From assembly GCA_024401025.1 (NCBI GenBank), contig JAKSLV010000001.1, positions 6,643-70,642 on the forward strand: a stretch of 64,000 nucleotides of DNA, in the 5' to 3' direction. Below, one piece after another: positions 1-64,000 of this stretch (the first letter of the stretch is position 1; every line of letters begins with the position of its first letter). The position numbers were made by a program, and so were the translations under genes. The stretch comes from Bacteroidales bacterium. GTDB taxonomy: Bacteria; Bacteroidota; Bacteroidia; Bacteroidales; UBA3824. The notes beneath the pieces were generated by a model. It searched no databases. It worked only from the letters and a program-made list of their open reading frames with translations, and was not told the origin of the DNA.

Positions 1-3092
<3,092 letters not shown>

Positions 3093-3093
<1 letters not shown>

Positions 3094-5297
3094 TGAGAGT
3101 TGGCCATGTATACATATTAATATTATTGATCTCTATCTCCAATATCAGCTGTGGCAAGGATTTCTATGTCTACAACCTTGCCACGGATATGATAATGGAG
3201 ACCGATGTGGTGTTTTCTGACGGTTTCAGGTCAGATATGAAACTCTCGGAGATGGCAGCCGACAGTACCGGAAAGCTTAGCGTGGCCGAGATCCACAGCA
3301 AGTTTCCGCTGATGTCGTGGATGATATGGGCCGGCGATAGGAGGGATGTGTATCAGCAATCGTACCGCATAATTGTGGATACGTTGCTCAGCAACATATC
3401 CGCCGGGATAGGCTCTGTATGGGATTCGGGCGATGTGGAGGATGCCAATTCGGTGTGTGTGCGCTACGGCGGACCTCAGCTGGAGCCTGCCACGGTATAT
3501 TACTGGAGTGTAAGCATCAGGGACAGCCGCGGACGCTCCACAGATTTTTCCGAGCCCAAGGCTTTCATGACGGCGGTGGAGCTGGACGGATACACCTCGG
3601 TGCTTCCGCTTGAGAAAACCGTGCAGCAGCCCGTTTCCATGCACAAGATTGGAAACTGCCTGCTGGCAGATTTCGGCAGCGACCTCTTCGGGCAGCTGCT
3701 CCTAAGGTTCAATTCTTTTACCGGCGAGAAAGACAAGGTCTACATCCATCTTGGCGAATCGCTGCTGGGCAATGCCCTCATCGACGACGAGCCTCAGGGT
3801 CTGGGCCGATACAGCAAATACGAAGTGGACCTGGTGAAGGGATACAACCGCTATCAGGTTCAATATCAATACAATCCAAGAAACACCGACCCCAACGTGA
3901 ACGGAGGCGCCGTGCCAGTGCTGATGCCGCCGTTGATAGGCGAGGTGATGCCTTTCAGGTATGTGGAGATCGACGACTACAACGGTCCGCTGCTCTACAG
4001 CAACATCACGCGCCACGCCGTAACGTATCCTTTCGACGACAAGGCGTCGCACTTCGTGTGCAGCGACACGGTTGTCAACAAGGTGTGGAATCTCTGCAAG
4101 CACACCATGAAGGCCACATCGTTTGCCGGTACTTTTGTGGATGGCGACCGCGAGCGCATCACCTACGAGGCCGATACCTACGTGGCACAGCTATCGCACT
4201 ACGCCGTCGACTACAATTATTCCCTGGCGCGCAACACTCTGGAGAGGCTCATGTATCATCCCACCTGGCCCACCGAGTGGATTCTGCTTACAGTTTCGCT
4301 GGCCTACAACGACTATCTATACACCGGCGACGCATCTTTCCTGGAGCAATATTACGAGGAGCTTAAGCTGCGCACTCTATGGCAGTACGCGTCGGACGAC
4401 GACCACCTGCTGCATTCCGGCTTCGACATCACCGATACGCATCTGCTGCGTCAGCTGCATACCCACAGCCAATACATCCGCGATATTGTGGACTGGCCCA
4501 AGATGGAGCGCGACGGATATTCCCTTGATGAGTGCAACGCCTCCACCAACGCCTTCTACTATAAGGCGCTCTATGATTTCGCAAAAATAGCCCAGGCCGT
4601 GGGCAACAGCCGCGATGCCAGATGTTTCGAGCAGCTGGCCAGCCAAACCCGCGACGCCATCAACGAGGCTTTCATAGAAAACCGCCTCTATGCCGATAAT
4701 CTTGTGGACAGCCACGTATCGCTGCATTCCAACATGTATCCAATGTCGATGGGCGTGATGCCCGATTCCATAATGCCCAAGGTGTCAAGGTTGGTATTGC
4801 AGAAGGGGATGGCCTGCTCGGTGTTCGGCGCTCAGTTTCTGCTGGATGCCTTGTATGATTACGAGTATCAGGACCAGGCCCTTGCCTTGCTTGCCGATAC
4901 CAGCAGCCGCTCATGGTACAACATGATACGCATGGGATCCACCATCACCACCGAGGCCTGGAACGACGAGGTGAAGGACAATATGGACTGGAACCACGCC
5001 TGGGGCGCATCGCCTGCCAATATCATTACCCGCCGTCTGATGGGCATAAGGCCTCTGGAGCCGGGTTTCTCGCGCGTGGAGATACGGCCTCAGACCTCCA
5101 GCCTAAGCCATGCGCATATAAAATCGCCCACTCCGCGCGGACCCGTTACGGTGGATGTAAGCTCTGTGGGCAAAAACGAGAAAATGCTTACCGTAACCAT
5201 TCCTCCCAATATGACCGCCGAGATTTACGTGCCCGGACAGGACAGCGACAGCGGTCCCGAGGTGGTGGGCTCTGGCCATTATAAATTCAAGTTTTAG
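3093..5297 (+). CDS. Alpha-L-rhamnosidase (GH78 family), possibly a lipoprotein
   Basis: Part of ORF 3036..5297. N-terminal rhamnosidase signature PLMSWMIWAGDRRDVYQQSYRIIV...WDSGDVEDANSVCVRYGGPQLEPATVYYWSVSIRD, and C-terminal NHAWGASPANIITRRLMGIRPLEPGFSRVEIRPQ. The start is uncertain. GTG 3093 overlaps the thiC stop (taGTG) and gives MRVGHVYILILLISISNISC, a possible lipoprotein signal. The alternatives are GTG 3036 and ATG 3189. Confidence 0.8.
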
Positions 5298-5305
5298 CAA
5301 TACAA

Positions 5306-6160
5306 ATGTTCGTCTATGTGATATTGCATTACAGAACCCTGCAGCTCACCATCGACTGCGTGGGCAGCCTCCGCTCCAATTTTCCGGCCAGCCATATTGT
5401 GGTGGTAGACAATGGCTCGGGCGATGGCAGCGGCGATGCCCTTGTGTCCATGTATCAGCACTGCGATATGGTGGATGTGCTGGTAAGCGGCAATAATCTG
5501 GGGTTCGCATCAGGCAACAATCTGGGCTACGAATTCGCGGTAAGGAAATACTCGCCCGATTTCGTGGTGGTGATGAACAACGATGTGCTGATATCTGATA
5601 CTGCTTTTGAGGGCAGCATCAGCTCTTATATGCAAAGCCGCAATGTGGATGTGTGCGGCCCCGACATACTCACACCCGATGGCGATCATCAGAATCCACT
5701 GATGCTGAGGCCTTTCGGCAGCTTCAGGATTATAAAGCAGATGATCATAGATGCCCTGAGGCTGCTGTGTCTGAGGCTGGGGCTGATGCAGGAGCGCATA
5801 CTGGGCACGTATGGCAGCATCAGCGCGCAATACCACAAGCAGCATGCCGAGATTTCCGCCGTGGGCAACTGCATAGTGCACGGCGCCTGCGTGGTGTTTT
5901 CACGGAGATATTCCAGCAACGTGCCGCATGCCTTTGTGCCTGTAACTTTCCTTTATGGCGAGGAGATGATTCTATACGATTTCTGCAAGCGCCGCGGATA
6001 TTCCACGGGCGTGTGCCCCTCTGCCAGGGTGCTGCATCTTGGCGGCAAGAGCACTATGGCCAGCGCATCGCAGAAGGAGCGACAGATTTTCAAGATCAGG
6101 CAGACCCTGAGGTCGATGTATCAGCTTATAAAGCTGAGGCTCTTTCCCGGAAAATATTAA
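5306..6160 (+). CDS. Glycosyltransferase family 2 (rhamnosyltransferase-like)
   Basis: VVVDNGSGDGSGDAL, NLGFASGNNLGY and VVMNNDVLI motifs. Starts 8 nt after the GH78 stop. Confidence 0.8.
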   Translation: MFVYVILHYRTLQLTIDCVGSLRSNFPASHIVVVDNGSGDGSGDALVSMYQHCDMVDVLVSGNNLGFASGNNLGYEFAVRKYSPDFVVVMNNDVLISDTAFEGSISSYMQSRNVDVCGPDILTPDGDHQNPLMLRPFGSFRIIKQMIIDALRLLCLRLGLMQERILGTYGSISAQYHKQHAEISAVGNCIVHGACVVFSRRYSSNVPHAFVPVTFLYGEEMILYDFCKRRGYSTGVCPSARVLHLGGKSTMASASQKERQIFKIRQTLRSMYQLIKLRLFPGKY

Positions 6161-6220
6161 ATTATCTATAAATATAGGCCTCTTAACTTTTATTTACATG
6201 CATAAGTGAAAAAAAATATT

Positions 6221-6228
6221 TACTTTTG
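6221..6228 (+). promoter_or_regulatory. -7 box TActTTTG
   Basis: TAnnTTTG match, 26 nt upstream of ATG 6254. Confidence 0.45.
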
Positions 6229-6253
6229 CATCCGATTACATTAGTCACGAAAA

Positions 6254-7939
6254 ATGCTGAAAAAACTTGATATATTTCTGCTGAAATCATACGCAGGACC
6301 ATTGGTGGCCACATTCTTCATATCATTGTTTGTGCTGCTGATGCAGTTTCTGTGGAAATACATCGACGACCTTGTGGGCAAGGGACTTGATGCCTCTGTG
6401 GTTGCCGAGCTTATGTGCTATGCATCCATCAGCCTGATACCCATGGCCCTGCCTCTGGCCATTCTGCTGGCATCCATCATGACTTTCGGAAACCTGGGCG
6501 AGAAGTTCGAGCTTACCGCCATCAAGGCAGCCGGAATATCCATACAGCGCACCATGCGTCCGCTGTTTTTCACCACCCTGGCCATCAGCCTTGGTGCTTT
6601 CTATGTGGCCAACAACCTTATTCCACTGGCCAACCTCAAGATGTCGGCGCTGCTGTGGTCGATAAAACAGCAGAGGCCCGAGCTCAGCATCAAGCCTCAC
6701 ATGTTCAACAACGACATCGAGAACTTCAGCATAAGAATCTCCAGCAAGGACCCCATCACAAACATGATGTACGATTTTGTGGTATACGACCACACTCCGC
6801 CTTCTGGAAACGGAGGATCGGGCGACAACCGTACCGTGATAGTGGCCGATTCGGGCATGATGAAGATGACCGAGAACAGCCGTTACATGATTGTGACTCT
6901 ATACAACGGTATCATGTATGAGGAGGAGATAGAGAAAGCTCCCAAAAACTATCCCAGAAGAAAGGACGAGTTCAGCGAGCAGACTTTCGTGTTCGACCTC
7001 TCCAATCTGGATTTCAGCCGCACCGACGAGAATCTTTTCAAGAACAATTATCAGGTGAAGGACGTAAGTGAGCTGGCCAGAAGCACCGACTCGCTTCAGA
7101 ATATATTCAGCAGACGTACCGACGAGTTTTTTCAGGAGCTTACAGTGGCTTACTACCTTAAGGCGTCGGATCAGCCCATTAAGAAGTTTGCCGATTCGGT
7201 GAACGCCACACGCCGGCAGCGTACCTACTGGAACCCTTCGTCGGGATACAACGATCTCTCCGAGATGGACGAGCGCATGATGATGAAGGACTCGGCTTTC
7301 CTGCGCGAGGATTCCGCCATAAGGGGCATAATAACCCATTTCACCGATTCGGTTTTCAACGGAGTGTACAGCATCAGCCCCGAGAATATGAAGATTGTGG
7401 TGGATCTCGACAGTGTATACGAGAATATGAGCCGCGTGGACAGGCTGCGCCTTCTGGAAACCACCAAGCAGTATGTGAACGAGACTCAGCAGGCCGTGGT
7501 GACCCGTTGCGAGGATTTTGCCGACCGCAGGCGCCTGATAGCCAAGTACCGCAACGCCTGGCATCAGAAATTTACTCTGTCGTTTGCGTGCATGATATTC
7601 TTCTTTATCGGCGCGCCTCTCGGAGCCATTATTCGTAAGGGCGGTTTCGGACTGCCTATCGTGGTAAGCATCGCGGTGTTTATCGTGTACTACATGATAT
7701 CCACAGCCGGCATGAAGATGGCCCGCGATGGCATGTGGGAGTCATGGCAGGGCATGTGGCTTAGCTCGGTGGTGATTTTGCCTTTTGGAGTGTTCCTTAC
7801 CTACAAGGCCACCGTGGACGCTCCGCTGTTCGAATCTGACTTCTGGAAGAAAATGTTTGCTCCAATCATCAATATTTTCAAGAAGAAGAAGGCTGAAGAT
7901 ACCGACGCCGTTACCGACAGATTATCAAAGAACGAATAG
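6254..7939 (+). CDS. LptF/LptG (YjgP/YjgQ) family LPS-export permease with a large periplasmic insert
   Basis: N-terminus MLKKLDIFLLKSYAGPLVATFFISLFVLLMQFLWKYIDDLVGKGLD is typical of this family. Multiple TM helices at both ends. Confidence 0.8.
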   Translation: MLKKLDIFLLKSYAGPLVATFFISLFVLLMQFLWKYIDDLVGKGLDASVVAELMCYASISLIPMALPLAILLASIMTFGNLGEKFELTAIKAAGISIQRTMRPLFFTTLAISLGAFYVANNLIPLANLKMSALLWSIKQQRPELSIKPHMFNNDIENFSIRISSKDPITNMMYDFVVYDHTPPSGNGGSGDNRTVIVADSGMMKMTENSRYMIVTLYNGIMYEEEIEKAPKNYPRRKDEFSEQTFVFDLSNLDFSRTDENLFKNNYQVKDVSELARSTDSLQNIFSRRTDEFFQELTVAYYLKASDQPIKKFADSVNATRRQRTYWNPSSGYNDLSEMDERMMMKDSAFLREDSAIRGIITHFTDSVFNGVYSISPENMKIVVDLDSVYENMSRVDRLRLLETTKQYVNETQQAVVTRCEDFADRRRLIAKYRNAWHQKFTLSFACMIFFFIGAPLGAIIRKGGFGLPIVVSIAVFIVYYMISTAGMKMARDGMWESWQGMWLSSVVILPFGVFLTYKATVDAPLFESDFWKKMFAPIINIFKKKKAEDTDAVTDRLSKNE

Positions 7940-7957
7940 TAAATATCCAATAATAAT

Positions 7958-9157
7958 ATGAATACAATAGAAGAGGCAATTGCAGAATTTGCCAAGGGAA
8001 ACATAATAATTGTAGTAGACGACGAGGATCGCGAAAACGAGGGCGACTTTGTGACCGCCGCCGAGACCATCACCGAGGAGAAGATAAACTTCATGCTCCA
8101 GAATGGCCGTGGCGTGCTTTGTGCTCCCATCACTATATCAAGGGCCAGCGAGCTGAAGCTTCCTCATCAGGTAGATGACAACACTTCCATCCTAGGCACT
8201 CCATTTACAGTAACTGTAGACAAGATAGAAGGCTGCACCACTGGAGTATCAGTGCATGACAGAACCGCCACCATAAAGGCACTGGCCGATCCCAAATCCA
8301 TTCCCGAGACATTTGCGCGTCCCGGCCACATAAATCCTCTCTACGCTCAGGACCGCGGCGTTCTCAAGCGTGCAGGACATACCGAGGCCGCTGTGGATTT
8401 TGCGCGTCTGGCAGGGCTGCATCCTTCGGCTGCACTCATCGAGATACTCAACGAGGATGGCACAATGGCGCGACTGCCTCAGCTCGAGGAGGTTGCCAGA
8501 AAATTCAACCTTAAGATTGTTTCCATAAAGGACCTGATAGCATACAGGCTTAAGAGCGAGACCACCGTGGAGCGCGGTCCCGAGGTGATGATGCCTACCA
8601 AATACGGCGAGTTCAAGATGACGGTTTTCCGTCAGCTGAGCAACGGTCTGGAGCACTCCGCCCTCGTAAAGGGCACTTGGGAGCCCGACGAGCCTATCCT
8701 GGTGCGCGTACACTCTTCATGCGTTACTGGTGATATTTTCGGAAGCTACCGTTGCGACTGCGGCGATCAGCTCCACAAGGCCATGGAGGAGATAGAGAAG
8801 GCCGGCAAGGGCATTCTCCTGTATATGAATCAGGAGGGCAGGGGCATCGGCCTCTTCAACAAGATAAAGGCATACAAGCTTCAGGAGGAAGGTCTCGACA
8901 CCGTGGAGGCAAACGTTCATCTGGGTTTCGATCCCGACGAGCGCGATTACGGCGTCGGCGCCGAGATTCTGCGTCAGCTTGGTGTGCAGAAGATGAGGCT
9001 GCTTACCAACAATCCCGTAAAACGCGTGGGCCTGGAGGCTTTCGGCCTTCAGATTACCGAGAACGTACCCATAGAGATACCTACCAACAAGTTCAACCAC
9101 AGATATATGCAGACCAAGCGCGATCGTATGGGACATACGCTCAGCGACCTCAATTAA
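7958..9157 (+). CDS. ribBA: Bifunctional 3,4-dihydroxy-2-butanone-4-phosphate synthase / GTP cyclohydrolase II
   Basis: [13 protein letters not shown] (DHBP synthase half) and [21 protein letters not shown] (GCH II zinc motif). Full length, 399 aa. Confidence 0.95.
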
Positions 9158-9241
9158 TATATTTTTTTTGATTGATGTTGGCACAATATTATGCTACTTG
9201 CGGCTGTTTAAATTAGTGTAATTATCAACAATATTTGCAAC

Positions 9242-9949
9242 ATGAGACGCATCTTAGCAATTGCCGTGGCGCTTATTATGTCTGCCTCGTGCAGCCTGGC
9301 CCAGAAGGCTCATATCAAGAATCTTCCCAACTATGACCTCAAGACCTGGCATTTCGGCTTCACCGTTGGAATGAACAATCTTGGGTTCAGGGTGGCTAAT
9401 GCCGACGATTTCTACGATCAGAGCGGTATTTATGGCGTAGACGCCGTTAAATATACAGGATTCCATCTAGGTCCGCTTTCTAATCTGAGGCTTACTAATC
9501 ATCTGGACCTCAGGATGATGTTCAATCTATCGTTCAACCAGCGCGACCTGGTTTTCCACCGTCTGGATATGAAGGGCGAGCAGAAGGTAATGAACGAGTA
9601 TACCATGAGCATCAACAGCACCATGCTGGAATTCCCTGTCCAGATAAAATACAAGGCCGAGAGGATGACCAATTTTGCTCCATACGTTATCATGGGCGCC
9701 AATTTCAGATACGACCTGTCGGGCGAGTGCAAGCCTGCCGACGACAACTCGATTTCGTTGAAGAAGATTGATCCCTGTGTGGAGTGGGGCGTGGGTTTCG
9801 ACTGCTACCTGCCATATTTCAAGCTGGCCGTGGAGCTCAAGTACGGACTTGGACTTATGGAGACTCTGGATCCCAACGGTAAGGAGTTCGCCAACAGCAT
9901 CAAGAGTCTTAAATCGAACTCTTGGACTATTTCTTTGCATTTTGAATAG
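9242..9949 (+). CDS. Outer-membrane beta-barrel protein (porin/PorT-like family)
   Basis: Signal peptide MRRILAIAVALIMSASCSLAQ, alternating amphipathic strands, and a C-terminal aromatic ending (SWTISLHFE). The family call comes from resemblance only. Confidence 0.55.
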   Translation: MRRILAIAVALIMSASCSLAQKAHIKNLPNYDLKTWHFGFTVGMNNLGFRVANADDFYDQSGIYGVDAVKYTGFHLGPLSNLRLTNHLDLRMMFNLSFNQRDLVFHRLDMKGEQKVMNEYTMSINSTMLEFPVQIKYKAERMTNFAPYVIMGANFRYDLSGECKPADDNSISLKKIDPCVEWGVGFDCYLPYFKLAVELKYGLGLMETLDPNGKEFANSIKSLKSNSWTISLHFE

Positions 9950-9952
9950 AAA

Positions 9953-11602
9953 ATGATGAACCGAATTGTATTGACATTGGCGTGCATGATGTGCGCGATA
10001 GGCGCAATGGCTCAGGCCGGCGACGAAGATAAGACACAGAGCCACAAGATAGAGATCGTAAACTCCAACATATTGGAGGTGGACGAGTTTCACGGCTCCA
10101 ATGTAAAGGTGCTGCGTGGCGATGTGGAGTTTTATCACGACAGCGCATCGATGTTTTGCGACTCGGCTCTATACAACTCGCGCGAGAACTCTTTCCGCGC
10201 CTTTGGCCGTGTGCACATGTACAGGCTGATGCCCGAGGACGACACCGTGCACCTCTGGGGCGACTCGCTGGATTATGACGGAAAAAACCGCATGGCCAGG
10301 GTGAGGGAAAACGTTGTGATGGTGAAGGATTCCATGCGGATGGTTACCAACAACATCGATTACGACCTCGACAAGAACGTGGCCAACTATTTCGATGGAG
10401 GCACCACATATTCGGGCGAGGATACCCTGATATCAGAACTGGGATTCTTCTATCCCAAAACCAACGAACTTGTATACAACAGGGATGTGGTGATAAAGAA
10501 TCCCGACTTCAAGATGTATTCTGATACTCTCACCCACAACATAAAGAGCCGTCAGTCCACCTTCAAGGGTCCCACCGAGATTGTGGGCAAGGACAATTAT
10601 CTCTATTCGGAGCGCGGATGGTACAACCATAAGGCCGACGAGGGCACACTCACCAAAAACTCGTATCTCGTAAGCAAGCAGCACAAGCTTCAGGGCGACA
10701 CCATAATGTATTTCCGCAATCAGAAATACGGCATAGGACGCTCCAGGGTAGAGATTATGGATACTGTGGAGAACGTGCGCCTGTATGGCAACGTGGCCAA
10801 ATACTACGAGGAGCCCGAGCGCAGCCTCATCACCGACAGTGCCCTGATGTGCTACATATCCAAAAAAGACACGCTGTATCTCCATGCCGACTCCATAACA
10901 TCCATAGCCGACACGATGTATACCGCCGAGGATACCACAATATACCGCATCATAAAGGCGTTCCCACACGCCAAGATGTACCGCAGCGACATCCAGACCA
11001 TGTGCGACAGCCTTGTATACAATATGTACGACAGCGTGATAGAGATGTACAAGACTCCCGTGATATGGCACCACGAAACCCAGATTACCGCCAATCAGAT
11101 AAAACTATACACCATCGACGACGGCATCGACATGGTGGAGATGCTTCAGGAAGCCTTTGTGGCCCAGGAGGTGGACAACGTGCCGCGCTACAATCAGATA
11201 TGCGGATCCAACATGGTGGCGTATCTTGACAGCAACAAGATTTCGGAAGTGGAGGTGATGGGCAACAGCAAAACCATCTATTACACCACCGAGGACGACA
11301 CCCTGGTTACTGGCATGAACACCATAGAATCGTCCGACATGAACATCTATTTCAAGAACGGAAAGATGAAGACCCTCTGGTTCTACAAGCAGCCCAAGGG
11401 CACAATATACCCGTTGGAAGGCCTTACAAGGCGTCAGTCGTTCCTTAACGGATTTGTATGGTATGGCAATCACCGCCCGGCCCGCATGGAGGATATATTC
11501 GTATGGGGCGAGCTTAAGGAGGAGCGCATCACCGAGGCCCTCTTCATGGCTGAGGAGGAGGCCAAGCGCAAGGAGGAGGAAGAGAAACTGGAGCTGGAAT
11601 AA
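9953..11602 (+). CDS. OstA/LptD-N-terminal-like periplasmic protein
   Basis: Signal peptide, then KIEIVNSNILEVDEFHGSNVKVLRGDVEFYHDSASMFCDSALYNSRENSFRAFGRVHM, which is typical of OstA-like beta-jellyroll repeats. Glu/Lys-rich C-terminal tail. Confidence 0.55.
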   Translation: MMNRIVLTLACMMCAIGAMAQAGDEDKTQSHKIEIVNSNILEVDEFHGSNVKVLRGDVEFYHDSASMFCDSALYNSRENSFRAFGRVHMYRLMPEDDTVHLWGDSLDYDGKNRMARVRENVVMVKDSMRMVTNNIDYDLDKNVANYFDGGTTYSGEDTLISELGFFYPKTNELVYNRDVVIKNPDFKMYSDTLTHNIKSRQSTFKGPTEIVGKDNYLYSERGWYNHKADEGTLTKNSYLVSKQHKLQGDTIMYFRNQKYGIGRSRVEIMDTVENVRLYGNVAKYYEEPERSLITDSALMCYISKKDTLYLHADSITSIADTMYTAEDTTIYRIIKAFPHAKMYRSDIQTMCDSLVYNMYDSVIEMYKTPVIWHHETQITANQIKLYTIDDGIDMVEMLQEAFVAQEVDNVPRYNQICGSNMVAYLDSNKISEVEVMGNSKTIYYTTEDDTLVTGMNTIESSDMNIYFKNGKMKTLWFYKQPKGTIYPLEGLTRRQSFLNGFVWYGNHRPARMEDIFVWGELKEERITEALFMAEEEAKRKEEEEKLELE

Positions 11603-11605
11603 GCC

Positions 11606-12571
11606 CTATTTCTCCTCAATGTACATCACGCCTCCGGGTATGTCGAAATCGTCGGTCATCATGGGGCAGCCAAACACCGCGGCCTCGCCTATAAGCCTCA
11701 GGCTCTGCGGGTAGGTGATCTTCTCGAGCTTCATGCAGGTGAAAAACGCGTAGTTCTGTATGGTGTGGCATCCGCTGTTTACCTTCACCAGCAGCAGCTC
11801 CTCCACATTCTCGAACGCATAGCCGCCTATCTCGGTAATCTGTGGCGGCATCTCGTACATGGCGTCTTTTTTCTTGGGCGGATACTTCAGAAATACCGTT
11901 CTGCCCTGTCCGTCGTTCCATATCAGCGCCTCGTTGTAGCACATGAAATGCTGGTTTTCTTTTTCCACCTGAAACCTCACAATCTCGTTGCAGCCTTGGA
12001 ACGCATTGCTGCCTATGCTCTCAAGTTTGGCCGCCATGGCCACTACCTGAAGCTTGGCGCATCCTGCAAAAACCTCGTTGCCAAGGCTTCTGCACTCGTC
12101 TGGCACTATAAACCTCATGAGCCTGTCGCAGCCCCTGAATGCGCCATCGCCTATCTGAGTTACTCCGTCGGGTATGGTGATGCCGGTAAGGAAACGGCAG
12201 CCCTCAAAAGTCTCGGCCTTTATCTCCTTTACGCTGTAGGGGATGTTTATGGTGTTCAGGTTGTCGCAATATTGGAACGCCGCCCTTCCTATCTGGCTTA
12301 TCTTGGCCGGCAACACTATGCTCCTGATGCCTTTGCACTCAGCAAAACCTCTTGTGGCAATGGATGTTACGGTATACACGGTGTCGTTGTGGGTTACGGC
12401 CTGAGGTATGGCCACGTTGCCGGATATCTTGTTGTCCTCGGCCGATACGGTAACGGTGTTGCTGCCGGTTACCATGTATTTCAGGTGGCCTGTCACGAAA
12501 ACATCCTGCGGATATGCGCTGCCTGCGCAGATGGCCATTATTATCGTAAGTATCAGGGTGATTCTTCTCAT
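11606..12571 (-). CDS. Secreted leucine-rich-repeat protein (BspA-type LRR)
   Basis: Signal peptide MRRITLILTIIMAICAGSAYPQ. Repeats of the form FxxCxxLxxIxIPxxVxxIGxxAFxxC, for example FAECKGIRSIVLPAKISQIGRAAFQYCDNLNTINIP. Confidence 0.75.
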   Translation of the reverse strand: MRRITLILTIIMAICAGSAYPQDVFVTGHLKYMVTGSNTVTVSAEDNKISGNVAIPQAVTHNDTVYTVTSIATRGFAECKGIRSIVLPAKISQIGRAAFQYCDNLNTINIPYSVKEIKAETFEGCRFLTGITIPDGVTQIGDGAFRGCDRLMRFIVPDECRSLGNEVFAGCAKLQVVAMAAKLESIGSNAFQGCNEIVRFQVEKENQHFMCYNEALIWNDGQGRTVFLKYPPKKKDAMYEMPPQITEIGGYAFENVEELLLVKVNSGCHTIQNYAFFTCMKLEKITYPQSLRLIGEAAVFGCPMMTDDFDIPGGVMYIEEK

Positions 12572-12634
12572 AATTTTTTTTTCAGCTAGAGTTTATAATT
12601 ATAAAACTGATGTATCAGCCTTGTTATTTTGCCG

Positions 12635-12642
12635 CAAAGATA
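12635..12642 (-). promoter_or_regulatory. -7 box TAtcTTTG
   Basis: Reverse complement of caaagata, 64 nt upstream of ATG 12571. It abuts the T-run of the upstream terminator. Confidence 0.4.
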
Positions 12643-12681
12643 AAAAAAAGCACAGACAGCTGAAAAGAATACTGTCTGTGC
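12642..12681 (-). terminator. Rho-independent terminator of the ABC-F gene
   Basis: Perfect 10-bp stem: gcacagacag (12650..12659) pairs with ctgtctgtgc (12672..12681), with a 12-nt loop. On the minus strand it is followed by T8 (plus-strand A-run 12642..12649). It lies 34 nt downstream of the stop at 12715. Confidence 0.7.
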
Positions 12682-12714
12682 GGTTAACAATTAATTATAT
12701 AATGTCAATAGCTA

Positions 12715-14358
<1,644 letters not shown>

Positions 14359-14366
14359 TTATGCTG

Positions 14367-14374
14367 CAAAGGTA
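14367..14374 (-). promoter_or_regulatory. -7 box TAccTTTG
   Basis: Reverse complement of caaaggta, 36 nt upstream of ATG 14331. Confidence 0.45.
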
Positions 14375-14455
14375 ATAATTTTCTTTGGTATTAGCAAATT
14401 TTTGTTGCGTTAGCTGCTTTAACATTTTTTTTGTGTTATATTTTTGCTTGTGTGG

Positions 14456-14463
14456 TATTTTTG
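14456..14463 (+). promoter_or_regulatory. -7 box TAttTTTG
   Basis: TAnnTTTG match, 65 nt upstream of ATG 14528. A second match lies at 14439..14446. Confidence 0.35.
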
Positions 14464-14527
14464 ATTTAATTTTGTTAATCATAACAAAAACTACTTTTTT
14501 ATCAATTTATAAATTTTTTCCTTGCAA

Positions 14528-15370
14528 ATGTTCTTTTCAGAAAAAGTGTTGCTTTCTAATAAGGTGGAGATGCCGAGGCTTGCATTCGGCACATGGCAGA
14601 TATCGCCGTCGGATACTTTCGACTGCGTATCAGAGGCCATCAAGGTAGGCTTCAGGCATTTCGATACCGCGTTGTCGTATGGCAACGAGGCTGCCGTGGG
14701 TATGGCCATACGCAAATCAGGAATTCCCAGAGAGGAGTTTTTCGTCACCACCAAGGTTCCGGCCGAGGTAAAGTCGGCCGAGGGTGCCGATGGCGCCATC
14801 AGGGAATCGCTCTACAATCTCGATTTAGGCTATATCGATTTGCTTCTGATACATGCGCCAATGCCGTGGGAAGAGATCCGCGGAGCCAAGAGATACTACA
14901 AGGAGAACCTTGATGTATGGGGCGTGATGGAGAAATTATACGCGGGGGGCAGCATCAGGAGCCTGGGCGTTTCCAATTTCCAGCCCAGCGATGTCAACAA
15001 CATCCTTAAAAACTGCAACGATCTCCCCATGGTGAACCAGATAAAGGTGCATCCGGGCAGTTCGGCCGCCGTTACCCTGAGGGCTGCCGCCGAGAAGGGT
15101 ATTGTGCCGATGGCGTATTCGCCTCTCGGACACGGAAAAGCCCTCAGCAATCCCTACGTTGTGGAGATGGCTGAGAGATACGGAGTGTCGCCGGCAAGGC
15201 TGTGCCTCAGGTACACATTGCAGAGGGGCTGCTGTCCGGTGGTGAAATCCACCAACCCTGCCCACATGGCCGACTGCGGCAATCTGGATTTCGTTATCAG
15301 CGATGATGATATGAGGTTCCTCTCGTGCCTGGGCACAATGAAGAACCTCAAGAAATATTCTGCAAAATAG
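14528..15370 (+). CDS. Aldo/keto reductase (2,5-diketo-D-gluconate reductase-like)
   Basis: VEMPRLAFGTWQ, FDTALSYGNE (Asp and Tyr), FVTTKV (Lys) and LLLIHAP (His) make up the AKR tetrad. The ORF-track start at 14522 is TTG, so I trimmed to ATG 14528. Confidence 0.85.
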   Translation: MFFSEKVLLSNKVEMPRLAFGTWQISPSDTFDCVSEAIKVGFRHFDTALSYGNEAAVGMAIRKSGIPREEFFVTTKVPAEVKSAEGADGAIRESLYNLDLGYIDLLLIHAPMPWEEIRGAKRYYKENLDVWGVMEKLYAGGSIRSLGVSNFQPSDVNNILKNCNDLPMVNQIKVHPGSSAAVTLRAAAEKGIVPMAYSPLGHGKALSNPYVVEMAERYGVSPARLCLRYTLQRGCCPVVKSTNPAHMADCGNLDFVISDDDMRFLSCLGTMKNLKKYSAK

Positions 15371-15400
15371 TTAAGGCTCCACGCCTCATCCGGGGGCTGC

Positions 15401-18400
15401 CTATTCGCCTTGCAGCTCCTGGATGCTGTTGTGGATGTATGTCTCCAGCTTGCGGATGTTCATTGTAATGTTCGAGATGTCGTAGTTCTGGATGTTCGAC
15501 AGCAGCTCGTCGGCTATCTCGGTGCCCTTGTCGATATGGTAGTGCTGAGACTGCTCCTTGAACTTGTTGATGAACTCGGTGAGCGAGGCAAACGACATGT
15601 CGTTTTTCATATTGTTGAATTCAGGCACCACGGCATATTTAAGCACCGATATGTATTCGCGCATCGAGTCGGTGTTCTTTTTGCGTGATGTTTTCTCTCC
15701 GGTGTGGGCGTGGGCCGTAGAAGCCGGAGATTCCTTCTTGATGATTTCATGATCGGCGCGCGCTATGGGCAGGGCGAATGTAAACTCGCTGCCTTTTCCC
15801 ACCTCTGATTTCACCGACAGCGATCCCTTAAGGTTGTCGGCCATCTTTTTTGCAAGTATCAGACCCGATTTGCCGTTTCCTGTAAAGAGGTTGGCTGTCT
15901 GCATCTCGCTGAGGCCCACGCCGGTATCAGCCACCGTAAAGGCCAGGCTGCCCTTGCCGTTCTCTGGTTCGGTGCACGATATGCTTAGTTTTACGCCACC
16001 CTTCTCGGTATACTTGATGCCGTTTGATATTATGTTGAACAGTATCTGTCGCACCCTTACCTCGTCGAGCTGAAGCTGCTGAGGTATGTTGCCCTCGGTA
16101 TGGAACTCGTAGCTGAGTTTTTTCTCGTTGGCGCGGCTGCGGAATATCTCGAACACGTCGCTGGCCAGCGTTACGGGGTTCACAAGGCGTGTGCTCAGGG
16201 CTTTCTTGCCGGCCTCCACCTCGGTTAGTTTCAGCACGTCGGTGAATGTCTCGTTTACAAACAGGGCGGTGTTAAGCACCTCCTTAAGCTTGGCCGACTG
16301 CTCGTTGTCGGGCGAGCTGGCCACAAGCTGCTCGCAGTTTTTCAGGATATTTTCCAGAGGCTGCTTTATCTCGGTGGTCATGCCGAGGATAAACTCGCTC
16401 TTGGCCTTGCTGCCCGATTCGGCGGTGTTTTTGGCCGACTTCAGCTTGTTTTCCTGATTCTTCTGTCTGGATATGTCGCGCACTATCACCAGCACCTTGT
16501 CGTCGTCGGTGGCCACAAAGCGGGCCTCGTTGGTCTGCTTGCAGTCGGGAGTGTCTTCCTCCTGATACTCGGCAAACTGTTCCTCGCCGGTCTTGCGCAC
16601 GGTGTTGAACGCCACCAGGAATGGCAGCAGCACATCAGGGCGCAGCATCTGACGCATGTTCTTGCCTATGTAGGCGTTTTGCTCGCTTACGGGGAGGTGT
16701 GGGATGCGTGCGAATATGTAGTTGCCCTTGTTGTCGAGCAGGTATACCGATTCGGGGAGTATGTTGATGATGTTGTTGGATGCGGCGTTGTATATCAGCT
16801 CGTGCTCCGATGCCTTCTTGCGCTCGGTGATGTCTTCCACTATCATGATGCCGCCCTTCTCAACGTCGGTGCCCGAGTTGTAGAGATACGATTTTATCGA
16901 CAGCGACAGGTACACCTCGCCGTTTGGTGTGTTCACCTTGGCCTCCTTCTTGAACATCTTGGAGTTCTCGTCGGTGGTGTCGTTCTGTATGCTGTAGCCC
17001 TCCATGGCCTTCTGAGGTATTATCGAGAACACGTCCTGTCCGGCCACCTTCTTGTTCTTGAGGCCCATTATCTCGCTCAGGCGCTCGTTGATGGCGGTGA
17101 TGATGTACTTGTCGTTGAACTGGATGATACCCATAGGGGTTTTGCGGAACAGCAGTCGGTATTTCTCCTCGGAGTTGCGCAGCTCGTTCTCGGCTATCTT
17201 GCGCTCCTGGATTTCCTGCTCCATGCGCTGGTTGGTGAATGCCAGTGTGGTGTTGTTGCGCTCCTTTTCCTTGTATCTGCGGTAGTATACTATCACCACC
17301 ACTATCACCAGTATCACTATCACTATCAGCGATATGGTGTTGCGGGTGTAGGCTTTTTTCTCCAGCTTCAGCATGTCGTTCTCGGTGTTTTTCTGGATCA
17401 TCTCTATCTCCTTCTGCTTCTGCTGACTCTCCATGCTTATCTGGAACTCCGAAAACTGCTCCTGTTTCTTGAGCAGGTATATGCTGTCGCCGGTCTCGGC
17501 AAACTGCTCGCAGTATTTTAGCGCCAGCTCGTTGTTGCCCGAGTTCTTGTATATGTTGTATATGATGTAGCATGCCCTGTGCTTTATCATTATCTCCTCG
17601 GTGCCGTGCTGAACCTCCTCCAGCTGGGCCTCCTTAAGCACTGTGAGCGCGTTGTCGAGGGCCTGCTGATAGTCGGCGTTGCGGTATTGCATGCGCGCCA
17701 TCCTGTTGCGGCATACAAGGGCGTCGTGTATCAGGTTGCTCTCGTAGAATTTCTTTAGGGCGTTCTTGTAGTAGATTCCGGCCTTGCCCTTGTCGTTTAT
17801 GGAATAGTAGGTGTCGCCCAGAGCCAGATATGTGCGTGCTATGTTGCTCTGCGATCCGTTTATCACGTATTTCTCCAGTATGCTCTCCAGTATGTTGAGG
17901 GCGGTATCAGCCATATCCAGCTGTGTGTATGCCCTTGCCAGGCTGATGTTTATGTTTATGGATTTGTCCACAATGTCGAGCGAGTCGTATATGCGCTTGG
18001 CCTCCTTCATGTTGGGGATGGCCACGTCTTCGTTGGTCACTATCGACACCTGTCCCAATGTGGCGAGAGCATCAGCCATGGCCTCGTCGCAGTTGTATAC
18101 CTTGCATACGTCTATGGCCTTCATGCAGTATTCCTCGGCCAGCTCGAAAACCTCCTGGGCATAGTAGGTTTTGGCCACGCCCACAAGGCATTCGGCCACC
18201 ATGTCTTCCTGTTTGGTGGCGGAGAATATCTCGTAGGCCTTAAAGTACATCTCCATGGCCAGATAGTAGATCCGGGTATGGTAGTAGCAGTCGGCCAGCA
18301 TCCTGTACGATTGCGCCATCCTAAGCGAGTCGTTGGCCTGTTCCGCCATCATCTTGGCCTGTGCGGCATATTCCAGCGCTCCAAAGGGCTGGTTGCTGAT

Positions 18401-18553
18401 GCAGCTGCGGCTGTTCTCTATCAGCTGCTCGAATAGGCTGTCGCTGTTGGCGGTGTATTCTCCGTCATCTGGCCCGGTTTGTGCTGAGGCTGCGCCTGCT
18501 GTAAGTATCAGTATGGCTGCCGCGGCCAGTATATTGTATATCTTGCTTATCAT
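15401..18553 (-). CDS. Membrane sensor with signal peptide, periplasmic TPR domain, TM helix, coiled coil, PAS domains, a histidine-kinase-like core lacking the H-box His, and a C-terminal HPt-like segment
   Basis: Part of ORF 15401..18616, trimmed to ATG 18553 (MISKIYNILAAAAILILTAGAASAQ). TM helix ISLIVIVILVIVVVIVYY. PAS segment EEKYRLLFRKTPMGIIQFND. H-box position reads KSEFILGMTTEIKQPL. N-box ILFNIISNGIKYTEKGG. G1 box VADTGVGL. The C-terminus contains QHYHIDKGTEIADEL. Confidence 0.85.
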   Translation of the reverse strand: MISKIYNILAAAAILILTAGAASAQTGPDDGEYTANSDSLFEQLIENSRSCISNQPFGALEYAAQAKMMAEQANDSLRMAQSYRMLADCYYHTRIYYLAMEMYFKAYEIFSATKQEDMVAECLVGVAKTYYAQEVFELAEEYCMKAIDVCKVYNCDEAMADALATLGQVSIVTNEDVAIPNMKEAKRIYDSLDIVDKSININISLARAYTQLDMADTALNILESILEKYVINGSQSNIARTYLALGDTYYSINDKGKAGIYYKNALKKFYESNLIHDALVCRNRMARMQYRNADYQQALDNALTVLKEAQLEEVQHGTEEIMIKHRACYIIYNIYKNSGNNELALKYCEQFAETGDSIYLLKKQEQFSEFQISMESQQKQKEIEMIQKNTENDMLKLEKKAYTRNTISLIVIVILVIVVVIVYYRRYKEKERNNTTLAFTNQRMEQEIQERKIAENELRNSEEKYRLLFRKTPMGIIQFNDKYIITAINERLSEIMGLKNKKVAGQDVFSIIPQKAMEGYSIQNDTTDENSKMFKKEAKVNTPNGEVYLSLSIKSYLYNSGTDVEKGGIMIVEDITERKKASEHELIYNAASNNIINILPESVYLLDNKGNYIFARIPHLPVSEQNAYIGKNMRQMLRPDVLLPFLVAFNTVRKTGEEQFAEYQEEDTPDCKQTNEARFVATDDDKVLVIVRDISRQKNQENKLKSAKNTAESGSKAKSEFILGMTTEIKQPLENILKNCEQLVASSPDNEQSAKLKEVLNTALFVNETFTDVLKLTEVEAGKKALSTRLVNPVTLASDVFEIFRSRANEKKLSYEFHTEGNIPQQLQLDEVRVRQILFNIISNGIKYTEKGGVKLSISCTEPENGKGSLAFTVADTGVGLSEMQTANLFTGNGKSGLILAKKMADNLKGSLSVKSEVGKGSEFTFALPIARADHEIIKKESPASTAHAHTGEKTSRKKNTDSMREYISVLKYAVVPEFNNMKNDMSFASLTEFINKFKEQSQHYHIDKGTEIADELLSNIQNYDISNITMNIRKLETYIHNSIQELQGE

Positions 18554-18578
18554 CGTATTGTGATTTGTGTTTTTTCTC

Positions 18579-20603
18579 CTATTTCTGTATTTCGGCCTGG
18601 TGGTATGGTATCGCAAATCTGAAACACGATCCCTCGTTTATGTTGCTGCTGATGCTGATGCTTCCTTTCATGCACTTCACCAGCTCGTTTACTATCGACA
18701 GGCCCAGGCCCGTGCCTCCGTATTGTCGGCTGGCGCCCTCGTCCACCTGGCGGAACCTCTCGAATATCACGTTTAGCTTCTCCTTGGGGATTCCTATGCC
18801 GGTATCGCTTACGTAGAATGATATCTGTCCGCCATCCACGCTGGCGCCAACCTCTATGCTGCCGCTCTCGGTGAATGTTACCGCATTGGATATCAGTTTC
18901 TTGAAAGCCTGATGTATGTACATGCTGTCGGCGTATATCAGCGATGCGCGTCCGTCTATGGGGCTGCTGTGGATGGCCGCTATTGGCTTGCCACATTCAT
19001 CCAGCATTTCCTTCAGATACTGATACGCCTCCTCCACCATATTGTTGATGCTGCATATTTCATGCCTTAATTTTATCTGGCCGCTCTCTATCTGCGAAAG
19101 CTGCGTGATGTCGTCGATTATCTCCAGCAGTTTCTGGCAGTTGTTGGATATCGCGTCTACGTATTCATAGTGTTTGTCGGGGTTGATGCCGCTCTTTATC
19201 ATCTGCGACAGCCCGCTTATGATGTTGGCCGGGGTGCGTGTCTCGTGTGCTATGTTCGAGAGGAATATGGTCTTGAGGTTGTTGGCCTCCTCGGCCTGCT
19301 GTTTCTGCTGAAGTATCTCGGCCTGATAGTATTTTATGTCGGTGATGTCGTTGGAGATTATCTGCACCACCTTCTCGCCGAAAAAGTCGCGTATGGGCTG
19401 CATGGTGCAGTAATACCAGCGCTCCTTGCCGTTCTTGCATACCGATGTCCTGTAGGATACAGGTTTCTCGGTGGAGTATACCTGACGCACGTATTCCATG
19501 TTTATGAGCTTTATGGCCGGTATCACCTGAACGCTGTTGTCCATCAGGCTGGATTCGTCCTCCTCGAAAAGCTCCACCGCCGTGGTGTTCAGCATTATGA
19601 TGTTGCCGTCGGCATCCACCACTATTATTGGCTGGCAGATGCTGTTGAAGAGAGTCTTGTATCTGTTTTCGCTGTCGGCAAGCTCGCGGCGGGCCTTCAG
19701 CATGTGGTCGATGTCCTGCATCACTCCCAGGATGCCCACAAATTGGTTGCGGTCGTCCTTTATGAGGGTTTTGTTCACAATGAATTCCCTCACCTGTCCG
19801 TCGGCGCATTTTATGGGGCCCTGATACGTCTGTATTCCCTGATCCTTTATGAGTTCGGTGTCTTTCTCCTGATAGAATCCGGCGTATTCTCTCGGGAATA
19901 TCTCCTCTAGCTCCAGCGCGGTTTTGCCTATGATGGTTTCGGGCGATACACCTATGATGTTTTGTGCGTAGCTCTGGTTGCAAAGCACGTACCGACCCTC
20001 CATGTCCTTGTAGAATACGGGTGTTGGTATGGCGTTCACTATCATCTGCCTGAACTTGAGGTTCTGCATCAGATGGTTGTTGCGCTGGCGCGAGTATTTC
20101 TCGCTGGCCGATACAAAGTGTGCCACAAAGCTGTGGTGTTTTACGGCTGATACCGATAGCTGCAGTATGTCGTCGCCCTCGTGGATTTCGGCTGTGGCGG
20201 TGTCGAGGGTTTTGCAGGCCAGCGTAACGGTGCTGGTCCAGAGGGGCGATTTCAGCACGCCCATCTCCTTGAACCTTTTGCCTATTATGTCCTTGGAATC
20301 CAGACTGAGGTATTCGGCAAATTTGGTGTTGATGCTTGCTATCACGAAGTCCTGACAATCGCCGCCGTTGTCTATCACCTCTCCGGCAAAGGCTGGCACC
20401 TGCAGGGTACGAAGCATGGTGTCGAGCATGCACTCGGCATCCCTGAGGCTCTCCGTTAGGTCGGCGTTGTAGAGGTTGCCGGGGTTGCCCGGCTCGCCGA
20501 AGGTCATGTACCTGCGCAGCATCTGCTTCAGGGCCTTGTTTTCCTTTTGCAGGAGGTCCATGGTTTGTGCGTATTCCAGTATTTCGTCGTCGATTGTTGT
20601 CAT
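18579..20603 (-). CDS. Cytoplasmic multi-PAS sensor histidine kinase
   Basis: No TM helix or signal peptide. Canonical H-box FLSNIAHETRTPAN, N-box LISNAVTFTESG, G1 box SDTGIGI and G2 box GGTGLGLSIV. Confidence 0.9.
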   Translation of the reverse strand: MTTIDDEILEYAQTMDLLQKENKALKQMLRRYMTFGEPGNPGNLYNADLTESLRDAECMLDTMLRTLQVPAFAGEVIDNGGDCQDFVIASINTKFAEYLSLDSKDIIGKRFKEMGVLKSPLWTSTVTLACKTLDTATAEIHEGDDILQLSVSAVKHHSFVAHFVSASEKYSRQRNNHLMQNLKFRQMIVNAIPTPVFYKDMEGRYVLCNQSYAQNIIGVSPETIIGKTALELEEIFPREYAGFYQEKDTELIKDQGIQTYQGPIKCADGQVREFIVNKTLIKDDRNQFVGILGVMQDIDHMLKARRELADSENRYKTLFNSICQPIIVVDADGNIIMLNTTAVELFEEDESSLMDNSVQVIPAIKLINMEYVRQVYSTEKPVSYRTSVCKNGKERWYYCTMQPIRDFFGEKVVQIISNDITDIKYYQAEILQQKQQAEEANNLKTIFLSNIAHETRTPANIISGLSQMIKSGINPDKHYEYVDAISNNCQKLLEIIDDITQLSQIESGQIKLRHEICSINNMVEEAYQYLKEMLDECGKPIAAIHSSPIDGRASLIYADSMYIHQAFKKLISNAVTFTESGSIEVGASVDGGQISFYVSDTGIGIPKEKLNVIFERFRQVDEGASRQYGGTGLGLSIVNELVKCMKGSISISSNINEGSCFRFAIPYHQAEIQK

Positions 20604-20612
20604 AGCCCCGTA

Positions 20613-23324
20613 TTAGTTAAGTATGTTTTTCAGCAGCATTTTGGCCTGCTCATAGTATTGCGCCACGCTGGAGTTTCCGGCAAAGGGTTTCAGCGTGGAT
20701 ATGGTGTCTTCCAGATACTTCACGCAGTTGGAATACTCGTTGTCGTCTATTCCGCTGTTTTTCTCGTAGATGTAGTATTCCACGATGTTCAGCTTTATGA
20801 TGGCCGATGTAAGTATGGTTTCCATGTCGCTGTCGTTTCTGGTGTCGCTCTCTATAATGTGGCGGCCCTGCTCGTAGCATTTTTTGGCCTCCTCCATGTT
20901 CTGCATCGAGAAGTATGTGCGGCCCAGATTGTTTAGCGCGCCCACCATGGCGTGGGCAGGCATGTCGCCGCTCTGATACAGCTCCTTGCTCAGCTGCAGC
21001 GCCTTCTTGTAGTAGGCCTCGGCATCAGGGTAGTTGTCGATGTTGCAGCAGTAGTTGCCGGCCTGACAGTATGCGTCGGCGGCCTCGGCGTTGTGTATGC
21101 GGTTGTATTCCTGGGCGGCGTAGCTGTAGTTTTGGGCAGCCAGCAGCATCAGGTCACGGGCCTCCTTGTTGTTGCCCAGGTCGCCCAGTATCAGGGCCCT
21201 GTTGTGGCAGGCGTTGGCCCTTTCCACCACCAGCCACTCGTCTTCCCATGTGTCTATGGCGTTAAGATTCTCGGCCAGTTCGCTTATCACCACCAGGGCC
21301 TGGAACAGGCTGTTGTCTTCCCTGTAGGTCTGTGCCAGCTTCTGCATGGTGTTGGCGTACTGCGGCATGTGAGTGGTGGGGAAGTATCTGGCCAGCTGCT
21401 CGCGCAGGGTCTTGCACTGCTCGTAGCACTGCTCGGCCGGCTCCAGACTGCCCATCTTGTGGTATACGTCGCCAAGGTTGTCGTAGCTGTCGGCCAGCGC
21501 CGCCGATACCTCGCTGTTGCGTGTGGTTTCCTGACGTATCTCCAGCGCCTGGTTCATGTAGTAGAGTCCCAGGTCCATATCGCCGGTATCCACGTGGAAT
21601 AGTCCGTAGTTGTTCAGGATGTCGGCCCACAGTGGCTTGTAGGCGTCCGACCTCGATTGCAGGTATTTGCCCGTCATGTAGGCGGTCTCGAAAAACGGCT
21701 CGGCTATGTCGTAGCTTCCCATGCTGCGGTATTGCAGGCCTAGGTTGTTGCATATCTTGGCGTATTCCGATTTCTCGCTGTCGTTCATGGTGGTCTTCTG
21801 CCTGAAGATGGCCAGGGCCTCCTCCATGTATTTCAGCGAGCTGTCCTGCTTGCCGTATTTGCGGTATATGTTTCCGATGTTGGCCAGCGTGTTGGCGTAG
21901 TCGGTCATGTATCTTGGGTGACTCTGCTGCACCCTGCCCAGGTTTTTGGCCGCGGTCTTGTAGTTGGTGATGGCGTCGCTCAGGTTGCCCATCTGCTCAT
22001 ACATGGTGCCCATGTTGTTGAACACCAGGGCCATCTCGGCGTCGTATTGCATGTTGTGGGTCTGTATCAGCCTCTGATACGTGGTAAGCGATTCGCTGTA
22101 TTTGCGTCCGGCCTCCATGTACAGACCCATCTGTGTGTACAGGTTGCCGTATGTGCGCAGCAGGCCCGCCTTGCCCTGTATGGCCTTGGGCGATGCGGCG
22201 TATCTGCCCTGCGAGTATATGTTGTAGGCGTCCTCGCAGAGGGCCTCGGCGCGGCGGTAGTCTTTCAGGTCTATCTCTATGGCGGCCAGCGATGCCTCTA
22301 TCTCGGCCAGGTCGGCCACGTAGCTTCTGTTGCGCATCACTGTCTGTCCTATGGTCTGTAGGCTGGCGTGCAGTTTCTCGCGGGCCTCGTCCAGGCGTCC
22401 GGTGGCCTTCATCACCATGCCCCATTGCAGGTATACCGAGGCCTTGGCTATGTTGCGGTCCACCTCGTTGGGGTAGCGTCCGGCATATTCAAGGGCCTGC
22501 TGCAGGCATTGCGCGGCTTCCTGATGCTGCCCTCTCATGGTGTGTATGCTGCTCTGCTCGCAGAGTATCAGCAGAGGCTCGCGTATCAGGTCCTTGCTTT
22601 TCTTGTATTCGCCCATGGCCTGGGTGTAGTATATCATGGCCATGTCGGGCTCGTCTTTCAGCATGTATGCCTCGGCCTTGGCCATGTTTATGCTGGCCTC
22701 CATGTGGCGAGGCTTGGGCTTTATCCTCATGGCCTGCAGGTGGTTGGTGTGGGTGAGTGCCTTGTCGGGCTCGTTCAGCTCCAGCAATACCCACGACATC
22801 TGCATGCGGCCCTGATATTCCTCAGTTGGGCTTTTGGCGGCCTGAAGCGCGCGCTGTGTAAGGTCCTGAGCCTTGTGTATCAGCCCCGTGGTCTGGCAGT
22901 AGCGGGCGTATTCCAGCAGGTGGCCGAATGTGGCGCCCTCGTCGTACCTTAGGCTGTTGTGGTAGTATTCGTCGGCGTCGGCCAGCTGTAGCCCCAGCAC
23001 CGACAGGCGCGCCATCATTGCGTAGCGCTGGAATATGGGCATGCTGTCCTGGTCGGTCACCCAGTCGGAGGCTTTTGATACGCGGCCCTGCTCCAGGCTC
23101 CTCAGCAGCGGCTCCATCTCTTTGTGGGAGAGCGCCTTTTCCATTGCGTCGGCAAACGATTCGGCGCACAGCTTGGCTGCGTTTATCTCGGGGCGCAGGG
23201 CGTTGCCTGCCATGGCCGTGCTGTCTATGCATCTCTGCAGCATGGCCAGGGTGCGGCTCTGAGCCATCAGCCCGGTGCTTATCAGCAGCATCAGGGCTGT
23301 TAGTATCGTGTGGATGGGCCTCAT
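20613..23324 (-). CDS. Secreted 903-aa tetratricopeptide-repeat protein
   Basis: Signal peptide MRPIHTILTALMLLISTGLMAQ. TPR-like repeats run wall to wall (for example AEAYYKKALQLSKELYQSGD and EEAKKCYEQGRHIIE). It ends 9 nt before the next gene start. Confidence 0.85.
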   Translation of the reverse strand: MRPIHTILTALMLLISTGLMAQSRTLAMLQRCIDSTAMAGNALRPEINAAKLCAESFADAMEKALSHKEMEPLLRSLEQGRVSKASDWVTDQDSMPIFQRYAMMARLSVLGLQLADADEYYHNSLRYDEGATFGHLLEYARYCQTTGLIHKAQDLTQRALQAAKSPTEEYQGRMQMSWVLLELNEPDKALTHTNHLQAMRIKPKPRHMEASINMAKAEAYMLKDEPDMAMIYYTQAMGEYKKSKDLIREPLLILCEQSSIHTMRGQHQEAAQCLQQALEYAGRYPNEVDRNIAKASVYLQWGMVMKATGRLDEAREKLHASLQTIGQTVMRNRSYVADLAEIEASLAAIEIDLKDYRRAEALCEDAYNIYSQGRYAASPKAIQGKAGLLRTYGNLYTQMGLYMEAGRKYSESLTTYQRLIQTHNMQYDAEMALVFNNMGTMYEQMGNLSDAITNYKTAAKNLGRVQQSHPRYMTDYANTLANIGNIYRKYGKQDSSLKYMEEALAIFRQKTTMNDSEKSEYAKICNNLGLQYRSMGSYDIAEPFFETAYMTGKYLQSRSDAYKPLWADILNNYGLFHVDTGDMDLGLYYMNQALEIRQETTRNSEVSAALADSYDNLGDVYHKMGSLEPAEQCYEQCKTLREQLARYFPTTHMPQYANTMQKLAQTYREDNSLFQALVVISELAENLNAIDTWEDEWLVVERANACHNRALILGDLGNNKEARDLMLLAAQNYSYAAQEYNRIHNAEAADAYCQAGNYCCNIDNYPDAEAYYKKALQLSKELYQSGDMPAHAMVGALNNLGRTYFSMQNMEEAKKCYEQGRHIIESDTRNDSDMETILTSAIIKLNIVEYYIYEKNSGIDDNEYSNCVKYLEDTISTLKPFAGNSSVAQYYEQAKMLLKNILN

Positions 23325-23346
23325 CTGTTTGCTTTTTTATATTTTA

Positions 23347-23354
23347 CAAAGATA
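23347..23354 (-). promoter_or_regulatory. -7 box TAtcTTTG
   Basis: Reverse complement of caaagata, 23 nt upstream of ATG 23324. This is the likely promoter of the TPR/kinase operon. Confidence 0.45.
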
Positions 23355-23435
23355 GCAATTTTTATTTTATATCGCCTTTTTTTTGTCTGTTTTTTTTGTA
23401 TCCTGATGCTGGGGAAAATATCCCGGCTGCATCGG

Positions 23436-25367
23436 TTATTTTACGATCTTGAACTCTGTTCTACGGTTTTTGGCCATATTCTCGGGGCTGTCGTTGGGTG
23501 CGCACGGCATCGACGATCCGTATCCCCTGTAGCTTAGCCGCGATGGCGGAATATCCTTGGCCATCAGGTAGTTTACGATGGCCATGGCGCGGTTGGTGGA
23601 TAGCTCCAGGTTGTGGGCCTCGGTTCCGGCATTGTCGGTGTGGCCGCCAATCTCTATGCGGATTGATGGGTTTTGCTTCATGTATTCCACCAGGCGGTCT
23701 AGCTCGTAGTGGGATTCGGGCATCAGGTTGTATCTGTCGGTCTCGAAGAAGATGTTGGCCAATGTAACCGTGGTGCCAATCTCAGGCTTGCTGAGGGCTA
23801 TCTCGATGTATTTCTTGGTGATGGAGTCGGGGATGTTCCTGAGGCTGAAGTTCAGCGAGTTCATCAGGTATCCGTCGGCCCTTACGTTCAGGGCATAGTC
23901 CTCGCCCTCGGGCAGATAGAGCAGCAGGTTGGGGATGATGCCGCCATCGCAAGTGCCGGTCTGGAGGGCCTTGGCCGTGGATAGAGCCACCACCTCGTAG
24001 CTGGCCTTTATGGGCGAGTTTGTGTTGGCGTCCTTTACGAGGGCCTCCACCAGCAGTGTCCTGTTGGGCTGGATGTGCTTTGGCAGATTAATCTCGAAGA
24101 GGTCCAGACGGCGCGATGTGTCGCGGTCGGATGCTATTATGGCAGTGTTTCCGAACACCGATACAGCCAGCCTTCCCTCGTTGCTGGCGGTGTTGATGGG
24201 GTATCCAAGGTTAGTGGCAGGCCCCCATGTGCCGTCGTCTTGGAGGCGTGATACGAAGATGTCGTCGCCGCCCATGCCTATGTGGCCGTTCGACGAGAAA
24301 TACAGTGTCTTGTTGTCGGCGTGGATAAATGGTGACGACTCGTCGCCCTCGGTGTTGACGTTGGGTCCGCAGTTTTTGGGCTCGCTCCATCTGCCGGCGC
24401 CTATCAGCGTGGAATACCAGATATCCTTGCCGCCCATTCCGCCGGGACGGTTGCTCACGAAATAGAGCGTTTTGCCGTCGGCCGAGAAACTGGGCTGACT
24501 CTCCCACGCACCGGTGTTTACGGGTGCGGGCAGGCGTCGCGGCATGGTGAACTCGCCTTCCTTAAGGTACGAGAAATATATGTCGCAGCATTTTATCATG
24601 CCGTCGGGACAGGTGCAGCTGGTGAAAAACAGTATCCTTCCGTCGGCCGACAGGAAAGGCGCGCCCTCGTTGTTGTGGGTGTTTATGATGGCGCCTATCG
24701 ATTTGGCCTGCTGCCATGGCTGGCCATCGTTGCGGCGCGATATGTATATGTCTTCCTGAGTCTGGGGCAGCAGCGGGTTTTGCGATGTCTGAGGCAGCTC
24801 TATGGTGTATACCAGTGTGTTGCCGTCGGCCGACAGCGATGGAAAATAGTCGTTGTATTTGGTGTTGATGTATGGGCCCAGGTTTTTGGGATTGTAGTCA
24901 ACGGGGTTGGCCATGGCCTTTATCCTGAACTCGGCTATCTCCTTGTATTTCATGCAGTGCCTTGTAAGTTTCTCGGTGGCGCGGTCCATATTAAGCAGCT
25001 GGCTGTAGTATTCCACGGCTTTGGGGTTGTCGTATTTGGCAAAATACGCGTCGCCCATGGCGGCCACGGTGGTGGCGTCGCCGGGCTTAAGGGCCAGGGC
25101 CTTGCTAAGCATCTCTATCTCGGTATCGTACTGATGCTGCTTTTCAGCTATCTCGGCCTTCAGCCACAGCACTTCCACGAAATTTGGGTCCAGCTTCAGG
25201 CTCTTGTCGCAAAGCTGTATGGCCTCCTGATACATCTCTGCGCCGTATTTGCCCAGCGCCTGGTCGAACAGGGCCACGGCCTTCTTGTTGCTGGAAGAGT
25301 ATTGAGCCATGGCTGATGCTGATATCCCAAGTATCAGCACTAATTGTATGAGAATCCGTTTTATCAT
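23436..25367 (-). CDS. OmpA-family protein with N-terminal TPR, TolB-like PD40 beta-propeller repeats and a C-terminal OmpA peptidoglycan-binding domain
   Basis: Part of ORF 23436..25433. The signal peptide MIKRILIQLVLILGISASAMAQ begins at ATG 25367. PD40-like repeats (SADGNTLVYT, SADGRILFFTS, SADGKTLYFVSNR, ADNKTLYFSSN). OmpA_C segment GHTDNAGTEAHNLELSTNRAMAIVNYL...NRRTEFKIV. Confidence 0.85.
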   Translation of the reverse strand: MIKRILIQLVLILGISASAMAQYSSSNKKAVALFDQALGKYGAEMYQEAIQLCDKSLKLDPNFVEVLWLKAEIAEKQHQYDTEIEMLSKALALKPGDATTVAAMGDAYFAKYDNPKAVEYYSQLLNMDRATEKLTRHCMKYKEIAEFRIKAMANPVDYNPKNLGPYINTKYNDYFPSLSADGNTLVYTIELPQTSQNPLLPQTQEDIYISRRNDGQPWQQAKSIGAIINTHNNEGAPFLSADGRILFFTSCTCPDGMIKCCDIYFSYLKEGEFTMPRRLPAPVNTGAWESQPSFSADGKTLYFVSNRPGGMGGKDIWYSTLIGAGRWSEPKNCGPNVNTEGDESSPFIHADNKTLYFSSNGHIGMGGDDIFVSRLQDDGTWGPATNLGYPINTASNEGRLAVSVFGNTAIIASDRDTSRRLDLFEINLPKHIQPNRTLLVEALVKDANTNSPIKASYEVVALSTAKALQTGTCDGGIIPNLLLYLPEGEDYALNVRADGYLMNSLNFSLRNIPDSITKKYIEIALSKPEIGTTVTLANIFFETDRYNLMPESHYELDRLVEYMKQNPSIRIEIGGHTDNAGTEAHNLELSTNRAMAIVNYLMAKDIPPSRLSYRGYGSSMPCAPNDSPENMAKNRRTEFKIVK

Positions 25368-25369
25368 AA

Positions 25370-25423
25370 TTTTTGATTTTTGATTTTTGATTTTTGATTT
25401 TTGATTTTTGATTTTTGATTTTT
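25370..25423 (-). repeat. Heptanucleotide tandem repeat, TCAAAAA x7 on the minus strand (TTTTTGA x7 plus a 5-nt partial unit on the plus strand)
   Basis: I counted the units directly: 25370-76, 77-83, 84-90, 91-97, 98-404, 405-411 and 412-418, then ttttt. The tract lies between the stop at 25450 and ATG 25367. Confidence 0.95.
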
Positions 25424-25449
25424 CATTGTCCATTATCCATTGTCCACTA

Positions 25450-27084
25450 TCAGAACGCCTCGTGTATCGGCTCGCCGGATGCGTAGTCGGGGCAGAGGAT
25501 TCTTAGTATTGTGGCTATTGTGGGTGTGATGTCGGCTATCGACACCTTGCGGTTTATTGTCTTTATCCTGATGCCCTTGCCGTAGAAAGCCAGAGGCACG
25601 TGAGTGTCGTGGCTGTAGGCCGATTTCTGAGCCGACAGCGAGAAGTCGTCCACGTTTCCGGTGATTTCCTGCCATCCCGGTGCCAGGTTTATGATGATGT
25701 CGCCGGAGCGGTCGCGGTTCATGGTGTTGGCGGCCTGCCTCCATATTCCGGTGTTGGCCTTGCTGGATGTAAGCACGTTGGAAGGCATGGCGTGGTCGAT
25801 GCCGTCGATCTCCAGCAGAAACTGCGACGCGCGGTCCTGCACCTCGTCGGTCCTTAGCTTGTATCTCTCTATGGCCAGATGGTTGAGGTACACCTGATGG
25901 TTGTTGTATTTCTCTATCCATTTCTCGTCGCCATACATAGCCCTCAGATACGCCTCCAGCAGTATCATGGTGCTTTGCAGGTTTATCTGCATGCCGGGCA
26001 TCCCCATGTCGGCCAGAAAGGATGGCGAGTCTGATGCTCCCCTGTCGGCGGTGATGAACACCAGATAGTTGCCACGTCCAAACTTCATATCCAGGGTGGA
26101 CAGTATCGTGGCGATGTTGTGGTCGAGCCTTATGTATGAGTCCTGAAGCTCCACGCTTCTGATTCCGAACGCGTCGCTCACGTATCCGGGCTGAGCAAAG
26201 TTTATCATCAGCATGTCGGTAAACTCGTCTTTGCCCATCTGCTCGCCCTCTATGGCGGCCACGGCAAATTCGGTTATAAGGTCGTTGGCCCATGGCGTGT
26301 ATTTTATCAGCTGAAACTCCTTGCCGCTGGCCAGTTTCCTGATGTCATACGGGAAAGTGATGCGGCCCTCTATGCCGTTCTCGTAGCTGCTGTTGTCGGG
26401 CAGCGATGCGCGGTATTCCGATATGTCCTTGCTGGTGTTCCAGATACGGGAGCTGTATCGTTTGGGCAGCTGCTTGGCGTTGAAACTCTGCACCCATTCG
26501 GGCAGATGGTCCATGTAGTAGGATCCTGATACCATGGCCCCTGTCTTGTCGCAAAACCAGTATGCGCCGTTGCCCAGGCGTCCGGCCGGAAGTATGGCGC
26601 CCACGTTGTCCCACGATATGGATACCACCTTGCTCTGCTTGAAGTTCGACAGCCTCAGCTCATCACCGAGGGTGGTTCCCTGAAGCCTCTTCGGCGATGC
26701 CATTCCGCTTATTGATCCGCTGCCCACGGTCTGATATTTGGGGTCGCCGACGGCGGTGGCCGATTTGCGCGACAGCCTGTCGTACCACTGGTTGGATATT
26801 ATGCCGTGGTTGCATGGGTTGGAGCCGGTGTATATGGTGGCCAGTGCGGGTGCGGATTCGGTAATCATATACTCGTAGTAGGCGTTGGTGCAGTTGGCGC
26901 CCTGGTTAAGGATGCGCTTGAAACCGTTGTCGCCTATGGTGGAGCCGTAGCGCGTGATGGCGTCGTACCGCATCTGCTGAACCACTATGCCCACTATGAT
27001 GGGCACCTGCTCCTGGGCGTAGGCATCAGGGCATCCCAGACACATGGCAAGCATCAGCCACAGATATGAAAATATTTTTCGCAT
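25450..27084 (-). CDS. Alkaline-phosphatase-superfamily enzyme (nucleotide pyrophosphatase/phosphodiesterase-like), secreted
   Basis: Signal peptide MRKIFSYLWLMLAMCLGCPDAYAQ. ITESAPALATIYTGSNPCNHGIISNQWYD resembles the NPP/AP metal-site and nucleophile region. Confidence 0.8.
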   Translation of the reverse strand: MRKIFSYLWLMLAMCLGCPDAYAQEQVPIIVGIVVQQMRYDAITRYGSTIGDNGFKRILNQGANCTNAYYEYMITESAPALATIYTGSNPCNHGIISNQWYDRLSRKSATAVGDPKYQTVGSGSISGMASPKRLQGTTLGDELRLSNFKQSKVVSISWDNVGAILPAGRLGNGAYWFCDKTGAMVSGSYYMDHLPEWVQSFNAKQLPKRYSSRIWNTSKDISEYRASLPDNSSYENGIEGRITFPYDIRKLASGKEFQLIKYTPWANDLITEFAVAAIEGEQMGKDEFTDMLMINFAQPGYVSDAFGIRSVELQDSYIRLDHNIATILSTLDMKFGRGNYLVFITADRGASDSPSFLADMGMPGMQINLQSTMILLEAYLRAMYGDEKWIEKYNNHQVYLNHLAIERYKLRTDEVQDRASQFLLEIDGIDHAMPSNVLTSSKANTGIWRQAANTMNRDRSGDIIINLAPGWQEITGNVDDFSLSAQKSAYSHDTHVPLAFYGKGIRIKTINRKVSIADITPTIATILRILCPDYASGEPIHEAF

Positions 27085-27127
27085 AATCTTGGTAGTTCAT
27101 TATTTGATTTGTTATCTTTGCTGCTTG

Positions 27128-27135
27128 CAAAGGTA
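27128..27135 (-). promoter_or_regulatory. -7 box TAccTTTG
   Basis: Reverse complement of caaaggta, 44 nt upstream of ATG 27084. Confidence 0.45.
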
Positions 27136-27174
27136 ATAATTTTACTAGATTACAAAATATAACTACTATATAAA

Positions 27175-28062
27175 ATGAAGACAGTTTTTAATGTGATAAT
27201 AGGCGCGCTGATGGTGTGGGTATTGTGGATGGTGTGCATGGGAGGCCCCCGCCATGAGCAGGAAAACTTTACAGGCGTGGCCAAAAACAGCATGGTGGAC
27301 GCCCTGAGCCACATGAAGACCTGCCAGAGCTATTTCAGCAGGCCCATATCTGTAACCCACGACCGCACCACCGATCTGCTCTATGTATCCTGCCTGGACG
27401 ACATCGACAATCAGGACCACGGCCTGATATGCCGTACCGACATCTACGGCGAGATTATCGACACTCTTGACGTAAGGCAGCTGCGTCAGCCCAAAGGCTG
27501 CAAGGTGGCCGGAGGCTGCCTGTATGTAACCGACATCAACCGCGTGATACGCTACAATCTGGCCGCCGACAGCATCGACATGGTGTATATGCTGCCAAAG
27601 GCCATGTATCTTTCTGACGTGGAGGCCGATTCCTACGGCAACATTTTTGTTTCGGATACTCACGCCGGATGCATCTATAAGATAAGGGGCGATTCGTCGA
27701 TGGTGTTCTGCAAGGATTCGCTGCTCAACAACGTTACCGGACTGTGCTACAACGGCAACAATGTGGTGGCTGGCGCCAAAAACTGCATCGTATGCATCAG
27801 CAACAATGGAAAGGCCAGCGTGATGGCCCACACTCCATTCTCGGTGTACGGCATCAGAAGCCTAGACGACGGCAGCTATCTTGCATCGGATTTCGTGGGC
27901 AACATCCACCATGTGTCAGCATCAGGATCCACGGTGATATACAAGAAAAACGCCGATGCCAACAGCGCCGATTTCGAGTATATTCCCGAGCAGAGGATGA
28001 TATACCTGCCCACTTACATCAAGAACAGCCTGGTGCTTTTCCGTGTGAGCGACAGCTTGTAA
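27175..28062 (+). CDS. Membrane-anchored beta-propeller-like protein (NHL/SGL-like repeats); function unknown
   Basis: N-terminal hydrophobic anchor VIIGALMVWVLWMVCM. Repeated segments such as LYVTDINRVIRY and IFVSDTHAGCIYKI suggest propeller blades. The family was not firmly recognised. Confidence 0.45.
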   Translation: MKTVFNVIIGALMVWVLWMVCMGGPRHEQENFTGVAKNSMVDALSHMKTCQSYFSRPISVTHDRTTDLLYVSCLDDIDNQDHGLICRTDIYGEIIDTLDVRQLRQPKGCKVAGGCLYVTDINRVIRYNLAADSIDMVYMLPKAMYLSDVEADSYGNIFVSDTHAGCIYKIRGDSSMVFCKDSLLNNVTGLCYNGNNVVAGAKNCIVCISNNGKASVMAHTPFSVYGIRSLDDGSYLASDFVGNIHHVSASGSTVIYKKNADANSADFEYIPEQRMIYLPTYIKNSLVLFRVSDSL

Positions 28063-28089
28063 TAAAAATTCTAAAATCCTTATTTGCCT

Positions 28090-28815
28090 ATGACCAGACT
28101 TTTGTCTACACTGATATTGCTTTGGGCCATGCAGACCATGGCGTTGGCTCAGCAGGCCGACATAGCTTTCGAGACTCTGGAGCATGATTTCGGCGATATT
28201 GCCGAGCTTGGAGGTCCCGTAAGCTTCCGTTTCGTGTATGTAAACAAGGGAGGCAAGCCGCTGCTGATACATTCGGTGGAGGCCACCTGCGGCTGCACAT
28301 CGCCGGCGTGGAGCATGGAGCCCGTGGCGCCGGGTCAGAAGGGTTTTGTGGATGTAACTTTCGATCCCAGGGAGCGCACAGGCATTTTCATGAAGCGCGT
28401 GATTGTAAAGAGCAATGCCAGGGATCAGAAGGTGGAACTCATGATTAAGGGCACAGTGGTGCAGAGGTCCACTCCATTGTCGGCAGAGTTTCCCTACGAG
28501 ATGTTCGACCTAAGGCTGAAGACCCCCACCATAAAGACCGGCAGCGTAAAGGCCGGCAATGTGGTTATCACCGACATAGAGGTGATAAACCCATCAAGGG
28601 CCAATCTCCTGATAGAGCCCCTTGCCGACAGCCTGCCTGCCGGAGTATCAGTAAAGGCCATTCCCGAGGTCCTGAGGCCGGGGGAGAAGGGCTTGATACG
28701 CACCGAGTTTGATTCCGGCAAATGGGGAGCCAGGGGTCACGTGAAGGCCGAGGTGCCAATACTGATAAACACCTACAAGTACGATCTGCACCTGAGGGGA
28801 TTTGTGGTGGAATAG
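28090..28815 (+). CDS. DUF1573 domain-containing secreted protein
   Basis: HDFGDIAELGGPVSFRFVYVNKGGKPLLIHSVEATCGCTSPAWSMEPVAPGQKGFVDVTF is the characteristic DUF1573 pattern. The ORF-track start at 28084 is TTG, so I trimmed to ATG 28090 (MTRLLSTLILLWAMQTMALAQ). Confidence 0.75.
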   Translation: MTRLLSTLILLWAMQTMALAQQADIAFETLEHDFGDIAELGGPVSFRFVYVNKGGKPLLIHSVEATCGCTSPAWSMEPVAPGQKGFVDVTFDPRERTGIFMKRVIVKSNARDQKVELMIKGTVVQRSTPLSAEFPYEMFDLRLKTPTIKTGSVKAGNVVITDIEVINPSRANLLIEPLADSLPAGVSVKAIPEVLRPGEKGLIRTEFDSGKWGARGHVKAEVPILINTYKYDLHLRGFVVE

Positions 28816-28875
28816 CAGCCTCAGCCCGATAGAAAAATAAAAAAACGCACACCTTATAATATATGACAACAAGCC

Positions 28876-30066
28876 ATGGATAGCTACTATTACATAATAT
28901 TGCCGCTTATAAGCGCCCTGATAGGCTACATTACCAATGTGGTGGCCATCAAGATGACTTTCTATCCTCTGGAATACAAGGGTATAAAGCCATTCCTGGG
29001 CTGGCAGGGCATTATTCCGGCCAAGGCCGGCAAGATGGCCGAGATAGCAACCGACTTGCTTACCCGGAGCCTCTTCAGGCCGCGGGAGGTGTTTGCGAGG
29101 CTGGATATTGCCGAGGTGGTGAGGCTGGTGAACACGGATTTCTGCGCCATGGCCAGCCAGATTGTGGATTCGGTGCTAGACAGCCGCGTGCCGCTATCCA
29201 CCACAGTGCTGGGAAGGAATGTGCGCCCCATGGTGGCCGATGCCGTTACGCGTGCGCTGCCCGAGGTGGTGGCCAATTCGATGAGGCGCATACAGGAGCG
29301 CATCGACGATGTGCTGGACCTGAAATCATTGGCCGTGGGCATCATGAAGGAAGACAAGGCACTCATCAACAAGATTTTCCTTGACCTTGGCGGCAAGCAG
29401 TTCAGGTTTATAGAGACTTCGGGATTGTGGCTGGGATTCATATTTGGCCTGGGGCAGATTGTTACCCTCATGTATGCCAACCACTGGCTGGCGTATGTGC
29501 TGTACGGCATTTTTATCGGATACATCACCAATGTGGTGGCCATCAAGATGATTTTCCATCCCGTGGAGCCGGTAAAGATAGGCCCGTTTACATTCTGGGG
29601 ATTGTTTCTCAGGAATCAGAGGGCCGAGAGTTTCAAGTATGCCGAGATTATTGCCGAGCGCATCATAACATCCGAGAATCTTTTCAGCAACATTTTCCGC
29701 AACCATGGCGACGGCCTTACGCGCGAGATCATGCGTCAGGAGGTGTCGCAGGTGGTGGATAGGGTGGTGGAGCAGCTTCCGGCATACATAAAGCTGGTGC
29801 TCACCAATCAGAAGATTCAGGAGCTTAAGTCGGTGACTCTGTTCAATCTCATGCACGAGCTGCCTCTCCATATTGGAGTGATATATCCATACGCCGACAA
29901 GGCCCTCGACGTAAAAAACTCGATAGGAGAGAAGATGGCTAATCTACCTCCTACCGAGTTTATAGATTTTCTGCGTCCTGCGTTTCAGGAAGACGAATGG
30001 AAACTTGTGGCCGTGGGCAGCCTCCTGGGCGGCGTGGCCGGATTGCTGCAATCGCTGTTTGGCTAG
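28876..30066 (+). CDS. DUF445 family membrane protein
   Basis: The motif YITNVVAIKM(T/I)F(Y/H)P occurs twice, and GWQGIIPAKAGKMA is typical of DUF445. Confidence 0.75.
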   Translation: MDSYYYIILPLISALIGYITNVVAIKMTFYPLEYKGIKPFLGWQGIIPAKAGKMAEIATDLLTRSLFRPREVFARLDIAEVVRLVNTDFCAMASQIVDSVLDSRVPLSTTVLGRNVRPMVADAVTRALPEVVANSMRRIQERIDDVLDLKSLAVGIMKEDKALINKIFLDLGGKQFRFIETSGLWLGFIFGLGQIVTLMYANHWLAYVLYGIFIGYITNVVAIKMIFHPVEPVKIGPFTFWGLFLRNQRAESFKYAEIIAERIITSENLFSNIFRNHGDGLTREIMRQEVSQVVDRVVEQLPAYIKLVLTNQKIQELKSVTLFNLMHELPLHIGVIYPYADKALDVKNSIGEKMANLPPTEFIDFLRPAFQEDEWKLVAVGSLLGGVAGLLQSLFG

Positions 30067-30995
30067 AGCGCCTCGGTGATTTTTTTCCTGAGGTTTTCAA
30101 CAGCCTTGCATACCTGTATCATATCCTCGTCGGATACTGTAACCACTGTGGACATGTCGCCGTTTTCGCCCGGCACCTGCTCCACGTTTACGCTCTGATA
30201 TGCCTTGTTGAGCTCCTTGAATGCCGAAACCAGCTTTACGTATGCCAGCTCGTTGCCCATGAAGTGTATCAGCACGGGTATCAGCTCGTCAAGCACCACC
30301 TTCTGGCTGGCTATGTGGTCGCGCATGCGCTTGTTGCTCTTCTTCAGGTATACCTCGCATGCCAGATAGAGGCTCTCGGTCCATACGCCGGTCACCAGCA
30401 GTGCGCTGATGTTGGCGCGTCCTGTCTCCCTCAAGTGCTGGTCCATGTTCCAGTAGCTCATTGTGGAGAGAGTCATCAGCGAGTCGATGTTGTTGGAAGC
30501 CGCAGCGCGCTTAAGCACCGCGAAATCGAAAAACTGGCCCAGCTTCAGCTGCTCCGTAAGCTTCCTTATCGATACCAGATAGTTTATCACATCGCCGGTT
30601 TTCTTGTAGACGTTCAGGTAGCCGAGGTCGGCGCAGTATACGCCCAGACCCAGCGCCTGCTTGTATACGGTCTCGAAATCGTCGGCATTGCCGGCATCAA
30701 ACAGCAGCGATTCGCTGTATGGCACCTTCATATCCTCTATGATGGCCGAAATCTCTACCGGGGCGGGGAAACTCTGTATCAGCTCTCCAAAATCGGTGGT
30801 TTCCTCACGGGTGTATTTCTCCATGAAATCCTTGGTGAGTCCGTAAGCCTCCAGGTCTATGGGAGTGTCGCCATTATCTTTGCTGTCCTTGTATTCCAGC
30901 TGCTCCTCGTCGGTCTGCTGATTGTTGCTGCCCGAGCTGCCGCATCCGGTGGCCATTGTGGCTGCCACCAGACCCATTATTATCAGTTTTTTCAT
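30063..30995 (-). CDS. Helical lipoprotein, function unknown
   Basis: Lipoprotein signal MKKLIIMGLVAATMATGCGSSGSN. The remainder is predicted helical, and I do not recognise the family. Confidence 0.6.
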   Translation of the reverse strand: MKKLIIMGLVAATMATGCGSSGSNNQQTDEEQLEYKDSKDNGDTPIDLEAYGLTKDFMEKYTREETTDFGELIQSFPAPVEISAIIEDMKVPYSESLLFDAGNADDFETVYKQALGLGVYCADLGYLNVYKKTGDVINYLVSIRKLTEQLKLGQFFDFAVLKRAAASNNIDSLMTLSTMSYWNMDQHLRETGRANISALLVTGVWTESLYLACEVYLKKSNKRMRDHIASQKVVLDELIPVLIHFMGNELAYVKLVSAFKELNKAYQSVNVEQVPGENGDMSTVVTVSDEDMIQVCKAVENLRKKITEAL

Positions 30996-31032
30996 TTTGT
31001 CGAAATGTGTAGGTGATAAGAATTATAATCGG

Positions 31033-31040
31033 CAAATATA
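31033..31040 (-). promoter_or_regulatory. -7 box TAtaTTTG
   Basis: Reverse complement of caaatata, 38 nt upstream of ATG 30995. Confidence 0.4.
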
Positions 31041-31089
31041 CAAAAATTAATCTGATATCGGCAATTTTTTTGCCTAGTTTTTTTCCAGC

Positions 31090-31905
31090 CTATCGCTGCC
31101 ACGCCTTTACGCCGTATTCCACGCGGCCTGTGCCGGCATTGCTGAAAATCCATTGCCACGATTCGGGCTCGTGGATCTCCTCCTTGGGGATGTACACCAC
31201 CGAGTGGTCGTACATCTGTAGTCCGTCGGCGTTGTAGAGCCTCTTGCTGATGGGCGATACAATGCAGCTCTTGCCCTTGGGCAGCATGTTGATGTGGTAG
31301 CGGTGCACAAAAGCCTCCAGCTGATGCTCTGCAATATCGTCGATAAGCTTTACGCGGCTGAGATACTGGATTATGGGTTTGGCCAGAAACGACAGCAGGT
31401 TTACTGATACCACCATGCTGTAATCGCCCAGCTTGTCGCACATGTTGCCCATGCTGTAGTTTGGCGAGCTCATCAGCAGGTCCACGGCAAAATCCTTGTA
31501 CCTGTTGATGCTGTTGGCGGTCTCTATCACTATCTTGGTGACATCCTCGGTGATGAACTCCACATTCTTGAACTCGCGCATCTTCTGCTGCACCTTCGAC
31601 GGATGCATCATGTCCATCAGATACACCTTCTTGAACATCCTGCTTAGCTCCAGCACCGGCACGTCGAAACAGTAGCCGCTGCCCAGCACCACGCACGTAT
31701 CGCGGTTGCTGCAGCGGTTGGCGCACTCCACAATGTAGCGTCGGGTGTTGGAAATATGTGTGCTCCACGACTTTATCTCCGATATGTAGTCGTAGAAATA
31801 GTTCATCTGCGCTATGTCGTAGTTTAGCTCCTTGGCCGCGGCCCTCAGCTGACGTGCCTGCTGTGCCTGCGGATCAATCTTGGAGCTGCTGCTGAAAGGC
31901 CACAT
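31090..31905 (-). CDS. Hypothetical protein with a Rossmann/class I SAM-methyltransferase-like motif pattern
   Basis: VVLGSGYCFD (motif I-like), KVYLMDM (acidic end of beta-2), FITEDVT and MVVSVNLLS (motif IV-like). The assignment is tentative. Confidence 0.4.
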   Translation of the reverse strand: MWPFSSSSKIDPQAQQARQLRAAAKELNYDIAQMNYFYDYISEIKSWSTHISNTRRYIVECANRCSNRDTCVVLGSGYCFDVPVLELSRMFKKVYLMDMMHPSKVQQKMREFKNVEFITEDVTKIVIETANSINRYKDFAVDLLMSSPNYSMGNMCDKLGDYSMVVSVNLLSFLAKPIIQYLSRVKLIDDIAEHQLEAFVHRYHINMLPKGKSCIVSPISKRLYNADGLQMYDHSVVYIPKEEIHEPESWQWIFSNAGTGRVEYGVKAWQR

Positions 31906-31920
31906 CCTGCTATATGTTTA

Positions 31921-32718
31921 TTATTGGTTCAACGATTCTATGAAATCCCTTGTGGTGCAGCATCTTGCGCCCAGCGATCTGGCCTTCAGCAACACACCGT
32001 CGGCGGCATCGTCGAAACCCTTCACCGGCATCATGGCGTCCATCAATATCCACACCTTTCCCATCATTGATGGGTTGTGCTCCATCATCTGCGCAATGGT
32101 GTTTTTCACGCAGTGGCTCTTGGCCTCGCCGGCTATCAGTATGCGGTCGTAGCCATCCAGCTCCTTCTCCAGTCCGGTGTTGTACATGGTGGAAGGCACG
32201 TCGGGATCCTGCACCTCGGCGGCAAAAGCCCCGTAGTGCTCGGTGTATGGGTAGTAGCCCTTCCTTACAATGCGGAAATGCCTGTCGCTGTCGGCGGTCC
32301 AGTTCATTACCGCGGTCATTATGCCGCTCTCAATGTCGGCGCCCCAGGTGCCGGATATGCAGTGCATTGGCCATACCGTGTGCTGCTTGCCGGCCTGCTC
32401 CAGCCTTTTCAGGTAGCTGATGCTTGCCTCCTTGCTGCCGCCCACTGCCACGTACTTGCCGCTCTCCACGTCGGCTGATGCTATGGCCGCGAATGGGTCC
32501 ACCATGGATCCGTCGGCATTGGCCCAGTACCTTGGGTGTGCTATGTCGTTGGGCAGGTGGTCGTCGGCGGTCATTATTATAGAGCTGATGCCGCATCCGG
32601 CCTCGTCCACCATGTCGGCAAGACGGGCCATGTCGTTCTCGGCGCCGGGTACATACAGGCTGCCGTTGGGGTCGCAGAAATCGTTCTGCGGGTCGATGAT
32701 GAATAGTACTGTCTTCAT
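31921..32718 (-). CDS. Isochorismatase-family cysteine hydrolase (nicotinamidase-like)
   Basis: FIIDPQNDFC (Asp), RIVRKGYYP (Lys) and IAGEAKSHCVKNT (Cys) form the catalytic triad pattern. ADDHLPNDIAHP resembles the PncA metal site. Confidence 0.75.
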   Translation of the reverse strand: MKTVLFIIDPQNDFCDPNGSLYVPGAENDMARLADMVDEAGCGISSIIMTADDHLPNDIAHPRYWANADGSMVDPFAAIASADVESGKYVAVGGSKEASISYLKRLEQAGKQHTVWPMHCISGTWGADIESGIMTAVMNWTADSDRHFRIVRKGYYPYTEHYGAFAAEVQDPDVPSTMYNTGLEKELDGYDRILIAGEAKSHCVKNTIAQMMEHNPSMMGKVWILMDAMMPVKGFDDAADGVLLKARSLGARCCTTRDFIESLNQ

Positions 32719-32742
32719 TTTTCTTTGCGTGTGTATTTTTTA

Positions 32743-32750
32743 CAAAATTA
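32743..32750 (-). promoter_or_regulatory. -7 box TAatTTTG
   Basis: Reverse complement of caaaatta, 25 nt upstream of ATG 32718. Confidence 0.45.
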
Positions 32751-32829
32751 CAAAACCCAGCCAAACGGCAAAATTTTTTTCCACATTTTTTTTAATATTC
32801 TTTAAATTTCTGATACGCCTCTTTTTTTA

Positions 32830-32837
32830 TATATTTG
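32830..32837 (+). promoter_or_regulatory. -7 box TAtaTTTG
   Basis: TAnnTTTG match, 51 nt upstream of ATG 32888. Confidence 0.4.
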
Positions 32838-32887
32838 CTGCAAATTACAAAAACTTAAAATCTCCCGAAAAAATCATCAGATAAGTC

Positions 32888-33502
32888 ATGAAACAGAGAT
32901 CGTTTTCCGAAAAAATGTCCATCATCCATGCATGGAACAAGCGCACGGGCCTCTACCGCTTTGTGGGCAGTATCACCCTGAAGCTGATGCTCATACTACT
33001 GGCAATAGCGCTTCTGATATGGGCGCTAGATTATTTCTTCGACCTCCGCGGCATGGTGGACAGCCTGTCGAGCCTTGGAGTATCAGGCGTGTTGCCAATA
33101 TTCTACATCAGCGAGAGCCTTCTGGGCTGGATACCGCCCGACCTCTTCATCACCTGGAGCGATCAGTTCGGCAAACCAATGCTCTGGCTCACCATTTTGG
33201 GCACGATATCCTACCTTGGAGGCGTAAACGCGTATTTCCTGGGCAAGCTGGCATACAGGTATCCAAAATTCCGCAGCTGGCTGGAGAAGAAAAACGAGAT
33301 TTTCTTTGTGCGCATCCGCAAGTGGGGAGGCCTGGTGATAATATTTGCCGCGCTTTTTCCGCTGCCATACGCCACCACTGCCACCGTGGCAGGCATGGTG
33401 AAGTTCCCGTTCAAGCATTTCATGCTCTACGGACTTACCCGATACCTGAGATTCTATATATACGGATTTGGCATTTTTGCAGCTATGGATACCATTTTGT
33501 AA
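32888..33502 (+). CDS. DedA/YqaA (VTT-domain) family membrane protein
   Basis: Polytopic membrane protein. ISESLLGWIPPDLF and FAALFPLPYATTATVAGMVKFPF resemble the two VTT re-entrant motifs. Confidence 0.5.
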   Translation: MKQRSFSEKMSIIHAWNKRTGLYRFVGSITLKLMLILLAIALLIWALDYFFDLRGMVDSLSSLGVSGVLPIFYISESLLGWIPPDLFITWSDQFGKPMLWLTILGTISYLGGVNAYFLGKLAYRYPKFRSWLEKKNEIFFVRIRKWGGLVIIFAALFPLPYATTATVAGMVKFPFKHFMLYGLTRYLRFYIYGFGIFAAMDTIL

Positions 33503-33596
33503 TAGCGAATATGCATAAAAATAAAATTATATAAAATACTTCGCAATTCGTATTTTTTTATTATTTTTACGCTGTTGTATCACCATTTTTTATAAG

Positions 33597-35462
33597 ATGC
33601 GGTCCATAAAGCGTATATTGCTGATATTTAGCATATTGTTGTGCAGCTGCACATGGCTCTCTGCCCAAAACAAGGCAGAGCAAGACCGCGTTGCCAAACT
33701 CCAAGGACAGCTTAAGGGCCTCAACGAGGCCGCCCAGGTGAAAACCCTCTGCGACATAGCCGAGATATACTGCGCATCAAACCCCGACAAGAGCCTCCAG
33801 AGCATTGCCCAGGCCGAGAAGATACTTAAGAAGATACCAAACGACGTGGTATCCAAGGCCATGGTGTATGGCGGATACGGCAGCGCATATTACAGCAAGA
33901 AAAACTTCAAGAAAGCAGCCCAGAACTTCGAGAACGAGGCCGACGTGGCAGCCAAGTCGGGATTGCCCCGGATTCAGGAAAGGGCACTCTACAACGCCGG
34001 CATAGCATACCACGCCAGCAAAAACTACGATATGGCAATGGCCACATTCGGCAAGAGCCTCGACATAGCCAAAAAACTGGGCGACTTCTCATTTGTGGTC
34101 AACAACTATTACGCGCTATACGAGTCGGCATCAGCAGTAAGATACTTTAAATCCGCCAACGAATACTACCAGCAGTATATAAACGCACTAACGGGAAACT
34201 CCTCGAAGCTTAGGCACAAGCTTGGAGTGCTTAATTCCACCTACAAGGGCGAGCAGAAGCTTAGGGTGCTTACATACGCCGAGCTTCAGAACGTGGATGC
34301 CAGATACGTGGCCATGGATTCGGCCCTTAGCGAGCAGATGCAGCACTACATGCAGCTGGAGCAGGAGAGCGAGGAGAAAATCCAGGCCCTCAACCGCAAA
34401 ACCGCCCAGCAGGGCAAGGAGATACAGCAGCACAAGGAGGAGAACAACATCAACCACCAGCTTATTACCAAGCAGCGTCAGGTGATATCAGCATTTATTA
34501 TAATAGGTGTGCTGGTATTGGCCGGAGCGGGATTGCTCTTCTTCATGTTCAGCAAGATAAAGAAATACAGCAAGACCCTCGAAAACCAGAAATTCGAGAT
34601 TGAGGAGCAGAAAAACCTAATACAGATAAAGAACGACCAGATAACCGACTCCATCAACTACGCTCGCAAGATTCAGGATTCTATCCTGGTGCCTGAGAGC
34701 AAGATAAGGCGCTACGTGCCCGACATGTTCATATACTACAAGCCCAAAGACATTGTGAGCGGTGATTTCTACTGGTTTTCCAAATACGAGAGCAAGTACG
34801 TGATAACAGCCATCGACTGCACGGGCCATGGAGTGCCTGGCGCATTCCTGTCTATGATAGGCAACACGCTGCTCCATGAGATTGTGAACATCAAGCACGT
34901 TTTCAAGCCCGACCAGATACTCGCTATGCTCCACACCGGCATCATGCTGGCCCTCAATCAGGACAGCGAGGAGGCCACCAGCGAGGACGGCATGGATATG
35001 AGCCTCTGCACTGTGGATACAAGACTTAACCGTTTCCAGTTTGCCGGTGCCAAAAACAGCCTCTACGTGGTGCAGGGCGACAAGCTTAAAATCCTGAAAG
35101 CCAATTATTATTCGATAGGTGGACGCCCATTGCGTCCGGGTATGGATGTGCAGTTTACATGCTATGACTTCATGTACGACGACAGCACATCAATCTATAT
35201 GTTCTCGGATGGATACCTCGATCAGTTTGGAGGTGATACGGGAGAGAAATTCAACACACAGCGTTTCAAGGACATGATTCTGGAAAACCGCGAGATGTCG
35301 ATGGAAGATCAGAAAGCCGTATTTACATCCACCATGGACCATTGGAAGGCCGGTCGCCAACAGATCGACGATTTTCTGGTGATGGGCATCAAGCTGGCCT
35401 GCATCAATCAGCGCGAAGACGAGCTTAAAGCCATAGCCCAGCAGTCTACATCCGGTATTTAA
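33597..35462 (+). CDS. Signal peptide, periplasmic TPR domain, TM helix, coiled coil and a PP2C/SpoIIE-type protein phosphatase domain
   Basis: Signal peptide MRSIKRILLIFSILLCSCTWLSAQ. TM helix VISAFIIIGVLVLAGAGLLFFMF. SpoIIE motifs ARKIQDSILVPE, VSGDFYWF, DCTGHGVPGAFLSM and FSDGYLDQFGG. Confidence 0.85.
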   Translation: MRSIKRILLIFSILLCSCTWLSAQNKAEQDRVAKLQGQLKGLNEAAQVKTLCDIAEIYCASNPDKSLQSIAQAEKILKKIPNDVVSKAMVYGGYGSAYYSKKNFKKAAQNFENEADVAAKSGLPRIQERALYNAGIAYHASKNYDMAMATFGKSLDIAKKLGDFSFVVNNYYALYESASAVRYFKSANEYYQQYINALTGNSSKLRHKLGVLNSTYKGEQKLRVLTYAELQNVDARYVAMDSALSEQMQHYMQLEQESEEKIQALNRKTAQQGKEIQQHKEENNINHQLITKQRQVISAFIIIGVLVLAGAGLLFFMFSKIKKYSKTLENQKFEIEEQKNLIQIKNDQITDSINYARKIQDSILVPESKIRRYVPDMFIYYKPKDIVSGDFYWFSKYESKYVITAIDCTGHGVPGAFLSMIGNTLLHEIVNIKHVFKPDQILAMLHTGIMLALNQDSEEATSEDGMDMSLCTVDTRLNRFQFAGAKNSLYVVQGDKLKILKANYYSIGGRPLRPGMDVQFTCYDFMYDDSTSIYMFSDGYLDQFGGDTGEKFNTQRFKDMILENREMSMEDQKAVFTSTMDHWKAGRQQIDDFLVMGIKLACINQREDELKAIAQQSTSGI

Positions 35463-37053
35463 TCTCGAAACTGAAAGTGGTGATGCCCTCGTTGCAGGTA
35501 GCCACTAGCTTGGAATCCAGCGCCTTGAGAAACGAGTGGCAGAGATTAAGCCCTATGCTGGTGCCCTGCTCGTATGCCGTGCCGTACGACGATTCCACCA
35601 CCAGCCCCTTGTTTATCCTTGAAAGCTTGGGCTCAGGTATAGGGTCTCCGGTGTTGGATACCGCTATCCTGATGGTGTCGTTGCCGCTGTTGGCACATTC
35701 TATTATCACCACGCCGTCCTTTATGCAGAACTTTAGCGCGTTGGATGTAAGATTCCTTATTATGGTGCTTATCTTGTATTCGTCGGAATACAGCATGGTG
35801 TTTTTGCCTATGCTGTTGTGCAGGGTGATGCCCTTCTTTAGCGACTGCGCGGCCGACAGTTTCACTATCGAATCCACGGTCTTGTAGAGGTCAAACTCCG
35901 AAATCTCCATCTTCTGCCTGCCTGTCTGCGAGTTGGAATAGTCCAGAAGGTTGGTGAGAAGGTCGTAGCCCTCGGCTGCGCTTCGCCTTATGATGTCGGC
36001 AAACTCGCAGGCCTCGGTATAGTTGCCCTGCTCCAGGTTGATGCCGAGAAGCTCGCTGAAGCCTATTATGCCGTTGAATGGGTTCTTGAGGTCGTGGCCT
36101 ATTATCCTGATAATCCTGTTCTTGCTGTCCACCTCGTCCTTAAGCTCGGCCTGTGTGCGCTTAAGCTCGGTTATGTCGGTTATGTAGCCCAGAGTTCTGA
36201 TGTTGTTGCCGCTAGGATCCTTTATCAGCGTTCCGGCAATCTCTATGTCCACATGGCGTCCGTCGCTCTTGCGCACGATGGTGGTATCGAAAACGTAGTC
36301 GTCGCTGCCCATCAGCACCGTGTTCCTCATGAAGTAGGCTATCCTCTGACGGTCGCCCTCCACCACAACGTTCACGAAATCGTTGTAGCAGAAAACGTTT
36401 TTGTAGTCCCAGTCGAAGATTTCGGCGGTGCGCTTGCTTAGCATGAAAGTATCAGCCACCAGATTATAATCGTAGAAACTGCCGTAGTTGAACAGCATGT
36501 CGGCATCGTATTTTACGCCGTCGTGCTCGTCCTGCCTTACGTACTTGTAGCACCACGACATGTATTTGTTGCCCAGGTTGCAAATCTCCTTGCAGGCTAT
36601 CTCTATCTGGCTGATTGATAGTATCGGCGCCGTGCATGAGCTCTGTTCTGCATCGGCGTTGGATGTAAAAAACAGGCCCATGAGTATGTATGCGAAACAT
36701 TCGCCGTTCAGGAAAACGGGAATCTCTATCACCAGGCGCCCGTCGCCCACGCGCTGTATCACGCAGTTGGGGTTAGGCGAGCTGAACTTGCTCTGAGCCT
36801 CAGATATTATCAGGTTTTCGAAATGGTGGTTCTCGTGGGTCTTGAAAAACTTCGACCTCTTGCCGAAAGGCGTTTTTGTTACCGCCACAATCTCGATATC
36901 CAGCATCTTGGATATGATGCTTATCTCGTTGGAGGTGCTCACATATTTCAGAAACATCTCACCCAAGGCCACTGGAGATACCTCGCTGGAGGTATTTGAG
37001 TAGCTGATGCTGCCCCACATTGTGATGGCGTTCTCTGTGTTGATGTCCTGCAT
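35446..37053 (-). CDS. Cytoplasmic PAS sensor histidine kinase
   Basis: Part of ORF 35446..37095. The track start at 37095 is TTG, and the first ATG is at 37053 (MQDINTEN), so the start is uncertain. H-box IIRIIGHDLKNPFNGIIGF, N-box IIRNLTSNALKF. The G1 region SNTGDPIP is atypical. Confidence 0.8.
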   Translation of the reverse strand: MQDINTENAITMWGSISYSNTSSEVSPVALGEMFLKYVSTSNEISIISKMLDIEIVAVTKTPFGKRSKFFKTHENHHFENLIISEAQSKFSSPNPNCVIQRVGDGRLVIEIPVFLNGECFAYILMGLFFTSNADAEQSSCTAPILSISQIEIACKEICNLGNKYMSWCYKYVRQDEHDGVKYDADMLFNYGSFYDYNLVADTFMLSKRTAEIFDWDYKNVFCYNDFVNVVVEGDRQRIAYFMRNTVLMGSDDYVFDTTIVRKSDGRHVDIEIAGTLIKDPSGNNIRTLGYITDITELKRTQAELKDEVDSKNRIIRIIGHDLKNPFNGIIGFSELLGINLEQGNYTEACEFADIIRRSAAEGYDLLTNLLDYSNSQTGRQKMEISEFDLYKTVDSIVKLSAAQSLKKGITLHNSIGKNTMLYSDEYKISTIIRNLTSNALKFCIKDGVVIIECANSGNDTIRIAVSNTGDPIPEPKLSRINKGLVVESSYGTAYEQGTSIGLNLCHSFLKALDSKLVATCNEGITTFSFEIKYRM

Positions 37054-37142
37054 AGTGATAAAAAACTTTGGTACAAGATACGCAGTTTTTTTCAATTAAT
37101 GAAATTTATGAGGGATAATATTATTTTTTTTCATAAAAAAGG

Positions 37143-37150
37143 CAAAAATA
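37143..37150 (-). promoter_or_regulatory. -7 box TAttTTTG
   Basis: Reverse complement of caaaaata. It lies 48 nt from TTG 37095 and 90 nt from ATG 37053. Confidence 0.35.
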
Positions 37151-37174
37151 TTTATTTTCTTGATATAAAAATGA

Positions 37175-37182
37175 TATATTTG
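37175..37182 (+). promoter_or_regulatory. -7 box TAtaTTTG
   Basis: TAnnTTTG match, 66 nt upstream of the pgk ATG at 37248. Confidence 0.45.
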
Positions 37183-37247
37183 CATTGTGAAATAGATTGC
37201 ACTTATTAGTACTCTATTATAAATAAAAACATAAATTAATTTCCAAA

Positions 37248-38525
37248 ATGCAGAAGATTGACAATTACAACTTCAAGGGCAAGAAGGTTATCGTTCGTGT
37301 TGACTTTAACGTGCCTTTGAACAAGGAGACCGGTGAGGTTTCAGACGACACACGTATCCGCGGCGCATTGCCTACCATCAAGAAGATCATCGAGGACGGC
37401 GGCTGCGCCATTCTCATGTCTCACATGGGCAAGCCAAAGAACGTAAACCCTGCCGAGGGTGATGCTAAGTTCTCTCTCAAGCAGATTATCCCTGCCATCG
37501 AGAAGTACACAAAGGAGTTTGGCGTTCCTACAATCGCTTTTGCTGAGGACTGCGCCAATGCAGATGCTGCTGCCAGCGCTCTCAAGCCTGGTCAGATCCT
37601 CCTTCTCCAGAATCTCCGCTACTACGCTGCCGAGGAAGGCAAGCCTAGAGGCATCGAGAAAGACGATCCTAAGTTCGACGAGGCCAAGAAGGCTATGAAG
37701 GCCGAGCAGGCTGCTTTCGCAAAGAAGCTCGCTTCTTACGCCGAGGTTTACGTAAACGACGCTTTCGGTACAGCTCACAGAAAGCACGCTTCTACAGCCG
37801 TTATCGCCGACGAGTTTGCTGAGGACAAGAAGATGTTCGGTTTCCTCATCAACAAGGAGCTCACAGCTATGGACGGTGTTCTCGCTGCTCCTAAGGCTGG
37901 TTTCACAGCTATCATGGGTGGTTCTAAGGTTTCTGACAAGATCAACATCATCACAAACCTTCTCGACCGTGTTGAGAACCTCATCATCGGTGGTGGTATG
38001 GCTTACACATTCGTTAAGGCTCAGGGCGGCAACATCGGTAACTCTCTCTGTGAGAACGACAAGCTCGACCTCGCTCTTGATATCATCGCCAAGGCCAAGG
38101 AGAAGAACGTTAACCTCCTCCTCCCTGTAGACGCTCTCAACGCCGACAAGTTCGACAAGGATGCTGCTACTCAGGAGTCAGCTATCGACCAGACTCCAGA
38201 CGGCTGGATGGGTCTCGATATCGCTTCTAAGTCTATCGCCAACTTCCAGAAGGTAATCGAGAGCTCTAAGACTCTCATCTGGAACGGTCCTATGGGTGTA
38301 TTCGAGTTCGACAAGTTTGCTGCCGGTACTACAGCTATCGCCAAGGCAGTGGCTGCTGCCACAGAGAAGGGTGCTTACTCTCTCATCGGTGGTGGCGACT
38401 CTGTAGCTGCTATCAACAAGAACAAGCTCGCCGACAAGGTATCTTACGTATCTACAGGTGGTGGCGCTATGCTCGAGTACATGGAGGGCAAGCAGCTCCC
38501 AGGTATCGTTGCTATCCGCGGCTAA
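37248..38525 (+). CDS. pgk: Phosphoglycerate kinase
   Basis: [18 protein letters not shown]-terminal signature, full-length similarity over 425 aa, and codon usage typical of a highly expressed gene (T- and C-ending codons). Confidence 0.97.
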
Positions 38526-38568
38526 TTGCATAGCTTGTAAATCAGGCTAAGATACAATAGAAAAATTT

Positions 38569-38607
38569 GAGCCCCGCGTCATTTCGATGATGCGGGGCTC
38601 TTTGTTT
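38569..38607 (+). terminator. Rho-independent terminator of pgk
   Basis: 9-bp GC-rich stem: gagccccgc (38569..38577) pairs with gcggggctc (38592..38600). 14-nt loop, followed by tttgttt. Confidence 0.8.
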
Positions 38608-38668
38608 GGTGTGTGTTTATGTGTAGTGATAAATTGTGACTGTTGCGGGCGCAGAGCTTATCTGCTGC

Positions 38669-39406
38669 TTACTGGGCAAAGTTCTGATCCAGATAGGCCA
38701 GGAACTTCTCCTTGTACTGCTCGCTGATAGGAATAAATGTATCCCCGTCAAACACGATGCGTGCGCGCTCTATGATGTTTATCTTGTCGAGGTTTACGAT
38801 GTACGAGCGGTGGATGCGCATGAAACGGTCCTTTGGCAGATAGTTTTCCACGGCCTTTATGGTCAGGAGGCTCATGATAGGACGGCTGTCCTCGATGTGG
38901 AATCTCACATACTCGCGCATGCTCTCCACATACTTTATCTGGTCGAGGTTTATCTTCATCACCTTGTACTCGCTCTTGATGAAGATAAACTTGTTGTTGC
39001 CTACAAATTTGTCGGATCTGGCCTTGCCCATTGCTACCGACTCGCAGCTCTTGCAATACTCGGCGGCTTTCTCCACTGCCTTGCAGAAATCCTCATGAGC
39101 CAGAGGCTTCAGAAGATAGTCTACGCAGCCGGCCTTGTAGGCGTCGTAGGCCTTGTCGGTGCTGTTAGATACTATCACCACGGCAGGACGGTCTGCCAGC
39201 GATTTCATCAATGATATGCCGTTGGTATCAGGCATTTCTGCCTCCACGAATACCAGGTCAACGTCATTCTTCTCGTTCTGGAGGAATTTCTCAGCCTCTT
39301 GAATATTCTCAAACTTAGCCAGTAATTGGAGATTCGCATCCTTCTCTATGTAGGAGCTTATCTGCTTTAGCGATTTGGCATCATTGTCAATTGCTATACA
39401 TCTCAT
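38669..39406 (-). CDS. LytTR-family response regulator with an atypical receiver domain (Glu at the phospho-acceptor position)
   Basis: REC plus LytTR architecture. The acceptor region reads VDLVFVEAEMPDTNG where the family consensus is DLLFLDIQMP. The N-terminal acidic pocket reads AIDND rather than DDE. Conserved Lys is present in DYLLKP. LytTR segment RIHRSYIVNLDKI. Confidence 0.9.
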   Translation of the reverse strand: MRCIAIDNDAKSLKQISSYIEKDANLQLLAKFENIQEAEKFLQNEKNDVDLVFVEAEMPDTNGISLMKSLADRPAVVIVSNSTDKAYDAYKAGCVDYLLKPLAHEDFCKAVEKAAEYCKSCESVAMGKARSDKFVGNNKFIFIKSEYKVMKINLDQIKYVESMREYVRFHIEDSRPIMSLLTIKAVENYLPKDRFMRIHRSYIVNLDKINIIERARIVFDGDTFIPISEQYKEKFLAYLDQNFAQ

Positions 39407-39460
39407 AATAATTTTGTTTTTTTAGTTTCTGCTATACAAAAACAATTGTTTTAATGTGTT

Positions 39461-40195
39461 TTATTGTGAGTCTTTTTCAGACTTTGGGGTTTCTTTGTCC
39501 TTGTCCTTCTTCTTTGGAGCCGGTATGGTGTACTTGTAGTTGAGGGCAAAGATGTGCTTGTTGATGTCAATCTTGTTTTTGCCTCTGTTGAATTTCTCCT
39601 CCAGCATGTACTCCAGTCCTATGGTGTTGCGCTTGCTTATCTTCTTCTTCACGCCCACGGTGTAGCGGTCCTTGTCAACAAGCTTGCGCTCCACGTTGTA
39701 GAAAAACTCGTAACTTATGTATGGAGTCAGCTTTATGGCCTTTATCTTGGCTGATGCTCCAACCTTTGTTCTCAGGTACTGCAAGTGTACACCGTCGCCA
39801 TCTCCGCTGTCGTCGGAATAGTTGCAGTATTTTTCCCTTGCCTCCAGTTTCAGTATCCACGGGCTGATGCTTGCCCCTAAGCTGGCTCCAAACCTGCCGC
39901 TCCAGCTGCCGCCCTTGTCGTTCTTGTGCTCGTAGTTGGTACGATATTCCACGCCCAGCTGCAGATACTTTATTGGCTGATACTCTATGCTTGGGGTCAC
40001 GAGTATCTCCTGCGTGCCTGTGGCCTTGCAGAAACGGCTCTCCAGATCCACACCGGCCGACAGTTGTTTCATAAACTCCTTCTCGATGCCGGCGCCCAGA
40101 TATATCAGCGAGCGGTTGTCCGCATTCTGTGCCTTTGTATCAATGCTGCTGGCCACTATAGCCACCAGCAGCATTATTGTTGCTAGATTCTTCAT
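39461..40195 (-). CDS. Outer-membrane beta-barrel protein with a Lys/Asp/Ser-rich C-terminal tail
   Basis: Signal peptide MKNLATIMLLVAIVASSIDTKAQ. Amphipathic strand pattern (LQLGVEYRTNYE, IGLEYMLEEKF, FALNYKYTI). Tail PAPKKKDKDKETPKSEKDSQ. Its ATG overlaps the upstream stop (ATGA at 40192..40195). Confidence 0.55.
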   Translation of the reverse strand: MKNLATIMLLVAIVASSIDTKAQNADNRSLIYLGAGIEKEFMKQLSAGVDLESRFCKATGTQEILVTPSIEYQPIKYLQLGVEYRTNYEHKNDKGGSWSGRFGASLGASISPWILKLEAREKYCNYSDDSGDGDGVHLQYLRTKVGASAKIKAIKLTPYISYEFFYNVERKLVDKDRYTVGVKKKISKRNTIGLEYMLEEKFNRGKNKIDINKHIFALNYKYTIPAPKKKDKDKETPKSEKDSQ

Positions 40196-40866
40196 TTTGT
40201 ATCCGCAGATTCCACAGCCTGCTGTGGGTTGTTGGTCTTTTTGTCGTAATACACTCTTATGAGAGCTGTATCTTTCAGAAAATCCACCTTTACCACGTCG
40301 ATTCTCTTTATCTTGAGTCCTGTGCGCTTCTCAACGTCCTGCTTCAGCAGCTCGCGGTCCTGAATCTTGATGTTCTCGATGCGCTCGTATACCACCTCCA
40401 GATGGCCCTCGCCGCGTATCAGGAACTTCTCCAAGAGGTATACGCACAGGAGTATGGCGCCATTGGTGAGTGCCAGCTCGGCAAAACTTACCTTCTTGTT
40501 GGCCAGCGCGTTTACCACTGCAATGCCTATCACCACAAAGAGATAAGTCATCTCGCGGATAGGAACAGGGTCGGTTCGGTATTTCAGGATGCCGAACACG
40601 GCAAAAAGTCCAAGGGCAAAGCCCAGCTCTATCTTTACACCTTCCAGCAGGTAACAGAGAAGGAATATCGCTGTACCAAGCGCAAAGTAGGTGAATACAA
40701 ATTCCTTGCGTCCTGTGCCCTTGTCGTAGATAAGCTTTATCAGCACAAAGAGCACTGCTACATTAAATGTGAGACGGAAAAGCAGTTTTCCGAAATCATT
40801 GTAGTCAATAAGGTTGAAGTTGAAGATCTTTATGTCCTCAGCTGTCTGTAATAAAATATCCAGCAT
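40192..40866 (-). CDS. DUF4956-family polytopic membrane protein
   Basis: Four to five TM helices followed by a soluble C-terminal domain. I recognise both the pattern and the pairing with a VTC-domain gene as the DUF4956 family arrangement, from memory and not searched. Confidence 0.7.
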   Translation of the reverse strand: MLDILLQTAEDIKIFNFNLIDYNDFGKLLFRLTFNVAVLFVLIKLIYDKGTGRKEFVFTYFALGTAIFLLCYLLEGVKIELGFALGLFAVFGILKYRTDPVPIREMTYLFVVIGIAVVNALANKKVSFAELALTNGAILLCVYLLEKFLIRGEGHLEVVYERIENIKIQDRELLKQDVEKRTGLKIKRIDVVKVDFLKDTALIRVYYDKKTNNPQQAVESADTK

Positions 40867-40875
40867 TTTTTAGTT

Positions 40876-41697
40876 TTAATTAAAAATTGTTTTACTAAGT
40901 TCCTCGTCCATCAGCGCGCCCTGCAGCGACTTCTGTATTTTCCTTATCCTCTCCTTGAAGAGGTTGTGCTTGATGCCGTCCTGCATGCTAAGCACCCGGC
41001 CTATGCAGTATTTGCTGAAACCCGATTGTTTCACCTTGTTTATGGCCAGCACCTTCTGCAATGGCGATTTCTCGGCGCCCTGCTCGTGCTTTAGCTCCAC
41101 CATGGAGAATCCGTTGGTCTCGGTGTTGGTGTTCAGGTCCTTGAACCCAAGCTCGCAGTCTATCGTGCAGCGCTCGCCCATATCCTTGCGCACCAGCGTG
41201 ATGCGGTGGAAATGGTTCTGTATCACGGGTATCAGCGATTCGGGATCGTATGGAATGTGCAGCCTCAGGAAATCGTATTCCTCCGGAAAAATCTCGTAGA
41301 GGCTGGTGGTGATCTCTATGCGTTTCTTCTTGGTTTTGCCCTTGTTGTTTTTGTGCTTCACCTCCAGAAATACGTTGCCGGTATCCAGATACGTTCGCTT
41401 GCGTACCTTGTAGCGGTCCAGCTTGCCATTGTGATGCGATGTAAAGAACTTGTTGTCGGGCGTGTCGAAATACACTGTCTCGTAAGCCATGTACCTAAGC
41501 CCGTTTATTTCCACAATGTAGTACTCGTCAATAATGTCGGGCAGTATCTTCTCGAACAGGACGTCGGTCCTTATGGGGAACTTGGTATCCACCCTGTTCA
41601 TGAAGTTGGCCTTTCCAATGTCTTTGAGCCCTATCGATGCGAAACTTTGCAAAATGCTTTTGTCCATTGGTGTGTTGCTATGATTGCTGTTTTTCAT
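40876..41697 (-). CDS. VTC-domain (TTM-fold) polyphosphate-polymerase-domain protein
   Basis: Part of ORF 40876..41709. The track start is GTG, so I trimmed to ATG 41697. Motifs NRVDTKFPI, VYFDTPDNKFF, LDRYKVRKRTY and VFLEVKHKNNKGKTKKKR match the basic tunnel strands of VTC/CYTH-like domains. Confidence 0.75.
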   Translation of the reverse strand: MKNSNHSNTPMDKSILQSFASIGLKDIGKANFMNRVDTKFPIRTDVLFEKILPDIIDEYYIVEINGLRYMAYETVYFDTPDNKFFTSHHNGKLDRYKVRKRTYLDTGNVFLEVKHKNNKGKTKKKRIEITTSLYEIFPEEYDFLRLHIPYDPESLIPVIQNHFHRITLVRKDMGERCTIDCELGFKDLNTNTETNGFSMVELKHEQGAEKSPLQKVLAINKVKQSGFSKYCIGRVLSMQDGIKHNLFKERIRKIQKSLQGALMDEELSKTIFN

Positions 41698-41705
41698 GTA
41701 ATACA

Positions 41706-41766
41706 CCACTGTTTTTTTCTACCATTATGACTCCGAAAATGTTAAATGGTTTAAAAAAAACAGTGG
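41706..41766 (-). repeat. 13-bp perfect inverted repeat (ccactgttttttt / aaaaaaacagtgg) with a 35-nt loop
   Basis: The arms lie at 41706..41718 and 41754..41766. The repeat sits in the 100-nt spacer between the beta-helix lipoprotein gene and the VTC-domain gene. On the mRNA the 3' arm ends 8 nt before ATG 41697. Confidence 0.8.
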
Positions 41767-41809
41767 TTTTTTTTTATGATTTTTAATATTTTATAAATAA
41801 ATGTGCTTT

Positions 41810-43669
41810 TTAGAACCCTCTGTTGGCAGATGTGGATGTCATTTGCCCGGTGCTGAGGCTTATCTCAGTGCCGGTTCCGGTGGCCTTGTCGGCTGGATAG
41901 TATAATCCTGTGTTCTTGGTGTGCTCGGTTCCTGATACTGTGGCATTGGTGATGATGCTGTATTTTCCGCTGCCAAGCTCAGGTGCCGACATTGTTATTA
42001 CGTTGTATGCCTGAGGCGCTTTCCACGCCATGATGTTCTTGCCCTTGGCATCGTTTATGGCCAGTATCTCGCCGGCCGATCCGTTGGCCTCGGTAAACAG
42101 GGCTGTCTGGGTGGCGTTGGGTGCTGATGCCATGCCCTTGGTTCCAATGGCTATCACCGTGCCTCCGTTTATTGTAGGCTTGTAGCCCTCGCCGGCGTCG
42201 ATGGGCTCGTTGCCGGCGCCGTTCTGGCTCACCAGCAGTATGCCGTTGTCTATCACCAGCTCGCCGTTGGAATCAATGCCGTCGCCCTTGGATGTTACCA
42301 TTACGAAGCCGCCTTTCATATACAGGCCCACGTTGCCGCCTGATGGCAGGCCGGGTTTGCTGCCGGGCATTCCCGGACGTCCGCCGAAACCACCACCGGG
42401 CTCCTTGTTGCCGCCCTCGCTGGCGTTTATGGCGTCGTCAAGAGAGTTTATTATAAGTGTGCCGCCGTTGATGTTTACCTGAACGCCCTGCACGCCCTCG
42501 TAGCAGTTGCTGATGTTGATGGTGCCGCCGTTGATGTTTACGCTGCCCAGACGCTTGCCGGTCTCGGTTTTCTTAACGGTGATGCCGTGGCCGCTGCCGC
42601 TCTCGGCGCTTGTCTTGGTGGTGGTGGGGTTAAGGGTGAATGTGCCGCCGTCTATGGTGATGTTGCCCAGGGCGCAGATGCACTTGTCGGATTTCTGGAT
42701 GTCGAATGTGCCGTTCTTTATCACGATGTGGGCGCCCGATGATATGCCGTCGTCGCCCGACTGCATGGTGATCCTGCCGCCTATTATGTTGATAGAGCCC
42801 TCGGCGTGGATGGCGTCCTTGCCGCTGTCCTCGCTGGCTGGCTGCTGCGACAGAAGTGTAAGGTTGCCGCCGCTTATGTATACGAATCCCTTGTTCTCCT
42901 TGGTGGATGTGGCCTTAAGTGCGTGCTGATACGCGCTTATGTTTATGTTGCCGTCCTCTATCTTTATGAAGTCCTTGGCCTGTATGCCGTCGTTCTGTTT
43001 CGACGATATGGTGTATGTTCCCGATTTTATTATTATGCCGTCGGATGTCTTTATGGCATGGTTCCTGAGGCTTGATACCTCCAGGCGGCCGGTCTTGCCC
43101 GACTGTGCCGACAGGTATATGCTCTGGTTGCTCTGTATGGCTGCCGATGTGTCGGCCGTGGTGGTGGATATCAGCTTGCTGGTGGTGCCGTCTTTCAGCA
43201 GTATGGATACCTTGGGGCAGGTTTTTATCTTGAGGGCCGCGCCTGTGGATGATGTTACGCTGGCATTGTCGAGTATCAGCTTTACAACGCCCTTGTCTTC
43301 CTTGTCGAGGTCTACGGTAATTCTTCCGTCGCTGATGCTGCCCGATATCAGATAGCATCCGCTCTTGGTGATGGTGGTTTCCTGTCCGTTGGCCTCAGCT
43401 CCCGATCCTTCCACCTGAACGCTGCTGTTCTTGCCTGTAATCTTGTTGGCGGTGGCAAGGTCGAATACGTAGTCGTCGGGCGATTCGTCTATGGTGGCCT
43501 CTATTACGTTGTCGAGATTCTCCTCGCTGTTGTTTACCTTGTCCTCGGTTTCGGTGCCCGCCGATGGGTCGTAGGTCTCGTCGCTGTTCTCGAAAGCCTT
43601 TTTGCAGCTTCCAAGTGTACCGGCTAGCAGCAGGGCCAGCATCGCAGATGTCAGAAATTTGGTTTTCAT
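41810..43669 (-). CDS. Surface lipoprotein with a parallel beta-helix repeat domain (Cthe_2159-like carbohydrate-binding family)
   Basis: Lipoprotein signal MKTKFLTSAMLALLLAGTLGSCKK. Repeated coils of the form I-x-GG-T-x-x-I-x-S-x-DDGI (ISGGNLTL, IIGGRITMQSGDDGISSG, INGGTINISNCYEGVQG, INGGTLIINSLDDAINAS, MKGGFVMVTSKGDGIDSNG). Gly/Pro-rich insert GGNKEPGGGFGGRPGMPGSKPGLPSGGN. Confidence 0.65.
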   Translation of the reverse strand: MKTKFLTSAMLALLLAGTLGSCKKAFENSDETYDPSAGTETEDKVNNSEENLDNVIEATIDESPDDYVFDLATANKITGKNSSVQVEGSGAEANGQETTITKSGCYLISGSISDGRITVDLDKEDKGVVKLILDNASVTSSTGAALKIKTCPKVSILLKDGTTSKLISTTTADTSAAIQSNQSIYLSAQSGKTGRLEVSSLRNHAIKTSDGIIIKSGTYTISSKQNDGIQAKDFIKIEDGNINISAYQHALKATSTKENKGFVYISGGNLTLLSQQPASEDSGKDAIHAEGSINIIGGRITMQSGDDGISSGAHIVIKNGTFDIQKSDKCICALGNITIDGGTFTLNPTTTKTSAESGSGHGITVKKTETGKRLGSVNINGGTINISNCYEGVQGVQVNINGGTLIINSLDDAINASEGGNKEPGGGFGGRPGMPGSKPGLPSGGNVGLYMKGGFVMVTSKGDGIDSNGELVIDNGILLVSQNGAGNEPIDAGEGYKPTINGGTVIAIGTKGMASAPNATQTALFTEANGSAGEILAINDAKGKNIMAWKAPQAYNVITMSAPELGSGKYSIITNATVSGTEHTKNTGLYYPADKATGTGTEISLSTGQMTSTSANRGF

Positions 43670-43775
43670 AATGTTTTAAATGTTGTATTTTATTTAACTT
43701 TCAGTATGCTTTTTTTATACAATGATATAAGAGTCAGATTAGTAATTTTTGGTGAGGTTGGTGATAAATATGCTG

Positions 43776-43783
43776 CAAAATTA
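43776..43783 (-). promoter_or_regulatory. -7 box TAatTTTG
   Basis: Reverse complement of caaaatta, 107 nt upstream of ATG 43669. Confidence 0.35.
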
Positions 43784-43838
43784 GTGATTTGTTGCAAATC
43801 CACAAATTTTTATTTTGTATTGTTTCGTTTTTTATTTC

Positions 43839-43846
43839 TACCTTTG
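43839..43846 (+). promoter_or_regulatory. -7 box TAccTTTG
   Basis: TAnnTTTG match, 41 nt upstream of ATG 43887. Confidence 0.45.
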
Positions 43847-43886
43847 CACCCGTCATTAAAAAATCAACAATAAAATACTACACTCC

Positions 43887-45428
43887 ATGAGCATCACACC
43901 TCAGATAATCATTGCCATTATAATATTGTATGTGGCCATGCTGATGATAATAAGTTACATAACCACCAAGAAAAAGGCCGACAGCAAGTCGTTCTTCACT
44001 GGCAGCCGCAAGAGCCCCTGGTATGTTGTGGCCATAGCCATGGTGGGTACCTCCATATCCGGAGTCACCTTCATAAGCGTTCCCGGCATGGTGGGTGCCT
44101 CGCAGTTTGGCTATCTGCAGATGGCCTTGGGATTTGTGGCCGGATATTTCGCCATTGCCTACGTGCTGCTGCCATTGTATTATAAGCTAAACCTCAGCAG
44201 CATATACACCTATCTCGACCAGCGTTTCGGCAACAGCAGCTACAAGGTGGGTGCGGCGTTTTTCCTCATCAGCAAGTTTCTGGGATGCGGTGTGCGCATG
44301 TATCTTACAGCCATTGTGTTGCAGCTGATAGTTTTCGACGGGCTGGGTGTTCCGTTCTGGCTTAATGTGGCCGTTACGATGGTGGTGGTGTGGCTCTATA
44401 CGTATAGGGGAGGAGTCAGGACCCTCGTATGGGTGGATATGATACAGACCTTGTCGCTGATACTGGCCGTGGTGATATGCATCTGGTGCATAATGCAGAA
44501 CATGGGCCTCAGCTTCCCCGATATGGTGGGCTCTGTGGTGGACAGCGGCATGTCTAGGATATGGTATTTCGATGATGTTAACGACCGCCAGTATTTCTTC
44601 AAGCAGTTTTTTGCCGGAATGTTCACCACCATAGCCATGACGGGACTCGATCAGGATATGATGCAGAAAAACCTCAGCTGCAAAAACCTGAAGGACGCGC
44701 AGAAAAACGTGATAAGCTACGGATTCTCTTTCCTGCCCGTAAACCTGCTCTTCCTGGTGCTGGGTGTGCTGCTGTATCAGTTTGCAGCCAGCAAGGGTTG
44801 CTATCTCGACGGCGTAATCTCCGATCTTGACGGCAACAGGCTAAAGCCCGACGAGCTGTTCCCGTATCTGGCCACTGGCCGCACTCCCGACGGTGCACAG
44901 CTTATATCAGTCTGGGTGGCAGTGTTTTTCATCATAGGACTTATATCGGCGGCGTTCTCGTCGGCAGGCTCTGCCGTAACGGCGCTCACCACATCCTTCA
45001 CCATCGACATTCTCCGTGCCGATAAGAAACACGACGAGGCGTCGCTGGCCCGCGTGCGCAAGATAGTGCACGTATGCAACGCGCTCATGATGGGAGTGCT
45101 GATATATTCCTTCAGCGTTATCGGCAACAACAGCGTTATCGATGCCGTGTACGTGGTGGCCAGCTACACATACGGTCCGCTTCTGGGCCTCTATTTCTTC
45201 GGCCTGTACACCAGGCGCGTGGTGCGCGATGGATGGGTGCCTGTTGTGTGCATCCTGTCGCCAATTATATGCCTGATACTCAACCTTAACAGCGCCGAAT
45301 GGTTTGGCGGCTACAAGATGGGCTACGAGCTTCTGCTCTACAACGGCGGCATCACGGCCTTGGGCTTGTGGCTGGCTTCCTCCTCTGCTCCAGCTCCTGA
45401 GAGCGGAAAGTGTCCTTCATCAAATTAA
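43887..45428 (+). CDS. Sodium:solute symporter family transporter
   Basis: About 13 TM helices. SFFTGSRKSPWYVVAIAMVGTSISGVTFISVPG is typical of the SSF N-terminal region. Confidence 0.85.
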   Translation: MSITPQIIIAIIILYVAMLMIISYITTKKKADSKSFFTGSRKSPWYVVAIAMVGTSISGVTFISVPGMVGASQFGYLQMALGFVAGYFAIAYVLLPLYYKLNLSSIYTYLDQRFGNSSYKVGAAFFLISKFLGCGVRMYLTAIVLQLIVFDGLGVPFWLNVAVTMVVVWLYTYRGGVRTLVWVDMIQTLSLILAVVICIWCIMQNMGLSFPDMVGSVVDSGMSRIWYFDDVNDRQYFFKQFFAGMFTTIAMTGLDQDMMQKNLSCKNLKDAQKNVISYGFSFLPVNLLFLVLGVLLYQFAASKGCYLDGVISDLDGNRLKPDELFPYLATGRTPDGAQLISVWVAVFFIIGLISAAFSSAGSAVTALTTSFTIDILRADKKHDEASLARVRKIVHVCNALMMGVLIYSFSVIGNNSVIDAVYVVASYTYGPLLGLYFFGLYTRRVVRDGWVPVVCILSPIICLILNLNSAEWFGGYKMGYELLLYNGGITALGLWLASSSAPAPESGKCPSSN

Positions 45429-46632
45429 ACTCGGCCAGCTTTTCGGGAGTAAGGTTGCTGTCGGAGTTTTTGCCCCAGCGGCGGCAGAAGTACAGCACGT
45501 CGTAAATCCTTGATACCTTGTATTTTCTGCTCAGACGCAGGCATAGGTCGTAGTCCTCGCCGTAGCTCACGTTCCTGAAAGGGTTGGCCCTCACTAGCTC
45601 GGTAAGGTAGCACCTTGGCGCGCCAAAACCGTTTACCCTCAGGGCGTTGTTGGCGCCGTTCTCCTGAGTGTATTCGCGGTGGTCTATCACTATGTCGTTT
45701 ATCGGCTTCATGTTGATGTCGGTGAGCCTGTAGCTGCCTATCAGCACTCCGCACTCCTCCTCCATGAACTTGTCCACGATGCGTTGCAGCGTGTTTTCCG
45801 ACGAGTACACATCGTCGCTGTCCAGCTGTACGGCAATGGCTCCGCACTCGGGGCTCTGTATTCCTATGTTCCAGCATCCGCCAATGCCTATTCCGGGCTC
45901 GGTGGTCTCTATCACATGCAGGTTGGGGTATTGCTCGGCGCATTGGGCCAGTATGTCGCGTGTGGGCTGCTGGCTCTGGTTGTCCACCACTATTATATTA
46001 TAGGCAAAGTTGGTTTTCTGTCCGGCTGCCGATCTTATGGCGTCGGCTATCACCTCGGGCCTGTCTTTCACGGGTATTATCACTGATGCTTTGGTCCTGA
46101 AGCTGCCCACTATCTCGGCAAATCCCTCCACGCCCCTTGTGGTCGGAGTTATGTATCCGCCGGTCATCTTCAGATATTTTGTGAAAACCTCCTCAGCCTC
46201 TTTCTGATACTCGCGGTTTCTGGGGTCGCAGTATGCGAAATGGGCCTTCTCGAAATCCTGGTTGCTGCTTGCGGCGCATACCAGGGGCTTGCCTGCGCGC
46301 TGTATCCTGCCCACTGTCTGCAGCATCAGCCTCAGATCGTAGAAACATGCCATCCTGATGCTGCTGCTCATCTTTGTGGCCGCCTGCCGGGCCATGGCGT
46401 TGTCTATTAGCACTGCCGGGCCAAAATCGAAATCGTCACGCACCGATCCGTCGGTAAAGGTGGCCATGCTGTGGTATGTCATGGCATATCCTGATGCTTC
46501 CGGCATATCGTTAATGCTGCACTCGGCATCAGTAAGTAATAATAAGGTGTGGCCGTCGCCGGCTTTCTCAAAATAATCCTTCAGCGATGCTATCTTGCTG
46601 ATGTTTATTGTATTGATGTGGTTTGGGTACAT
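45352..46632 (-). CDS. Glycosyltransferase family 2 protein with a roughly 190-aa N-terminal domain of unknown function
   Basis: Part of ORF 45352..46716, trimmed to ATG 46632 (MYPNHINT). GT2 core VIIPVKDRPEVIADAIRSAAGQKTNFAYNIIVVDNQS and the DxD motif VQLDSDDVY. Confidence 0.8.
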   Translation of the reverse strand: MYPNHINTINISKIASLKDYFEKAGDGHTLLLLTDAECSINDMPEASGYAMTYHSMATFTDGSVRDDFDFGPAVLIDNAMARQAATKMSSSIRMACFYDLRLMLQTVGRIQRAGKPLVCAASSNQDFEKAHFAYCDPRNREYQKEAEEVFTKYLKMTGGYITPTTRGVEGFAEIVGSFRTKASVIIPVKDRPEVIADAIRSAAGQKTNFAYNIIVVDNQSQQPTRDILAQCAEQYPNLHVIETTEPGIGIGGCWNIGIQSPECGAIAVQLDSDDVYSSENTLQRIVDKFMEEECGVLIGSYRLTDINMKPINDIVIDHREYTQENGANNALRVNGFGAPRCYLTELVRANPFRNVSYGEDYDLCLRLSRKYKVSRIYDVLYFCRRWGKNSDSNLTPEKLAEFNLMKDTFRSQELEQRRKPATSPRP

Positions 46633-46787
46633 ACTTCTGAAATATTTTTTTTGCAATATTACAAAAAATACATAAAAAAACTGCAAAAAAATTTGGATGG
46701 TGCACGAAATTTGCATAATTTAGGCTCGTACAACATATCCGGCGGATGGCTTGCCGGATGATATTTAACAACAATAATCATAAAAAT

Positions 46788-47024
46788 ATGGCAACAGTAA
46801 ACTTACCACCCAAATCGCGCATAGAGTGGAGCAAGCTGATTAGCGGCGAGATAGAGCACAAATTCAAGAATTATGTGCTCCAGATTCGTATATATCAGAT
46901 GCGTAAAGACATCTCTTTGGGTAAGATGACCTTGCTGACTGCTGTAGACCAGCTTTACGAAATCTGCTGCAAGTATTCGCTTGCCGTGCAGGCCGACTGC
47001 AAAGAGATTTTCAAGACCTGGTAA
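46788..47024 (+). CDS. Small (78 aa) helical hypothetical protein
   Basis: Part of ORF 46746..47024, trimmed to ATG 46788 (MATVNLPPKSRIEWSKL). I do not recognise the family. It lies directly upstream of the next gene on the same strand. Confidence 0.5.
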   Translation: MATVNLPPKSRIEWSKLISGEIEHKFKNYVLQIRIYQMRKDISLGKMTLLTAVDQLYEICCKYSLAVQADCKEIFKTW

Positions 47025-47097
47025 TACACATTAGCAAGATTGCAATAACAACTTTTTTTATTACAACCAATTACTAATTCTTACTTTTTGTTACTGT

Positions 47098-48090
47098 ATG
47101 GAAAACAAACTATACACTAAGGCCGAGGTTATCGATTTCATCAACTCTGGCCGCATCATGCTGCTCTCTGGCAGCGAGAAAGCTCTTTCTGGTCTTCCTG
47201 CCGGCAAATGGATCGGCGGCACCACTCCTTACTTCATGGATGGCGTGGGCAAGTTGGACGAGGACAAGATTTTCGTAGACGATTTTACGCTTATCGCCCA
47301 GGATTCCAAGCTCGAGGTTTTTGACTCTTCAAACATTCAGGAAATTGCAAAGAAGGGATTTAAAAACGGTTTCATCGTTATGACAATGCCTATCGACAGC
47401 GATGTTTATTTCAAATTCTCTGACCATTCTCTTGAATACGACAATATTTACGACAATCCTCTTGTAGGTTTTGTGTCATGCTGCAAGTTTGAGGATTTCG
47501 GCAATGTGCAGACATACTCGGTATCGGGCATCGACGGCAAGCTGGTTTCCGACAAGGCAGTAGCCCTCTACGTGGCTCTCCCTGACTACCTTACAGCACG
47601 CTGCGAGATTATGAACTTCGATACCATCGACGAGAACACATCAAAGGTGGTGTTCCCAAAAACATCTTTTGTACAGAGCGACTGCCTCATAGACGGCAAG
47701 CCCGGCAACATCTCCGACTATTTCGAGAATGTGGTGAAGGCAAAGCTTGGCAAGTACACTCAGATGATTACATCGCAGAACGGCGCGCTCATCAACCGCG
47801 ACCCTCGTGTGGTAAACACCAAGACCGGCGAAACTTCGTTCTTCTCGCCAGTGTACGCAGGCGACGAGTATTACCTCGTAAAGAACGGCAGCGACTACTT
47901 CAAGATGTTCAACGACAACCTGAAGTCGAAGACCGCCGACGTGGTTACATGCCTGTCATGCATTTCTTACTACTTCGGTGGCAATTTTGAGGGCCGCAGC
48001 ATCTGCAAGAACGGCGTTTACGCTTTCGGCGAGATTGCCTACCAGCTTCTCAACAAGACAATCGTTACTCTCGAGATCGACCACAACTAA
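47098..48090 (+). CDS. Cytoplasmic hypothetical protein, possibly FIST-like (ligand-sensing fold)
   Basis: 330 aa with no signal peptide or TM helix. WIGGTTPYFMDG in the N-terminal half and CLSCISYYFGGNFEG...YAFGEIAYQLLNKTIVTLEI at the C-terminus resemble FIST_N and FIST_C signatures, judged from memory. By eye its codon usage resembles pgk. A strong terminator follows. Confidence 0.55.
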   Translation: MENKLYTKAEVIDFINSGRIMLLSGSEKALSGLPAGKWIGGTTPYFMDGVGKLDEDKIFVDDFTLIAQDSKLEVFDSSNIQEIAKKGFKNGFIVMTMPIDSDVYFKFSDHSLEYDNIYDNPLVGFVSCCKFEDFGNVQTYSVSGIDGKLVSDKAVALYVALPDYLTARCEIMNFDTIDENTSKVVFPKTSFVQSDCLIDGKPGNISDYFENVVKAKLGKYTQMITSQNGALINRDPRVVNTKTGETSFFSPVYAGDEYYLVKNGSDYFKMFNDNLKSKTADVVTCLSCISYYFGGNFEGRSICKNGVYAFGEIAYQLLNKTIVTLEIDHN

Positions 48091-48120
48091 TCACAGGTTG
48101 TTACCATATTAATGTGTGTA

Positions 48121-48157
48121 AGGGCGCCCCAGACTATGAGGCGCCCTTATTTTTTTT
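48121..48157 (+). terminator. Rho-independent terminator
   Basis: 8-bp stem: agggcgcc (48121..48128) pairs with ggcgccct (48140..48147). 11-nt loop, then tatttttttt. It lies 31 nt after the stop at 48090. Confidence 0.8.
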
Positions 48158-48167
48158 GTAGGCACAC

Positions 48168-48203
48168 AAAAAAAACGCCCCGGTGATTTTGAGTCGCCGG
48201 GGC
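48168..48203 (-). terminator. Rho-independent terminator oriented for the minus strand
   Basis: 7-bp GC stem: gccccgg (48177..48183) pairs with ccggggc (48197..48203), with a 13-nt loop. On the minus strand it is followed by a T-run (plus-strand A8, 48168..48175). No annotated minus-strand gene feeds into it. Confidence 0.55.
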
Positions 48204-48293
48204 AAAAAAATAGAGGGATATAAATAAAGAGAATTACATACTTTGTGATAATGGCAGTGATGATGTGCCGTCGTAAACCCGGCCTTCATCTAT
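48168..48293 (-). ncRNA. Candidate small RNA of about 120 nt, bounded by a -7 box and an intrinsic terminator
   Basis: The -7 box TAgaTTTG lies at 48305..48298 on the minus strand, and the terminator hairpin and T-run lie at 48203..48168. No homology to a known RNA family was recognised. This is a prediction only. Confidence 0.25.
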
Positions 48294-48297
48294 AATG

Positions 48298-48305
48298 CAA
48301 ATCTA
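48298..48305 (-). promoter_or_regulatory. -7 box TAgaTTTG
   Basis: Reverse complement of caaatcta. A TTTG lies 13 nt further upstream, which is closer than the usual -33 spacing. Confidence 0.3.
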
Positions 48306-48442
48306 ATAAATATTTTATCAAAACGTTAAGTTTTTGTGCATTTTTTTTAATTTTTTTTTGGTACGGAAATTGCTAGTTGATTAATTTTTGCTTTTCTTAA
48401 ATTGTTTTTGCAAAATTTCATCTTTTTTCAACGAAAAGTATT

Positions 48443-48450
48443 TATATTTG
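48443..48450 (+). promoter_or_regulatory. -7 box TAtaTTTG
   Basis: TAnnTTTG match only 10 nt upstream of ATG 48460, implying a very short leader. Confidence 0.45.
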
Positions 48451-48459
48451 TGTCTTATA

Positions 48460-49665
48460 ATGGAGAACATTTTAGATACACTGGTATCCGCGCATCATGA
48501 ATGCATGGAGCGGGCCCTCGGCGGCCGCAAATACTCCCTCGACGATCTCTACGCCGTAGAGCAGCGTCATCTTCAGGGTGGTGTGTTCAGGCAGCATGCG
48601 TGTATGTGTACCGTGCAGGGCCACAGGGTGAACGCGCTTTCATGCGGAAACGGCAGCATCAGGGTGATGGCCTGGAGCCAGATGCACGGCAACGAGCCCG
48701 TATCCACACTGGCGCTGGCCGATGTGATGAATTTTCTGGAGGGCGGCAGCCCGATAGCCAGTATGATATTGCAGAATCTGACCATCGTGGCCATTCCGCT
48801 GCTGAATCCCGAGGGACATTTATCCGCCAACAGGCGAAACTCCATGGGCATCGATGTCAACCGCGACGCCTTGGATCTGGTATCGCCTGAGGCTGCTTTT
48901 TTGATGGAGACCCACGCCGCGCTGAAGCCCGATTTCGGACTCAACCTCCACGACCAGGAGCTCTACCACATCACCGAGCCTCTGCGCCGTCAGACTCTTG
49001 TGGCTCTTTTGGCTCCGGAATGTGATGAGGCAAAGACAGTTACCCCGGCACGATACAAGGCCATGCAGGTGGCTGGTTTTGTGGCCAAACAATTGTTGGA
49101 ATCGCCGGTGGCTTCGGGCAGAGTGGCCAAGTATCAGGACTCTTATACTCCTACAGCCTTTGGCGACACGTTCATGAGGAAGGGCACATCGTCGGTGCTG
49201 ATAGAGGCGGGATCGGTGCCAGGCGATCATGAGCGCAATACTGCCAGGCAGATGGTGTTTGCTTCGATAGTGATGTCGCTGTATGCCATGTGCGGAGCCA
49301 TGTACGGTGAAGAGGCAGTATCAGCCTACGACGCCTTGCCGCTGAACATATACAACACCATGTACGACATTGTGTTGCACGGGCTGGAGGTTTCCGCCCC
49401 CGGGCGCAAATACAGGGTGGACGTGGCCATACGCCGCACAAAGACCTCATGCAACGACGAGGATTTTGCCGACGACAGCACCGATTTCCGTATTGCCAAC
49501 ATCGGAAACCTGTCCGCTTTTGCCGCAATAATGGATTTCGGCAATGCCGACATAGCATACAACGGCCCATACAACGGCCTGTATGTGGGCCGCCCTGCCG
49601 ATTTCGACATAGTGGATGCCGCCGGAAATATTATTAACGTAAGAGATTTGCTAACCAATATCTAA
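48460..49665 (+). CDS. M14-family zinc carboxypeptidase-like protein, cytoplasmic
   Basis: Part of ORF 48388..49665, trimmed to ATG 48460 (MENILDTL). Zinc and catalytic motifs QMHGNEP (HxxE), NRRNSMGIDVNRD, GLNLHDQ and LIEAGS. Confidence 0.8.
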   Translation: MENILDTLVSAHHECMERALGGRKYSLDDLYAVEQRHLQGGVFRQHACMCTVQGHRVNALSCGNGSIRVMAWSQMHGNEPVSTLALADVMNFLEGGSPIASMILQNLTIVAIPLLNPEGHLSANRRNSMGIDVNRDALDLVSPEAAFLMETHAALKPDFGLNLHDQELYHITEPLRRQTLVALLAPECDEAKTVTPARYKAMQVAGFVAKQLLESPVASGRVAKYQDSYTPTAFGDTFMRKGTSSVLIEAGSVPGDHERNTARQMVFASIVMSLYAMCGAMYGEEAVSAYDALPLNIYNTMYDIVLHGLEVSAPGRKYRVDVAIRRTKTSCNDEDFADDSTDFRIANIGNLSAFAAIMDFGNADIAYNGPYNGLYVGRPADFDIVDAAGNIINVRDLLTNI

Positions 49666-49668
49666 CAG

Positions 49669-50724
49669 ATGGAAAACAAAACTAATGTGAAGCCTGCCGA
49701 GCCGCTTACCGAGGAACAGCGGCGAGTGCTCATAGGCAACTACTTCAGGATCAACCACGTGGAACTGCCTTCGTTTACCAAGGGCAGGATTCTGCTTACA
49801 TATATTTTCGTGTTTCTGGGTTTCTTGATGATGCTGTACCTTAAGAGCGCGGTGCCCACTGTTATTTTCTGTTCGGCGTGTTTCGTGTTCGCATTCTGGC
49901 AGTTTTATCTTTTCATAAAACCCTATTTCCACGAGCGCAGGCTTTTCGCCAAGCGTCCGCAGGAATCCGACATGTGCTCATGGCTGGTAAAAGACCTCAA
50001 GGAGGTGGTGAAGCCCAGGGCCGTACAGACCCTGAGCCTGAATATGAGCGATGTAAGGCCCGAGAATTTCATCATAATACCGATACCGATTTTCTGGCTG
50101 GCTCCGGGCATCAATGCCGACGATGTGCTAAGGTCGCCCCTGAGCGACGGCTCGTACATATACTCGATGTGGAGGGTGCAGATAATTGTGCTTACAAAAC
50201 ACTACATCAGCCTCTTCAAGTGCAACTACTGCTGGACATCCAATACCATAAGCGGCATCAGCACCAACGAGTTCTATTTCCAGGACATCACATCCATCCG
50301 AAACGATTTCAGGGAGATAGAGTTCAGCTTTGTGGATAATCCCGAGCAGCCCATTGGCGCTGGCAAGGTGTTCTGCGTTACCAATTTCTCGGGCGAGTAT
50401 CTCACAGTAATCAACAACATACCATCGCTTACGGCGCCCAAGAACGTGTCGGTGGATCTGGAATACATGGTGTCGCTGCTCAGGATGGTGATCCGCAACA
50501 GGAGGTTCGGCATCACACATGAGGAGGTTTCCAGGGAGGAGGTTTCTCCAGTGGACGAGAATCCTGATGCCGAGCAGAAACGCGACGAAAACCGCGAGGC
50601 CATCAATTCCATCCACGGCCAGTATTTGGACGATGCGCCCGAGCAGATGCCGTCGCAGTTCGACGATGCGCCGCTTTCCAGTTTCGGAGATGCCGGTGCT
50701 GATGCTGCCCCCAATGCCTCATAG
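49669..50724 (+). CDS. Membrane protein with two N-terminal TM helices, a PH-like soluble domain and an acidic disordered tail; function unknown
   Basis: TM helices ILLTYIFVFLGFLMMLYL and VIFCSACFVFAFWQFYLFI. It starts 3 nt after the M14 gene stop. Confidence 0.6.
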   Translation: MENKTNVKPAEPLTEEQRRVLIGNYFRINHVELPSFTKGRILLTYIFVFLGFLMMLYLKSAVPTVIFCSACFVFAFWQFYLFIKPYFHERRLFAKRPQESDMCSWLVKDLKEVVKPRAVQTLSLNMSDVRPENFIIIPIPIFWLAPGINADDVLRSPLSDGSYIYSMWRVQIIVLTKHYISLFKCNYCWTSNTISGISTNEFYFQDITSIRNDFREIEFSFVDNPEQPIGAGKVFCVTNFSGEYLTVINNIPSLTAPKNVSVDLEYMVSLLRMVIRNRRFGITHEEVSREEVSPVDENPDAEQKRDENREAINSIHGQYLDDAPEQMPSQFDDAPLSSFGDAGADAAPNAS

Positions 50725-50791
50725 AGCGTAAGTATATGAGTGTTTGCGTGTTCAATATTTCAAATAAAAAACTGATAGGGAGATTTTGCTT

Positions 50792-51451
50792 ATGAGAAGA
50801 TTGTGTTTTTGCCTGTTGCTTTTCCTGATGCCCCTTCTGGCGGCTGCCCAGGAGATAAGTCTGGACGACGATGATGATTACGTGAAGCCTCCAAGCCAGG
50901 TTTCCGATTCCATAATTGTGGCCTTCCAGAAGGATTTCAGCAATGCCAAATGCGAGTTCATACAGCTGATGCAGGGCGACGACGTGGATATCAGGTATCA
51001 GCACTACATAAACGACAGCGGTCAGCTGGTATCTGACTCCCTGTATTGCGATTCCGACGGCAACTACAAGTATTGCCGTATATCGCAGATGGGCGATATG
51101 GTGATGGCCGAGTATTTCTCGGGCATCTACAGCGACCTCCAGATGGAGGACCAATGGACATATTATTACAGCCATGGCCGCCTGATACAGACTGTGAACC
51201 TGCACAGCCGAGTAAGCCTGGATACCGAGGACGATTTTGGACAATACGAGTATCTGGAGGAGAAGAGGGTGATTTTCGATCCCGTGAGCAAGTATCCGCT
51301 ATACATCACCCGCGAGGGCGAGGGATATTCGTCGAAGTTCAGCATCAACGATGTGCCTTTCGAGCAGCTGGATGTGCGCAGGCTTATTTACGACAAGTAC
51401 ATGTTTGAGACCGTGGGCAGCAAGATCCTGAACCACGACCTTGATATATAG
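50792..51451 (+). CDS. Secreted hypothetical protein
   Basis: Part of ORF 50786..51451. The track start is TTG, so I trimmed to ATG 50792. Signal peptide MRRLCFCLLLFLMPLLAAAQE. Confidence 0.55.
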   Translation: MRRLCFCLLLFLMPLLAAAQEISLDDDDDYVKPPSQVSDSIIVAFQKDFSNAKCEFIQLMQGDDVDIRYQHYINDSGQLVSDSLYCDSDGNYKYCRISQMGDMVMAEYFSGIYSDLQMEDQWTYYYSHGRLIQTVNLHSRVSLDTEDDFGQYEYLEEKRVIFDPVSKYPLYITREGEGYSSKFSINDVPFEQLDVRRLIYDKYMFETVGSKILNHDLDI

Positions 51452-51479
51452 TTTATCATCTGATATATTATTTGCAAAA

Positions 51480-52217
51480 ATGGAAGTAAAACCATACGCC
51501 GGCAGCAGCAAATCCAAGCGTGAGCAGGTGGAGGAGATGTTCGACAACATTGCCCCAAAATACGATTTCCTCAACCACTCGCTTACAGCCGGTATCGACA
51601 AGATATGGCGCCGAAAGGCCATAAAGCTGGCCAACGAGCACAGCCCCGAATCCATTCTGGACATTGCCGCCGGCACCGGAGATTTCTCCATACTGGAGGC
51701 CAAGCGTACCAACGCCACCATTACGGCCATCGACATCTCTCAAAACATGCTTAACATAGCCATCGAGAAGGCCCGCAAGGAGAACCTCCAGGACAGGATA
51801 ACCTTCATGAAGGCCGACTCGCTCGACATGCCTTTCAGCGACAACTCCTTCGATTCGGTAACGGTGGGTTTCGGTGTAAGGAATTTTGTGGATATTCCCA
51901 AGGGCCTTTCCGAGATATTGCGTGTGCTGAAGCCCGGAGGCCGTCTTGTGGTTTTGGAGCTGAGCGAGCCGCCCAATCCCGTGGTGAAGGCCTGCTACAG
52001 TTTCTATTTCCACAGGGTGCTGCCGTTTTTCGGTCGTCTGGTTTCCAAGGACAAGGAGGCCTACACTTATCTGCCCAACAGTGTGGACAATTTCCCCTAC
52101 GGCGATCGTTTTGTGGATATCATGAAGTCATGCGGATACTGCAACACAATGCTCAAGTGGCTTACGATGGGCATATCGGCCATATACGTGGGCGAAAAGC
52201 CCGTGCAGCAGTCATAG
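51480..52217 (+). CDS. ubiE: Demethylmenaquinone methyltransferase (UbiE/MenG)
   Basis: Part of ORF 51441..52217, trimmed to ATG 51480. EEMFDNIAPKYDFLNHSLTAGIDKIWRRKAI and LDIAAGTGDF are UbiE/MenG hallmarks. Confidence 0.9.
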   Translation: MEVKPYAGSSKSKREQVEEMFDNIAPKYDFLNHSLTAGIDKIWRRKAIKLANEHSPESILDIAAGTGDFSILEAKRTNATITAIDISQNMLNIAIEKARKENLQDRITFMKADSLDMPFSDNSFDSVTVGFGVRNFVDIPKGLSEILRVLKPGGRLVVLELSEPPNPVVKACYSFYFHRVLPFFGRLVSKDKEAYTYLPNSVDNFPYGDRFVDIMKSCGYCNTMLKWLTMGISAIYVGEKPVQQS

Positions 52218-54272
52218 CCTGATGCCTGCTATTATCTGGTCGTCTATCTGGTTTACGGCCACGTTGTAGATTTCGATGCGGGTCCACTGCTGGAATACGG
52301 CGGCTATGGTGGATTCTTGAATGTTTACCGGAAGGTCGTGGATGCCCGACAGCAGCTCGTTGAATCTCTTGCTTCCGAACTTGGTGTGGCTGTCGATACC
52401 GCCAAACTGGTCGGAGAGTCCGTCGCTGAACATGTATATCATGTCGCCGGGTTCGTAGTCCACAATGTTGGATGCAAAATGGCCGCGGTCCAATACGTTG
52501 TAGCCTATGCACATTCTTGTGGGCTTAAACTCCGTAACCTCTCCGTCGTTCACCATCAGCAGCGGGCGGTTGGCGCCCGAATATTGCAGCCTGTTGTTGG
52601 CGCGGTCTATCTTTATCATAGCCAGGTCTATGGAATCGTTCATCTGGTTGTTGCCGTTGCCCAGCAGGGATGTGAATCTCTCCTTCAGCAGGTCCAGGAA
52701 TTGTCCTGTGCTGGTTTCTGATGCCTGCATATCTAGCTCGGCCGATATGTCGTTCATCATAGATATGCCCAGCATGCTCAGGAATGCGCCAGGCACGCCG
52801 TGGCCTGTGGCGTCGGCCACTATCATGTATGTGTATCTGCCGGCCTTGCGCAGCCAGTAGAAGTCGCCTGATACCGGGGCTACAGGTTTCCAGTATATGA
52901 AATAATCCTTCAGACATTCCTTCAGGTCTTCGGGCGTCGACATCAGCGCCTCCTGTATTGGCTTGGCCAGCCTTATGGTGTTGGTCATCCTCTTGGTGAA
53001 TATCGATGATATCTTGGCCTGCTCTTGCAGCGTGTGCAGCTGTTTCTTTATCTTTGATGTCTGGGCCTCTATGGTGTCGTGTATCTCCATCAGCTGAGCG
53101 TTCTGCCCCTCTATCTCGGTTTTTGCATCCTCCAGACGGCGGCGTATGCGCCTCAGCACCAGGCTGTTTATTATCATCAATATCACTATGGCGGCCACTA
53201 TCAGCATGTTCACCTTCAGGATGTTGTTGCGGGTTTGCAGATGCTCGCTCTTTATCTTGAATTCGGTTTCGCGGATGTTCTTTTTGCGCTCATACTCGTC
53301 CATTATCTTGTTGTACTGCATCATGGCCGTGTATTTGTGCGATTGGCTTGCGTTCTCGGTGTTGAAAGTCTTCAGGTTCAGCTTCTCGTTTTTGTCGAAA
53401 TATTCCAGCGCCTTCTTGTAGTTGCCGGTCAACTTGTAGAATTTGTACTTTATCGGATACAGTATGGCCAGCTGCGTTTCGTTCACCTTGCTCTCGTCTA
53501 TTTTTGCCAGTAGTGCTGATGCTTCTGATATGCGCCCCAGATTGATGAGGGCATCAGCCTCGTTGATCTCGAAAAAACTCTCAACGCCCTCATGCGCCTT
53601 TTTGGATTCTTCCTTTGCCTTTCTCGAAAGTATCAGGGCTTCCTCCAGAAACTCCTTGCCCTCGCTTATGGGCACGCTGGTTCCCTTCGATATCAGCACT
53701 CGTGTCACTATCAGCTTCATGGAGCTCTTGTGTTCGGGCCTGAGGCTGTCCACCATGGGTTTCTGTCCCTTTATGAGTATTATGGCGGAGTCGATGGCCT
53801 CCATAGATCCGGTGTGCTCGTATTCGTTTTGCTTGCAAAATGCCATGCAGTAATGTGTAAACACGTGGAAAGGCGTGTTGCCGTTGGCCAGGAAAAGGCT
53901 GTCGGCCTGATTGTAATATCCGAAGGCGGTGGTGTATGCGCCCAGGCTCTTGTAGTTGTCGGCCAGCAGCAGGCGCACGTTGGCCAGCTGAGAGCTGTCG
54001 CCTATCTGTATGCAGCGTGTCTGGGCCATCTCGAGGTATTCCATCGACTTGTTGAGCTCCACCGTGGCGGTAAACAGCCAGCTGATGGTTATCAGGTCCT
54101 GTATTACGGCGCGCTGGTCGCCTATGGAATCATGGTGATTGAGGTGGTGGAATATTGCGCGGAATATGTTGGATTGGGTGGTGTCGTGCGCAATACGCTG
54201 GCCGTTGGCTGCATCTAATGATAGCGCCAACAGCAGTGCTGACAGCAGTATTCTATTGATAATCACCTTCAT
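52212..54272 (-). CDS. Signal peptide, periplasmic TPR domain, TM helix, coiled coil and a PP2C/SpoIIE-type protein phosphatase domain (second paralog)
   Basis: Signal peptide MKVIINRILLSALLLALSLDAANGQ. TM helix ILKVNMLIVAAIVILMIINSLVL. SpoIIE motifs VSGDFYWLRK, VADATGHGVPGAFLSMLG and MFSDGLSDQFGG. Confidence 0.85.
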   Translation of the reverse strand: MKVIINRILLSALLLALSLDAANGQRIAHDTTQSNIFRAIFHHLNHHDSIGDQRAVIQDLITISWLFTATVELNKSMEYLEMAQTRCIQIGDSSQLANVRLLLADNYKSLGAYTTAFGYYNQADSLFLANGNTPFHVFTHYCMAFCKQNEYEHTGSMEAIDSAIILIKGQKPMVDSLRPEHKSSMKLIVTRVLISKGTSVPISEGKEFLEEALILSRKAKEESKKAHEGVESFFEINEADALINLGRISEASALLAKIDESKVNETQLAILYPIKYKFYKLTGNYKKALEYFDKNEKLNLKTFNTENASQSHKYTAMMQYNKIMDEYERKKNIRETEFKIKSEHLQTRNNILKVNMLIVAAIVILMIINSLVLRRIRRRLEDAKTEIEGQNAQLMEIHDTIEAQTSKIKKQLHTLQEQAKISSIFTKRMTNTIRLAKPIQEALMSTPEDLKECLKDYFIYWKPVAPVSGDFYWLRKAGRYTYMIVADATGHGVPGAFLSMLGISMMNDISAELDMQASETSTGQFLDLLKERFTSLLGNGNNQMNDSIDLAMIKIDRANNRLQYSGANRPLLMVNDGEVTEFKPTRMCIGYNVLDRGHFASNIVDYEPGDMIYMFSDGLSDQFGGIDSHTKFGSKRFNELLSGIHDLPVNIQESTIAAVFQQWTRIEIYNVAVNQIDDQIIAGIRL

Positions 54273-54316
54273 ATTGCGCTTTGTTGTCTTATCGGCTTAG
54301 GTTTTGTAATGTGTAA

Positions 54317-54324
54317 CAAATATA
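54317..54324 (-). promoter_or_regulatory. -7 box TAtaTTTG
   Basis: Reverse complement of caaatata, 45 nt upstream of ATG 54272. Confidence 0.4.
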
Positions 54325-54369
54325 ACTCTTTTTTTCGGATTCGTTGATGTTTTATTTGCAAAATCTGTG

Positions 54370-54377
54370 TATCTTTG
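54370..54377 (+). promoter_or_regulatory. -7 box TAtcTTTG
   Basis: TAnnTTTG match, 34 nt upstream of ATG 54411. Confidence 0.45.
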
Positions 54378-54410
54378 CAAAGTTATTCACAAAAAATGTA
54401 CAAATCGATT

Positions 54411-54905
54411 ATGAAATTAAAGTTTTTTGCGTTTTTTGTTCTCTCGGTGCTGATTTTTACAGTCTCTTGCAAGAAGGAGACTCAGCTGGAGCAAGACAAG
54501 GACGCCATCAAGGAATATCTCCGCGATAACGGCATACAGGCCGAGACTACTCAGAATGTGTATTACGTGGTATTGAAGGAGGGCACCGGCGCCAAGTGCA
54601 ATGCCGGCGACGACGTGGCCTACAAATACAAGGTGTCCACTATGAGCCATCCCGATGTTATTGTGGATCAGACCGAAAAAATGGCCGTTACATGCAAATT
54701 GCCTCTGGTGGTTCCCAACAGCCAGCTGAAAGAGACCATGGGTTTGCAGGTGGCTCTCACAACCATGCGCGAGGGCGGCAAGTCTAGATTCTATGTTCCC
54801 GCCTCGCTGGGATACGGCGATGCCGAGTTTGGTGGCGAAACCAACGCCCACCTTGTATACGAGGTAGAGCTCTGCGAGATTTTGTCGAACGGCAACAAGC
54901 ATTAA
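54411..54905 (+). CDS. FKBP-type peptidyl-prolyl cis-trans isomerase, lipoprotein
   Basis: Part of ORF 54375..54905, trimmed to ATG 54411 (MKLKFFAFFVLSVLIFTVSCKKE). FKBP core GLQVALTTMREGGKSRFYVPASLGYGD...LVYEVEL. Confidence 0.85.
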   Translation: MKLKFFAFFVLSVLIFTVSCKKETQLEQDKDAIKEYLRDNGIQAETTQNVYYVVLKEGTGAKCNAGDDVAYKYKVSTMSHPDVIVDQTEKMAVTCKLPLVVPNSQLKETMGLQVALTTMREGGKSRFYVPASLGYGDAEFGGETNAHLVYEVELCEILSNGNKH

Positions 54906-54912
54906 GCATCTG

Positions 54913-56097
54913 ATGAAAGAGAAAGTAGTAATAGGTCTTTCGGGCGGCGTGGACAGCGCGGTGGCTGCATATCTGCTGAAGCAGCAGGGCTACGACGTGC
55001 ACGCCCTCTTCATGATCAACTGGAAAAACTCGTCGGTTACCCTCTCCGGCGACTGCACCTGGGAGGAAGACCAGATGGTGGCCCGTATGGTGGCCAAGCA
55101 GCTGGATATTCCGCTCCACGTGGTGGATAGCAGCGAGAGGTATATGAGCCATGTGGTAGATTACATGTTCGACGAGTATGCCAAGGGACGCACACCAAAC
55201 CCCGACGTGCTGTGCAACAGGGAGATAAAGTTCGAGATTTTCAGCCAGTATGCCAAAGAGCTTGGCGCCGACTACGTGGCCACGGGCCATTATTGCAGGA
55301 AGGAGATGTATCAGGCCCCTGACGGCAACACATACGCGCGCCTGCTGGCCGGCACCGATCCCAACAAGGACCAGAGCTATTTCCTGTGTCAGATGAGTCA
55401 GCAGCAGCTAAAGAATGTGCTGTTTCCCGTGGGCGACATCATAAAGCCCGAGGTAAGGCGCATTGCCGCCGAGATTAATCTGGCGTGTGCCAAGCGTAAG
55501 GATTCGCAGGGTATATGTTTTGTGGGAAAGGTGGATCTTCCGGTTTTCCTTCAGCAGAAACTTAAATCCAAGGAGGGAAACATCGTGGAGATGACCACCG
55601 ACGCCTTTGTGTACCGACGCCGCCATGACGATCCCGACGACTACCGCGCTCTCAGCAAGCCATACATATATACCGAGGACGACGGATTCATTATCGGAAA
55701 ACATATCGGCGCGCAATATTATACCGTGGGTCAGCGCAAGGGCCTCAACATAGGAGGCCACGTAAACTCCACATACGTTTTGGCCACCGACATTAATACC
55801 AACACTATTTATATAGGAGAGGGCGACGATCATGTGGGACTTTTCCGCAAGGCTCTGTTTATCCGCGATTCCGAAATCCACAGCATCCGTCCCGATCTGG
55901 CCCTCAGCCCCGGCGACAGAAAACGCTGCATGGTGAGAATCCGCTACAGACAACCCTTGCAGGCCGCCGAACTGATACGTGAGCCCGAGGGCATGTACAT
56001 CCTATTCGACGAGGCGCAGAAGAGCGTTACTCCAGGACAGTTTGCCGCATGGTATTATGGCGACGAGCTTGTGGGCAGCGGCCCGATAGCCGAATAA
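54913..56097 (+). CDS. mnmA: tRNA 2-thiouridine(34) synthase MnmA
   Basis: PP-loop VVIGLSGGVDSAVAAYLL, CNREIKF, and full-length similarity. Confidence 0.95.
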   Translation: MKEKVVIGLSGGVDSAVAAYLLKQQGYDVHALFMINWKNSSVTLSGDCTWEEDQMVARMVAKQLDIPLHVVDSSERYMSHVVDYMFDEYAKGRTPNPDVLCNREIKFEIFSQYAKELGADYVATGHYCRKEMYQAPDGNTYARLLAGTDPNKDQSYFLCQMSQQQLKNVLFPVGDIIKPEVRRIAAEINLACAKRKDSQGICFVGKVDLPVFLQQKLKSKEGNIVEMTTDAFVYRRRHDDPDDYRALSKPYIYTEDDGFIIGKHIGAQYYTVGQRKGLNIGGHVNSTYVLATDINTNTIYIGEGDDHVGLFRKALFIRDSEIHSIRPDLALSPGDRKRCMVRIRYRQPLQAAELIREPEGMYILFDEAQKSVTPGQFAAWYYGDELVGSGPIAE

Positions 56098-56136
56098 TGT
56101 AAAAAAGTTTTTTTTTGAGGCAGGAGGTATTGGAAA

Positions 56137-57054
56137 TTACTTCCTGCTCATCTTGAAGAGGAATTCCTTCTCCTCCTTGGTGAGGTTGTTGTATCCCGAT
56201 TTCGAAATCTTGTCAAGAATCTCGTCGATGCGTTTCTGGTCGTCGGCCTTCTGCTGATTGAAATCGCTGTCGCTCATGTTTCTGGCGCTGTGCTCGGTGT
56301 ATTCGGTGTTGATGTACGATATGTGCATCTTGGTTTTGGTGCTTGCTTTGCCCGGACGCGATGGCCATATCGAAACCACCTTGTCGATGATGCTGTTCAG
56401 CCAGGCGGTGATGTCCTTGCCGCGGCGTATCATCATTGCAAACAGAAATCCCACAAGTGCGCCGCCAAGGTGGGCAATGTGTCCGCCTGAGTTGCTGCCG
56501 GATATCTGCACCACATCAAAGACAACATATATTATGCCCAGCCACTTAAGGGTTACCGGCAATATTCCGAAAATCCTCACCTCCATGTTTGGCCTTGCCA
56601 TGCAGAGGGCTATCACTATGGCCATTACGGCTGCCGAGGCTCCCACGCAGGTGCTTATGGCCCTAACGTGGTGGAATGCTGGTATCAGATTGTAGAACAG
56701 GGTAAACAGCAGCGCGCCGCCAAGGCCGCCCATCAGATACAGGCCCAGGGCCTGCTTGTTGTTGAAATTCTCCACAAAGATTTTGCCCATGAAAAACAGC
56801 CAGAGCATGTTGCCGAATATGTGCCAGAAGTCGTAATGCACAAACATGTATGTTATCGGAGTCCAAAACCTCATTATCAGACGCTTGGGCTCGGCAGGCA
56901 ATGACAGGTAGCTGCTGGAGAATATGTCGAAGATGGCGTCGTATTCCATCAGCGCCATTACAACCCTTACTATGGTGAGCACAAGGTAGATGGCCACGTT
57001 TATCAGCAGCAGCTTGTTTATCATCGATTCCTTGTAGAATGATTTTATGTCCAT
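56137..57054 (-). CDS. Rhomboid-family intramembrane serine protease
   Basis: Motifs FVHYDFWHIFGNM, catalytic Ser in CVGASAAVMA and His in IAHLGGALVG. A C-terminal cytoplasmic extension is present. Confidence 0.85.
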   Translation of the reverse strand: MDIKSFYKESMINKLLLINVAIYLVLTIVRVVMALMEYDAIFDIFSSSYLSLPAEPKRLIMRFWTPITYMFVHYDFWHIFGNMLWLFFMGKIFVENFNNKQALGLYLMGGLGGALLFTLFYNLIPAFHHVRAISTCVGASAAVMAIVIALCMARPNMEVRIFGILPVTLKWLGIIYVVFDVVQISGSNSGGHIAHLGGALVGFLFAMMIRRGKDITAWLNSIIDKVVSIWPSRPGKASTKTKMHISYINTEYTEHSARNMSDSDFNQQKADDQKRIDEILDKISKSGYNNLTKEEKEFLFKMSRK

Positions 57055-57069
57055 TTCTTTCAGCTTTGT

Positions 57070-57879
57070 TTAGTTAAACAATTCGTTGTGTGGATTTTTC
57101 TTCCACCAGAGCATCAGCATCAGACCTATGAGCATGCCGCCCAGGTGAGCGTAGTGTGCCACATTGTCCCACTGGAAATCGTTGATGCCGAACACCAGCT
57201 CTATCACGCCATACAGCGCCACAAAGTATTTGGCAGGTATGTCGATGGGGATAAACATTATCTGAAGCTTCAGGTTTGGAAACATCATGCCGAAAGCCAG
57301 CAGCAGTCCGAATATGGCTCCCGAGGCTCCCACCATGGGCTGCCAGAGGTAATGCTTGTTCATAAGGTCCTGTATCTGCGATATGCTCTCGTCTATTATG
57401 GCCTGAGGCTCCATCTTGCCTGCCCGCCAGATATCAGCCCACTGACACACCACATCCGGATTTATGAAGCGGCTGGTGTTGGCCATGCTCTCCAGGGTGT
57501 CGGGGGTGGGATTGCTGAAGTATGCGTTTACGGCGTCCAGAAACGGCGACAGCTCCAGATGAGTGGCCACCATGTTGATGAGGCCCGCGCCTATTCCCGT
57601 GGCCATGTAGTAGAATGTGAACCTCTTGATGCCCCAGATGCTCTCTATGGCGCTGCCAAACTGTATCAGGGCAAACATGTTGAAGAATATGTGCATGATG
57701 CCGCCATGCATGAACATGTAGGTGATAAACTGCATGGGCTTAAAGTATGGCGATTTCACGTAATACAGCGCCAGATAGTTGTCTAGCCTTATGTCCCAGC
57801 AGCCTAGCACATATTCCAGGGCAAACAATATTATGTTGGCCCACAGTATGTATTTTACTCCATTGGAAATCCTTAGCAT
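57070..57879 (-). CDS. Rhomboid-family intramembrane serine protease
   Basis: FMHGGIMHIFFNM, catalytic VGASGAIFGLL and HYAHLGGMLIG. Confidence 0.85.
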   Translation of the reverse strand: MLRISNGVKYILWANIILFALEYVLGCWDIRLDNYLALYYVKSPYFKPMQFITYMFMHGGIMHIFFNMFALIQFGSAIESIWGIKRFTFYYMATGIGAGLINMVATHLELSPFLDAVNAYFSNPTPDTLESMANTSRFINPDVVCQWADIWRAGKMEPQAIIDESISQIQDLMNKHYLWQPMVGASGAIFGLLLAFGMMFPNLKLQIMFIPIDIPAKYFVALYGVIELVFGINDFQWDNVAHYAHLGGMLIGLMLMLWWKKNPHNELFN

Positions 57880-57903
57880 ATATATAATAAAGTGTAGGTT
57901 TCG

Positions 57904-59790
57904 TTAGTTGAACCGTTTTTCTATCTCGTCAAGCGATACTATCACCACGGCGGTTTTGCCGTCGGGCGAATAGTTGGGCGCCGATGTCGCAAACAGCGCG
58001 TCGGTAAGCTGGCGCATCTCCAGCGGCTCCAGGCTGCGGCCCGATACTATGGCCTCGCTTCTGGCTATCGACTTGGCCAGCACGTCCCTCATCGATGATG
58101 ATATGTTTCCGTGCTCGTTTTTGTAGCTGTCTATTATGCACATCAGCACATCCACGGCCTTGTTTTGCTCCAGATACGGCGGTATGCCGTTCAGCATCAC
58201 CTTGCCGTTGTCCAGAAACTCCAGCTCGTATCCCACCGACAGCAGCTCGTCCCTGGTGTCGTAGGCCATGGCCATCGAGTTTGGGTCCAGCTCCAGCTCC
58301 TGAGCGTACAGCAGCTTCTGCACGGTGTCGGAGTTTATGTCCACGCTGTTCAGGTATTGCTCGTACAATACCCTGAAGTGGGCCCTGTGCTGGTCTATTA
58401 TCATCAGTCCGCTCTTGGCGGGCGATACTATGTACTTGTTTTTTATCTGTATCAGCTTGCTCTCGGCCTGTGTGGCGTCCTGCATGGGCATACTGGTCTG
58501 TTCGGCTTTTGGAGAGCTGATGCTTGCCGTATATGCGCCCGTGGCATCGCCGGGGCTGTCATACAGTTTTTCCCAGTTGTTCAGGTTGTGCCTGTCGGTA
58601 ATGTTTTCGGAGGACTGATACTTGCTCCTATAGCTGCCTGCTCCGCCGCCGCGCATTGTTGACGTCGACTTCTCTGTGCTCACGAATGGGTTGTAGAATG
58701 GGTCGTACTGTATCTGAGGCTCGCTGGGCATTGGCTCGCTCTTGGGAAAATACGGAATCTCGCCGGCCTCCTGATTGTCGAAATCTATGGCGGGGGCCAC
58801 GTTGCACTTGCTCAGGGTCTCCTTGATTCCGGCCTGAAGCAGGCGAAACACGTCGGGCCCGTTCTCGAAGTTTATCTCCGTCTTGGTGGGGTGCACGTTT
58901 ACGTCTATCGTCCTTGGGTCCACCTCCATGTAGAGGAAATATGGCGGAATGCAGTCGGGGAGGGTAAGCTTGTCGTAGGCCAGGGTTACGGCCTTGTTGA
59001 AGTACTGGCTCTTCATGAACCTGTTGTTCACAAAGAAATACTGCTTGTCGTTCTTGCGCTTGCTGTTGCTGGGCTTCCCGGTAAATCCCGTAATCTTTAC
59101 TATCGAGGTGTCGATGTCCACGGGTATCAGCTCAGAGTTCAGGCTCTTGCCGAACACTCCTATAATCCTCTGCTTCAGGCTGGCCTTGGGCAGGGAGTAA
59201 ATCATAGCGTCGTTGTGGTAGAGGGCAAACTCTATGTCGGGATGGGTGAGCACTATCCTCTGAAACTCTGTGATTATGTGCTGAAGCTCAGTGCTGTTGG
59301 CCTTCAGAAACTTGCGGCGTGCCGGCACGTTGTAGAACAGCGATTTTACGGCAAAGTTGGTTCCCGGGCTCATGCTGCATGCGCTCTGGCTTACAAACTC
59401 CGATCCGTTTATGATTATGTGGGTGCCCACGGTGTCCTCGGGGCGGCGCGTCTTCAGCTCCACCTCGGCCACGGCGGCTATCGAGGCCAGGGCCTCGCCC
59501 CTGAATCCCTTGGTGTAGATGCAGAAGAGGTCGTCGGTCTTGTAGATCTTGCTGGTGGCGTGGCGCTCGAAACTCATGCGGGCATCGGTAACGCTCATGC
59601 CGCAGCCATTGTCGATCACCTGCACCAGGGTGCGTCCCGCATCCTTGATGTTGACGGTAATCTTGCTGGCACCGGCATCCACAGAGTTCTCCACCAGCTC
59701 CTTTATCACTGATGCAGGCCTCTGGATTACCTCTCCCGCCGCTATCTGGTTGGCGAGAGCATCCGACATTAGTTTTATTACGTCTGCCAT
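57904..59790 (-). CDS. mutL: DNA mismatch repair protein MutL
   Basis: LANQIAAGEVIQRPASVIKELVENSVDAG, DNGCGM and GFRGEALASI N-terminal GHKL ATPase motifs. Full length, 628 aa. Confidence 0.95.
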   Translation of the reverse strand: MADVIKLMSDALANQIAAGEVIQRPASVIKELVENSVDAGASKITVNIKDAGRTLVQVIDNGCGMSVTDARMSFERHATSKIYKTDDLFCIYTKGFRGEALASIAAVAEVELKTRRPEDTVGTHIIINGSEFVSQSACSMSPGTNFAVKSLFYNVPARRKFLKANSTELQHIITEFQRIVLTHPDIEFALYHNDAMIYSLPKASLKQRIIGVFGKSLNSELIPVDIDTSIVKITGFTGKPSNSKRKNDKQYFFVNNRFMKSQYFNKAVTLAYDKLTLPDCIPPYFLYMEVDPRTIDVNVHPTKTEINFENGPDVFRLLQAGIKETLSKCNVAPAIDFDNQEAGEIPYFPKSEPMPSEPQIQYDPFYNPFVSTEKSTSTMRGGGAGSYRSKYQSSENITDRHNLNNWEKLYDSPGDATGAYTASISSPKAEQTSMPMQDATQAESKLIQIKNKYIVSPAKSGLMIIDQHRAHFRVLYEQYLNSVDINSDTVQKLLYAQELELDPNSMAMAYDTRDELLSVGYELEFLDNGKVMLNGIPPYLEQNKAVDVLMCIIDSYKNEHGNISSSMRDVLAKSIARSEAIVSGRSLEPLEMRQLTDALFATSAPNYSPDGKTAVVIVSLDEIEKRFN

Positions 59791-59795
59791 ATTAC

Positions 59796-59856
59796 AATCA
59801 CTTCTATTACTTCAACCCTTCAATCACTTCAATCACTTCAGTTACTTCAATCACTT
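59796..59856 (-). repeat. Imperfect 9-bp tandem repeat, about 7 units (plus strand AATCACTTC; minus strand GAAGTGATT)
   Basis: Units on the plus strand: aatcacttc (59796-804), tattacttc (805-813), aacccttc (814-821), aatcacttc (822-830), aatcacttc (831-839), agttacttc (840-848) and aatcactt (849-856). The tract fills the whole spacer between the stop at 59855..59857 and the mutL ATG at 59790. Confidence 0.9.
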
Positions 59857-60142
59857 AAATAAAGCCAAAGTATCTGTTTGTGAAATACACCACCAGGCCA
59901 ATGCAGATGGCCAGTATCATGATGCGGCGGTTGCTGCCCTTAAGCTCTTCGTGCCTTCGCTCATACATTCTCTTGAAAGTGCCGTGCTGCAATATGCGCA
60001 CATCCTGTGCGTCCTCCTTGCCAAGCTCCTTGCGGATTTCGGCGCGGCGGCGCTCAAAGTCTTCCTTGTCCTCGTTGTAGAAGAGGGGGCGGTATTCAAA
60101 CCTGTGTATCTTGCTCTCAGGAAAAAATCTTGGTAATCCCAT
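59855..60142 (-). CDS. Small (95 aa) tail-anchored membrane protein, function unknown
   Basis: Charged N-terminal region and a C-terminal TM helix, IMILAICIGLVVYF. It lies directly upstream of mutL on the same strand and is preceded by a -7 box. Confidence 0.55.
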   Translation of the reverse strand: MGLPRFFPESKIHRFEYRPLFYNEDKEDFERRRAEIRKELGKEDAQDVRILQHGTFKRMYERRHEELKGSNRRIMILAICIGLVVYFTNRYFGFI

Positions 60143-60172
60143 GGTATCTTATGTTTTTATTTGTTATCTTCG

Positions 60173-60180
60173 CAAAGGTA
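60173..60180 (-). promoter_or_regulatory. -7 box TAccTTTG
   Basis: Reverse complement of caaaggta, 31 nt upstream of ATG 60142. Confidence 0.45.
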
Positions 60181-60182
60181 AT

Positions 60183-60190
60183 TATTTTTG
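60183..60190 (+). promoter_or_regulatory. -7 box TAttTTTG
   Basis: TAnnTTTG match, 33 nt upstream of ATG 60223. It sits back to back with the divergent box at 60173..60180. Confidence 0.45.
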
Positions 60191-60222
60191 CTGACATTTT
60201 CATCATTAAAAAAACAAAAAAA

Positions 60223-61011
60223 ATGTTGACCTTTGATAATAATATAGGATTATACAAGTTTCAAATATTGCAGCGCTATCCCGGGGTGCTCAATTTCGTT
60301 ACCACGCGCCACCGTCCCGACGGCACGGGCAGCGATTTCAACATCGGTTTCAGCGGCGGACCCGAGCACGAATCTCTGGCCAACCGCCATCTGCTGGCCC
60401 GTGCGGTGGGGGTGGAGCCCGGCCGTTTTGTGTTTATGAATCAGGTGCACAGGGATAATTGTTTTGTGGCTGATGCTTCTGTCAATGATTTGGGATTCAG
60501 CTCCAAGCATACCGCCGTAAAGGATACCGACATACTTGTAACCAACGCGTCAGACGTATGCCTCGTAACTCGGTCGGCCGACTGCATTCCGGTGCTCCTG
60601 TATTCGCCCGACTCCCATTCCATAGCGGCTGCACATTCCGGACGCGAGGGCACGTATCTAGGCGTGGCGGCCAAGGCGGCGCATCAGCTCGTAGATAGAT
60701 ATGGCGCCAAGGCTGATGGAATTGTGGCGTGCATAGGCCCGGGAATCAATGGCGATTGCTACGAGGTGGATCTCGACTGCGCCGCCAAGTTCTTGAACGA
60801 CAGTCGTTTTGCTCCCGATACCATCGAGCTTAGGAACGGAAAAGCGTATCTGGACCTCAAGAAAATGATTTTTTATGATTTATTAACATTCGGACTTGTT
60901 GCAAACAACATCGAAATTAGTGATATTTGCACTAAATGCTGTGCCCGGGATTTCTTCTCGGCACGCAGGGGCGAAACTCAGCGTTTCTGTGCAGGCATCT
61001 GCCTAAGGTAG
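60223..61011 (+). CDS. pgeF: Peptidoglycan editing factor PgeF (YfiH/DUF152 laccase-domain protein)
   Basis: Part of ORF 60007..61011, trimmed to ATG 60223 (MLTFDNNIGLYKF). MNQVHRDN, TRSADCIPVLLY and AAAHSGREGT match the His-Cys-His site of this family. Confidence 0.85.
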   Translation: MLTFDNNIGLYKFQILQRYPGVLNFVTTRHRPDGTGSDFNIGFSGGPEHESLANRHLLARAVGVEPGRFVFMNQVHRDNCFVADASVNDLGFSSKHTAVKDTDILVTNASDVCLVTRSADCIPVLLYSPDSHSIAAAHSGREGTYLGVAAKAAHQLVDRYGAKADGIVACIGPGINGDCYEVDLDCAAKFLNDSRFAPDTIELRNGKAYLDLKKMIFYDLLTFGLVANNIEISDICTKCCARDFFSARRGETQRFCAGICLR

Positions 61012-61054
61012 CATCAGCCCGTATGTATTAACTTAAATTTTTGCCTATAAAGTG

Positions 61055-61876
61055 ATGAAGAATTATTGCATTATGATACTGGCCCTATGCGCATGCGTGG
61101 CAATGTCGTGCGGCAAGGGCATAAAGCCAAGACCCCTGGCCGCCAATTCGTCGGCTGCCGTAAGGGAAACCATGGCATCAGCACCATCCGAGGCCAAGTC
61201 TCAGCCCACTCCGCTCGACGAGTACGACCTCAATTTCTGGGATTCGCTCGACAACAGGGCTTTCCCCGATCCCCACTTGAGGGCTGATACTTCGGGATCG
61301 CTGTATAAGCGCGGCTCCAAGTATGCCACGGCATCGCGCCCAAATCCATCCCGGCATCCTCAGGCGCGCAGCCGCATGCACGCCGCCTACAGGCTTGGCA
61401 TCGCTTTTGCTTCCAACGATCCCGAGCAGGTGCAGCAGCGCCTCAGGCTTGTCCGCATGACCACGCCATCGGTGGTGAGTGCTGATACTGCCTCAATTGT
61501 TGGGGCCGACGTGGATTCGCTATTCCTGCAGTGCGTGGCCCGGGCCGACGGCGACAACGAGCACGGAATGGCAGCCGTGATGGTTTCGGGATATTATTTC
61601 GGAAACCTCAGCAAGATTCTCCAGAACGTGAACCCTGATACTCAGCTCCCCGACGAGAAAACCGTGGAATCAGCCATCAGCCGCATAGAGAATCTAAAGA
61701 AATACATCAACCAGGCTCTCACATCGGAGCGCGATGTTAATGCCACAATGCTGCTTCAGGACATTCAGGCCCGGGCCGACAGCATCACAAAGGTTTACGG
61801 AAACCTTACTTTCGCTTCTCAGGACAAATTCCAGCAACTGATTGGCGACATCAACAATGTCGACAACTGTTTCTGA
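61055..61876 (+). CDS. Lipoprotein, function unknown
   Basis: Part of ORF 61052..61876. The track start is GTG, so I trimmed to ATG 61055. Lipoprotein signal MKNYCIMILALCACVAMSCGKG. Confidence 0.6.
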   Translation: MKNYCIMILALCACVAMSCGKGIKPRPLAANSSAAVRETMASAPSEAKSQPTPLDEYDLNFWDSLDNRAFPDPHLRADTSGSLYKRGSKYATASRPNPSRHPQARSRMHAAYRLGIAFASNDPEQVQQRLRLVRMTTPSVVSADTASIVGADVDSLFLQCVARADGDNEHGMAAVMVSGYYFGNLSKILQNVNPDTQLPDEKTVESAISRIENLKKYINQALTSERDVNATMLLQDIQARADSITKVYGNLTFASQDKFQQLIGDINNVDNCF

Positions 61877-61918
61877 TACTTAAATATTTTACACACAATT
61901 TTTTAATACTGGAAAAAT

Positions 61919-64000
61919 ATGGAAGATAATAATAAAGTAACCACAGTGGAGCGCTACAACAGGCGCACACTCACACGCATACTCTCCGACCTCTTCAAGA
62001 ACAATCCAATGCGCGATTATTCTACCGACGAGCTGGTGGAGACACTTCAGATAAAGGACGACGGATCGCGCCAGATCCTCGACCTCGTGATAAAGGACCT
62101 GATGGATACCAACCGCATCAGCAAAAACTCCTACGGCGACTATCACGCCCAGATAAAGACCGGCGTGGTGATAGGCACCATCGACCTCAGCAAGAAGGGA
62201 ATGGCCTTCGTGACTCCCGATGAGAGCGATATCGAGATAGCCATATCTCAGGAGCATCTCCGCAACGCCCTCAATGGCGACAAGGTAGAGGTCTCGCTCT
62301 TTGCCGCCTCGGCCGACGGCCGCCAGGAGGGCGAGGTGATCCGCATAGTAAAGCGCGCCCGCACCACATTTGTGGGAACCATTGAGAAATCCAAGAATTT
62401 CGCGTTCCTGGTTCCCAACCACAAGACAATGCCTTACGACATCTTTATCCCTCTCAGCAAGATGATGAAGGCCCAGCCCGGCGACAAGGCCGTGGCCAAG
62501 ATCACCGAGTGGCCCGAGGGCGCCAAGAATCCTATCGGCGAGATTGTGGAGGTTTTGGGCTCCACCGGCGACAACGAGACCGAGATGCACGCCATCCTGG
62601 CCGAGTTTAATCTCCCTTACGCATTCCCCAAGGATGTGGAGGAGGAGGCTGCCAGCCTCGACGCAGGCATCACTCCCGAGGAGGTGGCCAAGCGCCGCGA
62701 CCTCCGCGACATACTCACCTTCACCATCGACCCAGCCGATGCCAAGGACTTCGACGATGCCATATCTTACCGTGTGCTCCCAAACGGAAACTACGAGATT
62801 GGCGTCCACATTGCCGACGTGTCACATTATATTATAGACGGCACCCGCCTCGACGAGGAGGCTCAGGCCCGCGCCACCAGCGTTTACCTCGTTGACCGCG
62901 TGGTTCCCATGCTCCCTGAAGCTCTCTGCAACGGCATCTGCTCTCTCCGTCAGGACGAGGACAAGCTCACTTTCTCTGCCGTATTCGAGCTCAACGAGAA
63001 TGCCGAGATTCAGAGCGAGTGGTTCGGCAAGACCGTAATCCGCAGCAACCGCCGTTTTGCCTACGAGGAGGCTCAGCAGGTGATAGAGACCGGCGAGGGC
63101 GATTGCAAGGAGGCTATCCTGAAGGCTTGGGACCTCGCAAGCAAGCTCCGCGACGCACGTTTCAAGGCCGGTTCCATCTCGTTCGACAAGGCCGAGATCA
63201 AGTTCGACATCGATGAGAACGGCAAGCCGCTCCGCGTTTACTTCAAGGAGACCAAGGAGGCCAACTGGCTTGTGGAGGAGTTCATGCTCCTGGCCAACAA
63301 GCGAGTAGCCACTTTCATAGGCGCCAAGAAGGACAAGCGCCATCCAGCCAAGACTTTCGTTTACCGTATCCACGACGAGCCGGATCTGGAGAAGCTCTCC
63401 TCTTTCCAGAAGTTTATCGGCAAGTTCGGATACTCTATCAATATGAGCAACGAACAGCTCATCGCTAAGACCCTCAACGAGGTGCTCACCAAGGTGAAGG
63501 GCCGCGACGAGCAGGAGGTGGTCTCATCTCTCGCCGTCCGCTCTATGGCCAAGGCTGTGTATTCCACCGAGAATATCGGTCACTATGGTTTGGCGTTCCC
63601 ATACTACACCCACTTTACATCGCCTATCCGCCGCTATCCCGATTTGATGGTTCACCGTCTGCTCTTCAGCTACCTCAATGGCGAGAAGTCGGCCGACAAG
63701 AATTATTACGAGAAGCTCTGCAAGCACTGCAGCGACCGTGAGTATCTGGCAGTACAGGCCGAGCGCGCCTCCGACAAGTACAAGGAGGTGGAGTTTATGC
63801 GTGACCACCTTGGCGAGGTGTTCCCGGCCGTAATCTCAGGCATCACTGAGTGGGGCGTATACGCCGAGCTCGAGGAAAACAAGATAGAGGGCATGATCCC
63901 TATGCGCGACCTTGATGACGATTTCTACATGTTCGACGAGGAGAACTACTGCCTGATTGGTCACTACACCAAGCGCAAGTTCCAGCTCGGCGACAAGATT
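61919..64000 (+). CDS. rnr: Ribonuclease R, 3' end beyond the window (694 codons visible)
   Basis: Absent from the ORF track because it has no stop in the window. My hand translation from ATG 61919 is open to base 64000. RNB motifs FTIDPADAKDFDDAISY, HIADVSHY, YLVDRVVPMLPE and HYGLAFPYYTHFTSPIRRYPDLMVHR, followed by the start of the S1 domain (GEVFPAVISGITEWGVYAEL). The minus-strand ORF 61889..62809 is its shadow. Confidence 0.93.
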   Translation, partial: MEDNNKVTTVERYNRRTLTRILSDLFKNNPMRDYSTDELVETLQIKDDGSRQILDLVIKDLMDTNRISKNSYGDYHAQIKTGVVIGTIDLSKKGMAFVTPDESDIEIAISQEHLRNALNGDKVEVSLFAASADGRQEGEVIRIVKRARTTFVGTIEKSKNFAFLVPNHKTMPYDIFIPLSKMMKAQPGDKAVAKITEWPEGAKNPIGEIVEVLGSTGDNETEMHAILAEFNLPYAFPKDVEEEAASLDAGITPEEVAKRRDLRDILTFTIDPADAKDFDDAISYRVLPNGNYEIGVHIADVSHYIIDGTRLDEEAQARATSVYLVDRVVPMLPEALCNGICSLRQDEDKLTFSAVFELNENAEIQSEWFGKTVIRSNRRFAYEEAQQVIETGEGDCKEAILKAWDLASKLRDARFKAGSISFDKAEIKFDIDENGKPLRVYFKETKEANWLVEEFMLLANKRVATFIGAKKDKRHPAKTFVYRIHDEPDLEKLSSFQKFIGKFGYSINMSNEQLIAKTLNEVLTKVKGRDEQEVVSSLAVRSMAKAVYSTENIGHYGLAFPYYTHFTSPIRRYPDLMVHRLLFSYLNGEKSADKNYYEKLCKHCSDREYLAVQAERASDKYKEVEFMRDHLGEVFPAVISGITEWGVYAELEENKIEGMIPMRDLDDDFYMFDEENYCLIGHYTKRKFQLGDKI

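Follow-up and report, generated by a model that had tools for sequence, protein, structure and literature searches.

A region of a rumen-type Bacteroidales genome, lying in a window of 64,000 nucleotides (the whole stretch analysed, from contig JAKSLV010000001.1 of assembly GCA_024401025.1), carries a copy of a gene cassette that is widespread and uncharacterised. Its universal core consists of a cytoplasmic enzyme of the VTC/TTM type and a membrane protein of the DUF4956 family. The best reading of the cassette, which we hold tentatively, is that polyphosphate (polyP) synthesis is coupled to export. The features of the region are as follows, in the order in which they would be transcribed.

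43776..43806, minus strand: Bacteroidetes-type promoter consensus (TTTG-N19-TAATTTTG), ~106 nt upstream of the lipoprotein ATG
41810..43669, minus strand: Cthe_2159-family beta-helix lipoprotein, 619 aa (Pfam PF14262, E=2.6e-53)
41705..41767, minus strand: two-tier stem-loop in the lipoprotein-VTC spacer (RNA MFE -25.1 kcal/mol)
40876..41697, minus strand: soluble VTC/TTM-domain protein, putative polyphosphate polymerase, 273 aa (Pfam PF09359, E=1.6e-22)
40192..40866, minus strand: DUF4956 polytopic inner-membrane protein, 224 aa (Pfam PF16316, E=2.7e-48)
39461..40195, minus strand: DUF2490 outer-membrane beta-barrel, 244 aa (Pfam PF10677, E=2.5e-14)
38669..39406, minus strand: orphan response regulator with receiver and LytTR domains (Response_reg E=6.6e-15, LytTR E=4.7e-20)

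Gene order and its conservation

The four genes that the initial annotation had placed in series on one strand are all open reading frames of the minus strand at these coordinates, and profile-HMM searches gave a significant Pfam match for every family named there (Cthe_2159, VTC, DUF4956, the outer-membrane barrel as DUF2490, and LytTR). The junctions, read from the sequence, are also as described: 9 nt separate the VTC and DUF4956 genes, the DUF4956 stop and the DUF2490 start overlap in ATGA, and 54 nt precede the regulator. The spacer between lipoprotein and VTC genes had been given as 100 nt; it measures 112 nt from the lipoprotein stop to the ATG at 41697, and 142 nt if the VTC protein starts at the ATG at 41667. 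The VTC open reading frame reaches upstream to a GTG at 41709, but the start is probably the ATG at 41667 (263 aa), because close homologues, also of 263 aa, begin at the equivalent position (MDKSIL).

Counted on species-level representatives (80 loci of the FCB group), DUF4956 directly follows VTC in 79 of 80 loci, and in the reverse test, with loci picked by DUF4956, VTC adjoins in 57 of 59. DUF2490 comes next in 74 of 78 loci. The genes are strongly co-conserved, but the Cthe_2159 lipoprotein is not fixed: 25/80 loci have it, 21/80 have CotH in its place, and in 37/80 neither was found within 5 kb. These partner proteins are secreted lipoproteins, one CotH bearing a T9SS sorting domain, and a variable fourth component that is always extracytoplasmic is consistent with a route leading out of the cytoplasm to the cell surface. 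Deinococcus, Aminobacter (Alphaproteobacteria) and Streptomyces likewise have VTC and DUF4956 genes that adjoin or overlap, and the pair is on record in the literature for Firmicutes and Bifidobacteria. The DUF2490 barrel is absent from the Proteobacterial, Deinococcus and Streptomyces versions; true diderms such as Aminobacter have the pair without a barrel gene. The Aminobacter cassette includes a gene with the annotation 'esterase-like activity of phytase'. Chance falls far short of explaining the arrangement: the VTC and DUF4956 pair is a reciprocal, cross-phylum unit, to which the outer-membrane barrel is an addition in the diderm FCB group.

No experimental description of a VTC-DUF4956 envelope cassette was found in the literature, in agreement with the initial annotation, but the gene association itself has been printed: a cluster of cotH, 'polyphosphate polymerase' and DUF4956, with DUF4832, was noted beside Gram-positive pel operons (Whitfield et al., bioRxiv 10.1101/768473; Streptococcus intermedius SIR_1594-1592, bioRxiv 10.1101/2024.04.20.589940). 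Any claim of total novelty therefore needs softening. The VTC and DUF4956 core is common to both settings, and the secreted CotH kinase, a frequent third partner there, is the one that recurs in FCB loci. The cassette of the window differs in having the Cthe_2159 lipoprotein in the place of CotH, in having the DUF2490 barrel, and in not adjoining a pel operon.

Promoter, stem-loop and regulator

The promoter consensus is matched 8 times in the window against 0.64 expected, a count reached in 0 of 100 shuffles. The site at 43776..43806 is the sole match upstream of or within the cassette and presumably acts as a promoter; no terminator-like sites were found on the minus strand within the cassette. 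A divergent consensus at 43814..43846 (plus strand) is predicted to serve an SSF symporter gene. The 13-bp inverted repeat noted earlier in the spacer is real but longer than was stated, with a 15-bp outer stem (ACCACUGUUUUUUUU / GAAAAAAACAGUGGU) and a 6-bp inner stem (ACCAUU / AAUGGU) that fold with z=-2.87. Relatives (loci L001/L005 and L015) have an identical stem-loop architecture with a different outer-stem sequence, a compensatory change.

The regulator was rightly called atypical, as alignment with CheY gives D57->E at the phospho-acceptor position and D13->N, and no kinase gene is adjacent to it. A response regulator with a LytTR domain is present in 23/80 other cassettes, and a LytS-type kinase as well in 18/80. 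The regulator would control the cassette, and in this lineage it may do so independently of phosphorylation. Regulation by LytTR two-component proteins would set the cassette apart from the eukaryotic VTC complex, which responds to inositol pyrophosphates.

The enzyme and its envelope partners

Neither a signal peptide nor a hydrophobic segment was found in the VTC-domain protein, which had been described as soluble. It scores above the Pfam VTC gathering cut-off, and no further Pfam family, other TTM families included, matches it at E<=0.01. The motifs RVDTKF, YFDTPD, RYKVRKRTY and FLEVKHKNNKGKTKKKR are all there, with basic residues invariant across the family. On a Vtc4 reference sequence checked against 3G3Q, the triphosphate-binding residues K200, R264, R266, K281 and R361 and the Mn2+ ligand E426 correspond to K39, R99, R101, K114, R165 and E201, which are invariant in 95 bacterial homologues; mutagenesis has established that these residues of Vtc4 are needed for polyP synthesis (bioRxiv 10.1101/2023.01.27.525886). 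The tunnel residues essential in yeast are thus conserved beside a significant VTC match. Vtc4 S457/K458 are very probably invariant in the bacterial homologues also: a local motif match, FSK[FY]xxG (S228/K229), aligns with them where the Pfam model ends, while a global MAFFT alignment puts the equivalents elsewhere. K458 sets active Vtc4 apart from inactive Vtc2/3. There are differences from Vtc4 as well. The position of Y359 is Phe in 91/95 bacterial homologues (Y359F in Vtc4 reduces polyP in yeast), in the beta1 motif, R-x-D-x-K, an invariant Asp takes the place of Thr (T198) of Vtc4, and the bacterial VTC profile matches Vtc2 and Vtc4 weakly by sequence. The conserved tunnel suggests that the protein is a polyphosphate polymerase.

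DUF4956 is predicted to have five helices and a C-terminal beta-alpha-beta-beta domain (AF2 pLDDT 76, pTM 0.66; moderate confidence). A family-wide charge bias (N-terminal tail -4.3, loop 1-2 +2.5) points to a topology with the N-terminus out and the C-terminus in, which would place the invariant YRTDPIPIxE loop and the C-terminal domain in the cytoplasm, on the same side as the VTC protein. Conservation is strongest in the transmembrane core (GFALGLFAVFGI, with invariant R31, R97, E105 and K124/K125), not in the soluble domain. Profile and fold searches against the Vtc1/DUF202 channel, known channels and the PDB found no relative of DUF4956, apart from weak Foldseek matches of its C-terminal domain to ACT/NikR-type regulatory domains.

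The DUF2490 protein has a signal peptide ending ..TKAQ and also gives weak Porin_4/OMP_b-brl Pfam matches. We interpret its AF2 model (pLDDT 84, 11 DSSP strands) as a barrel with some 12 strands; among solved structures, NanC (TM 0.49-0.59) and the oligogalacturonate porin VhGalP match it best after length normalisation. The predicted monomeric barrel is similar in size to the 12-stranded KdgM/NanC porins for acidic oligosaccharides, and one DUF2490 homologue has a weak Pfam KdgM match, but the fold similarity is moderate (TM 0.44-0.59) at ~11% sequence identity, and DUF2490 has a Pfam and TCDB family of its own, the putative porin family TC 1.B.81. The invariant residues include ten basic and five acidic ones, and the model suggests that these charged residues face the lumen, mostly basic but mixed in charge. 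According to a preprint, some models of DUF2490 contain networks of buried salt bridges, which could signify a plugged barrel.

In the lipoprotein, the lipobox (LGSC, Cys22) leads into an acidic stretch; the beta-helix spans residues 95-347, and after it come a linker rich in Gly and Pro and a C-terminal part assigned to no family. The protein is probably surface-exposed. The nearest solved structure (PDB 4PEU/4PHB, E=9.8e-18, aligned over residues 77-288) is that of Cthe_2159 of Clostridium thermocellum, whose PL9-like beta-helix has cellulose and polygalacturonic acid as ligands; binding of polyanionic sugars is on record for this family. At twice the length of Cthe_2159, the protein in the window differs in being a lipoprotein, in its acidic linker, Gly/Pro-rich segment and further C-terminal region, and in sitting within a VTC cassette.

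PolyP export and its alternatives

In the mechanism that we propose, the VTC-domain protein would polymerise polyP from nucleoside triphosphate at the inner face of the cytoplasmic membrane, working through a basic tunnel and Mn2+-binding Glu of the yeast Vtc4 type. It would dock on a DUF4956 oligomer that carries the growing chain across the membrane. In Bacteroidota and relatives the DUF2490 barrel would pass or hold the chain at the outer membrane, where a surface or periplasmic lipoprotein (the Cthe_2159 beta-helix here, CotH kinase elsewhere) would bind or use it. The analysis shows gene content, synteny, conserved catalytic residues, and predicted folds and topology; from there on, polymerase activity, contact between the proteins, export and its direction, and what the lipoprotein does are inferences. 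The presumed product would be that of PPK1/PPK2, which are unrelated in fold and family; no cassette protein matches the PPK families in Pfam or NCBIfam, and we know of no PPK enzyme paired with export components.

The initial annotation had called the cassette a possible split bacterial analogue of eukaryotic VTC (yeast Vtc4/Vtc3 or Vtc2/Vtc1; PDB 7YTJ, 8I6V). The Pfam VTC tunnel domain is common to both, and the coupling of synthesis to translocation in yeast (PMC9911596) is mirrored in the genetic coupling of enzyme and polytopic membrane protein. However, the catalytic domain (~260 aa) is free-standing in the cassette and fused to transmembrane helices in eukaryotes, the SPX sensor domain is absent, nothing in eukaryotes corresponds to the outer-membrane and lipoprotein partners, and DUF4956 is unrelated, in sequence as in fold searches, to the 3-helix DUF202-type subunits. 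For the membrane part, therefore, 'split VTC' is analogy, not homology.

That the four genes are mere neighbours with no common function is effectively refuted by the synteny counts, by recurrence of the pair in other phyla and by stop and start codons that overlap or nearly so; we give this next to no credence. It is rather unlikely, yet deserving of most attention among the alternatives, that polyP is made at the membrane but kept in the cytoplasm, with DUF4956 as a tether or regulator, its beta-alpha-beta-beta domain as an ACT-like ligand sensor, and the barrel and lipoproteins in a related job of their own, for instance letting in anions or phosphate. That polyP stays cytoplasmic was suggested in the S. 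intermedius preprint on the ground that VTC channel subunits are missing (bioRxiv 10.1101/2024.04.20.589940), and the unlikeness of DUF4956 to known channels, its ACT/NikR-type matches and the barrel-less pairs in Aminobacter, Deinococcus and Streptomyces all agree with this. It leaves unexplained why, in 74/78 loci, a cytoplasmic storage enzyme should be in translational coupling with an outer-membrane barrel and why every variable partner is a secreted lipoprotein, and a conservation peak in the transmembrane core would be unusual for a mere anchor.

The TTM superfamily is broad, including triphosphatases and cyclases. The enzyme might act as a hydrolase of tri- or polyphosphate, or pass phosphate on to another acceptor such as a lipid, glycan or protein, in which case the cassette would deal with some other phosphorylated product, or NTP or polyP hydrolysis would power transport. 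The Phe at Y359, the acidic residue that R-x-D-x-K shares with E-x-E-x-K hydrolases, and the weak profile match to Vtc2 and Vtc4 favour this, but the score above the VTC cut-off to the exclusion of other TTM families, the invariance of all the triphosphate-holding basic residues and the Mn2+ Glu, and the apparent retention of the Lys that marks active Vtc4 make it unlikely. Still less probable is uptake, in a scavenging system like a polysaccharide utilisation locus (PUL): the lipoprotein would capture a polyanionic phosphate (polyP or phytate-like), DUF2490 and DUF4956 would import it, and the TTM enzyme would pull it in or process it. The order of binder, barrel, inner-membrane protein and cytoplasmic enzyme seems to resemble Bacteroidota nutrient loci, the nearest solved DUF2490 folds are uptake porins for acidic oligosaccharides, and there is the phytase-like gene of Aminobacter; against these stand a surface CotH kinase partner without an obvious uptake role, regulators of the LytS/LytTR type, the lack of TonB-dependent or SusC/D components in the conserved unit, and the link to Gram-positive pel biofilm-matrix operons, which points to matrix export. 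If the preferred reading of synthesis coupled to export is true, the cassette may make polyphosphate and pass the polymer out of the cell.

Organization and transcription signals of the cassette

The cassette consists of five consecutive ORFs on the minus strand of the window, preceded by two promoter-type sites:

38669..39406, minus strand: LytTR regulator gene, 245 aa (Pfam Response_reg and LytTR)
39461..40195, minus strand: DUF2490 gene, 244 aa (Pfam DUF2490, E=2.5e-14, plus weak porin matches)
40192..40866, minus strand: DUF4956 gene, 224 aa (Pfam DUF4956, E=2.7e-48)
40876..41697, minus strand: VTC gene, 273 aa, the ORF continuing to a GTG at 41709 (Pfam VTC, E=1.6e-22)
41810..43669, minus strand: Cthe_2159 lipoprotein gene, 619 aa (Pfam Cthe_2159, E=2.6e-53)
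43776..43806, minus strand: Bacteroidetes-type promoter consensus TTTG-N19-TAnnTTTG (pattern match), upstream of the lipoprotein gene
43814..43846, plus strand: second promoter consensus site (pattern match), back-to-back with the first

The initial annotation had suggested profile searches against the VTC, DUF4956 and Cthe_2159 families, all of which were matched in Pfam; NCBIfam has no specific model for the lipoprotein, VTC, DUF4956 or DUF2490 proteins. The junctions read from the sequence agree with those first described (9 nt between VTC and DUF4956, an ATGA overlap of DUF4956 with DUF2490, and 54 nt before the regulator), except that the spacer between the lipoprotein and VTC genes, given as 100 nt, is 112 nt long up to the ATG at 41697. 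In close VTC homologues, which are 263 aa long, the start corresponds to the ATG at 41667.

The genes flanking the cassette are housekeeping or unrelated by Pfam (pgk, a histidine kinase, an SSF symporter and a GT2 glycosyltransferase), and the nearest genome loci are those of rumen Bacteroidales MAGs. The SSF symporter ORF (43887..45428, plus) and the GT2 ORF (45352..46716, minus) are convergent with a 77-nt overlap (45352..45428), and this pair also flanks the cassette in two relatives (loci L001 and L004). The window is rich in signalling proteins at 15401..27084 (minus) and 33597..37095, including several PAS/TPR histidine kinases, two SpoIIE-type phosphatases and one FimS-like kinase; a type I phosphodiesterase/nucleotide pyrophosphatase is encoded at 25450..27084 (minus). 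For two neighbouring ORFs (48388..49665, plus, 425 aa; 49669..50724, plus, 351 aa), Pfam gave nothing at E<=1e-5. No ppk or ppx gene turned up in a partial Pfam scan covering other large ORFs of the window. Neither the five cassette proteins nor one partner CotH protein matched any PADLOC anti-phage model, which ruled out a known defence system as the identity of the cassette.

The promoter consensus occurs at 8 sites in the window, compared with 0.64 expected, and at none inside the cassette. Both back-to-back sites fall within the 217 nt that separate the cassette from the divergently oriented SSF symporter gene. A scan for sigma-70 promoters and terminators was uninformative for this host, where the Bacteroidetes-specific pattern worked; with that limit, it detected no minus-strand terminator-like site between 38400 and 44000. 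Since neither an internal promoter consensus nor such a terminator-like site was found, the five genes may form one transcription unit. The inverted repeat noted initially in the lipoprotein-VTC spacer exists as part of a larger, two-tier hairpin (41705..41767, minus; MFE -25.1 kcal/mol, z=-2.9). The same architecture is found in the same place in the related loci L001/L005 and L015 (positions 7869-8000 of L001 and 2240-2380 of L015) with an outer stem of different sequence (AAAAAUGCCGUUU / AAACGGCAUUUUU), a compensatory change that argues for conservation of the hairpin structure. The hairpin, which could act in attenuation, processing or stability, is missing from two loci in which the spacer is short (L016 and L017).

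The regulator has a receiver domain and a LytTR DNA-binding domain, both above Pfam cut-offs, and its initial description as atypical is apt: Glu occupies the position of the phospho-acceptor D57 of CheY, and Asn that of D13. In other cassettes where the regulator comes with a kinase, the D12, D13 and D57 positions are all Asp. The regulator of the window has no adjacent kinase; those of its closest relatives keep D57, share N13 and are also without a neighbouring kinase, and more distant cassettes possess a LytS-type kinase and a canonical receiver (18 of the best 80 of >585 loci). From these residues, the cassette regulator appears to have turned phospho-independent in the lineage of the window.

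Conservation of the VTC-DUF4956 pair

Context look-ups of homologues revealed the order VTC-DUF4956-DUF2490 in Bacteroidales, Marinilabiliales and Prolixibacteraceae. A VTC alignment scan with one genome per species yielded >585 loci, of which the best 80 were analysed, and a reverse test was made on 80 metagenome loci selected by DUF4956 alignment. Genes in the loci were called by simple ORF rules and by HMMs built from those loci; both sets of 80 are best-scoring relatives, mostly of the FCB group.

Gene neighbourhoods in the best 80 of >585 VTC loci
DUF4956 directly after VTC: 79/80, the sole exception being a contig end
DUF2490 directly after DUF4956: 74/78 with room
CotH kinase gene within 5 kb: 21/80
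Cthe_2159 gene within 5 kb: 25/80
CotH and Cthe_2159 together: 3/80
Neither CotH nor Cthe_2159 within 5 kb: 37/80
RR-LytTR nearby: 23/80
LytS-type kinase nearby: 18/80

In the reverse test, VTC adjoins DUF4956 in 57 of the 59 loci with room, and DUF2490 is next after DUF4956 in 46 of 69. The co-conservation anticipated in the initial annotation is thus evident for VTC and DUF4956 in both directions among these best-scoring loci. Of the four-gene unit that it had envisaged, VTC and DUF4956 are universal members and DUF2490 a frequent one, but Cthe_2159, present in 25/80, is not a fixed member.

The pair extends well beyond the FCB group, where its gene order is sometimes reversed. An annotated Deinococcus plasmid (locus L096, 5593-8403) has CotH-VTC-DUF4956; Aminobacter plasmids (L095, 6487-8739) have DUF4956-VTC followed by a gene annotated 'esterase-like activity of phytase'; and a Streptomyces replicon (L097, 6111-7609) has DUF4956-VTC with the genes overlapping. 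No DUF2490 gene was found in the Deinococcus, Aminobacter or Streptomyces loci examined. In Gram-positive bacteria, VTC-like and DUF4956 genes have been described together with cotH (bioRxiv 10.1101/768473; 10.1101/2024.04.20.589940), and in Firmicutes and Bifidobacteria the arrangement cotH-'polyphosphate polymerase'-DUF4956 adjoins pel operons (bioRxiv 10.1101/768473). A transcriptome table of B. thetaiotaomicron lists DUF4956 and DUF2490 as adjacent genes; in this species they are BT3498-99. Because the pair is kept across FCB bacteria, Deinococcus, Aminobacter, Streptomyces, Firmicutes and Bifidobacteria, the universal unit is VTC plus DUF4956, and DUF2490 is a frequent addition to it in the FCB group.

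A lipobox Cys followed by acidic residues is present at the start of most Cthe_2159 proteins and of 20 of the 25 CotH proteins encoded in cassettes; in CotH proteins of related cassettes the Cys is followed by R-[KDN]-[DE], and one cassette CotH has a T9SS C-terminal sorting domain. Judging from such signals, the fourth member of the cassette is variable yet extracytoplasmic. The fourth gene encodes a CotH-family lipoprotein kinase in several related loci (L013 10143-11537, L014 10259-11653, L059 6631-8952 and others), and a surface CotH kinase poses the question of the phosphoryl donor outside the cell.

A profile of the VTC protein compared with 1.84 billion representatives retrieved 5,889 clusters (50% identity) at E<=0.001, including 2,032 at E<=1e-30; the best 150 of the 5,889 are all standalone proteins of approximately 250 aa. 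Hosts of the VTC cassette include gut and rumen Bacteroidales, marine Bacteroidota, Firmicutes, Actinobacteria, Deinococcus and Alphaproteobacteria.

Features of the encoded proteins

The VTC/TTM domain recognized initially is a match to PF09359 (E=1.6e-22; 80.6 bits versus a cut-off of 23; model positions 2-231/235). It is the sole Pfam domain of the 273-aa protein, which has no SPX domain, no signal peptide and no hydrophobic or transmembrane segment. Single-sequence phmmer searches of PDB sequences with the VTC and DUF4956 proteins returned nothing useful, and a profile of 24 close VTC homologues reached only Vtc2 (E=0.63), so hhalign, HMMER and MAFFT were used to align yeast Vtc4 directly with the bacterial family; the catalytic-domain sequence used was identical to PDB 3G3Q over 277 residues. 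According to the cryo-EM study of VTC, residues needed for polyP synthesis are K200, R264, R266, K281, R361, K458, S457, Y359 and the Mn2+ ligand E426 (bioRxiv 10.1101/2023.01.27.525886).

Vtc4 residues and their equivalents in the window protein (numbering starts with the ATG at 41697)
K200: K39, invariant in 95/95 homologues
R264: R99, invariant in 95/95
R266: R101, invariant in 95/95
K281: K114, invariant in 95/95
R361: R165, invariant in 95/95
E426 (Mn2+ ligand): E201, invariant in 95/95

The basic tunnel residues claimed from the sequence are therefore present, comprising the five that hold triphosphate in Vtc4, along with the Mn2+ ligand; equivalents of R196, E279, K294, R296, R373, D377 and K428 are likewise invariant. 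S228/K229 are the probable counterparts of S457/K458 by a local match of FSKF to an invariant FSKYxxG at the end of the Pfam model, whereas the global MAFFT alignment puts them elsewhere; K458 is the only listed residue that differs in the inactive paralogues Vtc2 and Vtc3 (bioRxiv 10.1101/2023.01.27.525886).

The window protein is a member of the family of the eukaryotic VTC catalytic domain that differs at one defining residue, Y359, where 91 of 95 bacterial homologues have Phe and 4 have Tyr; Y359F lowers polyP in yeast (bioRxiv 10.1101/2023.01.27.525886). In the beta1 motif R35-x-D37-x-K39, an invariant Asp is found where Vtc4 has Thr (R-x-T-x-K). TTM hydrolases have an E-x-E-x-K motif, and R-x-D-x-K is between the two. 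Together with Phe at the Y359 position, R-x-D-x-K may signify altered metal use or chemistry.

The DUF4956 match spans the full PF16316 model (positions 1-169/169, E=2.7e-48), and an NCBI Bacteroidales MAG encodes a 100% identical protein that carries the DUF4956 annotation. Conservation peaks in the membrane core LLExVKxELGFALGLFAVFGIxxYRTDPIPIxEMTYLFVVIG...NALANKKVS; R31, R53, R97, E105, K124, K125 and E130 are invariant charged residues, and K78 and E80 are nearly so. An AlphaFold2 model from 43 sequences has five helices and a C-terminal beta-alpha-beta-beta domain (pLDDT 76, pTM 0.66). Over 93 homologues the net charge is -4.3 in the N-terminal tail and +2.5 in loop 1-2, which by the positive-inside rule places the N-terminus outside and the C-terminus inside; we infer that loop 3-4, which is invariant, and the soluble domain are cytoplasmic, on the same side as the VTC protein. 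With a DUF4956 profile, none of the PDB chains, among them Vtc1/3/4, scored at E<=10, and Foldseek matched the model to no solved fold at E<0.05, with weak matches to ACT/NikR-like domains and MscS. Since neither search gave a match at these thresholds, homology of DUF4956 to the Vtc1-type (DUF202, three-helix) channel was rejected; a pore, if DUF4956 forms one, would depend on an oligomer.

The predicted outer-membrane barrel corresponds to DUF2490 (PF10677, E=2.5e-14), with a signal peptide and an AF2 barrel model (pLDDT 84) that has 11 DSSP strands after the signal peptide and is interpreted as an approximately 12-stranded barrel. Its solved-structure matches are all outer-membrane barrels, the best by length-normalised score being NanC (TM 0.49-0.59) and the oligogalacturonate porin VhGalP, followed by autotransporter beta-domains. 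Similarity to the KdgM/NanC acidic-sugar porins (TM 0.44-0.59) is accompanied by no Pfam KdgM match in the window protein and a weak one in one homologue. By strand parity, 10 basic and 5 acidic invariant residues face the lumen of the model, which fits an anion path and also a salt-bridged, closed lumen; the latter was reported for some DUF2490 models in a recent preprint. TCDB classifies DUF2490 as 1.B.81, a putative porin (PMC4827864). The beta-helix assignment of the lipoprotein was also upheld (PF14262, E=2.6e-53), and its helix aligns with the founder structure from C. thermocellum (4PEU/4PHB, E=9.8e-18), of a family described as binding cellulose and polygalacturonic acid.

Possible function in polyphosphate metabolism

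The cassette resembles the eukaryotic VTC complex in outline only: that complex has an SPX domain and channel subunits, both absent from the cassette, which has unrelated proteins in their place. The initial idea of a split VTC analogue holds as family membership for the catalytic domain, with its PF09359 match and tunnel residues, and as an analogy for the membrane part, DUF4956 being unrelated. In bacteria, PPK1 and PPK2 are the enzymes credited with polyP synthesis; no cassette protein matched their profiles in Pfam or NCBIfam. In line with the earlier remark on the lack of an experimental description, searches of the accessible literature found no functional study of DUF4956, DUF2490, a bacterial VTC domain, CotH with polyphosphate or B. 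thetaiotaomicron BT3495-99, no proposal of polyP export by such a cassette, and no dedicated system that places polyP outside a bacterial cell.

We tentatively interpret the cassette as a membrane-coupled polyP synthase that would hand its product across the envelope, a plausible reading that falls somewhat short of an even chance. It draws on the resemblance of the active site to that of Vtc4, the reciprocal pairing of VTC with DUF4956 across phyla, an outer-membrane barrel that is translationally coupled in the diderm FCB group, and the extracytoplasmic partners. PolyP that stays in the cytoplasm, with DUF4956 as an anchor or regulator, would suit the lack of VTC channel subunits and the pairs without a barrel in Aminobacter, Deinococcus and Streptomyces, but would leave the coupling to a barrel and the secreted partners unexplained; it is unlikely, though deserving of some weight. 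Slightly less credence is given to a TTM enzyme with different chemistry, for which the Asp of the beta1 motif and Phe at the Y359 position would speak, and against which stand the invariant triphosphate-holding residues and Mn2+ ligand. Uptake rather than export, conceivable with a barrel that resembles acidic-sugar porins but harder to square with surface CotH kinase partners, is improbable. Chance adjacency is scarcely credible, given the pairing of VTC with DUF4956 in both tests.

A fuller version of the envelope polyP synthase reading is possible but doubtful. VTC and DUF4956, with DUF2490 where present, would be a dedicated synthase-exporter that brings a phosphoanhydride polymer to the outside of the cell, where ATP is absent. 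Surface CotH kinases would take the exported polyP as phosphoryl donor, and to Cthe_2159 beta-helix lipoproteins it would be a polyanion to bind at the surface or in the matrix; in Gram-positive bacteria, it could also cross-link the cationic Pel polysaccharide.

If true, the synthase-exporter would represent a third, PPK-independent bacterial route to polyP and the first machine known to secrete it. Export would account for the phosphoryl donor of extracytoplasmic CotH kinases and add one more polyanion to bacterial surface and matrix chemistry, and coupling of polyP synthesis to translocation would have arisen twice with unrelated membrane parts. Should the export reading be wrong, the strict pairing of VTC with DUF4956 would still mark an undescribed, membrane-linked use of a TTM enzyme. 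The cassette is a widespread and cleanly delimited candidate for PPK-independent, envelope-directed polyP synthesis in bacteria by an inferred mechanism, and a concrete, genetically testable candidate for the placement of polyP outside the bacterial cell.
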